Source: Takakia lepidozioides | Taxonomy: Eukaryota > Plantae > Bryophyta | Assembly: GCA_030704615.1 (NCBI GenBank) | Contig: CM060734.1 | Location: 59,334,001 to 59,398,000 of the forward strand | Reading direction: 5' to 3' | Length of the DNA stretch: 64,000 nucleotides | Part shown: positions 1 to 64,000 of the stretch, piece by piece | Numbering within the stretch: the first letter of the stretch is position 1 | Layout: every line of letters begins with the position of its first letter | Position numbers and translations under genes: made by a program | Notes under the pieces: generated by a model | What the model was told of the DNA's origin: nothing | The model's database searches: none | The model's input: the letters and a program-made list of their open reading frames with translations, nothing else

Positions 1-44
1 TATTTCCTAGCTAGTTTCACACTAGTGGTAAAATAACTTGACAG
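1..44 (-). repeat. Direct repeat of the element 5' end (part of a 3' LTR or the start of a tandem copy); runs off the window
   Basis: 1-44 is identical to 11199-11242 (tatttcctagctagtttcacactagtggtaaaataacttgacag). Confidence 0.9.
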
Positions 45-45
45 C

Positions 46-246
46 TGTCATGCGCATACATATCGCTACACAACTACATCGCTGTCCAAAACCACACAAC
101 ACATGTGCACACCACACACTAGTATACCACTAGTCCACCACTAGTCCAACCACTAGTCCAACCACTAGGCTACAACTAGTCAGTCACTAGGCTGCCACTA
201 TGCTGCCCACTATGGCAGTCACTAGTCCACACAATCGCCCCCCTAG
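46..246 (-). other. Polypurine tract followed by a TG-starting U3-like segment
   Basis: Minus strand reads AGGGGGGCG-AT-TGTGTGG (PPT 244-236, TG at 233). The segment contains several CCACTAGT repeats and ends CATGACA at 46. Confidence 0.6.
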
Positions 247-493
247 CTGGTGCATAGGTCCCTCTAAGTCCAGGTAGCCACAAGATATGATAGTGACCAT
301 AGCCTCACTAAGTCCTCCACCACTATCCCTACTACACTCAAACTCGATAGATCAAGAGGCCGGGTGCAAGAGTTGCCCCATCGTTAGTCGTCATCTTGCA
401 ACCTGTGAACTTGAGCTTGGGATCTCATGTATTGACTCCTATGAGCTTGGCCTACCATGTCTTGTTAGCTGCCTCCAGTCATGTCCACTGCCA

Positions 494-2072
494 CTATCCC
501 AAGCAGTGTGGACACAACCAATCTCCGTCAGGAACCTTCTCAAGAGGTGGTGTCAAGCATCCCATATGCCAACCCCTTGAGCATCGATCACACACCAGCA
601 TGGTGGCTGCCCCTTTGGCAGACCCACAGAGCATGCACCTCAAACCTGCAAGTACCACTGCCAAGTTTGGGTCAACTCTGCCATCGACATTGGGAAGGTG
701 ACATGACGCACAATTACGCACATGGTCCTTCCAAGTCATGCCATCCGGACCCTCTAAGATCAGGACCCCTGAGGGCAACACCTCTCGAACCCTCAGAATA
801 ACACGCCCTGCAGTAACATCCAGAGTCGTAGGAGCAGTCTGCTGCAAATAAACATAGTCACCAGGGCTAAACCTCCGAACCCCAGGACGATATCCTCCAC
901 CACGTATAGTGGCATACCTCAATGTATCACGGTGCTGTGCAATGGCAAGGTTCTCAAAAGCCATGGGCATGACTTTCTTGAACAACTCTGCACGCTGATC
1001 ACATGCACGTACCCACACGTCCGGATCGTCAAGGTTAAGGACTTGAGCAGTGTCCCTACGAATGGCTGCAGGCAAATCCGGCTCTCGGCCAAAGAGAAGG
1101 AAATATGGTGAGAAGGAGGCAAGTGATGCTTGTTTGCTGAACCTGTAGCCCATGGCTAACCAAGGAACCTGAAGATCCCAATCTCCTAGGTGTCCTTTCT
1201 GCAAGCCATACTTGCGCAAACCCCTCTTCACCGTCTGAACAACTCTCTCTGCTAAGCCATCGGCCTCAGGATGATCCCGAGAAGTGGTGCGGTGGTCTAT
1301 CAAGGCTTTATCACACAAAGCCTGAAACTCCCCCAAAAACTCTCTCCCTTGGTCCGTGAGTACCTCAGCTGGAGCACCAAATCGGCTAAGCACACGATCC
1401 AAGAATGCATACGCAGCCCCCTCACTAGCTTGTCAGGCAATGGAACCAACTCAATCCACTTGGAGAAGTGTTCCACCATCACCAACACATATCTGTGGTG
1501 GCGCATAGTCAGTGGCAACGGTCCTGCGAAGTCAAGACTCCACTTGTAGCCCAATCCCATGATTGGTAAAGGATGCAACTGTGGTGTAGGGGCGTTGAAT
1601 GAAGCACGCACCCTGTCACACACCATGCACCTAGCCACGAACTGTTGCACCTCTGTATACATACCACGCCACCAATACTGCCCCTGCAGTAAACTGTGAG
1701 TGCGTCGCACTCCAAAATGCCCCAACTCCTCATGGGCATGCCGCACTAACCGTGCACGTGTGTGGGGTGAGGCACAATCCTCACCCGACCATCCTCCCAC
1801 ACTCGAAGTAGGTGTATCCCCTCCCACTTGAACCTCTTGGCTCGTTGCAGGATCCGATCCCTCTCCCTGGCAGTCACAATGGCTGTCGTGTCTCCCGTGC
1901 GGAGGTAGTCCAACACAGCCGAATCCTCATGTATATCTCTGGCACCACCTAGCTCATCACTAGCCTCAGGGTCCTCAGACACTCCGTCTACAGTCATCCC
2001 TGTTGTAGGTCCAATCTGACCTCCCGATGCCAAGATACACAAAAATGCAGATGCGTGCCATCCCGGCACCAT
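494..2072 (-). pseudogene. Gypsy integrase (H2C2 zinc domain, DDE core, SH3-like region) with a C-terminal PHD finger; frameshifted
   Basis: HEELGHFG...CMVC; LDFAGP; LTDQGREF; DGLAERVV; FSPGDYVYL; C-terminal CMLC...CDRC..GWHMGC...WLCPHC (C4HC3 PHD). Confidence 0.92.
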
Positions 2073-2109
2073 CTCCTCGTCCGTCTCACCATGCCACCGA
2101 GCTCCAGTG

Positions 2110-3536
2110 TCAGCTCATGCATGGATTGCGACTCAATCCATCCGCATCCCGATTGACCAAACCCGGTCGATGCACAACCTGAAAGTCATACTCCTGGAGT
2201 ATAAGTGCCCACCGTGCAAGCTTCCCCGTAAGCTTGTCTGACTCCATCAACCACTTGAGTGGCTGGTGATCCGTGACAAGGGTGAAAAGATTGCATATAG
2301 ATAGCACCTGAAGTGTGCCACGGCCCACACTGCAGCTAAGCACTCTCCCTCATATGAGCTGTACTTAGCCTCTGCAGCGTTGTTCGAGCGGCTAGCGTAA
2401 GCCACTACGAACTCTCTTCCCTCATCATCCACCTGTGTGAGCACCGCTCCAAGCCCCAGCATGCTCCAATCCGTATGCAGCTGAAAGGGACGCCCCCTGA
2501 TAGGTCGTCTCAAGATAGGCGCCGAGGTCAACCTCGCCTTGAGCTCTTGAAAAGCTCGTTCCTGCTCATCTTCCCACTGCCACTCCTGGTCCACCTTGGT
2601 CAGCTTGGTTAGAGCCTTTGCAATGGTACTAAATCCCTTGACAAACCGTCTATAATAGTTTGCCAACCCCATGAAAGCTCGAACTCGGCTCACATCCGTG
2701 GGGCGTGGAATTTGTGCAATGGCCTCTACCTTAGTCTGCTGTACCCCCAATCCTCCAGGATATATCATGTGACCCAGATACTCAATCTGGTTGTGGAAAA
2801 ACTTGCACTTCCCCGGATGCAACTTCAATCCGTGCGCTCTCAAGCGCTCCAATACCACCTGAAGGTGTCTCTCATGCTCCTCCATCGTAACACTAAAGAT
2901 ATTCTTAAGCCCAAATGGTAAGAACCGCCACTGATATAGGCAATCCTTGCCGTGCTCATTGATCCCCCAGAATGCCGTCTTCTGCTTGTCCGCCTCCTTG
3001 ATTGGCAACTGGTGATATCCGGATCGTAAATCCAAAGTGCTAAAGGCCTTAGCATGCCCGATGGCATCAAAGATCTCCTCTGGTGTTGGCATGGCATACT
3101 TATCGGACTTGGTCTGACGATTTACAGGCCGGTAATCACCGCACATACGTCTCTCCGTCCAATTGCCATAGACATCCTTCTTGGCTGGCATCACTGTGGC
3201 TGAAGCATACTCTCCACCAGAGAGCTCCACCAAACCTGCCTCCCAGAGATCTTGAGTCCTCATCTGAATCAAAGACCTCTCCATGTCACTGTATCTATAG
3301 GGTCTCCGAAAGATTGGCGTGTCAGTGGCCAACTCAATACGGATCTCTTGACCCTTCAGTGCTCCCAAGTCCTTCAAACTGAAGGCAAAGCAATTCCTGT
3401 AAGCCCTCAGGAACCGCCGTATACGTCGTCTCTCTCCTCCGGTGACAATGGGTCCAATGTCAGGCTCCCAATTGTCCTCCGTAACTGCAACCTTAAGTCC
3501 AGTGGGCTTAGAGGTAGAGGACGCGTCCAGTGGTTG
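2110..3536 (-). pseudogene. Gypsy reverse transcriptase plus RNase H; YxDD segment deleted
   Basis: RMCGDYRPVN, LDLRSGYHQ, and PFGLKN joined directly to IFSVTMEEH with no YxDD. RNase H motifs LHTDWS, EGECLAAVWA, TDHQPLKWL, NRDADGLSR. Confidence 0.92.
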
Positions 3537-4835
3537 CTATGTTGCAACCTCTTGAGCAGTACTCCCTGCCTGCTCAGTCAATGACAAGGCCTCATCCTGC
3601 CCCATCATCTCATCCTTGAGGACCTCCTCAACCCGAGAAGAATCCCCAACCTCATCCATCACAGCCGCCTTGGCTGCCAACTCCCTCTGAACCTCGAGCA
3701 CCTCCCACGTGTGCCATGGATGCATGCACCCCGTGGTCCTCACATGCTCGCCCCCACTCACTGCCTGTACCGTCTCGGTAGGCAGAGAGACCATTGAGGG
3801 AAGTGTACTCCGCACTCTGCGTTGCTCAGCCAGAGCCAAGCTGATAATCCAGGTCAAGCAATTGAGATCCATTGCTTGCCCCAACACTTGACGACGTGAT
3901 GCCTCAGAAAGAGACGACACCGCCGTGGTACCAGTGGTAAAACCCATTGCCCGCTCACGCTCGTCAGCATTAGGCTCCACTAACTGCTGCAACTGAGCAT
4001 CCCACAGGAGGCCAGGTCCACTATCCCGGAAAGCATGCGATCCTGGGAAGCTGAGCAGTGTAGGTAATGCTGCTCGTGGTTGACCCACCTTGTTGACCAC
4101 TGCCAAAGGCGAACGGTCATCGTGTCTCACACGCTGAGACTGCCTCCCTGTGTCCAGAATGTTATCCACTGTGAGATGTGCTGGCCGCTGCACCCCATCA
4201 AATGCACGCTTGAGCAGTGCGGGTGGCATCAAGTTAGTCCACCATAGCCGTGGACGATGAGCCCGTGACCCCACTGTAGCTGCATCTAGCAACACTGCTG
4301 ACCCAAGCCACGACCGGACTTGATGCACACTGGCCATCACCCTGGCCCGAGAATCGCCCATCAGTGGCACATTCTCCAAGATGTATGCTGGAGATACAGC
4401 TTGATGAAGCTGCAAGTGGCGCAAAACCCGCACCATCTCCCAAAACAGACCCGACCTCGAGTCTCGCAATCCATTGCCATGCCCGGCTGATGAATGCCCT
4501 TGGCAGGGCCAACCTGCCACTACCAGATCAATGGAGCCAACCCGCTCCAAATCCTGCGCCCCCAGCAACGAAATGTCTGCTGGCAAGGCCTGCTGATATC
4601 CACGAATTGCAGACACCGACAACAACTCAGGGTACCGCTGCACCAACTGAGCAACATGGCGAAGTGAAACGCGTCGTGCAGTCTCATCCCTCTCCACATA
4701 CAGGTAACGCCGAACTCGTACACCTGCCTGTAACACAGCAGCCAATCCGGTGCTGATCCCGCCAAACAAGTCCAGAAGACAAATGCCTTCATCCGGATAC
4801 TGCCACACAATAGGTGTGGTGTCCAATGGAGACAA
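3537..4835 (-). CDS. DNMT3-like C5 cytosine DNA methyltransferase domain within pol
   Basis: Motif I LDLFGGISTG, motif II E (YVERD), IV AGWPCQ, VI ILENV, VIII DAATVGSRAHRPRLWWTNL, IX ERERAMGF, X RRQVLGQAM. Same frame as RT, separated only by one TAG at 3539-3537. Confidence 0.92.
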   Translation of the reverse strand: MSPLDTTPIVWQYPDEGICLLDLFGGISTGLAAVLQAGVRVRRYLYVERDETARRVSLRHVAQLVQRYPELLSVSAIRGYQQALPADISLLGAQDLERVGSIDLVVAGWPCQGHSSAGHGNGLRDSRSGLFWEMVRVLRHLQLHQAVSPAYILENVPLMGDSRARVMASVHQVRSWLGSAVLLDAATVGSRAHRPRLWWTNLMPPALLKRAFDGVQRPAHLTVDNILDTGRQSQRVRHDDRSPLAVVNKVGQPRAALPTLLSFPGSHAFRDSGPGLLWDAQLQQLVEPNADERERAMGFTTGTTAVSSLSEASRRQVLGQAMDLNCLTWIISLALAEQRRVRSTLPSMVSLPTETVQAVSGGEHVRTTGCMHPWHTWEVLEVQRELAAKAAVMDEVGDSSRVEEVLKDEMMGQDEALSLTEQAGSTAQEVAT

Positions 4836-6292
4836 TGAGGTGGTCCTGGTGCAATCCCCACACTCTCCTCCTCTCCTGACGGTACAAAAGCCTCCACCCA
4901 GGCTTGTTGCACCCGTCGATCAGCATCCCGCTGCAAATCCTTGCTCGTGCCCCACAATGGAGTCTGAGCAACCATGGTAGGCAACTCCGCCATACCATAC
5001 ATGTCATCCTGCTCTCCCGGAGGTGGTACATCCTCTGAATGAGCATTGCCCTCAAGCAACTCTCTAGGCCAACTCACTGCCGCTGTGAATGCTGCTAGTG
5101 TCGGCATCTTGCCTCGCTGGGCAACCGCAACTCCTCCTATGAACGTCACAGGGAGCTGCACACGCCGGCCCTCCCCTGACTGCCATGCAGGCCTATAGGA
5201 AGCTGACTCCTCCCAAAAATCCAGGGTGAAGCCCATGGGGTACAACACTGCCCCACCAACCAGGACATCGTATGAGACTGCGTCTGTCACAATGGCCTTG
5301 GCTCGCATCACTGAGCCATCTGTAGGGTGATCCGGCCGTAGTCTGATAGCCAACTCACGCCGTGTCATGCCCCGAGCCTGCTCCGATCCTCCCAGAGACG
5401 TCTGTATCTGGAAAGGACAAGGCTCCATATCCGCCTCCGTGAGGCCCAAGCCTGCAATAGCAGCTCTGCCCAGCATCAATGGCTGAGCTCCCGAGTCCAA
5501 CAAGACCCGCAGTGGCCGGTACCTCTTGCCTGCCGGTCCACTCAAACAGAAAATGCCATCCTGGTTGTCTAACATGACAACTCCAGGTGTCACCATGGCG
5601 CGCTCAATGGCTGGCCTAGCTGGCAGCTCCATCAACCTGGCAGCTGCAGCTTGCCATGGCGCCGCCGTGGCAGTCTTGACCCTCAAATCCGAGGATCCCT
5701 CCGGCACTACACCTCCCACTATCTCCGCAGAAGATGAAGTAACCTCCCCACTCTCACAGAGTGTAGCTGCCAGCCTGAACACCTCAGCTGGTCTTACCCC
5801 CGGCGTCGCAATCATGGTAGCCGAGAACAATGGAGCCTGGCACACAGATGTGGCCGCTCCTAGCAGCACACTAGCTGCCGTAGCCTTGGCAACACTAGGT
5901 AGTGGTGCTACCCGTGTAGCTCTCCCCAATGGCATAGTAACCTCCGCCTCGGTAACAGTCGGGCGAGAACTAGGTGCCATGGATGGCGTCGACACTGTCT
6001 CCGCCAATGTGAATGACTGAGGAAGCCTAGCCTGACGGCTTGCCTCCCCACGCTGTGGATCCAACTCCACCTCTGCACCTCGTGGCTCAGGAACTCGTGC
6101 TGCTCCTCGAGTCACGGCTGCAGCAGACTCCACCTGCACTAGTGGTAGTGCTGCTCCACACATGAATCCCATGCCTCCCATATCTCCTCCCTCAGGAGCA
6201 GGAGGTGGACCATCCGGCCTTAGAGCCGGTACCACCTGAGCTGTAGCCATGGCAGCGAGCCTCTGCTCTAGCTGCTGAAGCCGGTTGGCCAT
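4836..6292 (-). CDS. Gag-pol linker plus retropepsin aspartic protease (frameshift to the MTase near 4840)
   Basis: VLLDSGAQP active-site motif and the downstream YDVLVGG motif. Confidence 0.85.
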
Positions 6293-7699
6293 GCCTTGGT
6301 CAACACCCTGACCTCCGCGTCCTTGGCCACGTTGAGCTTGCCCTTGGCTGCACCTCGTGGCTGGCCACCTCGTCCTCTCTGGGCTGCTCCACCTCGCCCC
6401 CGGCCACCATTGTTCCCTTGGAACTGGCCTGGGCGCAACTCAGGATGCAAACCATAACACTGGGCCTCTCCATGCCCGTGCTTGCCACAATGCCCACACT
6501 GCAACTGTGCAGGCTGTGCATGTGCGGCCCTTTGCCTCCCTCTGGGCAATCCTTCTTGACATGGGGTCCTCCACATGTCCAGCACACCACATCCGCCCGT
6601 TGTTGGCCAGCAAATGAAGGGAGAGACCCCTGCATCTGAGGTCCTCTCTGCCCTTCCCTGAGCTTCACCTGAGCCCCCTTGTTGCCTTGAGCACGTTGAG
6701 GTAGTGGTTGGCTAGGAGCACCACTACCCCGTGGTGTCTCCTTAGCAAATCCCACCATGACCACTCGTTCCTCCACCATGTTGAGCTCTATCCGCTCTGC
6801 CAGCAAAAACACATTTGCTAAGGTGGGTTGGGCCGCTTGTAGGAGAGTTGCATCCCGCACCCTTCTCCTCAGCTCCTTGTCCAATATCCCATACCAGAAT
6901 TGGACTGCCTGAGCTTCCGTAACCCCTTGGGTTACATTTATCAAGCGCCTCATGCGAGTGAAAGCCTCCCTCAAGCTCTCGGTCGGCTTCCGTTGGAACT
7001 CTTGCAAGCTCCGCAACTTCTCTGTCCTCACCCCTTGGTAGTTCCCTCTCAACTCTTCGAAGAACTCCACAACAGGGTTGAAGGCAGGCACGGGTGCTAG
7101 TGCTGGTGCGGTAGTGGCTTGGGTGGACGTCGTAGCTACTGTACCACCAGTCCACTAGTTCCACTGCTGCTTGCTGAAGCTGCCGGTGCAGCGGCAGGTG
7201 TAGCCACTGCCCTCGTGGCTCTAGTGCCCCTAGTGATGGACCAGTACATCCTCCACTCCTCGATCTCAACCTCATGCCCCCGCCTGAACTCATGGTAATC
7301 ATCCATAGGCGGCCCCTCAAGGTGCTGAAACAGCCCTTTCCATGCCATGAACGGCGTAAATAGTTGTGGATTGCGCATTTGCTGCAAATCACACCAACTA
7401 TCAAACTCTTGGATAAAATCATCCAACTCGATGGTGCCCACCGCCCCAGAGTACCTTCGTGGCCCCTTGGTAGCTCCATACATCTCCTCCATTGTGTCCC
7501 ACAACAATGGCAAAGAAACAACTTGCACCGCCGGTATGAGTCCTCCTGATTCACAATCCGAATCAGAACCTTCCGTAGAAGACACAGGAGGTGAAGGTGG
7601 CCTAAACCGCACACCTCGTCTCGTGTACCCACTAGTATCGCTAGTGCTCGAACCGGCACTGTCCCCAGCAACTAGTGGCACCTCCGTGTTGACACTCAA
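6268..7699 (-). pseudogene. Gag (capsid-like region plus two CCHC zinc knuckles), frameshifted
   Basis: RRYSGAVGTIELDDFIQEFDSW; FQRKPTESLREAFTRM (MHR-like); CWTCGGPHVKKDC and CGHCGKHGHGEAQC. Confidence 0.85.
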
Positions 7700-8429
7700 C
7701 CGGTCATGAACATGTCCCTAACCCCCTCTCCACAAGGTAACCGGGTAGAGAACCTGTTGCGGCTTATGGTTTGGAATACTAAGTTCCTAACATAGCCTAC
7801 ACCTGTACCTGCATCCACCGCAAGCACTCCTATGGTTGGCTGGTCATCACCTCCAACCTCACCACAGGAGAAACAATGATGGTCTGGCTGGTCATCACCC
7901 CAGCCTCACCATCGACAGCATGCTCTAGGACTGGCCGGTGATCAAATCCGGACCAATCACCTATAAAAACAAGCGCCCACACAAAACTAGCATGGCGCAC
8001 AGTCAAGCATGCAGGTATGGAGGGGATCCAAACACAAGAAATCAGAACGACAACTCCCCCACACCAAAAACAACTCCACGGTGTTGCTCCTGCAAGGACA
8101 CCCCAGCCCAAACCCGGACTGACTCTTGCCTCCACCTACGGAAAGGTCTTGGCCTAATGAGAGGGTGGAAACTACGAGGAAGAGAAGCTAAAGCAATGCC
8201 TAACCCCAGCATGCCCTCATCCCAACACTCTTCCTCTCCTCTCTTCCCTCACTTGCATGACCATGGGAATATCATGAAGATACTCCTCAAACCGCCCTCC
8301 ACGAGCTTCAAAATTCGGCCTTCAAGACCACATGCCAGTCCTTAGGCAGTCCACCAGTGCCTCCACGAGTCAGCACAGGCCGTCCACAGGTCAACACGGG
8401 CCACCACAGACCAGCACAGGCCCACACAG

Positions 8430-9400
8430 CTCACTGGTCACAGCCGTCACAGTCCCACAGGCCACAGGCCACAGCCTGTCACAGCCCCTCATAGCCTGTC
8501 ACAGCTCGCCACAGCCTGTCACAGCTCGCCACAGCCTGTCACAGCCCGTCACAGCCCCACACAGCCTGTCACAGCCCCGCACAGCTCGTCACAACCCACA
8601 GGCCACTGGTCACAGCCTGTCACAGCCCCTCACAGCCCCAAAGGCCACGGGCACAGCCTGTCACAGCCCCTCACAGCCCGTCACAGCCCCACAGGCTCAG
8701 GCACGGCCTGACACAGCCCCTCACAGCCCCTCACAGCCCCAAAGGCCTCAGGCACGGCCTGTCACAGCCCCTCACAGCCCGTCACAGCCCCAAAGGCCTC
8801 AGGCACGGCCTGTCACAGCCCCTCACAGCCCGTCACAGCCCCAAAGGCCTCAGGCACGGCCTGACACAGCCCCTAACAGCCCTCACAGCCCCAAAGGCCT
8901 CAGGCACGGCCTGTCACAGCCCTCACAACCCCAAAGGCCACGGGCACAGCCTGTCACAGCCCCTCACAGCCCATCACAGCCCAAAGGCCATGGGCACAGC
9001 CTGTCACAGCCCCTCACAGCCCGTCACAGCCCCACAGGCCACTGGGCACACCTGTCACAGCCCGCACAGCCCGACACAGCCCCACAGGCCATGGGCACAG
9101 CAGTCACAGCCCGCACAGCCTGTCACAGCTAGCACAGCCTGTCACAGCCCCACAGGCACAGGGCACAGCCTGTCACAGCCCGTACAGCCCGTCACAGCCC
9201 CACAGGCCACTGGGCACAGCCTGTCACAGCCCCTCACAGCCCAAAGGCCACTGGGCACGCCTGTCACAGCCCCTCACAGCCGTCACAGCCCCAAAGGCCT
9301 CAGGCACGGCCTGTCACAGCCGTCACAGCCCGTCACAGCCCCATAGGCCACAGGGCACAGCTTGTCACAGCCCATCACAGCCCCACAGGCCACTCATGAC
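8430..9400. repeat. About 1 kb array of 10-bp units (nnTCACAGCC) with a ~51-bp higher-order period, in the retroelement leader
   Basis: For example ctgtcacagc ccctcacagc ccgtcacagc cccaaaggcc tcaggcacgg c repeated. About 19 CCTGTCA cores by manual count. Confidence 0.95.
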
Positions 9401-11042
9401 AGTTTAGCCATTTCTCCAAGGGGTTTAGCCACGCCAAGCTAGGGTTTTGTGTCTCTTGGACTCTAGGCTTCTTTCCACCGAGCTATGGTGGCTGTGAGGA
9501 AATCAGCAAGGTATTCTTGCTCTTTCGGCTCCCACACACCACCATAGTAGCCCTAAGCCATGAGGTGGTTGCCACAAACCAAGCCTTCTTTCTCACTTAG
9601 CCTCCCCAAACACGCCACTAAACTCAATGGCAAACAACCAAGCCCTGCTGGTTCCCAGCCCTTGTGAGCACTCATTCAAGCACTCTCCTTGGCCATAGCA
9701 TCTGTCTTAGAGCCTATTCCAGCCCCCTACACCTGCTGCTTCAAGAGTTGCGCTCCCTTCAAGCTTGAAGTTGAAACCCCAACTCACATAGGCCCTACAA
9801 GTGCTTTTCTTTCACTCCAAGTGGAAACCAGCCCTAGACCTTCCGTTCTAGCTCTCTAAAGCTTGAAAACAAGAGCCTCAATGGGCTGAAGGCATGCTCC
9901 ACACATGCCCCACTCTCACCATAAGAGAATCAGCTCCTTTGCTTCATTTCTTGCACCCACAAACCTGAAAAATACAAGCTTCAGCAGGCTGAAAGCATGC
10001 TCCACATGCCCTACAGGGAAACCAGCCCCTTCCTTCCTTTCTTGCACTCCCACACCTGAAAGTGCAAGCCTTCACCAGGCTGATAGCATGCTCCACACAT
10101 GCATTGCCTCACATAAGGGAAGTCAGCCCTTCCCTCTTCCTTGCTTGCCCTCCAAGCTTGAAGATGGAAGCTTCAATGAGCTGAATACATGCTCCACACA
10201 TGCAACCTCTTCACACAAGAGATATCAGCCCCCTATCTTGGCTCCTTGGCTCCTTGATGCTCTCTAAGACAAGACTAAGCACTCCACAGCCTTTGCCAAG
10301 CTCCTGAAACCCTAAGGCTTACATTTCCAGCCACAAGACACTTCTCTTGTGGTGCAAGAGCTCTTCTTCCAAGCTCTGAAACCCTAGGTGCACATTCCAT
10401 GGCCTTGCCGCACCTCTTAGCTCCTGTTCCAGCCCTGCTCTTGCCATGACAAGAGCCCTCTCAATGCTGAAGCTCGAGATTGAAACCCAATCTCACCATA
10501 CTCCACAAAGTGCACTGATTTGCCCCAAGCCAAATCAGCCCTTTCGCTTGGTCTTGCAATCCTTCACACAATGAAAGCTCGCATTCCCAAGTCCAGTTCT
10601 CAGCTTTGCCACCAAAGCCACTATAACCTGCTCTTGACTGGTCCTCTTCCCAATCGTGCTTGCTCATGCATGTACACAATCTGAAACCATCAAGGTGCTC
10701 TGGAATTACCTGCAGCATGGTGCTTTCATCTCTGAAGCTGAAGATCGAATGCCAAGGTCTACCACCTCGTAACCCACATCGCCTCCGCTTCTAACAACCA
10801 AGAGCTCCACGGTGCTCCTTGCATAACAACTTGGTTTCTCTCATTCTCAAGCAAAAACCACAAGTGCTACAACTAACTCGTATCTGGCACTCACAGATAC
10901 GAGCTCATCTTTCTCGAGTGATAAAGAAGAAGAATACAAGCACAAGCTCATGCGAGCTCACAAAGCTGAAGCATAAACTCATGCATATATAACCTCATCA
11001 CTCAAATACAAGTCAAGCCAAGTGCACCCCACGCCATGGGGA

Positions 11043-11060
11043 ATCCACACTACGGCGCCA
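11043..11060 (-). other. Candidate primer-binding site
   Basis: Minus strand TGGCGCCGTAG...; the first 9 nt match tRNA-Asp-type PBS TGGCGCCGT. It is not immediately preceded by CA. Confidence 0.4.
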
Positions 11061-11241
11061 TAGCTAGGCGCGGTGAGGCTCAACTCGAGAAAGATCTCCC
11101 GCGCTTGCCGTGAAGATAACCACTCCAGGGCCTAAATCTGCCTTGACCCCTGGATTGACACTTGGGCCAATCCCAAATGTCAATATGTAAAAGCTAGCTA
11201 TTTCCTAGCTAGTTTCACACTAGTGGTAAAATAACTTGACA

Positions 11242-12454
11242 GTTCTCTTTCTCTATTTCAAAGTGAGGCGACGCTGTTCAAGGGCAATTGCGTCACGACG
11301 GGTGGTCAACTCTGCATTTGGCAACTTCACGTCCGTCCAAGGACTTTTCATGTTCAAGTGATATGATCTCCTTTCGAAAGGCTTCTTGGCTATTGGCTTG
11401 TGTATCTAGCCGCTCACATAAACCTCTACTTGACTCCTCGAGGTAATGGTACATTTCCTCCATCTCTTTGTCGGCTCTACGGCGACGACCACTAGAACCG
11501 GGAGCCCTACCTCCATGGTCCTTAACCTTGAAAATCTTGCTTGGAATGTCTAATGCTTGGGTGCCCATGGAGGCAATATCAACATCCGGAGACTCATCCA
11601 GGTCAGGGGATGAAGAGGAACATGAAGTATGAGAGGTTGATTTCTTCATAGTGTCCACAATTTGAACATTTTGGACAAATCTCTCGGAACTTCCATACCA
11701 TGGTAACATCTCATCAAACATCTCATTGGTAAAACTAACAGGTAGCTTTGCAACTTGTCTCTCAGCCTTGGACATTGACCATGGATTGCCTGCTCCACTC
11801 TCTTTGTTGATGTAAGCAAACAATTTTTTGAACTCGCGTTGGGTGTTATCCCACCTAGTAATACATTGAGGCACATCTCTCTTGGGGAAATTGGGCACAG
11901 TAGCAAGATACTCTACTATTTCTTTCCATCTCTGCTCTGCGGTAATGAATTGGTCAGAATGCTTTGAAGAGGCGTTCTTCTTTTGGAATTCATTTTTCTT
12001 CAAAGAAATCAAATCCAGGTTTTCTGCAACAGTCCAGTTTGGAGTTCTAGTGTTTTTTTTTTTTTTTTTGGTTTGGAGGTGCTACCTGATCAGCCTCCTC
12101 CCTCGATAACATTTGGACAAAGGATTGTGGTTGCGTCCCCATTTTGGACGCCAGCCCGTCTCTGTCTGCGCTCGTCTCTCTCGTGGGCTTGTGGCGCATC
12201 TTCAACGAGAGAGACGACGGTGAATCAAAATTCATCCATCGTTCATCCATGTGAGCTTTTAACAGGTTTGACAAGAGCCAAAACGTCCTATTGCGATGCA
12301 AACGCGGATATCTTCTTCCGTTTAGCAGAATCTGTGAAGCCGTGGATTCTGTTATTTGGACCTGTTAAGAGCACATAACGAAACATGTGTGTGTGGGGAC
12401 CTTTTTCTAAATTTAACATTTTTTAGTGCATTTAACAGGCTGTGGGGGGGGGGC
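11242..12454 (-). mobile_element. Right-hand part of a PIF/Harbinger-like DNA transposon
   Basis: Myb/SANT ORF. The end reads (minus) GCCCCCCCCCCACAGC and abuts TTA at 12455-12457, exactly where copia LTR homology starts. Resembles the Harbinger TIR at 61969/63032. Confidence 0.55.
11255..12301 (-). CDS. Myb/SANT-like (trihelix) DNA-binding protein, Harbinger ORF1 type; frameshifted at poly-T 12053-12069
   Basis: RTPNWTVAENLDLISLK...RWKEIVEYL...RDVPQCITRWDNTQREFKK, followed by a coiled-coil C-terminus. Confidence 0.7.
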
Positions 12455-12762
12455 TTAGATCTGTTCGGTGAAGGCATAGATAATTTTAGGAGTTCCACCG
12501 TTTAATCGCTATAGTTTCTCCGTAGTTCTCTCCACTGACTTAGGTACTGCTCCTGGTATATCTATGACTCAATTTCTCCCTATTTCATATTCAATTCAAC
12601 GCTCAACTGTTCTTGCAGTCTTTGTCCTTCCATAGTGCTTTCTTCATAGTGTGAGAGAGAGTTCAGCCGATGTAGTCTTGTTCTTCTCAAGCTCGTGTTA
12701 TGCTGTCTAGTTTAAGTCTTGTATTGCAAAAGATTAGATATGGCAGATATTTACGATTCACA
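12455..12762 (+). repeat. Copia 5' LTR (first ~100 bp missing)
   Basis: Aligns to 19015-19312 at roughly 95% identity by eye; ends GATTCACA. Confidence 0.9.
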
Positions 12763-14344
12763 GGTTATGGGCCCTCTCTACGGGCGCGTTGATAAGTTTG
12801 AGGGAAATGATTACATGCTTTGGAAGTTTAAGATGGAGTCTTTTCTAAAGGCTAGAGGGATGTGGGATCTTGTTAGAGACAAGGAAGTGAGGCCATCTGA
12901 AACATCTACTACTGAGTTTGCTGCTTATACCAAGAAAGAAAATAGAGCTCGTAATCTCATAATGCAAGGTCTCTCTGACAACCAGCTCATGAGTGTTAGA
13001 AAAGAGAGTATAGCGCGTGGAATTTGGGAGGCTCTGGAATAGCGACATGTCGACAAAGGGATGGCTAACAAGCTTTTTCTTGCAAGGAAGTTTTTCACTG
13101 CTCAGATGAGTCCAAGTGACACAATGGAGCAACACTTGAACAAATTGGGAGCTATGGCAGAGAGCTCGATGCTATTGGAGCAGCGGTGCCACAAGAAGTG
13201 AAGGTCATGATACTTCTTATGAGTTTGCCAGATAGCTATCAGTTCCTGGTTACGTCTCTAGAGTCACACACGTCGCTTACGTGGGATATTGTGACTAATA
13301 GGTTGCTCAACGTAATTACTGCAAGAAACTAGGTCATTGGGCGAGGAACTGCAGGAAGAGAAAGTTTGACCAGAGGAATGGAAAGAATGAAGAAGGAAAT
13401 AGTGTTGATAGTGGTGAGGCATTCGTTTATGCTATGTCAGTCTCTTCTTGTGATGACATGTGGTACATATACTCTGGGGCTTTTGTACATCTTTCTCATC
13501 ACAGAGAATGGATCAGTGATTACAAGGAGATTTCACCCATGAAGATCTACATGGGAGATAACTCAGTCCAGGAGGCTGTTGGCAAAGGCAATGTGGAGAT
13601 ATCCATGACAGTGGGAGTGAATGTCACTCGTGGAAAACTAACTGAAGTTTTCTATGTTCCTGGGCTGGTCAAGAATCTCTTCTCTGTGAGTAAGGCAACT
13701 TCCCAAGGCTACAGTATTGAGTTTGGAAACACTATGTGCATAGTGAAGAACAGCCAGAAGGGGGAATGCTAGATCATGAGCCTGGAGGCGTGAGCCTGTG
13801 AGCCCAGGAGCCCGTGAGCCTAAGATAGGCTCACGCCACGTCAGCATGGAATCTGGAACTTGCAGGGCCTATTTCCGCGGATACATTAACCGTTTTCATT
13901 TATTCCAGATCACATCTGTTCCATCCATTCCATCTATTGTTTCATCCATTTAGATGTGGTTTACATACCAAGTCCTTGCATGCCACAAAATTGATGAATG
14001 TAGTTGTGTTTGAATGGAATATCATCCAACTTGTTAGGACGAAATAGTGGATGTGGATGCATAGTCCTCTGCATAGATGAATGTGGTCACGTGGTGTATG
14101 TACGCACTTATGCAATCCCTCCACATGTACGCACCCAATAATGCATATCCAATGATAGAGGGTTCAAGAATCCGAAAAAAGGAGGAAGGTGGTCAGACAT
14201 GGAGGATGGACGATGGCGGGGTGGAGTGGGGAGAGTCTATATAGGTTGATTTTTTTAGAGGAACGGATGGAGTAAGCAGGAAGGGTGTTGTGCTATGGAG
14301 CTTGTGTGCAGCTGCCCATCCCCAGCAGGCAAGGGTGGAAAAAA

Positions 14345-14458
14345 AAACGTGTATGGGATATGCAGAGAAAATGTGCTCCGCAAATGCCCTGAAAACAGTG
14401 TGCGGCACCGCACACTGTTTTCTGGGCATCTGCAAGGGAATGAAAAAACGAAAAAACG

Positions 14459-14491
<33 letters not shown>

Positions 14492-14871
14492 GTGTGGGAT
14501 AGGCATCTGCAGAGAAAACATGCTCCGTAGATGCCCTGAAACAGTGTGTGGTGCCGCACACTGTTTTCCGGGCATCTGCCAGGCAAACGAAAAAAACGAA
14601 AAAACGAAAAAAATCAAAACAGAAAAAAAAACAACCTTGTGTGGGATGGGCATCTGCAGAGAAAACATGCTCCGCAGATGCCCTGCAACAGTGGCAGTGT
14701 CGCACACTGTTTTCCGGGCATCTGTCAGGGAACGAAAAAATGAAAAAATGAAAAAAAAAACAAAAAAAACGTGTGTGGGATGTGCATCTGTAGAGAAAAC
14801 GTGCACCACAGATGCCATGAAAACAGTGTGCGGTGCCGCACACTATTTTCAGGGCATCTGCGTGGGAACGG

Positions 14872-14904
<33 letters not shown>

Positions 14905-14995
14905 GTGTAGGATGGGCAGCTGCAAAGAAAACGTGCACCGCAAATGCCCTGAAACTAGTGGGCGGTGCCGCACACTACTTTCAGGGCTTTTGCGT
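14345..14995. repeat. Five ~130-bp units, each a ~25-bp-stem hairpin, separated by A-rich tracts
   Basis: For example gcaaatgccctgaaaacagtgtgcgg-ca-ccgcacactgttttctgggcatctgc at 14380-14433. Confidence 0.9.
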
Positions 14996-15049
14996 GGGAA
15001 CCTGCCGAAAGTGCATTCGCTGGGCTTACGGGATGGGCGCAGATGCCGG

Positions 15050-15400
15050 AGTGTTGTAACTAAAGATGGACAAGCGATGTTGCAGACAAGGGTGACATCT
15101 ATCATGGAAGTCCCCCCCCACCCTGGATTTGGTCGTGAATACACATTGGTCACTTCCGTTTCGCTTCTTCTAGGTAAGGCGTATCAGGTTACAATTGGCA
15201 CTTGTCTGGACTGCATTTGCCCGGATTTCATTTGCATGCGTGAGGGCAGCCCGGGAAAGAAGAGAAAGTGGGTTCTTTGCAAGCACCTGTACTACATTTT
15301 TGTGTGCAGGATGTGTTGTGACCCCAAAAAAGACCAGTACATTCACTAAGCCACGCTATCACCTGGTGAAGTCCATACTCTTCTGCAACGTGACAGGTCC
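15050..15400 (+). pseudogene. SWIM zinc-finger fragment
   Basis: YQVTIG..CICPDF...WVLCKHLYYIF (CxC...CxH); in-frame stop at 15349. Confidence 0.7.
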
Positions 15401-18400
15401 GAGACCGGTTAAGTAGTAGGCATACTGCTTGTCTGCATTTCATATTATGCGCTGAAATTGAGTAACAATGAAGCAATAACATAGTGGTGCTTCAGTATAT
15501 GTCTTCATTCAATCACTCACTCATGTGCCGGTCCTATGCAACTCATGTAATACATGGTGATATTCTATTATTGCATAGGCATGGATTGTGTTGTCGTCGT
15601 TTCCCAAAAGTGCTATTGGATTCTCTTATTGCGCTGTGCAGTTGAAGGTAGTGTTGGCCATTCCAACGGGAATAGGCCCCCGTTGTCAGGTCCTCGGGAA
15701 TAGGTGTTGTTTCCAATACACCCTAGACCCTAGGCTCATGCCTACCAAGCGTGAGCCTAGGCTCACGCTTACTGCGCTAAACGTGAGTCTAGCTCCCAGG
15801 CTCATGGGGCTGGGCTCATGTCCTAGCTACCCTCCAGCCAGAAGAAGGTTGTCGCACATGGAATTCGTAAGAACCGACTCTACCAGCTGTAACAGTGTAG
15901 CCCAAGTGTGACGGTGGAAAATGCGCAGCTTGCAAATACGAGAGGATTGGACACCAATCAAAGTATCGACTTGTGGCATCAACGATTGGGCCACATGGGT
16001 GTTGAGAATGTCAAACTCTTATCGCAGCAGAAGCTTGTAGATGGGCTAGCTGTAAGTAGTAAGGCAAAGCTGGAAGTTGTGTGCTTGGTAAGCAACATAG
16101 AGAGCGTTTTCCAAAGGAGGGAGCATCCAGAGCGACTGAACTATTGGATATAGTTCACTCTGATGTTTGGGGACCAACCAAGTCGTTGTCTTTTGACGGT
16201 CTTAGGTATTTTGTGACATTCACCGATGATCTTTCTCGAAAGGTATTTTGCTATTTCATGAAGAGCAAAGGAGAGCGCTTCACAAAATTCAAGGAGTTCA
16301 AGGCCTTTGCTGAAAGCCAAACAAGGAAAAGTTGAAGATTCTGAGAAGCGACAACAATGGAGAATACACCTCCAAAGAGTTCAAGAGTTTTCTCAAAGAT
16401 CATGGTATCCAACATCAAACTTCTGTTCCCTACACCCCTCAGCAGATGATTCAAGGGACGCACAACTGACGTTGTGGTGCATATGCTCCTCCACTTGACC
16501 CAACATTCTCCGTACAACATGTGGCATACTGGAAAGTCCATAACTTGATAAGTAGTTTCGCCATGTTATGATGGTTCTCCACTTTCATTCACTTTCATGG
16601 CTGAAAGAGTCAATCAAACGACCGTGGAGTCGGCGAGATGTATGTTGCACAGCCAACAGAAGTTAAGCCCTAAGTATTGGGCAGAGGCTGTAAGCACGAC
16701 AATCTACCTCAAAGCAAGAAGTCCTCACAAGTTAGTGGGAGGAATGACGCCAGAGGAAGCGTGGAGCGGAAAGAAACCCTTAGTAAATCATCTCAAAGTT
16801 TTTGGTTGTGAGGCCTATGCACACAGGCCACCTCAAACAAGAACCAAGCTTGAACCTAAGAGTACTAAATGTATATTTGTGGGGTACAACTTGGATTCTA
16901 AGGGATAAATGTTGATTGAGGAGACAACTGGAAAACTCATTATCAGTCGAGATGTGGTTTTCAACGAAGGATCCAATTTTAGCAATCATGTCACTTCAGT
17001 GGGAGTTGACGATCAGACAGAAGTGATTGTGGAACCAGGAGTTGTTACGAGAGAGCATGACAACGAGGATCAGGATGATCTTCAACTCAGGTCAGATTCA
17101 GATTCTCATACTCCTTCGGATTCCACTGCCCCACAGGTTTCTGACATCATCGTGCCACAGACCGAGTCTGCTCCATCGTTAGTACCTAGTTTGTTGTAGG
17201 ATGTGATTGAGATCCAAGAGCAACAACAACCTGTGGTGAGAAGATCAACCAGACTTCGGAGTGCACCTTCGAAGCTCACTCATTTTGCTTGCGCTACAAC
17301 TGTGGAAGAGCCACGAACCCTAACAGAAGCCCTTAAAAAGGATGATGCAGTGCAGTGGGAGCGAGCAGCAAATGAGGAGACTTATTCTTCTCTCATGAAG
17401 AATGGGACATGGGAGCTTGTGGAGCTTCCTCAAGGGAGAAAAGCCATTGGTAACAAGTGGATATTTAAGCTCAAGAGGAACACCAATGGAGAGGCTGCAG
17501 GGAGATACAAAGCCAGGCTAGTAGCGAAGGGTTATTCTCAGAAGGGAGGGATAGATTACGAAGAAACTTTTGCTCCAGTGGCACAATTTCCTTTTATCCG
17601 AACAATGTTGAGTATTGCAGCTTTGCATGATTTAGAGATTCACCAAATGGATGTGACATGTGCATTTCTTAATGGGGAGCTGAAGGAGGATGTGTACATG
17701 TTGCAGCCGGAAGGATATGAAGATCCTAAGCACAAGGGGCTGGTTTGCAAGCTTCGCAAGCTTCGCAAATCCATCTATGGGCTTAAGCAAGCACCAAGGG
17801 TTTGGAATGAGAAGATAAACACTTTTCTCAAGAAAAATGGGTTCAAAAGGTGTCAATCAGATTCAAGCATTTATGTGCGATCGCAACAGGAAGATCAAAG
17901 TGGCGTTGCTCTGGCACTGTATGTAGATGATGTACTCATCCTCAGCAAGAATGTCAAGGCTATCAACAAGGTCAAGGAGTCTCTCTCTGCAGAGTTCGAA
18001 ATGAAAGACCTAGGAGAGCTTGATATTTTTTTGGGGATTTAGGTGATCAGGAACAGGGAGAAGCGGATCATCAGTCTTGATCAATCTCAATACATCACAA
18101 AAGTGTTGAAGCGCTTTGGTATGGAAGAGTGTAAACCACTCAACACACCTCTGGATGTTAATGGGAAGCTTTGCAAAAGTCAAGGGCCTAGTACAGAGGA
18201 AGATATGGCTCGAATGGAAGGAATCCCTTACCGAGAGGCAGTATGTAGTCTCATGTATGCCATGTATGCAACAAGGCCAGATATCTCTGCCGCGGTTGGA
18301 ACAGTGAGTCAATTCATACAAAATCCGGGAGAACTTCATTGGAAGGGTGTCAAAAGGATCATGAGGTATCTCCAAGGGACTAAGGATTACTCGCTGCAAT

Positions 18401-18917
18401 TTTCAGGAGAAGGGATTGAAGCCGTTACTCTCTCAAGTTATTGTGACTCAGATTGGGGAGGAGATTTGGACACGAGGAAGTCCACCACTGGATATGCGTT
18501 CATTTTGAACAAGGGAGCCATAACCTGGAGCAGTAAGAGACAGCCAACTGTGGCCTTATCCACCACAGAAGCTGAATACATGGCGGCTATTCAAGCCACC
18601 AAAGAAGCAATGTGGTTGAGGAGCTTGCTTGGTGAGCTAGGGTTTTGTCAAAAAGAGGCAACGATGATTCAGACCGACAGTCAAGGTAGCCTTGCTCTCA
18701 TCAAGAACCCTGTTCATCATAGCAGGACAAAACATATTGATATTCAATATCATTATGTGAGAGACATGGTGTCAGCAGGTGAAGTCTATTTCAACTACTG
18801 CCCAACCACCACTATGTGTGCTGATGTGCTTACCAAAGCAGTCCCTGGGCCCAAGCATTGGGAATGCATGGAAATGCTAGGTCTTAAGAGAGAACTCAAG
18901 GTGTGACTGAGTGGGAG

Positions 18918-19312
18918 TGTCGGCATTAACAGCCGCACTTGAGTTGAGCTCGGCTGGTAGTTGCGGTCATCGTAGATACCTCGTAGATAAGATCAGACTT
19001 AGATAAGAGCAGACTAAGATCTGTTCGGTGAAGGTATAGATAATTTTAGGAGTTCCACTGTTTAATTCGCTATAGTTTCTCCGTAGTTCTCTCCACTGAC
19101 TTAGGTACTGCTCACGGTATATCTATGACTCAGTTTCTCCCTATTTCATGTTCAATTCAGCGCTCAACTGTTCCTGCAGTCCTTGTCCTTCCTTCACAGT
19201 GTGAGAGAGAGTTCAGCCGATGTAGTCTTGTTCTTCTCAAGCTCGTGTTCTGCTGTCTAGTTTAAGTCTTGTATTGCAAAAGATTAGATATGGCAGATGC
19301 TTACGATTCACA
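18918..19312 (+). repeat. Copia 3' LTR (395 bp, TG...CA)
   Basis: Starts TGTCGG right after the PPT and ends GATTCACA, as does the 5' LTR. Confidence 0.9.
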
Positions 19313-20737
19313 GTCAGACCTGTGTTTAAAGTAGAGGGCTCTAGTAGAATCCACCTCACGTTTCTATTAGTCACGGCCCCATAAGCTACAGCTTTCAATT
19401 TCAGTTCTTTGGCCTGCAAGTAAGATAAGAGCAAACTAAGCTTTTGAGCTTCTCCAGTGCAGTTGAACGCTATGAAATCAAGTATGTGATAGACAGAATT
19501 AGTGAACATTCTGTTTTAGATTCATGTGGAAAAGACCCTTCTCCTCTACTGAGCCTCTAAGTCAACGTTGAAGCATCCATCATTGCATGAGTTCAGGTTC
19601 AGAGAGATATGCGGCAGCGGATTCACTGGGAGGCACTCATAGCACTTCCGAATTGATGTAGCAAACAAGCTATCACGTTGCTTCTTCCAGGAAATGCGCT
19701 CTGTCACAGTCGCATGTTTCGAGTTTTCTACACACCATAAAGAGAGTTTTCACTCCTGCCTTGTAGATCTCTCCCATGCATGCGAGACCATTTCCGTCGT
19801 GGGTAGAATGCAGCCCAGCTCTGACTATGGTGGACGCAAGGAACATAACTCACCCCATCCAGAGGCAACCGCCAACATATGACAATGATATTTTCACAGA
19901 TGCGAGACAGTTTGAAGGGGTAGAAGCCTTAGCTTGTCGCTCACGCTCCCAATCTTGGAAATGGGTCTCGCTGTGAGAAGGCACCGACAACGCTTGAAAC
20001 TTCACCGCTTTGAGCTTGCTGGCGACATGGTAGCTCCCCCGCTAAACGGTGAAGTACATCATCCGGCAGCAACTCCGGCGAGACAGAGCAGCTGAGCTTC
20101 CTTCTCCTGCTCATTTGTTGTGCGAGCTGTTGCCTGCCTCATGCTGTTACCTTTCTTGAAAAATATTCGACGTCCCATACCATGGGCCATAGGCGGGAGG
20201 GAAATAGATGGTCGTGCAAAATTAGGAAGAGATAACAGAGTTATCGTGCAGGACTGAAGAGAAAGAGAAAGCTAAGAGCATCACATGCAGGAATTGGGAC
20301 ACGGTGCCAGCACTTGAGCCCTAGAAACCAAACTTCGAGCATTGCCAGATTAAAGCCCTAGAAAACTTGAAGTATGCGGAAAGGGGGATCTGATTCTATC
20401 ACCTGCTGGTTACAGAAACTAGCGTGATGACTCATACAGAAATTTTGATTCTACCCACATCTACATACTGATTCATGCGCCTCTCACACATACCACAAGC
20501 CCACAAGAACATCTAAGTACCCACTCCACCGAGGAAACAAGAGACCCAGAATCTAATTCCCTACTCATTCCAAAATCTTCCCGCGCCAGAATGGATTTTT
20601 GGGTCCCACATGGCACAATGTTGAATGGAATCAAAGCGACGGATGATGTACGATTGTTGTGTTGGTATATTCTTTTGGCTATCCATCTCAGATATCTTCT
20701 CTATGAGCAGTCCATCTGCAGAGAGTCTTGTAGCTCC

Positions 20738-20884
20738 GCCACGTCGTAGGTGCACTTGTCAAGCATCCATGCAGCTGGACACTTGGCTTCAGGAGGGAAT
20801 TGCGTAGTTTGTCTTCTCCCTTGAGGTTCAATACAGATGTCGGTTGTTTGCGGGTAGTGTGCGTCCTTGATAGTCATTTATAAG
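20738..20884 (+). promoter_or_regulatory. Dehydrin promoter: ABRE and TATA box
   Basis: GCCACGT (ABRE, reverse orientation) at 20738-20744, TTTATAA at ~20878, (CT)n in the 5' UTR at 20946-20972. Confidence 0.55.
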
Positions 20885-20942
20885 CACGGTCATTGACGGA
20901 TCATCTCTTAATATCTAGCTCTGCCCTCTTTCCCCTCGATCT

Positions 20943-20974
<32 letters not shown>

Positions 20975-21062
20975 CGCGCACACTCAGTCAATCTCGCTCG
21001 CACTTTCACTAAGGTTCTTTCCGTAATTTTGTGGACCAGAGGGATCGTAAGGGAGGGCACGA

Positions 21063-22007
21063 ATGGCAGAATCCGTTCAACAAACCAACACTGACAGGGG
21101 TATTGGGCAACCTTCTGCAACAATTGCTGCAGATAGTGGATACCCGGGCACCACGCAGCCTGAGACTGGTAATGGGGCAGGCGGACCTGGAGCTGCACCT
21201 GCAGACAGTACGGTACTAGACAACGCGAAGGGGACGCTGGGAGACTTGTTCGGAGGTCAGAAGCGGCAACCCAACAATACTTCAGGTCCAACTGGGCCGG
21301 TCACAGAGGGCGCTGCTGGCACGAAAGTGGGTTTCCTGGATAAAATGAAAGAGAAGCTCGGAAAGGGCCATCGCGGAACTGGGGCTGGAAACCCGAGTGA
21401 GACCAGCCCATACGGTACTGGGGCTGGAACCGACTCATATGGAACTGTAACATCTCCGACAGGAGTTGAATCTGATGTTGGAGATCGCTCTGAGGCCAGT
21501 CCATATGGGGTTGGCGCTGGGACTCCTTCTGATGGATCTCGGACCGACTCCTACGGAGCTGGAGCTGGCCCAACGGAGGCTGGGTATGATGCCCGAAATG
21601 AAAGCAGCCCATATGGAAGAGGTGCTGGACTCAAAGATCCCAACACGGGACCTGCAAATTCAGGGGTAGCTGATGGCGCCCCTGCAGGCACAGGCGAAGG
21701 GGTCATTGGGAAGGCTGAACAACAGCGCACTGGTCATGAAGAGGGGTATGGAGCCGGCACAGGAGCAGTAACTTCAGGCATGAACCCAAATACTCAGGGG
21801 TTGCCTGATGCCTGGCCTCGGCCTACCAGCCCACAAGGGGCTACAAATGCACATGGGGGAGCTACCCTCACAGATGCCCAGGGAAATGTGCAGGAAGGGC
21901 CCAGGATTGACACTGTGAAGAAAGAGGGCTTCATGACCAAGATGATGGACAAACTCCACCTCCACCACAGTCCTAAGGGACAAGCGACCGGAGGCTCCGC
22001 AGCCTGA
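21063..22007 (+). CDS. Dehydrin (LEA group 2), 314 aa, intronless
   Basis: K-segments KVGFLDKMKEKLG and KKEGFMTKMMDKLH; Gly/Thr-rich and hydrophilic with repeated SPYG/DSYG. Confidence 0.88.
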   Translation: MAESVQQTNTDRGIGQPSATIAADSGYPGTTQPETGNGAGGPGAAPADSTVLDNAKGTLGDLFGGQKRQPNNTSGPTGPVTEGAAGTKVGFLDKMKEKLGKGHRGTGAGNPSETSPYGTGAGTDSYGTVTSPTGVESDVGDRSEASPYGVGAGTPSDGSRTDSYGAGAGPTEAGYDARNESSPYGRGAGLKDPNTGPANSGVADGAPAGTGEGVIGKAEQQRTGHEEGYGAGTGAVTSGMNPNTQGLPDAWPRPTSPQGATNAHGGATLTDAQGNVQEGPRIDTVKKEGFMTKMMDKLHLHHSPKGQATGGSAA

Positions 22008-22335
22008 ATGCTTGCATGTGCTTGAAGGCTCTTAATCATCAGAGGATGTCATCTGACGTTACTTTGCTCAATAAGTTTGCAGTTTGCTGCAACGGTAGGG
22101 GGGGGTAGCAGGTGAAAAGTTTTTAGACAAGAATCGCAAGGTGTTTAAAGGGTGATGGTAGGTAAAGCTCAAACATCAGTTTCACCAACATTTTCTTACA
22201 AACTGTAATGGACACGTACAGGAATTTTTTGGGGCATGAATTGTGAAGAATGCTCATGGTGGGGATCAGGCTCACCCCACATGCACACTTCAATAGACGA
22301 AATGGCAGGCCAACTAATACTTCGTTTCTTTTTAA

Positions 22336-23310
22336 CCCCTAATGGACGAGGCTGTTTTTGTGGGCCCACTCAAAAACAGCACATACCCTCACGGATGAGG
22401 GTATAACAAACATCCACAGATATGAGGGTATAACAAACATCCACAGATATGAACCGCATGAAAGGAAGGCTACCTACCTCATGCACCTGCTGTAAAACTT
22501 TCAGTCCATTTTATCGTGTTATTAGGAAGATTATAACAAAATGGTAAATCCTAAATGTGTAGTGTACTCCAATTTTAGAGGGAAGAATTTGTTTGACCAG
22601 GCTGTTGGTCCGAAAAAATATTTTTCCCTTGCAAGACCCCAACCACATTCCAATTCACAGTCCTAAAGCATCTTGCCCCAAATTTGCAAAGCACAATTCC
22701 AAAATCTGCATAGGGTTGCTTTGTATGGGAAAATAGTGAGGTCAAAAAGCACCACTTACCTCAATCAACCTGTAATTCAGCCATAGGGGTCCAAATTGGC
22801 ATGGAATTGTTCCTTGAATGATTTCCTACTACCTCCAAAAAGAATTTCTGATTTCTAACCAAAATGCAGGCAGAGATTTTAATTCCTACTTGAATCCCAG
22901 CTCAGGCGAAGTATTGCCTGTGCCGGTAGATAATTCCGGCCAAAAAGGGGTCCACGTTATGAAAACCGGTGAACCTATGGGGGCTGTTTTGTGTCTCCTC
23001 GCTTTTTGTGGAGCCCCCCTTGATACCCGACGCCGGCAAATGCCGATACCCAGCCCCCATCTGCCTGCCACGTGATAAAGTCAACCCTGTTGGAGGGTCC
23101 CAAACCCCTGATTTTTGGGTACCCCCACCCTTTCCAAAAAATCCTGTGCTGTCCTGTACGATTTTTAGGGTGCCATCAACATAGGGGGGTGTAGAATTAA
23201 ATTTCCTACATTTTTCATTCAGGGCTCGATTTCATCCGAGATCATCTCGATGATTTTCATCCATTTGAATTTTTCCGGCGACCAATTCAGGTCGCCTCGT
23301 CCATTAGGGG
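22336..23310. mobile_element. piggyBac-like non-autonomous element (975 bp)
   Basis: TTAA on both sides (22332-22335, 23311-23314) and perfect 17-bp TIRs CCCCTAATGGACGAGGC. No transposase ORF recognised. Confidence 0.75.
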
Positions 23311-23504
23311 TTAAGAGACAGCCATTTCAATGTCATTGGCTCTCTTGTAGACATGCAAGTCAATGAGGAAAATGTGGTCAAAGTAAATTACACCGTGTCA
23401 AGGGGCTGATTGGTGTGTTGTGCTTAGTCAGTCTTACCATCCTCTTATATTGTTTTATTTCATTATTTAATTTTAGTATGTAACTTTAATATGAGGGTTG
23501 ATTT

Positions 23505-23646
23505 GCGCACCATGATGATACTTAATGGGCTTATACCACCTTGGAAGTGGTTGTGGGTTCAATCCACCCTTGATGTCACAAAGGTGTCCAGTGTCCACCT
23601 TTCTCTCGGAAGATAGTAACTTCAAATATTATTATCATTATTATTC
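23505..23646 (+). mobile_element. tRNA-derived SINE, degenerate copy
   Basis: B-box GGTTCAATCC at 23556-23565, (ATT)n tail; homologous to 25830-25972. Confidence 0.6.
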
Positions 23647-23974
23647 ACATCACTATTTTTCAAAATTCCAAACAAAAGACGACAACATATAACACAATGA
23701 GAGTAACTGCAATAGATAAATCATTTCACATATAAAATTCAACAGCATAGGTCAAGGTCCGGTTTTGCAGATCCGTAATACATAGGAATCATGGTTCTTG
23801 ATTAATAACTGCTTCGCTAAAACGATTGAAATTAAGATCAAATGGCTTTCCTATACGTGTTACTTCATCAAAATGTCGTTAATCGCTGCACCTCGTCATA
23901 GAAAAAGATATCTTTCACTAGTTTCATAGTGGTTTCTTTTTGGCATCAGCATTGTTCGCCATAAAGTTGCACAC

Positions 23975-24605
23975 CTAGCCAGATTCATACCCTTTGGCTC
24001 GCAAAAATGTACCCGATGCATAAAATTTTATCAATTTCTGCATTGTTAACCGGCAACCCACGAATGTACTTGTTAATTGCTTCCCAGACCATTGGTGACG
24101 ATCATAGATGAAGATTCTCCCAAAATTATTTGATGTTGTCAAACACACATGGTTTTTAAGCTCTGCACTACTTGCGTACATTTTTGTCCCCTCTTCAATA
24201 TCGTGCGCTGTGACATTATGACGAAAAAACTTAAAATGCGGATATCCGTAATCCTTCAAACAGTATCATAACATGCATTTCCATGTATGCAACCGAACTT
24301 GCCGCAATTTCTTACACATAACAGTATGTAGCAGTGGTGGACATATGTCCAACCCTAGATACGTTTTTATCAGTTTGTTAGCATGAAATTTGAACAGTAC
24401 TTGTAATTAATGTTCTGATTACCATTTGAAAATGTAAATGGGTCATCGTACCACCACATTTGACAGCCAAAAACCCAGCAAGAAAATTTTTTGTTATAAA
24501 ATTTCTTAACGTCTCAAAAAATTGCACCTGGGCGTCGCATCCTCTTACATGAATTGTGCATGAAACCTCAAAGGCTTTTGATGCAACTCTGTCCTTCATC
24601 GTCAT
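23975..24605 (-). pseudogene. Replitron-type HUH endonuclease (Rep)
   Basis: Motif I FEVSCT and motif II GGTMTHLHFQMVI. After a frameshift, LHTWKCML*YCLKDYGYPHF (motif III YxxK) and HNVT..DIEEG...LKNHVCLT. Confidence 0.8.
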
Positions 24606-25416
24606 GAGTTTCCTAGGTCTGCCCCTCCCTTCTTCCCACCCACTTCCCACCCACTTCCACTGCAACGGCAGTGCTTTACATTGCCTCTATGTTGGCCCCT
24701 CGTAGCTCACTTCTGCTACTGTGCAACCTTGTACCCCGTGCATCCACTGTTACTGTGCACCCTTGTAACCTCTGCTGCACCCTCTACTGTGCACTACGCT
24801 GAGCTTTTACGCTGGTACAGTCCAACGCGACTACCCAAACACTTATGGCGCTCTCTCTAGAACGTTCTCTATTATGTAATGTTCGCCAAATCTCACTTGG
24901 GCATGGACGGCATATCGGCCCGCATCCATTAGCCGTGGGGCCCATGTCACTTACCACATATGCTTGAGACAAACTCGTAGATGTCATCTAACTCTTCGTT
25001 GATTTTATTGGCCCTCGACAGGGTAGGGACTACGCATCAAGTTGGCCAAAGTGACCTTAACCTTATATCATGGGTTGTTCCCATGAGACTTAACGGGAAC
25101 ATGAAATTTTTAGTTCCCAGTTGGGCACATGTTACACTTCATGCTCAGACAGATAGGGTAGGGACTACGCATCATGTTGGCCAAAGTGCCCTTAACCTTA
25201 TATCATGGGTTGTTCCCATGAGACTTAATGGAACATGAAAGTGTTTAGTTCCCAGTTAGGCACATGTTACACTTCAGGGGACTAGGCATCAAGTTGGCCA
25301 AAGTGACCTTAACCTTATATCATGGGTTGTTCCCATGAGATTTAATGGGAACATGAAAGTTTTTAGCTCCCAGTTGGGCACATGTTACACTTCATGCTGC
25401 CAGACAGGGTAGGGAC

Positions 25417-26277
25417 CAGTGTTGTGCGGGTCCGGGTGCGGGTTTTTTTCGGAGCCAAGTCCGGATCGGGGTTTTTGAAATTTGGAAATTCCGGGTCCGG
25501 GTTCGTGTCCGGGTTTGTCATCACGGACTCGGGTTAGGGTCCGGGTAGTTGATGGGAAATATTAGCGGGTTCACAGCCGGGTCCTAATTTATTGATTAAA
25601 TAAATTAGAAAATGGGATAAAATTATTTTTGGCTGGAAAAAACTTTAAATCCTAATAATGAATTTTATTTTAAGAGACATTCCTTCAAAATATACCATGA
25701 ATATGAATATGTATACCATGATTAAAGGAATTAAATTTTCTATTTTTCAATATCAATTCTTTAAACATGTTAAGAATAGTAATATGCCTCAAGGGTAGAT
25801 CACTATAGCATGGATGTGTGGGATCTGGCATAATAATAATATATGACGTCTCCTCTGGGAGGTGTAAATTATGGTCCCAGAGGGCACAACTTTGTGACAC
25901 CACTCCGGGGATTGAACCCACAACCGCTTTTGAGGTGGTATGTGGGCATTACCACTGGGCTACAACGTGGTGGGGCTGGCTGCTGCGGCCTATTGCTGCT
26001 CGTCCCCTCCACACATATGACATAACCTACCAGATCTAAGGTGGACCCGGTATGCCCCATCTAAATTTAAGACCCGGACCCTGACCCGCTACAATGGCCC
26101 ACGGGTTTAACGGGTTCTGGACCCAGCAGGCGGATCCGGGTCCGGGTTCCGGGTTCATTTTAGAAATGAATCCGGTTAGGGTCCGGGTTTTTTGTGATAG
26201 CACGGGTCCGGGTGCGGGTAACCCGGATCCTAACCCGCCGGGTACCGGCCTTCAAAACCCGCACCCGCACAACACTG
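25417..26277. mobile_element. hAT non-autonomous element (861 bp)
   Basis: 8-bp TSD GTAGGGAC (25409-25416, 26278-26285); TIR CAGTGTTGTGCGGGT; many CCGGGT subterminal motifs. Confidence 0.9.
25830..25972 (-). mobile_element. tRNA-derived SINE nested in the hAT element
   Basis: A-box TAGCCCAGTGG (25962-25952), B-box GGTTCAATCC (25918-25909), (TAT)n tail. Confidence 0.7.
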
Positions 26278-29200
26278 GTAGGGACTACGCATGAAGTTGG
26301 CCAAAGTGCCCTTAACCTTATATCATGGGTTGGCCAAAGTGACCTTAACCTTATATCACGGGTTGTTCCCATGAGACTTAATGGGAACATGAAAATTTTT
26401 AGATCCCCGTTGGGCACATGTTACACTCCATATCAATAAAACAATGGCAGGGCCTCCATGTATCTCACGCCTTGTTTTTTCCAACAACTGGGGTACATAT
26501 GAGGGTTGATTAAAGCGTTATCCTAGCGACCAAGAAAGAATCTTACTATCAAAAGTTGCTAATGTGTAGCTGGGTGGTCTGCTTAATGTGCTAAAACTGA
26601 AGCTGATTTCAAATTCTTTCCTTGAAACTGGTTGAAATGGAATACTTGCAATGGGTCATTGCATTCCTCGGGCATTCCTCAAGTGCATAACCCTTACATT
26701 TCCGGGTCCATCTTTATACCATCGCCCTTGACCATGATGGGGATTGGTATGGCATGAGCAGAAAAAAAAAACCCGGGTGAACAGGATCCACCATAATGGG
26801 GGTAATATGTATGCCAACGAAAATACATATAATAGGCGGACATAAGGACTTTATTGCGTTAATAGGGTCTACATGGTATCTGAATCTAAACCTGAAGAAG
26901 AATCCACATGCTCCGTAAAGATAATTTGAACCTCTAGAAAACCTTACATTTTATATTTGATGACATAAAAACTCTTGAAATGGAGAAAATGCTAGAATCC
27001 ATGAAGCGAAAAGGAATTTACGCTAGCTTCGGTTGATGATATATATATATATATATAACCACAAAATGCATAGAGTAATTTATGTGTAAACTCCTAACCT
27101 AACGGAATAAACAAATAATATCACAGCAAAAAAGGAGTTTCGTAAACAAAAAAAACCCTCGTTCATCTTAAGCCACCCCAATACCATAAACAAAAAAAGG
27201 TTTCGCCGTAATAATGTCCGAGCACATTGCCATATCAAAAAATAAACAATATTAACATTCACACCCTAATTTAAATGACTGCTCTTCCTTACTAGAGTTT
27301 CGCTGGTGAAACTATTCGACACTAATCATTCTCTATGTTATTCACCACCCAAACAAACCAATGTAGGAAGAATGGTCAAAAAACCTCATCACTAAAGTTC
27401 TAAAGGCCGCGACATCTTGCTCCCAATCTTTACCCGACCACACAAATGCCAAGGCCTTGCCAAGGGCAGTTTTTAAATTCCTACGAAAATTGAAGACAAC
27501 AACTCATCAGTCTATCCTGGCACTGAAAAAACGATGACAATTAATCTTCATTTCCTATGACCAAAAAAATAAGCGAAAAAATATTTTTCTTCTCTATATA
27601 ACGACAAACCAATACCAAAATAAATATCTATTTCAATACTAGCTACTAGGTCCTATAAGAAACAAAACCACCTCAGAGACAAACTTGAGAGCTTCATAAC
27701 CGATACAAGTGATAAAACACACATGACCAACGAAGACAACATTTACAGAAAAATAACATTCGAACAGAATTGATCTAACTTCTAACAAGAAGTCCTCTCT
27801 CTGCATATAGTTAAAACCTTGTGGACATTCAATAGAACACAAATATGTAATAGTCAAGTACTGCTTTTGGTAATGCAATATTATGAATAGAGTATTTCGC
27901 TAGCAAAATGTGAGAAATCCTCAAAGATATTGAGTTTTAAGAGTTTCGCTAGTGAAATAGACCCCCAGAAACAACTAATCCAAAAGAAAAAACGATAGTC
28001 AATCTGCTTGAGCACACACAAATTTTGATTTTTTTTTTTCATTTTTTTCATAATTTTGTCGCGTGAACATATTTTCGTTTCGATGTAAGATATTCTCAAA
28101 ATCTTCTCGGGATATATGGAATACTCTGTTCTGCTGGTGTCAGCATGCTCATCGCTACCCGACCATTTCTATATAAATCCTCAAGCTTCTCCGTTGGCTT
28201 TTCAATCTCTCATTGTTCGTCTTTCGTAATACTCGGCGAAGTCAATTGGTGTCAATCATTTAAGCAACATTGCTGAATCTTGATGTCGGTAGGACCACCT
28301 CTTATATCAGGTGCTTGTGGCTTCGTTTAACATCTATCACTACTTTCTTTTTTTGAGAAGAAAGCTCAACAATGGTTTGATACTTATCACAACAACATTG
28401 AAAGTTGAAGTTTTTTTTTTTTTTTTTTTTTTTTTTAGATTCATTACAAATCAGTTTGCTAGATTTTGGAAGAATGATTGCATGATCAGAAACAAAGTAC
28501 GTGCATGCTTGGTCGTGGAGTATGAATGAAAACTATTTTACAAATATATATCAGATCATTCAAAACCTTATAAAAAGAATATTGAAGAGTTTTGAAGTGC
28601 TTTACCGTTGCTCGAAGGTGGTAATGCCATTCTCGACGACAAACACATTAGAAAAAATGATCATTTTGCAAATATGGAAGCCGATATGGTTACAACTGCA
28701 CTACTATGTTAGTGCATTGCTTTGTTTTTATAAGATTCTACTCACCATCATTTGAATCAGCTTCGCAACCTCTTAACTTCCCATCGCGTGAATACGCTCG
28801 CACCCTAACCCAATCTCCCTATCTCCAATCGCACCTACCTCCAATGGCCAAGAAGTCATGATATATGCCATATCCGTTGTGTGCTGAGTGGGGTGCATGA
28901 AATTGGAACTATTTGCGACATGGCCCAAGCAACTATACCGGATGGACTTTTCATTTTACAACCTTACAAAGATACCCAACTCTTCCCCAGAGGGAAAGCA
29001 AAAACATATACAAGAAGCGTCATTCCTGCTCATTGTAGATGAGGGACAGGTGAGGAAATATGGAATATATGTAAATGTTCAAATTGGGGATAAGAAGCAC
29101 TTGCGCAACATGTATAGTAGTGAGTAACTTTCAATTTCTTATATGTGAATAGGGGGGCAAGAATTTCATCTCCAAATCTCTGTTTTTTTTTTTTTTTTTT

Positions 29201-29294
29201 GATCTTGCTCACTTGGGGGTAGTTTGCTACTCAATAGTCTTAATATCTAGCTACTCGCATCAAGTTTGGGGTGCGTAGTCTTATATTGGTGGCG

Positions 29295-29880
29295 ATGGCA
29301 ATCACTATGCATCGTATGATACAAGGTTTACTGTTGTTTTTGGTGATCTTTGCTTTTGCTTTCAATTCGGTCAAGTCAGTTTGTCCATCGGGTGCCGTGT
29401 TCATGTTCGGAGACTCACTTTCCGATACAGGAAATGATCAAGCAGCATGTCCATCAAACCAACAAGTACACTTGAATAGACCTTACGGAGAAACATTTTT
29501 TGGACATCCAGCAGGCCGCTTTTCGAATGGGCATATTGTGATTGATTTCGTCACTCACGCCTTTGGACTGCCCTTCCTCACCACAATTCAAGCATATGTA
29601 ACGAACCGTACCAACTCCAATTTTCGACACGAGATTAATTTTGCTTACGTTGGAGCTACTGCACGAAACGATGACTATTTGGTTCTATATAATCTCGAGC
29701 TTCAAGTTGAACAATTTTTGGATTTCAAAACCAATGCAAAATCAAAACTGGCAAGAGAAGCGATACCCACTTCATTATGACAATGGATTATACATTATAC
29801 ATGCTAGGGGCAACGATTTCTCATATCAGTATCTCTGACACATGGGACCTACAGAGGTCATGAAACATATTGTGTCTCAA
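29295..29880 (+). pseudogene. GDSL esterase/lipase, intronless, frameshifted and 3'-truncated
   Basis: Signal peptide, FGDSLSDTGN, PYGETFF, GRFSNG, NFAYVGA. Block III (RGNDF) is in another frame, followed by a stop; no DxxH block found. Confidence 0.85.
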
Positions 29881-30734
29881 TCGGCCAGAGTTCTAACCAT
29901 AGCTACCCAGAACCAAGCCACAACAATCAAACCTCCCAAGTACCTCGTACACTACTGGGAAAACCTCGGGCATCCCACTTTCATGCCCTGCTTGTGAATG
30001 ACAAACTAAGATACCGACATAAGAGTGCCAGAACATATTTGCATTCTAACTCAACAACTATGTACTACCCAGCCCACGAAAGTAACGACTATGCACCACA
30101 CAGCTGATCTGGCCATGCTCGTCCTTCAGGTAGTAGTGGTCAACACGACTCCCTCGATCATGTGAAACAAACTGTTCTGCCCTATCCACAAAATGTTTCA
30201 AGACCTGAGATGCCATGGAAAGAACTGCACCCAGCATGCACCTTGACCTTGAATCCAGAAGGGGGCTGGGGTTGCAAACTGCAGATTGTGTGAAATTCAC
30301 TGCTGGATGTGGAAAAGCCCCAGCCCTTCAGGCAATCCACCTTCCTCACATCTGTTGACAAAGCTCCAGGCTGCTGGTGACTGCAGGGTGTCAAGTTACA
30401 AAGCTCGCACCCCAGAAACCTCTCGACGTTTCCTGAAGCTCCTGAAGCCTTCAGATTAAGACAATATGCTTTGTTATACACAAATATCCACCTCTGTCAG
30501 GAACAAAATGACACCAAAAGGTTCAAACCTCCTCCCGCGTATCTCCAATTTGTTCACCAACCATCGACACTGCACAGAGAACACTCTCCTGCACCACTTC
30601 GGGCCTTCTCCTATAAAAGAACAAACAGGTGGGAAAGACTGACTGGTCGTCGGAGGAGGAACAAATAAGCAACTAAAGAAATAGTCGGACACATGAATGA
30701 TGCACAACTCTACAAGAGCAAAAAAAAAAAAAAA

Positions 30735-31515
30735 AAAAAAAACTCCCAACCTAATCAGTAGAACTTTGTCCGACACTGCTCTTCAAACAGCATGCAAAGT
30801 GCAGAGGAAAATTATACTACTAAAAGTATGATGAACAAAGCAATAATGAGCTTCAAGGACAGAATGCCTAACAAATGGCACAATAATCAAAATGTAATGT
30901 TGGTAGAGGATGATATATTTCTCTTTCCTGAGACTCATCTATCCTGAGAATGCATGCAAAGTTTTATCAACATTGTAAAAAAAAACTCCAACTGACTCGG
31001 TCTAGCTAATTCTCTGGGACACTGCTCTTCAAACAGTATGTGTATGCAAAGTGCAGAGGAATATTATACTACTAAAAGGATGATGAACAAAGTAATAATG
31101 AGCTTCAAGGACAGAATGCCCCTAACAAATGGCATAACAATCAAAATGTAATGTTGGTAGAGGATGATATATTTCTCTTTCTTGAGATCATCTATCCTTA
31201 GAATGCATGCAAATTTCTATCCACATTGTCAAAAAAACTCCCAACCGACTCAGTCTAGCTAATTTTGTCTGACACTGCTCTTCAAACAACATGTGTATGC
31301 AACTTGCAAATGAATATTATACTACTAAAAGTACAATTAATAAAGTAATAATGAGCTTCAATGAAAGAGTGCCTAACAAATGGCACAACAATCAAAATGT
31401 AATGTTGGTAGAGGATGATATATTTCTCTTTCCTGAGACTCATCTATCCTTAGAATGCATGCAAATTTTTATCAACATTGTCAAAAAAACTCCCAACCGA
31501 CTTAGTCCAGCAACA
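30735..31515. repeat. Three tandem ~245-bp units plus a partial fourth
   Basis: Repeated gacactgctcttcaaaca...aatcaaaatgtaatgttggtagaggatgatatatttctcttt...gaatgcatgcaaa. Confidence 0.9.
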
Positions 31516-31519
31516 CTTT

Positions 31520-31955
31520 ACGCATTTGATGAACTTCCTTTCAGAAATATTTGGGAAAGATGGTCCCAGTCAATATGGATGACATACTGATATACTCAAA
31601 GATCAAAGAAGAACATGAACAACATCTACGTCTGGTCTTGGATATACTAAGAGAGAATCACTTATTTGCTAAGAAAAACAAATGTAAGTTCTTTGTAGAC
31701 CATATGGATTACTGGAGGTATTGTATCTCCAAGGACGAAATCTTAATTGATCCCAAGAAAGTCCAAATAGTTGTTGAAATCCTAAGCCAAATGATGAGAC
31801 TGAGGTCAGGTTCCTACTTCCCAAGCAATGTAATCGCGCCGTCTCTGCAGGCTCAATATGTGATGGTGGGTTTTCTTTGTCCAAAAAATTTCTAGATTTG
31901 AATAGTGGACATTATGAATTTTTGGTGATGCCATTTGGGCTCACTAATGCTCCAT
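31520..31955 (+). pseudogene. Ty3/gypsy RT fragments
   Basis: NMDDILIYSK.KEEHEQHLRLVL...KKNKCKF, and GHYEFLVMPFGLTNAP at ~31908-31953. Confidence 0.85.
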
Positions 31956-33230
31956 ACCCACAAGCCGCTTGGAATGTATTCTATTTCGGAAATCCATATT
32001 TTTCTGGATTCTTCAGAATGTCCACATTGATGTCATAATATTGACCGAAATGAATAGAAATTCCCTGAAGCCGTTGCTGGAGATCTTGAATCATCCTTTT
32101 CAAGCCCTCGTTATAGGCTAAAACAACCTCATTAACGGGAATCAAACACACATGCTCATCTCCTGAAACCTCAGGAGTGCCCCAATTTGAGAGGAAAATA
32201 ACCTTTGACAGGAACGGTTAATGTAGATGAAATAATATCTAGTCCGTACGTTATATAAATTCTTTGTAGTCGCTGAAAACTATTTGTGGGTATCACAGAC
32301 CAGTCCAAATCTCCAGACATCAGACCATTCTCCGACCTTCGGTCATCGCTAGAATGTCACCTTTTGGTGAAAATGTATTAGGGTTTAGCCAAAACCTGTC
32401 GACGTGGCCTTCTGTCTTGCTGAGAAACAAAAACTTGGCACTAGCTGGCATCCTAATTAGTGTCAGGTATAGAGGTGGGGTGCTTGCTCTGTAAATATGG
32501 GTTGTTATAGTCAGCTGCTTGCAGCAATGGGGATCTATGCATCGCTGCTTAGAGGCAGGGATAGCTGAAGGAGTGTGTGGGTGCAGGTCAATCCCAGAGC
32601 ACAAGATTTCAAGCACGAGAGTAGGAGCTAGCCACTGTGGATATCAAGCCACTAGAAACATGTGTGGGTGGATGTTCAATGGGAGAAGCTGGAAGCAGCT
32701 AAGTGAATGTCTGTGCCGGGTGCTGGTGGGTTGTGATCATTGGGGCACTTACAGTACGACCACCCCTCCTCTTTAAGTGATGCAGACCTGATGGACTTAT
32801 GATCTTTCTCTGTTCATTGCACGAGGTGTCTCTGTTAAGTAATTTCATAATATTTTTTTTCAGTAGAGATAGGGAGCCACCCTTCGCATGTTGAAAGGAG
32901 CAGAGTACTCGATTTTGCTATGAGGGTCTAGTTAGATATCTCCTTTTAGCCAGACATGGAGCAGAAAGTTGTGTGTTGGCGGCACATAGGAGATTACACA
33001 CCAGGGGAATCTGCACAGATCTTATGTTGTAGAGGGATGTTATTTATTTGGTCTTCCTGATTCAATTTCGAGTGTTTAAAGTTTTGTTGCAATTGTTGTG
33101 AGTGTAAAGATGAACGCTAACAGTCTTGAAGTGGTTCTCGGTATGCATACAAAAATGATGTTGCAGTTGGTTGTTGCAAGCATGCATAATGTGATTTGTA
33201 CAACTTGGTCAGAGTATTGAGTCATGCAGG

Positions 33231-35135
33231 ATGGCAGGGTTGAATCAGGCACAGTTCTTTGAAACCACCACCATGATTGAAGGAGGACCAAGAGGAGGAA
33301 TCAGCAAGAACTCTGCTGAAAGTTGGGGGTATGTGAGGACGCTGTGTAAGGCGGGACACCTGAAAGAGGCGCTGCACATTTTGAACCAAAGAGACATTCC
33401 CGCAGATTCAAGTACTTATGTCTGCCTCTTGCAGCAGGTCACCAAGTTGAAAGGCATACGAGAGGGAAAGCAAGTGCACACCCACATTATCCGTAGTGGA
33501 TTCAAGCCAAACATCTTTCTATTCAACACCCTTGTCAACATGTATGCCAAGTGCGGAAGCATGGTGGATGCTCGCCGAGTGTTTGACAAAATGAAAGAAC
33601 GAGATGTATTTACGTGGAATATAATGATAGCAGGCCATGCCAAGCATGGGGGGGGTTGGGAGGCTTTGGAGATTTATGAGCAAATGCAACAGGAAGGGAT
33701 GATGCCTGACAAGGTCACGTTCATTTGCGTTCTCAATGCGTGTGCCAGTCTGGCTGCCCTGGAAAGAGGCAAGCAGATACATGCTGACATCATGAAAGCT
33801 GGAAGTGCACCACATATCATTGTGGATACTGCCCTCATTGCTATGTATGCCAAATGTGGGGGCTTAAAGGATGCACGGAGAGTGTTTGACACTATGGCGC
33901 AGCGGAATGTGGTCTCCTGGAATGCAATGATTGCAGGATATGCTCAGAATCGGCGTGATAGGGATGCTCTTAGAATCTATTACCAAATGATGCAGGAAGG
34001 CGCAACAGCCGACAAGGTCACATACATTTGTGTTCTCAACGTGTGTGCCAGTCTGGAAATCCTGGAAAAGGGCATAGAGGTCCATGCTGCCATTGGCAAA
34101 GCCGGAATTGCACCAGACATTATTCTGGAGACTGCCCTTGTCGACATGTATGCCAAATGTGGGAGTATGAAGTATGCATGTCAAGTGTTTGACAATATGG
34201 CTAAACGTAATGTGGTGTCATGGACTGCAATGATCACAGGATATGCCAAATGCGGAAGCATCAGGGATGCCCGTCGAGTATTCAACATGATGGCTGAAAG
34301 AAATGTGGTATCTTGGAATGCAATGATTGCAGGATATGCACAGCACGGTTATGGTAGGGAGGCCTTACAATTATTTGGGCAAATGCAACAGGAGGGCCTG
34401 AAGCCGAATGTGATCTCATGGAGCACAATGATCTCAGGATATGCTCAGCATGGATGTGGTAAGGAGGCTTTGGAGATGTATGAGCAAATGATACAGGAAG
34501 GGGTGACACCAAACAATGTCACGTTCATTTCCATTCTCAATGCGTGTGCCAGCCTGGCGGCCCTGGAAAAGGGCAAAGAAATCCATGCTGACATTGTGAA
34601 AGCTAGAATTGTGCAAGATATTCATCTGGAGAATACCCTTGTCAACATGTATGCCAAATGTGGGAGTGTAAAGGATGCCCATCAAGTGTTCAACAATATG
34701 CTGGAGCGAGATGTGGTCTCATGGAGCGCCATGATCGCAGGATATGGGCAGCATGGATTTGGCAGGGACGCCCTCCAACTATTTGAACAAATGCAACAGG
34801 AAGGGGTGCAGCCGAACCTTATTACCTTTACATGTGTCCTTTCTGCATGTAGCCGTGTGGGCCTATTGGATGAAGGCCATCACTACTTTGATTCCATGAG
34901 TCGAGATCATGGCCTCACTTCTAGCGCAGAGCATTTTAGCTGTATGGTGGACCTTCTTGGTCGTGCCGGGCAATTGAATGAGGCAGAGGATCTTATCAAC
35001 AAAATGCCAACTAAACCAGGTGCTACAGTCTGGGGGGCATTGCTTAGTGCCTGCAGAAATCATGGCAATGTGGAAGTAGCAGAACGTGCAGCTAAATGTC
35101 TTCTCAACTGGAAGCCACAGCACACTGCAACTTAA
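33231..35135 (+). CDS. PLS-class pentatricopeptide repeat protein, truncated in the E domain
   Basis: Repeated LVNMYAKCG...A..VFD.M..RNVVSWNAMIAGYAQ P-L-S triplets and E1 VWGALLSAC. TAA falls where T-Y-VVLSNIY is expected; no DYW domain. Confidence 0.92.
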   Translation: MAGLNQAQFFETTTMIEGGPRGGISKNSAESWGYVRTLCKAGHLKEALHILNQRDIPADSSTYVCLLQQVTKLKGIREGKQVHTHIIRSGFKPNIFLFNTLVNMYAKCGSMVDARRVFDKMKERDVFTWNIMIAGHAKHGGGWEALEIYEQMQQEGMMPDKVTFICVLNACASLAALERGKQIHADIMKAGSAPHIIVDTALIAMYAKCGGLKDARRVFDTMAQRNVVSWNAMIAGYAQNRRDRDALRIYYQMMQEGATADKVTYICVLNVCASLEILEKGIEVHAAIGKAGIAPDIILETALVDMYAKCGSMKYACQVFDNMAKRNVVSWTAMITGYAKCGSIRDARRVFNMMAERNVVSWNAMIAGYAQHGYGREALQLFGQMQQEGLKPNVISWSTMISGYAQHGCGKEALEMYEQMIQEGVTPNNVTFISILNACASLAALEKGKEIHADIVKARIVQDIHLENTLVNMYAKCGSVKDAHQVFNNMLERDVVSWSAMIAGYGQHGFGRDALQLFEQMQQEGVQPNLITFTCVLSACSRVGLLDEGHHYFDSMSRDHGLTSSAEHFSCMVDLLGRAGQLNEAEDLINKMPTKPGATVWGALLSACRNHGNVEVAERAAKCLLNWKPQHTAT

Positions 35136-35799
35136 GTGGTGCTATCAAACATCTATAAAGAAAAACTAGCTGCTTGCAGGATACAAGGTGAAGTACAATT
35201 TGGTGAGGGCACCTTCTTCAAAAGCACATTTATACCTGTTTTATCCTTTTGTCCCTACTTTTTCATCATAGGTCTTTGTAAGTAGCTTGGTCGCTGGATT
35301 TGTGGTAGTTGTCTGCTGTTTCTAACATGTTACGCTAATGGGTCGCAGGCAAATATCCAGAATCTGAAATAGAGATGAGGAGAAGCTTTGGAAGGAATAC
35401 TCTCAAAACCCCAGTCAATGGGACAATCAAGGCAGGAAGGTGAATGTCTGTTATGTTATGGCAGAAGCATACAACAAAAAACTTTCTTAGAAATTGTCAG
35501 TCTCCTGCTCTCCCTAATGCATTCAAAACGTCTTGTAAGCAATTCAGCATAGGCACTGGTATGTGGTAAAGTAGGGTTTGGGTGTTTGTCACATAAATTC
35601 CAAGTTGTTGCTGTCAGCTATTAGCAACAAGGGGAAGAATCTATGCATAATCGTTGCTGAGCAGGGATGACTGAAGTAGATGCTGGGATGGAGTGTGGGT
35701 CCAGATCCATCTGACAGGGCGGGATATCAAGCACAAGACTAGTAATGAGCCAATGTTGATTGGCAGCTACAAGAAACCTGCATTGGTAGATGGTCAACT

Positions 35800-36135
35800 G
35801 GAAGCAGCACAGCTGATAAAATTAGGCACCTCCACCATGACCACCACTCCTGCTGGAGGACCAAGAAAGGCAATCCAGAATATCTCTTCTGGCACTTGTG
35901 GGCACCTGACAACACTGTGAGGGAGGACAACTGAAAAAGGCTTTGCACATTTTGAACCGAGGTGGTAGACTCCAATACTCATATCTGTCTCTTGCAGAAA
36001 AGCGCATGAACAGGAAAAGCCTCACAGTGGGAAAGCAGGTACACACCCACATGATGTCAAGCGGATTCAAGCCAAATGCTTTTCTACACAATACCCTTAT
36101 CAATCTGTATGTGGAGTGTCGTGGTGTTTCCATGC
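35800..36135 (+). pseudogene. Degenerate paralogous 5' fragment of the PPR gene
   Basis: ALHILNR...GKQVHTHMMSSGFKPNAFLHNTLINLYVEC mirrors 33370-33555. Confidence 0.75.
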
Positions 36136-36388
36136 AAGACTACGTATGCAGATGGGCATCCAAGTACGACTATCTTATCAGCAATTTCTGAAGTAGCAAA
36201 ACAGAAGAGAACTACCCACCAGCATTCCACTCAGAACTTGAACCTGCTATTTACAAAGTCAACAGACCACATCAACCAGCAAACCACTCCTCACTTTTCA
36301 CTAACAACTGTAACAAGTGTAACTCAATAGCTCTAATAATAAGATAAAAGGGATGCGTTAATGGCCTCGTAGGCATGTCTACTGAAGT

Positions 36389-37307
36389 GCCACGTCAGAT
36401 TTGCCACATAGGCAAATCCTACTGTCCATGTGGCAGTATCACCTCCGTAACGTGACACACTGTAAAGTACCAAAATGACACGTAAGGTTTCCGATCCAAT
36501 AGTCTTTCGCCACCACTTCACACTCTAAAGTTCTCAATAAGTTCCCCATTGATTGGCTTTACAGTTCCCTTTCTGTTCCCTTTCATTACTTACCCTAAAC
36601 CCGACACACACCCACGCAAAGCGCACCCACAGATGTCGAGTAAGGAAAGACCAATCCGAACTTTGCCTTACTTACAGGTAAGGCAGCGCTTACAGCGACT
36701 GTACACTTACAGCAACCGGCATGTGTAGGTCGTGAGTACCGGGGAAAGCCGGTGGAAAGCTGCCGATGCTGTCACCGAGCCAGTCACCGACCAGCTAAAC
36801 TCTGCAACCTTGGATGCGGCTCCACGTCACAAGCCAGCAGATTCCAGCACGTAGACGCCACGCGGTGGCATCGTACGGCTCCTGGGCCCGCTAACTGTCA
36901 CGGCAGGTTCCCGGTCACCGAAAACCGGAGGCGACGGAAAGTTACCTTACTGGTAAGTACGAATACCTGCGCGTAGTAAGGTAAATAGTTACTGTCCGTG
37001 GGGATTACGGGCTTCTAGAAGAGTAAGTGACCGGCAACCGGCAGTCGGCCGAGCAATAAAAGGCTGGCCCAGCCTGGCCTGACCGGCTGGGCCCGCTCAC
37101 CGGCCACACCCGTATTGCAGGGGTTGCGGACAGTGGCAGTGCCCCAAGTGTCAAAGGAGTACTGGAGCAATGAACCTGGTCACTCGATTCGGCGCTACGT
37201 GGCATGCGCATACATTATGCAGATTGTTTGACAGTGGAGGTCGGACGGTGGGATGCGCTGGATAGCAGAGTCGATCCGGGGGGGGGGCACGTGGTGGCGC
37301 TATATAG
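36389..37307 (+). promoter_or_regulatory. ABRE/G-box cluster and TATA box upstream of the second dehydrin
   Basis: GCCACGT at 36389, ACGTGGC at 37197-37203 overlapping GCATGC, CACGTG at 37288-37293, TATATA at 37301. A 5' UTR intron probably ends at CAG 38051. Confidence 0.6.
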
Positions 37308-38100
37308 GAATAAGGGAAGAGGGAGAAGACATTGTACGCTTGTGTGGTGCACGCATCTGTCTGAACGTTTCTAGTCACTCATCTTCCTGTTCGTGAAGGC
37401 TTGTGTTTGAACTTCATCGGGATTCAGCTTCCCATTGCAGTGTGTTTCGGGGAGATTCTCAGCGCTGTCTAGCAACAGCATTCTGTGTTGGCTGCACGTA
37501 TTGGTGGGGGTTCTGAGGCTCCTCATTCCGTATTCATATCTGAAGAGTGAGATTTGCTCTCCCTTCTTTGTCATCTTTGGAAAGGCTTCGAATTTTTCGT
37601 TTTCGTGCTATGATCTGTCATTCGTTATCGGTGTTGAGTCTAGCACTGTACCACTGTCTTTGAGACAGTTTCTAGGAATTTCTGTCCATTCTCTTGTTCT
37701 TCCCCTTCTGTGTTTCTCTCTCCTCGGGCCTGAGTACCATCTTTGTTACATGGTCACTCTACTGCTACGTAGTTAATGTCCCCACTCTTGTGGGTGCCTG
37801 TCTGAGCTTTGCCAGCGGCCCATGAAGGCCTTATTGGCGAGGCCTCTCCCTTATAGAATTGCAAAAGTCGAAGCTTCAGTGATGGTTCCATTGTCTTGGA
37901 CCTAGAGTGGACCCGTGCATATATTCTTGTTCCCCTCTTTCTCGTGATACATATATATAAAGTTAGTGTTAACCTTGTCTGGCAAAAGCATTAGAGCTCG
38001 ATCTCTGTCGTCTGTATACGAATAATAAGAGTTTGAGGTTTTGTTGCCACAGGCTGCGACACCTGACGTAACCAGGTATCTAGCAAGCATTATACCTGAG

Positions 38101-39471
38101 ATGGCAGAGCAATTCGAACAGGGAAACTTCCCCGGAGAAAATCCAGGGGCGCAGACGAACCCCCCGGAATCTCAATATGGAGGTACTGGCCAAGACTCTA
38201 GCTACGGCCAGTCTCAGACAGGTTTCCAGGACGCTCAGGGTGGAGGTCCTGCTCAAGACTCTAGCTACGACCAGTCTACAGCAACTGACAAATCCTTTGA
38301 GGCACCACAGACGGGTTCTGGTGATGGCCAGCAGACATCTGTAGGTGGTGACGATGCTGAATTTTCTGAAGCTCCTACGGAGCTTGATCAAACTCCGGTC
38401 TCAGGTGGTCAAACTGGGGTGACGGATCCAACTGACGTGAACACTGGTGTTGGGCCCACGGGCACAGACACTGTCGCCCCACGTGATTTCTCATCATACA
38501 ATGCTCACCAGGATGAGTTTGGCCAGACCGAACCAGACAACACGCCCAGCTCAGACACTGGATATGGTGCAGATCAGTCGGAAGACCAGCCTCCTCACCA
38601 CACGCTTCACTCCGCTAATGAGCCTCTCCCAACCCCAACTGATTCCTCCTATGCCGGAGACAGTGGCTATGGTGCTTCAACCGATAATGGGACGGGAACA
38701 GGTGCGGAGGAGACTGGACCATCACCACCAGCTGGGGATTCTACTTACGGTAGTGATGCTGGCTTTCCAGCCGATTCCCAGCAGACAAACACTGGTGTTC
38801 CTAGTAATTCAACTGAAACACAGTCGTACGACCAGCCCCAGCAGACTCAATCAACTGGCACAGATTACCAACCCACTAACACCGACAGCGCTGGGGGATA
38901 TGAGCAAATTGGCACTGGGGCAGATTCTTACCAGCCGACTGAAACCCCTGCTCCCAATGGTACCAACTATGATACCCCTGCAGATACTTCGCCAGGAGCC
39001 ACAGACACAAGTAAGATTTCACATTCCATTCTACCTAATTACATGCTTCTGGAGTCTATTTTCAAATGTGCACATTCAAAGTGTCAGAATAATTTCATGC
39101 TCATTTCATGATGATCAAGTCTACTAGATCGGATTCGGGTGTAAGGTTCATAATGTTCTAAGTCCCCGTCACTGACACCCAGCAGCTTGTCAATTGAGAA
39201 TTCTAAACTCTTAATTAGAGATTTTCCTTCATTTGCTATTATAGTTGTACTAACAGAACAAAATCCTATATACTTGCTGCGTGTCTTTACAGATGAGGCG
39301 CCCCCCAAGAAGGAAGGGTTCCTCTCCAAGCTCAAGGACCATCTGCCTGGTCATCACTCCAAATCTTCACCAGATTCGGCAACGGTTGATGATACCAGTG
39401 CACCCCCGAAGAAGCTTGGTGTTATCTCCAAAATAAAAGACAAATTGTCACCCAGCAGCGACAATGAATAG
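38101..39471 (+). CDS. Acidic dehydrin-like LEA protein, 2 coding exons (38101-39010, 39293-39471), ~362 aa
   Basis: GT..AG intron 39011-39292 keeps the frame. C-terminal K-segments KKEGFLSKLKDHLPG and KKLGVISKIKDKLS; repeated DSSYG. Confidence 0.88.
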
Positions 39472-40879
39472 ATTGTTCCCATCTGCGTGCTAGCAGTGAT
39501 CATGTAAGACTACCTACAATTTACTGGACCAAAAAATTCGTGGTTACCTGGAGTGTATTTTGGGCTTTATAGTACCTTCCCAGAGTGAAATTATTTCAGT
39601 CTTCGAGTGAGTATCGAGTATCGGAGGTGTTGGGCTTAAGCAAGCGGCAGCCTATAGTCACTTTGTTTGGCAGAATGAAGCCTCCGGTGTGATGGAGCAG
39701 GTATTATGTAGAAAACAGAAATTGTGTCCAGAAATTAGATTTCGAAGCGTGTTGCCTGCGGCATTCTCTTGGGTTGTTCTATATACAACTCTACAGCTTT
39801 GTAAACATGTTGTACACTCTGTTATAAATGCAAAACAAGTGTATTATTTTATGTAAGATAGACTCTGCTTACTTTGCCCTGAGTCACACTTGCAAACATG
39901 AAGATGATGGAGAGCTTTGATTATTGTAGTTTAACAAAAGATATTGTTGAGACTGAAGATGGTGAAAAGCCTACATCAATGGCTCGTGCACTCAATGGCA
40001 ATTTCTGTCGACTACCAAACTGTCCCATAGTTGTGCTATGATTGTACGGTTGATTGCATCTGTGTAATCGTGGGAGAGGCCTTTTAAGTGTTTTGAGTAC
40101 CCATAAGCGTTGCATGATGGTCGTGCTTTGAAAGCATGTGATGTATAAGAAGTTGCACCAAATCGACGAAAATGTAATAATGGCACCGAAGACCACATAC
40201 AAGGGGGGAAAATGATTGGGAACAACAATTCATGAGTTCCTATGAGGTTTTTGCTTCTTCCCGTTCAAGTAGAAAGACTTGGATTGTACAGTCATTTCAT
40301 CATAAATTCATTACTATCCCACTAATCTGTTGCCACCACCATGTAATACGGCCTCGCTGATATCCACATGACGAAGACGTGAACAAGACTGCGGTACAAG
40401 CGAAATTCCATGTGAAAGGTCTCCAAGTCTTTTTCATACACAAGATGAGGCTTTCCCTAGGGAAGTATGGGCATCCTGTGATGGTAGAGGACGTATGCTG
40501 GATCAAGCGGGTAAGGCAGAGGCCCCTACGAGAAGTAAACTGTCGGTGAAAATCTGGTTGCGGATAAGGACGTTAAGGAGCAGCACGTTAAGGATTTCGG
40601 TGGTAGATTTTGCGGCTCTGCAGCCTCTAATTGGATGCAGACAGTAATGGGCTTGTACAAAATCAAACAGGCCACCGTGGAGCGATCATATTCTGCTTTT
40701 TAATCGTCTGGGAAACCCTTAACAACCATTACAGGATCCATGAAAGGTGAACAATGCAGCAGTCAAAATCGTGTGCGAGTTATCGGGCGGAGGATGCATC
40801 GCACTGCTCTCTCCCCAAATATTGTTGCCCCTTGTCACAGGTCTTGGCGGTGACCCTCTGAGAATCACAGCGAGGCAAC

Positions 40880-41350
40880 AGATCGGTCAGCATTTTTTGG
40901 CTGGTCAAGGTGAAAAATCCTGGGGAGCTACTTCAGCACAGTAGCAGCCCCAACATCCTTCTTTTCCTTTGGGTAGGCAATTGATGGTGGTTTACCACAC
41001 ATGCCTACCCAATTGCTTCACAGTCACTTCATGAGCTCCAAGGCTAGGGAGCCATGCAGGATGTCTGCGTGCAGTGGTGTCTTATTTCATTCCTGCTCGG
41101 GATGGTCTGGCATTGATACCTGAGAAATCACTTGATAATCTTTTTGTGGGGCGATAGATAGGTCATTACATTTTGGCTAGTCAAAGTGAAAAATCCTGGG
41201 GAGCTACTTCAGCACAGTAGCAAGCCCAACATCCGTTTTTTCCTTTGGGTTGGCGGTTGATGGTGGTTTTACCATATATTCCTACCCAAATGCTTCACAG
41301 TTACTTCATGAGTTCCGAGGCTAGGGAGCCATGCAGGATGTCTGTGTGGC
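40880..41350. repeat. Local ~190-bp imperfect duplication
   Basis: cattttggct.gtcaa.gtgaaaaatcctggggagctacttcagcacagtagc...ggctagggagccatgcaggatgtctg at ~40890 and ~41170. Confidence 0.85.
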
Positions 41351-41449
41351 GAACATCTCTTATCTTTGGAGTGGCCATATCTTCGGACTACCAGGTGGTT
41401 CTGAAGGTTGATAACCAAAGATTTGTTCTTCTCTGGTAGTATAGGTTGT

Positions 41450-43620
41450 TGATCATGTCGTCTTTGGGCAGATGTGATGTGTGCAGGTTTGACCACATTC
41501 GGCACTGAGGCAGTGATGGTATATGCAGACACATGTAATGTCCCACCTTGCTGAAACGTAATCTGAATTGAAAGGGTAATATTCCAGTGGATTTTTACAA
41601 CTGGATAGAGACCTGGGCCTCGGAGATCTGGGGAAGGAGCTGGATCCCTCCTGAAGATCAGAAGATTGATTTTATGAGCACAGGGAATAATTGTAAAGGA
41701 GACTGTTTCGGATGCAATTGTGAGCACACATGCATAGGGGCGAGATAAGACAGAGGAGGAGGTTGATGGGTTGGCTTTTACCTAGTCACTAGACGTGTAG
41801 GGAGATACAGGAGAAAAGAGGCATATACATTCTGGGCAAGTTTCTGGGCAGATAATTAAGAACTACTCCATTTCCACATCACAATGGACAAAAGCAAGCC
41901 ACGCACGCACACCCCCCATGATGAAAATTCGAGGGAGAGCAAATATAATATTTGGAATAGGAGGAGCAGCTCAGAGGTGGTGTGCCAAAGCTCATGCAAT
42001 GGAATAGAAGGCTGAGACCAAGGAAAGGATGCCGGACAAGTGAACAAGGACAGGGAAGAGCCTGTCTCTCTCTATCCTCACACCTCTTTCTCTGAAATGC
42101 TTGGTAGCTTACCTGCACGAGGCATTCACCCTTAGACAATCACTCGAACAATAGTTCTTATCTCTATCTCTGGTTTCCTGTTTTCATGTTTTCTCTCCAT
42201 TCTGTCCCATAAGCTCTATGAGCTTTCCGCGGACGTTATAAAGCACCATTTCATTTCATTTCATTTCTGATATGTGACTAGTTTTCTTCGGCAAGGCCAG
42301 GAACACAAGGGTGGAGTGATGCAACCTTAGTGACCTGGGTAACCTCTTAAAGGCATGTCAAATTACAGTATCACAGCAGGAAAGGAAGCAAGCGCTGAGA
42401 GAGGAATGTCAGGATACTGACATATCCACCTTTGATTCCCTTGACGTTCACATTGTACACAGCACACATTGGTGCACCTTCCCAAAAGGCGAATTGAATT
42501 AGGAGACAAAAGCAAAGCAGAGTCCTCGGCATCATATCTTCTTCAACTACTGCATCGCTTTCTCAGGGAAGGACCTCCTGTGTATGCTCGTACTTGACTC
42601 AAGGGGAGGAAAGTCTGTGGATTGGCAATTGGGTTATTACTGTAGTATTGGATTTTCCCTGTAACGCCTCCTGCCAGTTCATCAGTTCGTAGCTCCTGCT
42701 GTAGGGTGGGAAGGGGTGTGGTTGACAGAAAAGCCATATGCATTAGTGCTCCATCAGCCTGTTTTTTCAGCCACGATGGATAATTCTTGGCAGTCGTCAT
42801 TGTACAAATCTCGGCAGGAGATTGTGATGCGGATGTAAGCAGGGAATATTCTACCCCTAGCTTGGTGGAATGGTTAGGGCAGATAGTGATACTAGTTGTT
42901 TTGGATCTCTGGTCCTGCAACCAATGAAGGGATAAAACATTGAACAGGTTTCAGTTTTTGCTAGTGAAGGAAATAGAAACGACCTGATAGATCATTGGGA
43001 TATTGGAAAAACATCATGGGCAGCAGTGATGGTTTCTATCGAGGCTGGTTTGGGATTCCAAACCCTAATGTCTCCATGCTACTGCGTTCATTTGCTGGCT
43101 ATATAAATTGGGAGTACAGAGTGTGTTTTGTGGTGGTCATAGGGATGGCCTATGATTTGGTTGTTGAGAGGCATTCATGTTTTGATTTCCTGTCTGTTCA
43201 GAATGGATACTCTACAGAATACCTTGGTGGGTGGGGTGGAGGAGTATCTCAAAGCTGCATGGTGCTTTGAAGAAAACTTTTTTGAGACCACCACCGACCA
43301 GGTCAGCCATGAGAAGAGCCCCTGCCAAATGGCTGTTTGGTTTGGCAATAACAGTTGAGAAAACATGATACTGGCAAGGTTGGAAGAAATGTTTATGGCA
43401 AAGTGTTGATCCAGGAGCCTGGAGGTCTAGAGTCTGTGGGGGATATTAAAGGGAGGCCTAGGCTACATGTATATAAAATCACCTCTTGTGGAAATTGTTT
43501 GTGGCAACAAATCTTAAGAGTACACCAAGGCATAATATTGAATTTAACAATGGGCCAATAGTTACAACCACTGGTCAGTGGTTTATGCAATAGTTTGGGA
43601 CATGAGTAGTAAAAGGGCCA
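41450..43620 (-). mobile_element. Possible highly decayed LINE ORF2 remnant
   Basis: Broken Trp/Pro/Leu-rich frames and a CP..C...ET....C (zf-RVT-like) trace near 41740-41680. No clear RT motifs. Confidence 0.3.
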
Positions 43621-43900
43621 GTAGTAAAATTCCATTTTCCTTCTAGTGACTAGTCTCTAGTTAGCATTGTTACAATCTACATTGTTAACGATTACGCTTC
43701 TTCGAAGTATCCGTCACGGTTGGCGGGTTTGGGCCTTATGGCAGTCAATGGCCTTTAAGGGTTTTAATTTTTTTCCTTTCAATAATCTTAATAAGGATGT
43801 GAGGCAAGATTCCCGGGCCGGGGATTTGCCTTTAGTCCGGGAATTACCAACAAGAGGGTTGTAGCACAGTAGGAAGGGCCTTGCTAGATAGGAAGGAATC

Positions 43901-46354
43901 TGTCACGACGATCACGCTTACTATATACATTCATCCGAACACTCATCACACTACAAGTTTGAACACCAATGCACCGTACACCACTTGAGATCAAATCCAC
44001 CACCCCATTTGCCTGTGATCATAGGCTTAAATAGTATTAGAAACGAAATCTGAGCTAGATGGGCTCTTTATATTGGTCATCCAGATGTCGTCCTAGCAGG
44101 ACCACTCAACGATGTCAGCTCATCTATCTTAATCCTAAATTAGTTGTTAACTAGAGACAACCCTAACTTAATGTGACCCTGCCGCGCCAGCTTAGTCTAA
44201 CGAAACGGTCTACCCCAGCCATATCCGATTTCCATCCATCCAAGTGAGTAGTGGCGGTTCATCCATACTCTATTCATCCAAGCCAAAAAAGTAAGTGGTA
44301 AGAATCCCAGCTTCACATATGTGAGGCATGTTGGCCCAGTAAACATGCGAGCTAATGAAGCAACAAGGAGGGAACTATAACAAAGCTAACAAAACTAGAC
44401 ATCCGCTAGTGCAAGAGATGAAAAACCAAGAGAACAAATTAACTGTGCCCTACAAGGTGGACGGAGGGAAAAAGATCAACTTAGAAAAACCCCACGCACT
44501 GTACATGGTGATATCAAGACTAAAGCGAAAGAAATAAAAATGTTGCTAACTAAGGCTCAGAATCGGCAGCCTGCGCACGAGAAATAGCAGCTCTGGAAGG
44601 TGTATAGATCATTTGTCTGTTCTCAACGTTAAGACATGTCAAATCAAATGTGAGAGTACAGGGGACCAACAATGAAACATGAACTAAGCTAGCAAGATTT
44701 GAAGTAGATGCGTGTTGAGGAATAAGAACATATTGCCTACCAGGTAAGATCTCACTGATAAGATAGGTCCCATCAATCCTTCTCTTAGCCTTAGAAATCT
44801 GTTTACCAGCCTGAAAACGCACACATACAGATTGCCCAACTTTGAAAGATTTAGAATACACTATCTTGTGATTGTAATGCTTAGCCTGGGAAGCTCGAGC
44901 AAAACAAATGTTAGACGTAGCAGTTTCACGTAACTGTCGCCTCTTGGCATCCATGGAGAGTAAGAATTTCTCTCAGTTTTCAAGCTCAGTGGCAAAAACT
45001 TGAAGTCAGGAAATATATTTGCATATATGCAAAGGGCTACGACATTTTCGACCATACAATAATTCAAATGGAGAGATCTTGGTACTAGCATGAATGGAAG
45101 TACGATATGCAAACAACAAAATAGGAAGGGTAATGTCCCACTCATCGATCAGGGTCCCATTTTTCTCCAGCATCATACACATGGTTTGATTAAAGCGCGC
45201 GATCAAGCCATTGCATTGGGGGTTGTATGGAGCAGTCACAACATGCTTAGTATTCAGATTGAACAAAACAATCTCCATGATTGCATAATTCAATACCTTG
45301 ATCCGTGAGGATCTCGAGAGGGCACCCATGGCGGAGAATCATTTTATCAAAGAAGAATTGTACGACTTCATCACTGTTCTTAGCAACCAATGGTCGGAGC
45401 TCAACCCATTTCGTTAGGTAATCCTTAGCAACAACAATGTGTACATGGCCCTTGGACGTGGGTTTAAGGGGTCCAACTAGATCTAGGCCAACCCTCGCAA
45501 AAGGCTCTGTGACAGGGATTGGCTATAAAAGCAATGGAGCTTCGGTTCTAGGCAGTATGGTTTTGGCATGACAGGGAATGCATCTTGCAATAAAAGCTGA
45601 GACATCCTTGACTAAACCTTTCCAATGGTATTGTTCTTGAAGACGCTTGACTGTCTTAGTAACCCCCAAATGACCAGCATAAGTAGATGCATGATACAGC
45701 TCAAGCAATGCGGGAACAGCGGACCTAGGAGGGACTTCCACAACAGATTGGCCTTCCAAAACATCAACTTTGAACAAACGCCCTTCATTTTCCCGCATCC
45801 AGCCCTTTAACAGATTGCAGTTTAAATCCCAACACACGAATAACACTAAGTGGGATGGCAGACATAGTGCAGCCTTTGTCAATAATGCAGGAAAATGACA
45901 GATGACCTACATGACGTTGCGTCATCAAAGGGTGAACACGGAGCTTGTTGGGCCTGTGAAGCGATTCGCAATGCAATAGCTTAAAGTCTTGAGAAAGTAC
46001 TGCACTTACCACAGATTTAGGGCTGGGGAGACGATCGCATGGCACCCTCACAGACGACCTCCGTCGTTTAAACCCTTTTTCTCTTTAAGCTGATCAATCA
46101 TGGCTGGTAAATCGGACTGATATGGGCACTAGTCAGCGAGTATAGTGTCCAGTAGATTTGCAAATCGTGCTGGCAGGTAAGGAAACCTTATTCACATACC
46201 TTGAGCCAGTTTGCGGTCTGCCCCGGAAGCCTATCTTTAGTGTCACGCAAAATTTCCTTGCAGTACAACTTAATCTGGAGGAGCATCCCAGCGGACCCAA
46301 TGCGTCAAATTCTCTCCGTGCAGAATGGCAGGGTTTTCGGTGGTCAGCGTGACA
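43901..46354 (-). mobile_element. Ginger/GingerRoot-like integrase-only element
   Basis: Ends TGTCACGACGATCA / (revcomp) TGTCACGCTGACCA, 11/14 match; 4-bp flanks AATC/AGTC. Contains a gypsy-type integrase but no RT, gag or LTR pair. Confidence 0.55.
44550..45882 (-). pseudogene. Gypsy-type DDE integrase, frameshifted
   Basis: LYHASTYAGHLG...CIPC; FARVGLDLVGP; DYLTKWVE; ILTDQG; APYNPQCNGL; FAYRTSIHASTKISPFELLYGR; FKVGQSV. Confidence 0.9.
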
Positions 46355-47328
46355 AGTCCTCGAGGTCGGTGGTTGGGTCATCACACATGGCGTTTGTGGT
46401 TTATACTCGGGACTGTTTTTGTCGCCGTCGAAGTGCATGGAACAGTGATATCAGAGAATCCTTCCTCTCTCCTGCACATGAATAATACCCGATAACTTAT
46501 ATGCAAATCCACGCGAGACTGTGGGACCACATGGCAGGGATCGAGAAAAGGAAGTCCACACTTGTCATCGTCCTTATCATCTGCTTCGTGCCAGGGTGGT
46601 AGCACGTTGAATTTGGAACACTTTGTACAAGACGAATGCGGGAGAATTGAACAAGAGCATCTTGGAAGTGGGTTTGAAAAGCTGAAGCTGTATTTTGGAC
46701 TTTGTGTTTGGTGAATGATGAGCGATAACGCGGCAAAACTGTAAGCAGCCCCTCTTTGTGAGATAATATAGATAGACAGGTTTGACTTGACGGATGCGTA
46801 TCAGCTGCCACTGAGGCCAATTGATATCGGAGTCTAGAAACTCTGAATTCGTCTGGCATATTAAAGGTATAAGATCTTACTCGGTGAAACCGAGGCGATT
46901 GTGGTGAACTTCAGTCTTGATGAAGACGACATTTGCTTGCATTTATAATTTTTTCACGTTCTTGTGGAGGAAAACAGGTTGGGTTCGCAAAAAGAGGTGA
47001 AGCCCTAGTGTGTGTAAGAGTAACATTGAAGGTGATGGTTGAATTCCAGCAAGTTTTAAGGCAATGATCAAACTGGGAGCATGAGGAGTCTCAAGATCAG
47101 GCACCGATTCCGCGGGCATGGTACATCGAGTTGTGGCATTCTCTGCAGCTATCAACAGGTTGAGTTAGAGATGAATGTGCGCTAGTGAAAGATTGACATC
47201 CCGTTCCCAATCGTTCTTCTCATTTTGTAATCTGGTACCTAGTTAGCCCTTTGTTCCATCGTCGACAGAGTTGTGCCATAAGAAGCCAAGAAATGCGGCC
47301 CCGCTTGCCTTGGTAGGCCATTGAGAAC

Positions 47329-50300
47329 ATGGCGGAAAATGTCTTTACTTTATGCAAAGAGACTATAGATTTAGCCCAGTACCTCGTGGCAACTGAGAAA
47401 GATTTGCAGATCAACAAGCAGCAGTGTAAGCTTCTGGCAAAGAAGCTCTCAGGAACCCACGAAACATTAGACACGATCCGAGAAATCTTATTTGAAGAAG
47501 CGTGCCGCGGGCAATTTCGTGGTGCAAAACACTGGGAGCTGGTCATCAAGGAGCTCTATCGTGTACTGAAGGCTGCCGAGGCACTGATCAAGGATTGTTG
47601 CTGTAATAATCGGTGGCTGAAGGTAGCGATCAGGCAAGGCGACAAGAAGCAAGATTTTGCGGAATTGCTCTATGACGTAGATTGGTGCACTTCTGTTCTG
47701 TGTAGCAGTTTTCTCCAGCCAACCAGTCAAGAGACAGGCTACTTTGACGCAGGAGCATGCGAGGGTAACCTCGGTATCACAGAGTATTATGCTCTGGAGG
47801 CAGCAGCAAAGGATGACCAAGACAGCCTCAAGGCCTCTCTAAAGCACTTGAAGGGCGATCATGTTTGCATGGAGGGCTGCAAGCACCTCAACCAAACTGA
47901 GCAGTGCCTTGCAGCGCAGCTGTTGGGGAGATTGCAAGCCCCAGTCTTGCCAATTAATAGCAGCGAAATTGGTACCTCGCCGCTCATTTTGTGGGCGAAT
48001 CCTGGAGAGCTCACTGATGGAATTAAGTTAGGAGAAGGTTCGACGGTGAAGGTGTATGAAACTATGTGGGGAGGAGAAAAGTACGCAAAGAAAAAAAGCT
48101 CGGATAGCTCTTTGTTCAAGCAAGAGGTGGCTACTCTGGCAGGGCTTGATCATCCCCACATTATGCGGCTAGTTTGCTGCTCTCAAAGCAAGCGAGACAT
48201 CCTCCTGATGGAATTGATGGCCACGGACCTCCATGCCCTCTTGCACGCCAGACCCCGCCCGTTTCCGAATCTTGAAGCCGTTGACCTCATGCTGCAAATC
48301 GCTGAGGGGATAAAATATTTGCACGCCAGAAGCATCGCCCACCGTAATATAAAATCTTTGAACATTCTTGTCAGATGTGCAAATCTTCCAGCTTGTCTAG
48401 GAGAAGACGCCCGCGTGTTCGCGAAGATAGGTGGATTTGGCTTGTCGAGAGTCACACATTCGAAAACTAGATACTCAGCGCAAACACACTATATAGGTAC
48501 CAGACAGTGGATGGCACCGGAGGTTTTCAGTATGGAGGATAACGAAGATCTTCCTACCAGGTTGCAACCTCTGAAAGCAGATGTTTACAGTTTTGCGATT
48601 GTCTGTGCCGAGATATTGACAGGAGAGGAGCCATTTGGGGGGAATACATATGGGCTTGGGAGGAGGGTGAGGAGGGGGGAGAGGCCAAAGTTGTCGGAGA
48701 GTTGCCCAAACAGGTTGGCTTACTTGATTAAAAAATGTTGGGATGGTGACCACCTCCGGAGACCAGATTTCTCAGAGATTTGCAGAGAGCTAAGATATAT
48801 CAAAGGCCTCCTTCTGAAAGGTTAGTGACGCCCATGTTGTGAACATTGCTTTCAGCACCAGATATGATACTACGCAAGCTTTCTTGATGGACAGTTCCGT
48901 CACAATAGAGTCCCGAGATGATAACATCAGTGAAAATAGTAAGGGAATCTGTGAAACACAAAACAATCCTCTCGACCTCATCTTCTTCAACATACGATTT
49001 TACATTAGTTGTGACTCACAGAAATGCAATTCGAGGAAGAGATTATTGTGGAATTTGAAGGCTTTGATAATTGTTCATGAGAACCTTATCACTTCTAGGT
49101 CAAAATCTTTGCACGAGGTAACCTCTTCCTTCCGCCATGCTCTAGAAGTGATGGAATGATCAACCTTAAAGGAGTGACAATCGAGACCTTGATTGTCTAT
49201 CGTGAACATAGGGCTATTGATTAAATTGCTAAAGTGAGTCGCCCCTCTGATACAAATTCTGGATTCTACAGATGATGAAGTGCAGCTGGAGAAACTGGAT
49301 GCAGATGCTTTTCAAAACAAAGCAATTCAAGTAGGTGAAGACTATGTACATTCATTTCCTTTTTCGGACTCCCCACATAGAAGCATAGACAGCAGACGGG
49401 AGTTATATTCATGGAACTTTGTCTTGAGTATATTTGCATTGTGCACTTAAGATAAATGGCCAGATAAAATGGCCAGGTTAGAAGATATGTCTGGAATTTT
49501 TCTGATGCATTTCAATTGCATTTTCAGTTTTCCCACTTGCTGCACCTTCTCAACTTCATCATTGTTCCCGCTTTTGTTGTGCATATGTATCATCATATCA
49601 CTGAGTTCTGTATATGTGTTTATTAACCTCCCTCCTTGCGTATAGTGCCTCTGCACCCAAGGAAAATCTGGATATCTTCAATCTAGATCAAATTTGAAGA
49701 AAAGTTATGGATTGGTACAACTGTGTTGTATGCACTTTACCTCTGCGTTTTACAATTCGATAGAATCATTATCACAATGGAAATGTTTCGAGGATATCAA
49801 ACAGAAATTTCTATGCACCAAACCCCCCAAAAGAAAAACACACAAGCTTTGAAGTATAACATTGATATCTGGGTTCTGGCGTTGTGTGTTGTATATCATC
49901 AGGTACAAGGACCTTGGGGAGGTATAGGTGGAAGTCCTTTCTTTGATGGTATCACTACATCCATCAGAGGGTTTCAGCTCAAATTTGACAAGCCCCCACA
50001 GGCTCCCTGCATATGGTATCTTGAGGTGCAGTATGAGGTCAATGGAGTATCGTTCCAGTCATATCATGGTCTATCCAACTATGGGGCAAAATCTACTGAG
50101 GTTTGACTTTAACTCCTCCCTTCAATTTTCTAACAAGGTGTCTAACAAGCATGCTAAGCTACCATTCACCTTCCTCATTGACAAAAACCAACTGCCTTAT
50201 GTGACATTGTTCAGTTCCATCTCATTTTTCAACTCTCATCTGGTTTTGGAAGTTATTGCTTATTACTGTGTTTATTAATTCATTCTCTTTTCTTTATTAT

Positions 50301-50832
50301 ACAAGTAGGTGAGTTACATCAGAGTTTCCACATGTTTTCAGTGTGTCTGTTTGCAAATTTTAGCAACATTTTGTTATAGCCTATGCAGGTAAGGCATGAA
50401 CAAAACCTGTAATTGTATGTGTAAAGGGTGTTATTTGTCTACATGTTCATATAGTGATTCAATCATCAGATAGATTCTTTGTCTGCACCATTTAATTGTG
50501 GAAAGAGCACTTGTCAAGCCTGATATCTTCGTGCTTGAGTCTAGCTGACAGACTGCGTTTCATTGATTTCTGTCCAGATTTCATTCTCCTCCGAGGAATT
50601 CCTCGAGCAAATTGAAGGTTCATTTGGCTTTCAACCTGTTTATGTGGGATCCGACAAAGTTACAGGCATCACTTCTCTGACATTTCGCACCAATCTAAAC
50701 ACCTATGGACCATTTGGTGGTGAAGGGGATACCCAATTCAAGACAAATCCAGGAAGGGTAGTGGGTTTGTTTGGGAGATGTGGCCTGAGTCTTGATCAAC
50801 TTGGAGCATTTATCGTCCAAGATGAGACTTGA
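47329..50832 (+). CDS. MLKL/HeLo-like N-terminus + TKL-type pseudokinase + jacalin lectin; exons 47329-48820, 49272-49330, 49903-50100, 50578-50832 (~667 aa)
   Basis: All introns are GT-AG and phase-consistent. N-terminus NKQQCKLL...ELYRVLKAAEALIKDC...WL; kinase has HRN and GFG in place of HRD and DFG; jacalin GPWGG, ITSLTFRTN, YGPFG, GLFGRCGLSLDQLG. Confidence 0.88.
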
Positions 50833-52818
50833 GCAAAATATTGATACAAAATGTTCTTTTGGAGGTCCTTTTTTTTTTTTCCAGAACAGGGGACGAGGTC
50901 TTCAAATCCTGAGAGAGAATCTGGTGCCTGCACCCCAGGACCTCCAGCTTTTTCAACCGATGGTGCTAGGATTCCCCTGATGATCTTTGTTTCCATGGAA
51001 GTTAGGCCTCATAGCTCAAGAGCTAAATCTGGTGCGAAACAACAGACACTAACAGCGCTTGTAGCTGACTCACTGTGAGTCACAAAAGTAAGAATCAAGG
51101 AAACATCACTAGTCAAGACGAGCGGATATTGAAGAGCTGTAGTGGCAAGTCCGTCGGTAGAGAAGAGGAGATAGTGCTCACACACACACTTATCTCTCTC
51201 CTTTCCCATGCCCTTCCTGCCCAGACATCAGTAAGATACCGACAAATCAGTGTGATAATTAATTATAGTTAATAGGTTCACTGCTACCTAATATAGTAGA
51301 GCTAGTTTGCAGGCAGTTTAAGAGTAGGCTCTTCCCAAGATGGTGCCACATCATAGGACCTCTCCCATGCTGCCAAACCATGCAATGCCCAGTTTTGCCA
51401 GAGTCATTTCTTCTCATGTTACTGCCCATCACGCACAATTTCTTCTCTCGTATGGCAGTGGTGGAGCTGTACGCTGCTGTTGAAAGTCTGCTTGAAAGCA
51501 AAGGGATCCCAGTTGAGGTCTTCGGCCACGAAGTCTTCAGCCATAGTGTGCACCACTCTAGCCCTCCTTGAAGACTATAAACACATGAATGCAAACAAAT
51601 ATGATCTGTGTAAATCCTGTTATTAGAGCCTCTTCAGATGTACTTTTTTGTTCTCTCTGCAGACTTGTGATGGTCCTGCACTTGTTTATCCGGTACTCCT
51701 CGGACACTCTCAAGTGTGTGGAAGTACACTGTGAATGATGTCCTTGCACCAATGAAGATCAACAATCAAGACAAATGAAAACCTCCTTATTGTTTGCGTG
51801 TGCAACCAGTGCTCACTACAGTAAACTACAAGTAACTCATCTTTCAGTGTCCAATAGAACGAGCTGTAGGCTATAGCTCACATGTTGCCATGCAAAACTC
51901 CAACTGCTCCGGTTCTCCATTCCAACGTCTTAGAACAATTGCCGTCATTGTAGTTGAGGTACCATACTGGAAATGCAATCCTGATAACGATTCCTCTTTC
52001 CTTACAAAGTAGGCCACCATTTCTATGACATCCTCAACGTAGCAGCTCCCCAGTCAAGAATCTCTATTACAACCCCAAGTGTAAGATGAAACCATCGGGC
52101 AGAGAGACAGGCACTGAGAAATGATAAGACAACCCCAATGTGTGCCGGTCACCCATCTTCTGATGCATAAGGGATTACACAAGTTTGAAAGATGGTTCAC
52201 CCAGTTGTTTCAACATTGTGTCTTCCTTTAATGGCAGTGCTTTTGAGCCAGACTACATTGTAATCAGAAGAGTAGTTCCTAAATTTTACTTGCACTACTA
52301 ACCACCTACTTGGAGATCCAAGAATTTGGTTTCCATGTAGAGAAAACTGGCTTTACGTACATTAGTCAATAGTTATTCAGTACATCAGAATACTGGCACA
52401 GTAACACTAGTCTTACAAGCCAGACTGACATGCCCACTAAACCTCCTCTTACCACCAAATGCTCCTCGACACTAAGAACCAAATTGTGTCCATACTCTCA
52501 AGACTTCCACTTCACCATAGAGTCGACAGACACATCCCCGCAGCCTGCGCAGGCTGGGTTAGTGAGGCCTGCAAACAAGTTCGATTGTCTGATCGAGCAG
52601 TAGGTGAGACAACCAAATCGAGCTATGTGCCCTTAGGTGGTAGAGAACTCAACTGGAAGAACTCCCAAGGACGATGGCGCGCCTACAATCAAAACCCATC
52701 CAGACGTGAAAAACTTTGCATCAAGCGGATGCCTTACTTCATAATATCAACATGACAACTACTCTAGTGAGGAAAACTGCCACTAGAGCCAGTGCCAAAA
52801 GAAGTGGAGTAGAGTAAC

Positions 52819-53539
52819 TCACAGGTTTAAATCCTTCCGGGGAGCTTTTACTTTCAAGTAATTTTTTTTTATGGTGATACTTTCATGATCTGCTATCTCA
52901 TCACCATCAAAATTTGTAATAGGATCTGAATGCAAATATAAAAAATACTGGATGTATGTGTCATGTCTGCTTCTGCGGACAGAAAAGTGTCCACCATCTT
53001 CTATGGGTTTTGTTGTCAAGATTGTATGCACGCCAGCTAAGAACTGTTTCAAAACGATAGGATGACCAGTCTTGTTGATAATGTCTGTTGAGACCACATT
53101 CCCCTGGAATACTCGACGGAGCCTGTAATCAAAGTCCATCCATGTAAACATGTTAGCATAAAGAGGATCACTTGTTTCCATAAAATATCAGCACCACAAC
53201 CAATCACACCAGCAAAACACCTACGCTAGTGCCAACAACAGTGGTGAATAGAGCAACTTACAAACTTGTATCCTCTGGACGTCGAACATGTATTTTCGAG
53301 TAGGTTTTTTTGATGATGATACTTTCATTTTTGGATATGTCATCACCATCAACTTCCACAGCAAGATCTGACTTGACATATAGACTGTACTTGCGGTCCC
53401 TGTCATATGCATTGTGGCGGATGACATAGGTCATGTCATCTTCCAGTGTGGTCAAAGTTATGTACACGCCATCTGAGGATTCTTTCAAATCGATAGGAAG
53501 GCCAGTCCTGTTGAGAATGTTTGTGGTGATCCAGTCCAT
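52819..53539 (-). CDS. Unknown small protein with two tandem ~90-aa beta-rich domains; probable intron 53261-53123; may continue past a GTGAGT donor at 52822
   Basis: TNILNRTGLPIDLK...DGDDISKNESIIIKK versus TDIINKTGHPIVLK...DGDEIADHESITIKK. GTAAGT donor, CTAAC branch site and CAG acceptor join the two in frame. Confidence 0.6.
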
Positions 53540-53821
53540 ACCTAAATATTCCTGCTCTTCAGCACAACGAAAGTTCTTGGGACATCCTGAGAAATTGGAA
53601 CTCAACAATTAATATTATGGGCCAAACAAATGTTTGACAAGATGCATCTTGTCAAAATGTGAAAAGCAATGATTTTCAATATAGAAAAGCACTTGGGCAG
53701 ATAAATGGTGTGCATATTGTCAAAATGTGAAAACCAAGGCTTGTCAGTATAAAAAGCACCTACACATAGAAGAGTGAGCTGGATTTTTCCGAGGTACCTA
53801 TCAAGCCAAGGGGTGTTGCGC

Positions 53822-55174
53822 TCATCCGCTATGGCACAATAATCTCCTGCAATCTAGAAGCACGATTGTAGAGAACACAAGAAGGGCCACTATCGAAAGT
53901 CCGATTGCAAAGCAGCCCTTGAAACCAAGGCGTGCGTTCACCACTTCAGGTTCATCCTTTGCATGCACAGCGAAATCAAACTGATTTCCGTAACTCTTCA
54001 GCGCATCAATCCGTTTCTTCAAAACCTGAAAGACCGACCATACTCCTTTCCTTTGTCATTAGAAGTCGTAGGCACATGTAGACTTGATAAGACCTATTTT
54101 CAGATTGGAGATTTATCATGAGGTGCCTGCCCCCAGAATTCACCACTTCAACTATGAGAAGTTAGTGAAGTTTCGCATGACATACAGTGGTAGCATTGGG
54201 AAAGGGATAACTTGCCAATGTGAGCTGCACATTTCATGTAGTCCTGAATAAAAATGTCACCACACAACTAGCCAATGCAAACAAATGACCTCTTTTCTAG
54301 AAAATCTGTTATCTCAAATAATAATAAAAGCCAAGGCGTTGGACACTACATGAGCTCTACAATCAGATTTCATGCTCAAGAGTTAGAGGTTGGTCAAAAA
54401 ACCGGTTTCGATTATATTTCTCCGAGACAACCTAGGACCATTTACATAGCTTTAACGGATGTTAACCAGGAAATCAACGATTTTGAACACAAGGGAGAGA
54501 GAGTGCACCTTAGAAGCTTTTCGCTCACTCTTAATGCCGTTCCTCCATCTGATGTGATCCAAGATCTTTAGGACGACGCCACCGATGGTCACAATGGACG
54601 CTAAGAGAGAAAGTGAGAAGGGACCCCACCAGTTAGTGCATAGAAGATTGTTTGCTTGGGCGAGAGCTGTGAGCACAACACCTTGAAACACAGTATAGAA
54701 CCCGATCAACTGATATATTTCGGTCTTCACATTGTTACTAAGAGCCTCTTTGCTCTCTATCCTGGAGCGACACTCCTGAAACCTAGTTTCCCATTCGTTC
54801 AATATCAATTTGAGCTCAGGGTTGGCATCAATTTCCCTCAGAACTTTAGCTTGTATTGCACTGGCTGGAAGATCCTTCTTTCTAGTTCTAAGAGCTTGAC
54901 ACACCGTGTCAGCTTCGACAAAGTCTGATTCCTCTATTTCGATGCAAATGTCAACCTTAGAGTTGTTAGACACTACACTTACAGGATAGCCTTTCAAAGA
55001 CTCAAAATCCAAAACTCTTGGGAGCTCCACATGAACGTCTAGCCTCTCCTTGTTCACAGAATTCTGCTCTACCCTCTTAAGAATGCCTTCAAAACCCTGG
55101 AAACGCACAATTGGTAACCGGACAGACGAAGCAGATTCCCTATTGATGTTAGCGCCTTCAACCGTGCTGGACAT
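53822..55174 (-). CDS. Unknown membrane protein (coiled coil + 2 TM + coiled coil + 1 TM); exons 55174-54509 and 54025-53822 (~289 aa)
   Basis: EIYQLIGFYTVFQGVVLTAL, WWGPFSLSLLASIVTIGGVVL, FAIGLSIVALLVFSTIVLL; phase-0 GT-AG intron. Confidence 0.75.
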
Positions 55175-56018
55175 GCTCAATACCTGAGCGCAATCACCGG
55201 CCACTGCCCCACAATCCTCCCTCTTGGCGTGCAAATCTGTAAGCTCCCTGCCCAGCTTTCTCTAGCTCTCTACTCTTGTGGGTCACTCAAAAGGCAGCAG
55301 CACCCGTGTGACACACAAGATACTGTCGGTAATGAGCCCGATGATGTCACCTGAAGCATTATGCTTTTTACTTGCTGTTTTTACTTTGTTAGCTCTGGCT
55401 CTGGTAAAATAGTACGGTCGACCGTACCGGGTCGCTGCATTTATTTTTTTATTTTTTTCGTTCTTCAAAAATCGCCAGAGGCCGCTGGCGTTGAGGGGTT
55501 GAAATCGTCTCACACGGGAAGTTCCGACAGGAGGACGTACCTAACTTAACACCGCTCCCAGGACCCGACACACCCGTGACCCATGCCTATTCTGGGACCA
55601 CGAAAGGACTCGTTGGTATTCTACGCTCACACACGGCAGCTGACTCGGCCCTTCCACTGTATTCGCCCTCCTTCACGGAAGGGCCTCGCACCTGCCCCGT
55701 CCCCAAGTCCCCGCCCCATGGAACGGGAGTACGTGGCATGGAACCCCTGGTCAACCGCGCTTCTCGAACCACGTGGCCCTTGAGATTCGTGGAACAATAT
55801 TGTCCCTGGGATGAGATGTTATCTAGGGTTGATGTGCACCCAGATAATCAGAGGGTGGAAGCACATGAGCAGATTTCTATGCACTGGAAAGGCGCTGCCC
55901 TCCAACTTGCCGGGTGTGCCCTCCGGCCCACCCTTGACCCTTTGAGACCGCTATCTATTTTGGCGGGCCACCCCAAAAATTGTGCATACCTAAACACCTA
56001 CCTAGTACCGATGATCCG

Positions 56019-56042
56019 GGTCGCCTCGTCATTTAGGGTTAA
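56019..56042. mobile_element. Orphan terminus related to the piggyBac-like element
   Basis: ggtcgcctcgtcatttaggg-TTAA versus ggtcgcctcgtccattagggg-TTAA at 23290-23314. The other end was not found. Confidence 0.5.
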
Positions 56043-56387
56043 ACCGCGGAAAGTCCTCGAGCGGGAAATTCTGGTACATACAGAAGCCACCTTCTAAGCT
56101 TTCAGGGACTTCCATGGTCGCGTTTCATCCATTACTTTCCGGTGAAGACCTGAAGTAATTTCTTCCTCGTACGTCTATTGCAGTGGGAAGGATCGAGAGC
56201 ATTGATGCTGCCCCACACATTTGCACATGACTATTAGACTTAGAAGCAGAATCATGGAAATGTTGTGAAACGCACGGCCCTCGATCTTATATTATACTCT
56301 ACCAACGGAGCCCGGCTCTGCCACAGCGAAGCAGGCGACCAGATCGATGCGCTGCTACAGAGCCCTCGTGCCAGTCGGTGGCTTCGA

Positions 56388-56805
56388 GTGGATTCTCCGG
56401 TGCTGCCATTCTTATGAAATTCATGAATGAGACGTTTGCTTGCTGGCATCTCTTGATCGCGTTGCTGCACAGAAATTCTGATAGGGTTCGCAAGAGGTGA
56501 AGCCCTGGTGACGGTCGATGGTTGAGTTTCAGTTTGTCGGGGAACTGTCAAACTAGAGGCAGATCTGAGAGTTTCGAAAGCAGGCCCGTGATATAGGGAG
56601 GCAGTGGATTCTCCGGTGATTCCATTCTGATGAAATTCGTGAATGAGACGTTTGCTTGTTGGCATCCCTTGATCACGTTGCTGCACAGAAATTCTGATAG
56701 GGTGCGCAAGAGGTGAAGCCCTGGTGACTTGCTTTCGACGGTTGGGTTTCAGTTTGTCGGGGAACAGTCAAACTGGAGGGTTTCGAGATCAGGCCCGTGA
56801 TGTAG
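56388..56805. repeat. ~215-bp tandem duplication upstream of kinase copy 2, homologous to the upstream region of copy 1 (~46975-47150)
   Basis: gtggattctccggtg...cacagaaattctgataggg..cgcaagaggtgaagccctggtgac occurs twice. Confidence 0.85.
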
Positions 56806-56970
56806 TGGGAAGAACCCGTCTCTTTGAGTTGTGGCATTCGCAGCTATCAGCACCGTGAATTGGCGGTTCCCAACTCTTCTTCTCAGATTGTAATTATCTC
56901 GTAGCCATTTGTTCTATCGCAGCATGCCTTCTAGGTAGTTATCGGCTCAACGCACTTGAGAACAGAATCC

Positions 56971-59900
56971 ATGGCGGAAAATGTTCTGACTTTATGCAAA
57001 GAGACTATAGATTCAGCCCAGTACCTTACGTCAACCGAGAAAGATTTGCAGATCAACAAGCAACAGTGTAAGTTTCTGGCAAAGAGACTATCGGGAGTCC
57101 AAGCAACATTAGACAAGATCCGGGAACTCTTATCTGATGAAGAAGCAAGTGCAAATAGTTTTCACGATGCAAATGACTGGGAGCAGGCCATGAAAGAGCT
57201 TTGTCGCATACTAAAGGCTGCCGAGGCACTGATCAAGGATTGCTGCTGCAATGGTCGGTGGCTGGATGCAGCGATTAGGTATGGTGACAAGAAGCAAGAT
57301 TTTGCGGAATTGCTACACGGTGTAGACTGGTGTACTTCAATTCTGTGCGGCATTTTTTTCAAGCGGACCTCTAAAGAGACGCGCTACTACATTGATGCAC
57401 GAGGGTGCGAAGGGCAACTCAGCATCACTGATTTCTTCACTCTGGAGGCAGCGGCAAAGGACGACCAAGACAGCCTCAATGCCTCCTTGAAGCGCCTGAG
57501 GGCCGATCATGTTTGCGTGGGGAGCTGCAAGCAACTCAACCAAACTGAGCAATGTCTTGCAATGCAGTTGTTGGGGAGATTGCAATTAGCCCAAGCCTTG
57601 CCACTCAACCGAAGGGACGTGGATACATCTCCGCTCATTTTGTGGGCGAACGCCGAAGAGCTTGATAATGGAATTAAGTTAGGAGAAGGTTCGATGGGGA
57701 AGGTGTATGAAACTGTGTGGCGAGGAGAAAAGTACGCGAAGAAGAAATTCATAGGCACAAAGAGCTCAATGTTCAAGGAAGAGGTGGCTGCTCTAGCAGG
57801 ACTCGATCATCCCCACATTATGCGGCTAGTTTGCTGCTCTCAAGGCAAGCGCGACACCCTCCTGATGGAATTGATGGACAAGGACCTCCATGCCCTCTTG
57901 CATGAAAAATCTACGCCATTTTCGAACCTTCGAGCAGTTGACCTCATGCTGCAAATTGCCGAGGGGATGAAATATTTGCACGCTAGAAGCATTGCTCACC
58001 GTGATCTCAAGTCTCTGAACATTCTGGTCAGATCCATAGATCTTCCAGCTTGTCTAGGAGAAGACAGGCACCTGTACGCAAAGGTAGGTGATTTCGGATT
58101 GTCAAAGATCAAGAATGAGAGTACCAGGTACTCAAATCAAACACTGGATGTAGGTACCAGACAATGGAAGGCGCCGGAGGTTTTCAGTGTGGAGGATGAC
58201 TTAGAAAATCATCCTACCAGGTTTTACCCTCTGAAAACAGATGTTTATAGTTTTGGGATTGTATGTGCTGAGATACTGACAGGAGAGGAGCCATTTGCGA
58301 ACGACTTATATGGAATTCGGAGGAGGGTGAAGGGGGGTGAGAGGCCAAAGCTGCCGGAGAGTTGTCCAGCCAGGTTAGCTTTCTTGATTAAAAACTGTTG
58401 GGATGGCGACCCTCTCCGGAGACCTGATTTCTTACAGATTTGCAGAAAGCTGAGATACATCAAAGAACTCCTTCTGAGAGGTTAGTGACTGCCATCTTCA
58501 GTTCCTGTGAGCATTGCTTTCAGAACTAGATAAGTACTAGCACTATACAAGCTTGCTTAACAAATAGTTCAGTTTAACCTAGAGTCCCATGATATTAACA
58601 TCAGTGAAAATGTCGAGGGCATCTTATATGTATGAGATTGTCCTCTCAACAGTGCTCTTCTTCATACAATCTTAAAGAGGGATGGACAGAGATGTAATGA
58701 AGAGGAGGTTAATGGCCACAAAATCCTGAGGTTTTGGTTCCTCTTCTTGTGTTGCAGTCAGTTATGGTTGAACATTGTCCCCACAGAGAGAAGACGTTGG
58801 CCATGGCCAGTGTAACTAAGTGCCACTTAGCCTTTCAGTTACTGCCCACTTCCGGGGGTTGGCCTTGTCCGTAGAAAATAGTCCAGTCATGAGCTTGCAC
58901 AAAGTTTTCACTATTATCTAGATTTGAAATGAGTACACTAAACCCAAATTAGTGCAACCGTTCTAAATATGTAAGTGTTCTAGGTCAACATCTTGCACCA
59001 GAGTCTTTTTCCTACACCATGCTGTAGGAATGAATGATCAAATGGCAACGGAGACCTTGATCTTCCGTATTTGGACAAACTGTTATTGATGAAACTGACT
59101 TCCTCATGTCCTTCTAATGTCTATGAATACTTGAATATGCAGATGATAAAGTGCAGCTGGAGAAATTGGACGACCATGCTTTTCAAAACAAAGCAGTTCA
59201 GGTTCATAATTACTACGAACATTCTTTGAGTATATTTGCATTGTGTAGTAGTTTGATGAAATCCTTACTTATTGTTTTTTGCGATTTCAGAGTTTAGAGA
59301 GTATGTCAGGACCATATTCTGTTGGGGCATGTCACTTGATTGCCCATTCATTCCACTTGCATTTTATTGTCATTCCTGCTTTTGACGAGGTGCATGCGCA
59401 GCTTCCTCATATCACCAAGTTCTGTATATTGTGGCATTATTTCTTGTCCAAGTCGCTTTGGTGTTTAGTGTCTCTGACTTAGTCATGTAAGAAACTTACA
59501 ATCTGGATTTTGTCAACATAGAGAAAGAAAATAATAGTAACTACACTTTAGAGAACGCTAACATCAGGGTTGTACATTGGTTTATTTTATATCATCAGGT
59601 ACAAGGTCCTTGGGGAGGTGCAGGTGGAAGTGCTTTCTATGATGGTATTGCTACATCCATCAGAGGGTTTGCGCTCAAATTTGACCACTACCCAAGCTCT
59701 CCTTGCATATGGTCTATCGTAGTCACGTACGATGTCAATGGAACAATATTCCAAGAAGGTCATGGTGACCAAAACTATGGCAGCGAATTTGCTGAGGTTT
59801 GATTCTTACCTCCTCACTTCAATTGGAAGGTCTTCCCTAAGCATTCACCTTTCTCATTGACCAAAACCCACTACTCAGCATATCATTTTTCTCCTTTCAT

Positions 59901-61403
59901 TTGATATTTGTAAGTCATTATTTTCTTTTTTCTTTCTATTTTTTAATAAAGGAAACCTGGGAACGAGAGCCCACAATTCAGGCCCTTTTTGAGGAGGGGG
60001 AAAAATTAAACCCCTTTCATCAATGGGCCTTGAGACATACAGGACGAACAACATCCAGACAGATCGCCACGAACAATCCACACAGGGCAAGGGAGGGCGT
60101 GTTTGAACCCTGAACAACCAGTGTGACACACTTTTTTCTTTTTAAAAAAAAATTAAGACAAAGGGGACAGAGGCCCTTTTAATCAAATTAATAAGTAAAG
60201 AAGAATACAGGAGGAAAAAATAACTTCCAGGTGGGCCGTGAAGGCATATCACATGGGGAACTACCCAGACCCTAAGAGATAAGGGGGAACAGGGGGACTG
60301 TGGGAAGAAGAGAGCCTGACCCGGCTGGCAAGGAACGAAGAGAACTCAGAGCCGGATGGGGCGCCAGGAACTAATGAAAACAGGCATCAGTAAAGCTATG
60401 CTGAGCCTTAATCTTAAAAAACCCGATGCCAGCCCTGGCAAGCAGAAAATCACATAGCCTGAAGACCAAGAATGGCTCAAGAGCTGATCTAAACATTGCC
60501 ATTAAAGCTGAGGTGAGCCTTAGCCTTTGGGATTCGGAGCTTGCGATGCTTCCAATTCACCTCCGGTTCCTCAGCATCAGCGGGGGACTTGCCAGCAGTG
60601 AGGGAGGCCATGATGCCAGATAATGGTTTTGGCCAAAGTGCGGGTGCAGAGAATGTTATTCTTGGCCCAGGAGAGGTCGAAATTCGAGCTAAGTTGCTGT
60701 CGAAGACTTTCTCCACACTACGCACTTACTTACCAGCTGAGCTCGATGTGCTTCTTTTCTCTTTTAGAAAAGGAAACTTGGGATGGACAACTTTACAAAA
60801 GAGGGGAAAAGTAACCCCTTTCACCTTAGCCATGAAGCACACACGAGTCATTATTTGTGTACTAATTGATTTTTCTCTTTGTTACAATATTCACAGTTTG
60901 CATATGTCTTGGAGATGTTAGGTGGAAAATATGCGAGGGTATGTACTGATACAAGGCACGAAAAATATCTCTAACCGTATCTACTACGAAGGATGTAGCA
61001 TCTTTTCACGTGCATAATTCTAATCCCCACACCCCCTTTCAAACCTGGGCCCCTTATTATGGGATCATCTTGCATAATAAAGTATTTGCTTGTATCATTT
61101 TATTGTTTGAGTCTAGATTACACACTGATTTTATTGATTTGTATCCAGATTATTTTCTCCCCCATTGAGTTCATTGAGCGAATCGAAGGTTCATTTGGCA
61201 TTCAACCTGTTACTGTTGGACCCGACAGCGTTACAGGTCTTACTTCTCTGACATTTTTCACCAACTTAGACACCTATGGACCATATGGCAATGAAGGGCA
61301 TTCGAATTTCAAAACAGATACTGGAAGGGTGGTGGGTTTGTTTGGGAGATGTGGCATGACTATCGATCAACTTGGAGCATTTATTGTCCAAGATGAAATT
61401 TGA
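56971..61403 (+). CDS. MLKL/HeLo-like N-terminus + intact TKL-type kinase + jacalin lectin; exons 56971-58480, 59143-59201, 59599-59796, 61149-61403 (~673 aa)
   Basis: Exons 2-4 are the same sizes as in the paralogue. GEGSMGKV, AKK, HRDLKSLN, DFG, APE, DVYSFG; jacalin GPWGGAGG...GLFGRCGMTIDQLG. Confidence 0.9.
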
Positions 61404-61968
61404 ACAACTTTTATGTTAAAAGATAATGTAATAAGTACAGTCAAGTCTTAACGTCTTAAGTCTTAACCCTCATTAGATGCTATCATCGGACTTTTGTTAT
61501 ATCGGCTTAAATGAAATGGTTTGAGACATAATATAATACCATAATACCTTAATATAATGTGTCATAATTTAGGACGACATAATATCATATCATATATATA
61601 TTATATATACCGTATATCATTTAGGCTTTGCTTTAAAATACTATATATACTTTAGTATATAATATTAAATGAAACGGTATTATGTCTCCAATTTTGATCG
61701 AAGGATTTGGTTATTCAAATTGTTTCATTATATCTTTCGAAGGGATATTGTGTAAACACCAGTTACATCATCACAGTCAGTCACTTTACACTAATGGTTC
61801 CTTTGCAGTCGTTTAGGGAATTTCGACGATAGTGAGATTCACACACAAAGTATAACAGTCCAACAACATGCTGAAATTGTCGTGTGCATCTCTGGTGATT
61901 ACTCAACCAAAGCCACAAGGGTACGGTATACTTAGCCTTATAAGGCCCGGGCCACACCTAGCCTATAA

Positions 61969-63032
61969 GGCCTGGGCCACACCTGCCGGTTAGCTAACCG
62001 GACAGTTAAGTGACCGGCCGATAGTTAGTTAAGGACTCGGCCACACCTGCCATCTAGTTAACTTGGCACGTCACGGTTAACAAATCGTGCTGCTGCCCGG
62101 TTTTCTTTCCTGCCCGCGCGAACCACTTTCTCTCTCTCAGCCTCCACGGTCCTCCCTGCAATCCTATTTCTTCACTGGTACTTCTCTACTTGGTCACTGG
62201 CATGGACACTTCTCACTGCACCGCACACCTGCATTCCAAAATGGTGTCTTTTTCTTTTCCACATGAGTTACGAAGCTTCCCTGCTCAAGAAAAAGGTGGT
62301 TTTCTCTTGGATCAAAGGCTGATACATGTGTTGTATGCTTCAGTTTCAAGTCTGTGGCACAAGTAGACACTTAATGCTGTGAACATATGTAGGTCTTTAG
62401 CTGAGAGTGCGGGGTGGTTGGTTGTGTGGTACAGACATATGTGCAGCAGCTTGAATCAAGTGGCATCAAGTTGAATAAACTTGAGCAAGAAGTAGCTTAA
62501 GTTTAGGGGGTTGGATGTCATGGCAGTCGGCCCAGGCAGGTAAAGGACGTGCACATCAAGAGGAGGTTGTGCGGACTCTCACTAACATGCTGGAAACTGG
62601 AAATGTGCGTTTCTCCTTTACATTAATGAAGCTGTTGTGATAATCACAATGTGAATGCTCCTGCTTAATTTTAGTCAATGCCAAGGCCTGGGCCTCTCCA
62701 ATGGACCTTGGTACACACTTCCTTTGCTCTCCCCTCTGCACTCTATGCCATCGCGAGCGCCTGCCCTGCAAGAACCTCTCTACTCTCCCCGCCATCGCGA
62801 GCATCTGGCACCTGCAAAACCTCTCCGCCACTGCCCAATTTTTAATTGTTGACCGAGATTTAACACCTCCACGGAGAAGGTGTTTCACCCACTCCCCCTT
62901 ACAGCGTTTAACAGTTGTTATTCGGTCTGTTATCTAACCGGCTTCTAAATCGGCGTGTGCGGCTGTCTCCCTGCCGCTAACGTTCATTACCTAACTTGAT
63001 TGACGTACTAATTGGCAGGTGCGGCCGGGGCC
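61969..63032. mobile_element. PIF/Harbinger-like non-autonomous element
   Basis: TIRs GGCCTGGGCCACACCTGCC / (revcomp) GGCCCCGGCCGCACCTGCC, flanked by TAA and TTA; left end duplicated at 61944. Traces FHMSYEA (+) and KNWAVAE (-). Confidence 0.7.

Positions 63033-64000: not shown

Follow-up and report, generated by a model that had tools for sequence, protein, structure and literature searches.

The closest described systems to the locus analysed here are the seed-plant pseudokinases AtMLKL1-3, which the available portion of bioRxiv 10.1101/681015 describes as auto-repressed tetramers that show effects of activation-loop phosphomimics, with an architecture convergent with that of animal MLKL. 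In wheat, the accessible text of bioRxiv 10.64898/2026.08.07.743466 reports that catalytic-site changes in R3AK alter activation of its bundle, and that a catalytic-site mutant is auto-active through helix 1. Fusions of kinase and jacalin domains have been catalogued in Sphagnum fallax and Physcomitrella (PMC6362431, the available part of Supplementary Table 3), and NLRtracker picks up proteins of the MLKL class outside the flowering plants, as reported in PMC11218826; the family described here may already be among those in its supplement. Plant MLKL pseudokinases, MLKL-kinases, tandem kinase-pseudokinases, and moss kinase/jacalin architectures are all in print, and a literature search over result listings and abstract openings returned nothing on lycophyte bundle-kinase-jacalin genes, nor on any AtMLKL-type family that keeps its catalytic residues. 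The locus bears on how a bundle-fused kinase switches to an MLKL-type pseudokinase and on which kinase acts as activator of plant MLKLs: intact and motif-dead versions lie side by side at 72% identity, such that residue and domain swaps can test the transition directly.

The window (the whole stretch analysed, 64,000 nucleotides) contains two tandem four-exon genes, both on the + strand and ~6 kb apart, as revealed by a six-frame motif scan and a self-BLAST of the window, in which 47328-48950 matched 56970-58624 at 80% identity alongside three shorter exon matches. Copy 1 encodes 667 aa (2004 nt) and copy 2 encodes 673 aa (2022 nt); both nucleotide lengths are divisible by three, neither model has an internal stop, and the pairwise dS is ~0.40 (NG86). 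The initial annotation had described copy 1 as free of stops and frameshifts with its splice sites kept, and this is upheld by the 2004-nt frame and by GT..AG at 3/3 introns, a count that copy 2 shares. The features are given below, with support that includes contigs and joints from read runs X1 (DNA) and X5 and X6 (probable RNA, judged from intron skipping).

47329..48820, + strand: copy 1 exon 1, with four-helix bundle (aa 2-126), brace (~aa 141-216) and pseudokinase (aa 229-495); DUF1221, PK_Tyr_Ser-Thr, model pLDDT 90.1
48031..48054, + strand: copy 1 glycine-rich loop GEGSTVKV, with Val in place of the third Gly (G240V); translation, homologue alignment
48091..48093, + strand: copy 1 beta3 lysine K255, kept; invariant alignment column
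48124..48126, + strand: copy 1 alphaC glutamate E266, kept; homologue alignment
48340..48348, + strand: copy 1 catalytic loop HRN (D340N), CAC CGT AAT; translation, 3/3 covering runs
48433..48441, + strand: copy 1 GFG replacing DFG (D369G, codon GGA); translation, with absence of the Asp in the runs deduced from contig counts
48442..48522, + strand: copy 1 activation segment, in which K376T, N377H and S379K depart from the family pattern and Ser/Thr/Tyr remain; alignment
49272..49330, + strand: copy 1 exon 2, linker; model, joints in X5 and X6
49903..50100, + strand: copy 1 exon 3, N-terminal half of jacalin; Pfam, read joints
50578..50832, + strand: copy 1 exon 4, C-terminal half of jacalin and stop; PF01419 (E 3e-16), read joints
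56971..58480, + strand: copy 2 exon 1, with four-helix bundle, brace and canonical kinase; model, Pfam
57115, + strand: site of a 1-base deletion in copy 2 (X1 and X6 contigs; absent from X5 and the window), codon 49, after which the frame would end following codon 73
57682-57705, 57997-58005 and 58090-58098, + strand: copy 2 motifs GEGSMGKV, HRD and DFG (GAT); translation
59143..59201, + strand: copy 2 exon 2; model, read joints
59599..59796, + strand: copy 2 exon 3, jacalin; Pfam, read joints
61149..61403, + strand: copy 2 exon 4, jacalin and stop; Pfam, read joints

Both genes are spliced. Among the 12 listed runs, X5 and X6, which come from different studies, contain about half of the copy 1 words. 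X5 skips all six predicted introns of the two copies at GT..AG, and X6 has four intron joints among those listed (two in copy 1), with skipping of copy 1 intron 1 deduced from the contig table. No intron skipping was seen in the DNA run X1, and depth over the intergenic stretch 55317-56318 is zero in X5 and X6; contig depth is unusable for ranking expression. The possibility raised in the initial annotation that copy 1 is unexpressed is contradicted by its splicing in the probable RNA from both studies. The intron-1 donor of each copy directly precedes in-frame stops (48821-48826 and 58481-58486), so that a retained intron would yield a bundle-kinase protein lacking the jacalin domain, and many of the 500-560 aa relatives in databases are probably unspliced gene calls. 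Both copies also start with MAEN and an amphipathic helix (47329-47388 in copy 1), which bears a loose likeness to the MAEPL/MADA executor motifs presented in the available text of PMC11218826.

A further spliced gene lies between the copies on the minus strand (50850-55310), with introns 52683-52822, 53123-53261, 53587-53797, and 54026-54508 skipped in X5 and X6. Arranged head-to-head with copy 2, its 3′ end meets the 3′ end of copy 1. Its exon 1 codes for an uncharacterised plant protein that contains a hydrophobic stretch of two helices and has an unnamed Atlas lead of 0.90 and no Pfam match. Exons 3 and 4 each contain a DUF7748, in a frame different from the spliced exon 1 frame, which ends at a stop in exon 2. 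A single fused tandem-kinase gene was considered for the locus and rejected, as there are two genes with their own starts and stops and this third gene between them. Elsewhere in the window, a Gypsy-like retroelement region (494-7717) includes an ORF (3537-4919) with a C-5 cytosine DNA methylase domain (PF00145, E 6e-13) that adjoins RT/RNase H and a PHD-like C-terminus. A PPR gene (33195-35135), a GDSL lipase exon (29244-29780), and two low-complexity Gly/Thr/Asp-rich ORFs with no Pfam match (21051-22007 and 38029-39111) have no evident link to the kinase genes.

The central observation concerns the catalytic motifs. GEGSTVKV, HRN, and GFG in copy 1, and GEGSMGKV, HRD, and DFG in copy 2, are where the initial annotation had placed them, and the GGA codon at 48433 is indeed two changes from the GAT of copy 2. 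Copy 1 retains K255, E266, the catalytic-loop Lys and Asn, APE, and DVYSF. Under a sequence definition of pseudokinases based on the beta3 Lys, the HRD Asp, and the DFG Asp, it has lost two of the three and kept the Lys, such that its designation as a pseudokinase holds (HRN and GFG) and it is predicted from sequence to be catalytically inactive. Some HRN pseudokinases, including JAK2 JH2 and HER3, still bind ATP and Mg according to the available part of PMC13519141. The A at 48346 that creates HRN occurs in the copy-1 contig of 3/3 covering runs (depth X1 63.7, X5 53.1, X6 28.7), which rules out sequencing error as its origin, and every paralogue contig reads G (HRD) at this position. The DFG codon is <30 nt from the end of the contig-compared stretch and is not tabulated there. 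The X1 copy-1 contig has one difference in the whole compared stretch, and the contig counts for X6, and probably for X5, leave one unplaced difference in the DFG end zone; these are too few to restore the DFG Asp, firmly so for X1 and X6 and probably so for X5. Assembly chimerism was rejected on the read-contig evidence.

The domain content of both copies consists of DUF1221 above its cut-off (32.4 bits vs 25 in copy 1), a weak MLKL_N match (16.6 bits, below the cut-off of 27, and thus not the MLKL_NTD-type bundle of Pm13 and R3AK), a Tyr/Ser/Thr kinase, and a C-terminal jacalin domain in exons 3-4 (PF01419) that was missing from the initial description. The AlphaFold model of copy 1 exon 1 (pLDDT 90.1, pTM 0.92) has helices at 2-21, 30-59, 70-89, and 107-126 in the bundle and at 141-216 in the brace. 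Its top structural match is AtMLKL3 (6KA4; Z 28.9, rmsd 3.5, 432 residues) across model residues 3-497, with continuous alignment to 6LBA and 6KA4 through the brace, and the other structural matches listed cover the kinase only. AtMLKL2 and AtMLKL3 are also the best solved-structure relatives by sequence: a 73-sequence profile matches AtMLKL2 (E 7e-88, residues 24-523) and AtMLKL3 (1e-81) over bundle, brace, and kinase, and its next single-kinase match is at 2e-56. The earlier description of copy 1 as MLKL-like is well founded on this profile and model alignment. Atlas leads for the N-terminal part (MCAfunc, PUB10_N) were all below 0.9. GPWGG and G-x4-D, which we take to be the jacalin sugar-site Gly loop and Asp (predicted binding), are kept in both copies, and the predicted sugar loop differs between them (GLSLD vs GMTID). 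By analogy, the jacalin domain is likely a sensor.

The nearest proteins are from Diphasiastrum complanatum (67-68%), followed by moss-like sequences at ~45%, a ranking that on its own suggests a clubmoss, and copy 1 nests among intact lycophyte kinases in the tree. The branching of copy 1, copy 2, and Diphasiastrum is weak (support 83/55; informative sites 8 vs 7 vs 2), so the age of the duplication is approximate. Both Asp are kept in 116/120 close homologues; the exceptions are Sphagnum fallax P0059 (HLN/GFG), one HRG/DFG sequence, and two with a gap at DFG. Among 143 new distant representatives, 16 of the 90 scorable bundle-kinase units are without an Asp, mostly one only, and an earlier impression that double losses outnumber single ones (2/5 cases in the close set) was dropped because single losses dominate in this distant set. 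The survey points to an AtMLKL-type architecture that is widespread among mosses and clubmosses, in most cases with its catalytic residues intact and frequently accompanied by a jacalin tail or another kinase, where the cited papers, in the parts available, describe it only as seed-plant pseudokinases. The placement of copy 1 among intact lycophyte kinases points to a loss of the catalytic residues separate from that in the seed-plant MLKL clade.

The initial annotation had also noted that kinase/pseudokinase pairing recurs, and within this family it does so as fusions: among 22 bundle proteins with more than one kinase, an intact kinase is combined with an Asp-lacking one in 13, every kinase is intact in 8, and every kinase lacks an Asp in 1, a count from a search that favours multi-kinase proteins, with only the two Asp scored, one unit truncated, and one unit differing from its cluster mate. 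Several of these proteins are Ceratodon or Sphagnum gene models common to strains or species. Fused units lack an Asp more often (15/46) than single units do (10/69; p 0.036). P0215 carries an HRD/DFG unit and an HRN/GFG unit fused within a 1056-aa frame that occurs on 7 contigs; the long branch (2.3) and open frame of the latter unit indicate that such units can last. The Asn+Gly state has three origins (copy 1, S. fallax P0059, and the second unit of P0215), with a single Asn+Gly clade rejected (p-AU 1e-5; 40-row kinase tree, Asp columns unmasked). D-to-N and D-to-G are single transitions, and mutation bias may therefore explain part of the convergence. A moss group common to Ceratodon strains and Sphagnum species (P0213, P0222, P0236, P0266) consists of bundle-pseudokinase-kinase tandem proteins with HGE/HGQ in the first unit and an intact second. 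Tandem clusters are usual in the family (Sphagnum, Diphasiastrum), and the frame is broken in 3/7 moss-like metagenome loci. L003, L004, and L007 have frame breaks or deletions, with a truncated neighbour in L004 and an HRH catalytic loop in L003. The family turns over fast, in the manner of birth-and-death evolution. Conservation of HRN/GFG in relatives had been proposed as a check; no copy-1 orthologue was found by protein, short-protein (47 matches), jacalin-half (1 match), or distant-homologue searches, and nothing aligned to the copy 1 locus at 80% likeness in X8, another organism from the study of X6.

Several measures bear on whether copy 1 is under constraint. The omega of copy 1 vs copy 2 is 0.45 (CI 0.35-0.58; NG86, pairwise, mixing both branches). 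The per-domain comparison proposed in the initial annotation separates the domains without separating the copies, as these are pairwise values with both branches mixed: the N-terminal part is slowest (0.34), followed by the kinase (0.44) and the jacalin domain (0.74, CI 0.45-1.25). Four of 58 kinase columns conserved at ≥95% have changed in copy 1 (both Asp, K376T, and P456S) and none in copy 2, and all 11 such N-terminal columns are kept in copy 1. The chance that both Asp fall among the four is 0.0036 if picks are random, uncorrected for the selection of the case as striking. At sites where copy 2 and the homologue P0003 agree, copy 1 has changed 2/72 non-catalytic conserved vs 27/99 variable columns (p 9e-6), and its changes are enriched at catalytic and activation sites (p 0.014-0.12 by threshold). 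Polarised against distant homologues, kinase changes number 10 in copy 1 vs 2 in copy 2 (p 0.04) and N-terminal changes 6 vs 5 (kinase/N-terminal contrast p 0.19); 6 of the 10 lie in the glycine loop, HRD, DFG, or activation loop, and the non-catalytic changes of copy 1 include P456S, P475H, and S313P. Unique residues number 87 in copy 1 vs 43 in copy 2, a gap partly inflated by changes shared between copy 2 and Diphasiastrum.

The initial annotation had treated neutral evolution as fatal to its reading, and here the evidence divides. With the first Asp loss granted, the probability under full neutrality that the frame and splice sites stay intact and the second Asp is lost is ≤0.005, with copy 2 standing in for the ancestor, 0.05-0.12 indels per substitution, and no correction for the locus having been picked as striking; non-coding stretches suggest a rate of ~0.2. 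Coding indels between the copies are in frame in 5/5 cases vs 1/12 in alignable non-coding stretches. Among the indel rows listed for three samples, none falls in the copy 1 coding sequence. Together with the sparing of conserved non-catalytic columns, a frame that has outlasted neutral expectation fits poorly with wholesale neutral decay. On the other side, the placed polymorphisms in copy 1 exon 1 are five replacements (V117I, S166C, I214V, L273I, and I336T, four of them conservative, aliphatic or S/C) and one silent change (P205P), a 5:1 ratio that is neutral and does not indicate selection (n=6, with a few more differences unplaced). On balance copy 1 has probably been retained in some functional role.

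The initial annotation cast copy 2 as the active partner of copy 1, and this part of its proposal is not supported. Read contigs show at least two other HRD paralogue types in this organism, one with DLG, and at least one further HRD paralogue is present in the probable RNA runs. The 1-base deletion at 57115 occurs in the sole contig covering the site in X1 (48.6/48.6) and X6 (118/118) and not in X5; no compensating row is among those listed though weaker rows are, and contigs drop minor alleles. It may mark a null haplotype of copy 2, the copy with an intact kinase; if it is real, a null is segregating in the proposed partner, while copy 1 is without a coding indel among the rows listed. The deletion is linked with an 11-base deletion upstream, at 56782. 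Complex prediction for the two copies, run twice without alignments, scored 0.00 and speaks neither way. A dedicated pair, in which copy 2 is the specific kinase and activator of copy 1 on the model of RIPK3 and MLKL, would fit the adjacency of the copies, their splicing in the same two runs, and the union of HRD/DFG and HRN/GFG units in P0215. But tandem arrays are ordinary in the family and tandem duplication alone predicts adjacency, and with the further HRD paralogues and the copy 2 deletion this becomes the least likely reading, one that we regard as distinctly improbable. Copy 1 may instead be activated by any active paralogue, or act in hetero-oligomers.

Copy 1 is an intact, spliced, MLKL-like bundle/kinase/jacalin duplicate without both Asp, and we place at about an even chance that it persists as a non-catalytic switch over its bundle. 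The duplication would roughly coincide with the divergence from the Diphasiastrum lineage, and because copy 2 and the further HRD paralogues made copy 1 redundant, constraint would have been released on catalysis only, with the fold, the ATP-site Lys/Glu, the bundle, and the lectin site staying under purifying selection. The pseudokinase and brace may bury the bundle in an auto-repressed oligomer, as in the AtMLKLs, until it is triggered, either by a glycan or effector that the jacalin domain senses or by activation-loop phosphorylation by any active family member; once released, the bundle would form oligomers at membranes as part of immune signalling. That the four-helix bundle is intact favours a retained executor capacity. 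Copy 1 might alternatively be a retained decoy or brake that binds an effector or glycan, or tunes active paralogues by co-assembly, and does not itself execute. Its jacalin domain is the fastest evolving and has altered sugar-loop residues, fused relatives frequently mix intact and Asp-lacking kinases and carry the excess of Asp loss, and the available text of PMC6170490 proposes a decoy role for tandem kinase-pseudokinases. A pure decoy has no need of a bundle as conserved as that of copy 2, though oligomer contacts could explain this, and a mimic of an active kinase should keep the activation-loop pattern from which copy 1 has drifted; we consider this role doubtful.

Slow decay of a redundant duplicate, which has yet to gain a stop or frameshift and is transcribed only through a surviving promoter, is similarly unlikely in our estimation. 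It draws on the tandem clusters and broken metagenome loci (one with HRH), on the distant units without an Asp, and on the replacement-rich polymorphism, faster rate, and negative orthologue search for copy 1. Against it stand the neutral calculation, the sparing of conserved non-catalytic sites, the lack of coding indels among the rows listed for three samples, and the DFG codon itself, which is two changes from Asp, as an unselected 2-kb frame would not survive that long. If copy 1 is merely decaying, the locus amounts to a commonplace tandem duplication in a kinase family with rapid turnover. Beyond the locus, a broader and speculative scenario that we hold with little confidence is that mosses and clubmosses represent the catalytically active stock from which MLKL pseudokinases arise repeatedly by the same Asp-to-Asn and Asp-to-Gly steps, after which the dead copy and an active sister (fused in some mosses, adjacent here) would form a RIPK3/MLKL-like module with a lectin sensor; the 72%-identical copies would then be a before-and-after pair.

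Comparison with the known systems places copy 1 between several of them. In animals, the accessible part of PMC12463104 gives mouse and human MLKL the bundle-brace-pseudokinase order of copy 1 without a lectin domain, and the mouse motifs VTIK/HRN/GFE parallel the kept Lys, HRN, and GFG of copy 1. The animal activator RIPK3 is an unrelated gene, whereas the candidate activators of copy 1 are its paralogues. Wheat Pm13 and R3AK, as far as described in the available portions of PMC10951266, PMC11297308, and bioRxiv 10.64898/2026.08.07.743466, join a bundle to a kinase that, like that of copy 2, has catalytic residues, but they are Poaceae fusions of separate origin, with the Pm13 kinase belonging to RLK/Pelle. 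R3AK pairs with an NLR, and a four-pattern scan found no NB-ARC motif within the 64-kb window. According to the R3AK preprint, none of its monocot MLKLs of the DUF1221 clade keeps the catalytic residues, whereas most non-seed relatives here do. WTK1/Yr15 and RPG1 (PMC6170490, in part) likewise combine kinase and pseudokinase by duplication and are immunity-linked, but as one polypeptide, like relatives such as P0215, where this locus has two genes, each with its own bundle and lectin. The available part of the PMC6362431 table names no N-terminal bundle, MLKL link, or pseudokinase state for the kinase/jacalin fusions and lists none for Selaginella. The nearest counterparts are AtMLKL1-3 (DUF1221 clade; 6LBA, 6KA4), which in the sections available of bioRxiv 10.1101/681015 share the bundle-brace-pseudokinase order and end in a serine-rich tail, in place of which copy 1 has a spliced jacalin domain after the kinase. 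A kinase without catalytic residues, typical of the AtMLKLs, is found in copy 1 and not in copy 2 or the 116/120 homologues. AtMLKL2/3 also read GFG at the DFG site in the alignments, but the AtMLKL catalytic loops are HGD/HGE without a canonical beta3 motif, whereas copy 1 has HRN and keeps the Lys and Glu. As its nearest relatives are catalytically intact, the pseudokinase state of copy 1 probably has a separate and recent origin relative to the AtMLKLs; copy 1 is an AtMLKL-like architecture, without the serine tail, that probably arose separately.

Follow-up and report, generated by a model that had tools for sequence, protein, structure and literature searches.

Two adjoining genes in the 64-kb stretch of Takakia lepidozioides DNA analyzed here (the window) each consist of four exons. 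These encode an N-terminal helical bundle with its brace, then a protein kinase, and a jacalin lectin domain attached through a 20-residue linker. We conclude that gene 1 and gene 2 are tandem paralogues and belong to a branch of the plant MLKL family found outside seed plants. As the nearest solved relatives of the helical and kinase domains were in each case AtMLKL2 and AtMLKL3, by sequence and by fold, these proteins are true relatives of the DUF1221-type plant MLKLs, and their identity as MLKL-family proteins carrying a jacalin domain is highly probable. The best overall explanation, i.e. MLKL–jacalin paralogues in which the lectin gates release of the bundle, has in our judgment about an even chance of being correct.

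Exon structure and splicing of the two genes

The preliminary description had delimited the gene pair at 47329 and 61403, and both ends were correct (Table 1). Splicing was assessed with transcriptome-like contigs of two public runs, X1 and X2. GT..AG joints were present in these contigs for all three introns of gene 2; the joints of introns 2 and 3 occurred in X1 and X2 alike, and the intron 1 joint was found in one X1 contig with just 28 letters on the exon-1 side. Thus, the jacalin exons of gene 2 are spliced to the kinase exon, as had been proposed. Downstream of the stop codon, the contigs continued in the 3' UTR and reached at least position 61572. An identical four-exon layout was apparent in the annotation of the Diphasiastrum complanatum orthologue, and the size and frame of exon 2 were the same in gene 1, gene 2 and the Diphasiastrum gene. 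The four-exon model of gene 1 is predicted from canonical splice sites (exon 1 ends in phase 1 with the donor G/GTTAGT), exon sizes equal to those of gene 2 (59, 198 and 255 nt) and an uninterrupted reading frame. Pfam and similar searches were run exon by exon, and P0001, an annotated full-length orthologue, was used for whole-protein analyses. Together, the exons and their Pfam domains, the spliced gene 2 contigs and the Diphasiastrum annotation bear out the three-domain proteins of the preliminary description. We also considered that gene prediction had artificially fused a kinase gene with a separate jacalin gene; this was ruled out by the spliced contig, the Diphasiastrum exon structure and the junction found in mosses.

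Table 1. Positions of the two genes and their parts in the window
Feature	Position	Strand	Description
Gene 1 CDS	47329-48820, 49272-49330, 49903-50100, 50578-50832	+	667 codons
Gene 1 exon 1	47329..48820	+	From ORF, Pfam and motifs: bundle ~1-135, brace ~136-227, degenerate kinase
Gene 1 exon 2	49272..49330	+	59-nt linker DDEVQLEKLDADAFQNKAIQ; AG/GT borders read
Gene 1 exon 3	49903..50100	+	Jacalin N-terminal half with GPWGGIGG loop
Gene 1 exon 4	50578..50832	+	Jacalin C-terminal half, GLSLD (GxxxD) loop, then stop; Pfam jacalin 1.4e-16
Gene 2 CDS	56971-58480, 59143-59201, 59599-59796, 61149-61403	+	673 codons
Gene 2 exon 1	56971..58480	+	Bundle, brace, kinase with full catalytic motif set; covered by X1 and X2 contigs
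Gene 2 intron 1	58481..59142	+	Begins GT TAG
Gene 2 exon 2	59143..59201	+	59-nt linker; joints 58480>59143 (X1) and 59201>59599 (X1, X2), GT..AG
Gene 2 exon 3	59599..59796	+	Jacalin N-terminal half (GPWGGAGG); contig joints and translation
Gene 2 exon 4	61149..61403	+	Jacalin C-terminal half, GMTID, then stop; joint 59796>61149 (X1, X2); Pfam jacalin 6e-14

In an unspliced gene 2 message the reading frame ends at a stop one codon past the kinase (…LLRG, then stop), and intron 1 of gene 1 likewise begins GT TAG (48821-48825). Contigs running from exon 1 into intron 1 of gene 2 were seen in X1 and X2. As these contigs enter intron 1, where the stop comes immediately, a jacalin-less product is also suggested, and part of the gene 2 product may lack the lectin.

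Both proteins appeared to be cytosolic, in agreement with the preliminary description. No membrane segment was found in either protein (the Kyte-Doolittle maximum over 19 residues was 1.27), nor was a signal peptide, the N-termini of both being polar. A lectin receptor-like kinase was excluded because of the lack of a signal peptide and membrane segment and because the kinase precedes the lectin in the chain.

The helical, kinase and lectin domains

Exon 1 matched Pfam DUF1221 with 32.4 bits in gene 1 and 33.4 bits in gene 2 (cutoff 25), and the MLKL_N scores, 16.5 and 19.3 bits for the two genes and no higher than 21.2 bits in any scan, stayed below the cutoff of 27. The N-terminal 211 amino acids alone matched AtMLKL2 (6lba_A) in a phmmer search (E = 0.001), and a profile restricted to lycophyte and bryophyte sequences reached the same structure at 1.4e-5. 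A value of 4.5e-47 against AtMLKL2, obtained with a profile that contained flowering-plant DUF1221 rows (A1), was discarded as circular and the search was rerun without those rows. The motifs N..QC..L and EL.R....AE.LI..C...W, which had been pointed out previously, were present and fell on near-invariant columns of the family alignment (N30, Q33, C34, L78, C92 and W98).

An AF2 model of gene 2 residues 1-232 had a pLDDT of 83.5, with brace helices at 153-178, 185-188 and 194-210. Foldseek with this N-terminal model returned AtMLKL3 and AtMLKL2 first and then the human MLKL executioner domain, with E-values of just 0.02-0.04. VIA-align ranks 1-8 were all MLKL entries (Z 14.7-11.7, rmsd 2.0-4.5 Å, 129-187 residues); the match to AtMLKL2 had a Z of 13.6 over 187 residues. 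The unrelated HIP1R also reached a Z of 11.7, helical bundles being structures that easily score high. Because of this property and the Foldseek E-values, the fold evidence leans on sequence homology. Taken together, the Pfam, phmmer, profile and fold matches support the proposal that the N-terminus is a HeLo/MLKL-type four-helix bundle that shares common ancestry with the DUF1221 domain of the Arabidopsis MLKLs. The best match of a full-length P0001 model was an AtMLKL3 chain (E = 6e-18, TM 0.66 by target, 538 columns), and the bundle–brace–kinase arrangement is predicted to resemble the auto-inhibited AtMLKL3 protomer.

The Pfam protein kinase domain was detected on exon 1 at 1e-41 in gene 1 and 2e-47 in gene 2. 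For the kinase domain alone, the nearest solved structures were AtMLKL3 (6ka4_A, 9.9e-41) and AtMLKL2 (6lba_A, 2.6e-40), followed by EGFR (2.4e-32); these sequence matches support a TKL-type kinase of the MLKL lineage. An NCBIfam scan returned generic bacterial kinase families and nothing else, which was uninformative for a plant gene. The preliminary description had treated the two genes alike. While this is correct for their common architecture, it does not hold for the state of the kinase. The gene 2 kinase keeps GEGSMG (GxGxxG), AKK (AxK), the alpha-C Glu, HRD..N, DFG and APE. In the gene 1 kinase the corresponding HRN, GFG and GEGSTV signify loss of the HRD Asp, the DFG Asp and the third G-loop glycine, with retention of the AKK lysine (VAIK), APE and other structural motifs. 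Flowering-plant DUF1221 members show R, HGD and GFG; the Diphasiastrum orthologues and most of the moss members likewise had complete catalytic motifs. A protein with an active kinase may signal through phosphorylation instead of serving solely as a switch. The intact kinase of gene 2 departs from the pseudokinase-switch model, an observation that counts against our best overall explanation.

For the lectin, Pfam jacalin was detected on exon 4 of each gene (Table 1), exon 3 encoding the first half of the domain, and the whole domain of P0001 scored 4e-21. The nearest solved lectins were mannose/glucose-specific (Parkia 1zgr, 2.5e-24, and artocarpin). Alignment confirmed that the GG and GxxxD loops are intact in both genes, the GG loop aligning to artocarpin Gly15; the GxxxD loop of P0001 reads GMTFD and was retained by the moss members too. 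Binding of sugar is predicted from these residues. In the full-length P0001 model, strands were predicted in the jacalin part at a low pLDDT of 30-59. Artocarpin, the Parkia lectin and heltuba were closest in sequence to the C-terminal domain and have the Gly and GxxxD loops in common with it. However, these are stand-alone or tandem lectins, whereas here a single domain is placed behind a kinase via a conserved 20-residue linker.

Relatives and known MLKL systems

An exhaustive profile search yielded 256 representative clusters. Word-indexed searches with the jacalin or N-terminal part of P0001 returned scarcely anything besides two Diphasiastrum proteins, a result that reflects the limitation of a word index and not absence. 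The architecture was also found in Diphasiastrum, Sphagnum and Ceratodon. The family was much expanded in Sphagnum, in which some paralogues carry Ser-rich tails instead. The junction of the proteins described here, LLL[KR]-DD..FQ..(Q/E)GP(W/F)GG, recurs in Sphagnum and Ceratodon members. As the kinase–linker–jacalin junction is shared with these two mosses, the kinase–jacalin fusion is probably of ancient origin.

A survey of lectins has provided counts of kinase/jacalin fusions for mosses (Van Holle & Van Damme 2019, PMC6362431, Supplementary Table 3). By our reading of the table columns, a kinase combined with one jacalin domain accounts for about 26 of the 30 Sphagnum fallax jacalin genes and for 8 genes in Physcomitrella (PMC6362431). 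It is very likely that these belong to the same family as gene 1 and gene 2, and a likely function can be offered for most peat moss jacalin genes. That survey names two Pfam domains alone, without the MLKL-like bundle, the kinase type or the lycophyte members, and we found no paper in the literature tying kinase/jacalin fusions to MLKL.

Values of dN/dS for the bundle, brace and kinase were 0.25-0.49 on all branches, gene 1 included, such that purifying selection also acts on gene 1 despite its degenerate kinase. The first jacalin exon (64 codons) had values of 0.8-0.9, which may reflect relaxation rather than ligand chasing. Gene 2 grouped with the Diphasiastrum genes in the protein tree (SH-aLRT 95), whereas by synonymous distance gene 1 and gene 2 were slightly closer to each other (0.44 versus 0.51-0.54), such that the two measures conflict on the timing of the duplication.

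Plant MLKLs have been described as a seed-plant pseudokinase family with a serine-rich tail, activated downstream of TNL/EDS1 signalling. Activation of AtMLKLs proceeds through the EDS1-SAG101 pathway, which is not known outside seed plants. DUF1221 MLKLs were described from 48 seed plants (Mahdi et al. 2020, bioRxiv 10.1101/681015), whereas the jacalin-bearing branch occurs in lycophytes and mosses. The Takakia proteins and AtMLKL1-3 (6ka4, 6lba) have in common the HeLo bundle, the brace, a TKL-type kinase fold, a cytosolic location and a similar predicted arrangement. They differ in that AtMLKLs end in a serine-rich region and the proteins described here in a jacalin lectin after the 20-residue linker. 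Moreover, flowering-plant DUF1221 MLKLs are pseudokinases (bioRxiv 10.64898/2026.08.07.743466), as are AtMLKLs and other clade-1 MLKLs, whereas gene 2 and most of its relatives are catalytically complete by motif and gene 1 is pseudokinase-like in part. A branch with an active-looking kinase and its own lectin domain raises the idea that, before the TNL/EDS1 pathway, the bundle–kinase module may have been controlled by direct ligand sensing plus autophosphorylation.

Animal MLKL (4btf, 6zvo, 6ux8, 2msv) matched in the fold of its executioner domain (Z 14.7-11.7) and has the identical bundle–brace–kinase-like order, but identity is about 13-15%, and the animal protein, a pseudokinase that RIPK3 licenses, lacks a lectin. 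Poaceae MLKL-K show that MLKL-like proteins with an active kinase can function in immunity as receptors or executors (PMC11297308; 10.64898/2026.08.07.743466). These proteins, including wheat Pm13 and R3AK, resemble the Takakia proteins in having a four-helix bundle, a brace, a catalytically competent kinase (here by motifs), a cytosolic location and an expanded family. However, they lack a lectin, and their bundles, of the MLKL_NTD/Cbl-N type, stem from independent and recent fusions within grasses, whereas the bundle described here is of the DUF1221 type, the kinase is nearest to AtMLKLs and the family is shared with mosses.

Proposed mechanism and alternatives

Cell death is triggered by the AtMLKL 4HB, and auto-repression has been described for the tetramer (bioRxiv 10.1101/681015); Ca2+ influx also depends on the 4HB (summarised in PMC11297308). 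We propose, tentatively and with somewhat less than even confidence, that the Takakia proteins are lectin-gated executors. At rest, the bundle would be held down by the brace and kinase. On binding a glycan of the mannose type, a glycosylated protein or a protein from a pathogen, the lectin, whose domain type often self-associates, would bring the proteins together in clusters. Trans-phosphorylation by the active gene 2 kinase would follow, perhaps also of the pseudokinase encoded by gene 1, and the freed bundle would act on membranes, leading to cell death or an influx of cations as described for AtMLKLs. A lectin-less form would arise from the message that retains intron 1. The NLR-independent single-chain sensor–switch–executor of the preliminary description is a reasonable hypothesis.

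A rather unlikely alternative is that the protein functions mainly as an active TKL kinase, like wheat Pm13/MLKL-K, with phosphorylation as its output and not membrane damage by the bundle. In this case, the bundle and brace would regulate or oligomerise the kinase or act in perception or as a decoy, and the jacalin domain would recruit substrates or bait pathogen effectors. Complete catalytic motifs in gene 2, the Diphasiastrum orthologues and most moss members, as opposed to the flowering-plant pseudokinases, argue for such a kinase-driven signaller, as does the integrated jacalin domain that grass NLRs carry according to the literature. In addition, death in the kinase-active wheat Pm13 requires the brace and kinase, which suffice for it, and not the 4HB (PMC11297308), a finding that also weighs against our best overall explanation. 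However, purifying selection on the bundle was as strong as on the kinase (dN/dS 0.26-0.49), and the bundle is homologous to the death-causing AtMLKL HeLo domain (10.1101/681015). Maintenance of gene 1 despite its lost catalytic residues also fits a non-catalytic scaffold role.

It is doubtful that the proteins have no part in immune execution and serve as cytosolic lectin-kinases in stress, development or cytoskeleton-linked signalling, with the MLKL likeness reflecting ancestry only. Tandem duplication, expansion in Sphagnum, a fast lectin exon and kinase/pseudokinase divergence are features typical of immune receptor families and speak against this possibility. In its favour, nucleocytoplasmic jacalin lectins have many stress roles, and a crude motif scan for a paired NLR, covering the six frames of the 64-kb window, revealed no P-loop NB-ARC motif. 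Furthermore, two AtMLKLs associate with microtubules, and AtMLKL immunity is separable from cell death (10.1101/681015). We consider it improbable that gene 2 alone is functional, gene 1 being a decaying duplicate. The 667-codon frame of gene 1 is intact across four exons with canonical splice sites, the dN/dS of its branch was 0.27-0.49, far below 1, and its GFG change matches the functional flowering-plant MLKL pseudokinases, with the VAIK lysine and APE retained. In favour of decay are the missing HRD Asp, DFG Asp and third G-loop glycine, the longest branch (0.21 versus 0.12) and the higher kinase dN/dS (0.49 versus 0.28 in gene 2).

The lectin-gated mechanism could be extended to an ancestral, self-contained plant MLKL, although we regard this extension as unlikely. 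Here, a lectin-gated, kinase-active membrane executor would predate the TNL/EDS1-dependent pseudokinases of seed plants, the active kinase and its pseudokinase neighbour would form a RIPK3/MLKL-like writer–executor pair, and intron 1 retention would supply lectin-less tuning forms. Natural contrasts exist between active and degenerate kinases as neighbours, between jacalin and Ser-rich tails in Sphagnum and between lectin-bearing and lectin-less annotated isoforms, and orthologues in the transformable mosses Physcomitrium and Ceratodon make experimental work practical.

Structure and splicing of the two tandem genes

The window is plant nuclear DNA carrying two tandem paralogues, gene 1 and gene 2, whose exons 2, 3 and 4 are the same sizes in both (59, 198 and 255 nt, respectively). 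The nearest public proteins (67–74% identity) are two Diphasiastrum complanatum members of this family that databases list as hypothetical proteins, and the exon DNA is about 78–81% identical to that of D. complanatum. The window genes were analysed exon by exon, and whole-protein work was carried out on P0001, an annotated full-length orthologue from D. complanatum.

Coordinates of the two fusion genes and of other features in the window
Feature	Coordinates	Strand	Details
Gene 1, four exons	47329-48820, 49272-49330, 49903-50100, 50578-50832	+	GT..AG borders
Gene 2, four exons	56971-58480, 59143-59201, 59599-59796, 61149-61403	+	GT..AG borders
DUF7748 ORFs, 120 and 116 aa, adjacent and similar	52819-53181, 53258-53608	-	Pfam about 43 bits each, cutoff 25
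260-aa ORF, hydrophobic C-terminal part	54452-55234	-	no Pfam match
Retrotransposon reverse transcriptase and RNase H ORF	2250-3377	-	beside the methylase-like ORF
ORF similar to C-5 cytosine DNA methylase	3540-4835	-	5e-13; adjoins retrotransposon ORF
Copia-type reverse transcriptase fragment	17203-18039	+	RVT_2, 4e-72
Intact 634-aa pentatricopeptide-repeat gene, single ORF	33231-35135	+	

Gene 2 contigs from two public sequencing runs, X1 and X2, whose RNA origin is a guess, were aligned to positions 56700–61600. With no more than two mismatches, a single 711-nt X1 contig joins 28 nt of exon 1 to exons 2–4 and extends into the 3' UTR; in X2, the joints across introns 2 and 3 were seen independently. 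The exon 1–exon 2 joint was covered by one contig with a 28-letter side, slightly below the 31-letter rule of the alignment tool, and is consistent with the protein junction conserved in mosses and with the annotated Diphasiastrum gene O6H91_23G051300, the protein of which maps to its own locus in the same four exons. As the contigs, the annotated exons and the moss junction agree, we conclude that the jacalin exons of gene 2 are spliced to its kinase exon, as the preliminary description had claimed.

The first intron starts with GT-TAG in both genes (48821–48825 and 58481–58485), and an unspliced message therefore ends one codon past the kinase, which is why the raw ORFs terminate in ...LLKG and ...LLRG followed by a stop. 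Retention of this intron would thus yield a bundle-kinase protein without the lectin. Contigs running from exon 1 into gene 2 intron 1 (58481–59142) were present in both X1 and X2; a parallel is the Sphagnum gene CY35_10G074000, annotated with two isoforms (561 and 714 residues). Intron 1 retention may represent regulated inclusion of the lectin.

The N-terminal bundle and the kinase

The N-terminal domains of genes 1 and 2 matched Pfam DUF1221 at 32.4 and 33.4 bits, above the gathering score of 25; MLKL_N reached 16.5 and 19.3 bits, below its score of 27. When residues 1–211 of gene 2 were searched alone against the PDB, the Arabidopsis plant MLKL AtMLKL2 (6lba_A) was the only meaningful match (E=0.001), and a profile built solely from lycophyte and bryophyte sequences matched 6lba_A at 1.4e-5. 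The score of 4.5e-47 obtained with a profile that included flowering-plant DUF1221 proteins was discounted as circular. An AlphaFold2 model of residues 1–232 was all-helical and of good confidence (pLDDT 83.5, pTM 0.81). Foldseek placed AtMLKL3 and AtMLKL2 at the top (probability 1.0, E only 0.02–0.04), with the human MLKL executioner domain next, and VIA-align ranked MLKL entries 1–8 (Z 14.7–11.7, rmsd 2.0–4.5 A over 129–187 residues), with HIP1R as the first unrelated bundle at Z 11.7. The fold match by itself is weak, as helical bundles score high easily; taken together with the sequence homology, the assignment of the predicted bundle is convincing. The DUF1221 score, the 6lba_A sequence match and the fold ranking together support the earlier proposal of a HeLo/MLKL-type N-terminus. 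The bundle of P0101, a 578-aa relative, scored 30.2 bits against Pfam RPW8 (cutoff 30.4), which hints that RPW8-like and MLKL-like bundles grade into one another in sequence.

Pfam identified the protein kinase at 1e-41 in gene 1 and 2e-47 in gene 2. The kinase domain alone matched AtMLKL3 (1e-40) and AtMLKL2 (2.6e-40) eight orders of magnitude better than other solved kinases; the whole module of bundle, intervening brace helices and kinase thus shares its ancestry with canonical plant MLKLs, unlike the grass MLKL-K proteins, which are look-alikes from an independent fusion (PMC11297308; 10.64898/2026.08.07.743466). The whole AtMLKL3 chain was also the best match to the full-length model of P0001 (E=6e-18, TM 0.66 by target, 538 columns).

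Flowering-plant DUF1221 MLKLs have R in place of the VAIK lysine, HGD and GFG, whereas gene 2, the two Diphasiastrum proteins and almost every Sphagnum member retain the full set of GxGxxG, AxK, alpha-C Glu, HRD..N, DFG and APE. Ceratodon members vary, with HRD and DFG in three of the four scanned. The gene 1 kinase reads GEGSTV, HRN and GFG, with the lysine retained. Judged by these motifs, the window probably encodes an active kinase (gene 2) and a pseudokinase (gene 1) 8 kb apart. In a three-way comparison including the Diphasiastrum gene, dN/dS on the gene 1 branch was 0.49, 0.27 and 0.49 for bundle, brace and kinase, respectively, and 0.26–0.31 across the same regions on the gene 2 branch. 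With an intact frame and branch values of 0.27–0.49, gene 1 is not simply a dying copy.

The jacalin domain and the distribution of the fusion

Exon 4 matched Pfam jacalin (1e-16 in gene 1, 6e-14 in gene 2), and the C-terminal domain was nearest to mannose/glucose-specific jacalin-related lectins, namely Parkia lectin (2.5e-24) and then artocarpin, KM+ and heltuba. Both genes retain the GxxxD loop (GLSLD in gene 1, GMTID in gene 2) as well as the Gly corresponding to artocarpin Gly15, so that the sugar-binding loops appear intact. The N-termini are polar, and in neither protein is any 19-residue stretch as hydrophobic as a membrane segment; both proteins should be cytosolic. Taken with the Pfam domains, these results uphold the preliminary view of a three-domain cytosolic protein with intact sugar-binding loops and no signal peptide or TM segment. 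The lectin part of the P0001 model was poor (pLDDT 30–59). The first lectin exon was almost neutral (dN/dS 0.8–0.9 on all three branches, 64 codons) and the second gave 0.5–0.66; from this small sample, the rates fit diversifying pressure on the recognition domain or, equally, relaxed constraint.

Many Sphagnum proteins came up in the initial search, and Pfam recognised jacalin in a dozen of these. An exhaustive search with an N-terminal-domain profile found only 256 clusters (50% identity) among 1.84 billion representatives. Jacalin was present in four further representatives, three of them from the moss Ceratodon purpureus (two confirmed by Pfam). All jacalin-bearing relatives share one junction, in which the kinase end ...(Y/F)IKxLLL[KR] is followed by DD/GD, a short linker and (Q/E)GP(W/F)G. 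Many seemingly lectin-less relatives are unspliced ORFs ending in "G" plus junk, i.e. read-through of the same phase-1 intron. In some Sphagnum clades a serine-rich tail replaces the lectin, as in seed-plant MLKLs. In the bundle-kinase tree, jacalin-bearing members fall in three places among apparently lectin-less rows; the simplest reading, although not proven, would be one old fusion with later losses. Three relatives of 1071–1175 aa (P0150, P0161 and P0209) have two kinase domains with an MLKL-like bundle before or between them, and are tandem-kinase variants of the family.

Mahdi et al., working with 48 seed plants, defined plant MLKLs as pseudokinases that carry a serine-rich tail (10.1101/681015). 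Chia et al. reported that NLRtracker flags MLKL-type proteins in every plant examined, including non-seed plants, without describing them (PMC11218826). Supplementary Table 3 of Van Holle and Van Damme gives counts of kinase/jacalin proteins without noting the N-terminal domain; by our reading of its columns, the kinase/jacalin combination makes up about 26 of the 30 jacalin genes of Sphagnum fallax and is found in 8 genes of Physcomitrella (PMC6362431). Within the set of papers searched, MLKL, jacalin and plant did not occur together in any, and jacalin, kinase and HeLo did so in a single one, on Podospora.

Proposed mode of action and other features of the window

The sequence, fold and contig evidence supports the structural part of the original proposal, i.e. 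bundle, kinase and jacalin in one spliced protein. The data show the architecture and its splicing, the homology, the state of the motifs and the selection acting on the genes; the functional part, a sensor-switch-executor, is a plausible hypothesis. The resting protein would be auto-inhibited, as in AtMLKL3; ligand-driven clustering via the lectin would activate it, the active kinase would then phosphorylate in trans, and the freed bundle would act on membranes. The main rival is a protein resembling Pm13, the wheat kinase-active MLKL-like protein, in which kinase activity would itself be the output. A motif scan found no NB-ARC P-loop motif in the 64-kb window, a weak test of NLR independence. 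The family is of solid interest to those who study how the cell-death and immune machinery of plants evolved.

Gene 2 intron 3 is 1352 nt long compared to 477 nt in gene 1, and several X1 and X2 contigs diverge into unrelated sequence within it (at 59987, 60191, 61019 and 61058). It seems likely that this stretch (about 59800–61100) took up a repeat or transposon. The two DUF7748 ORFs sit between gene 1 and gene 2, and the 260-aa ORF in this intergenic stretch may be a gene or a transposon remnant. The region from 2250 to 4835 is GC-rich (0.52–0.59) with a strong negative GC skew.
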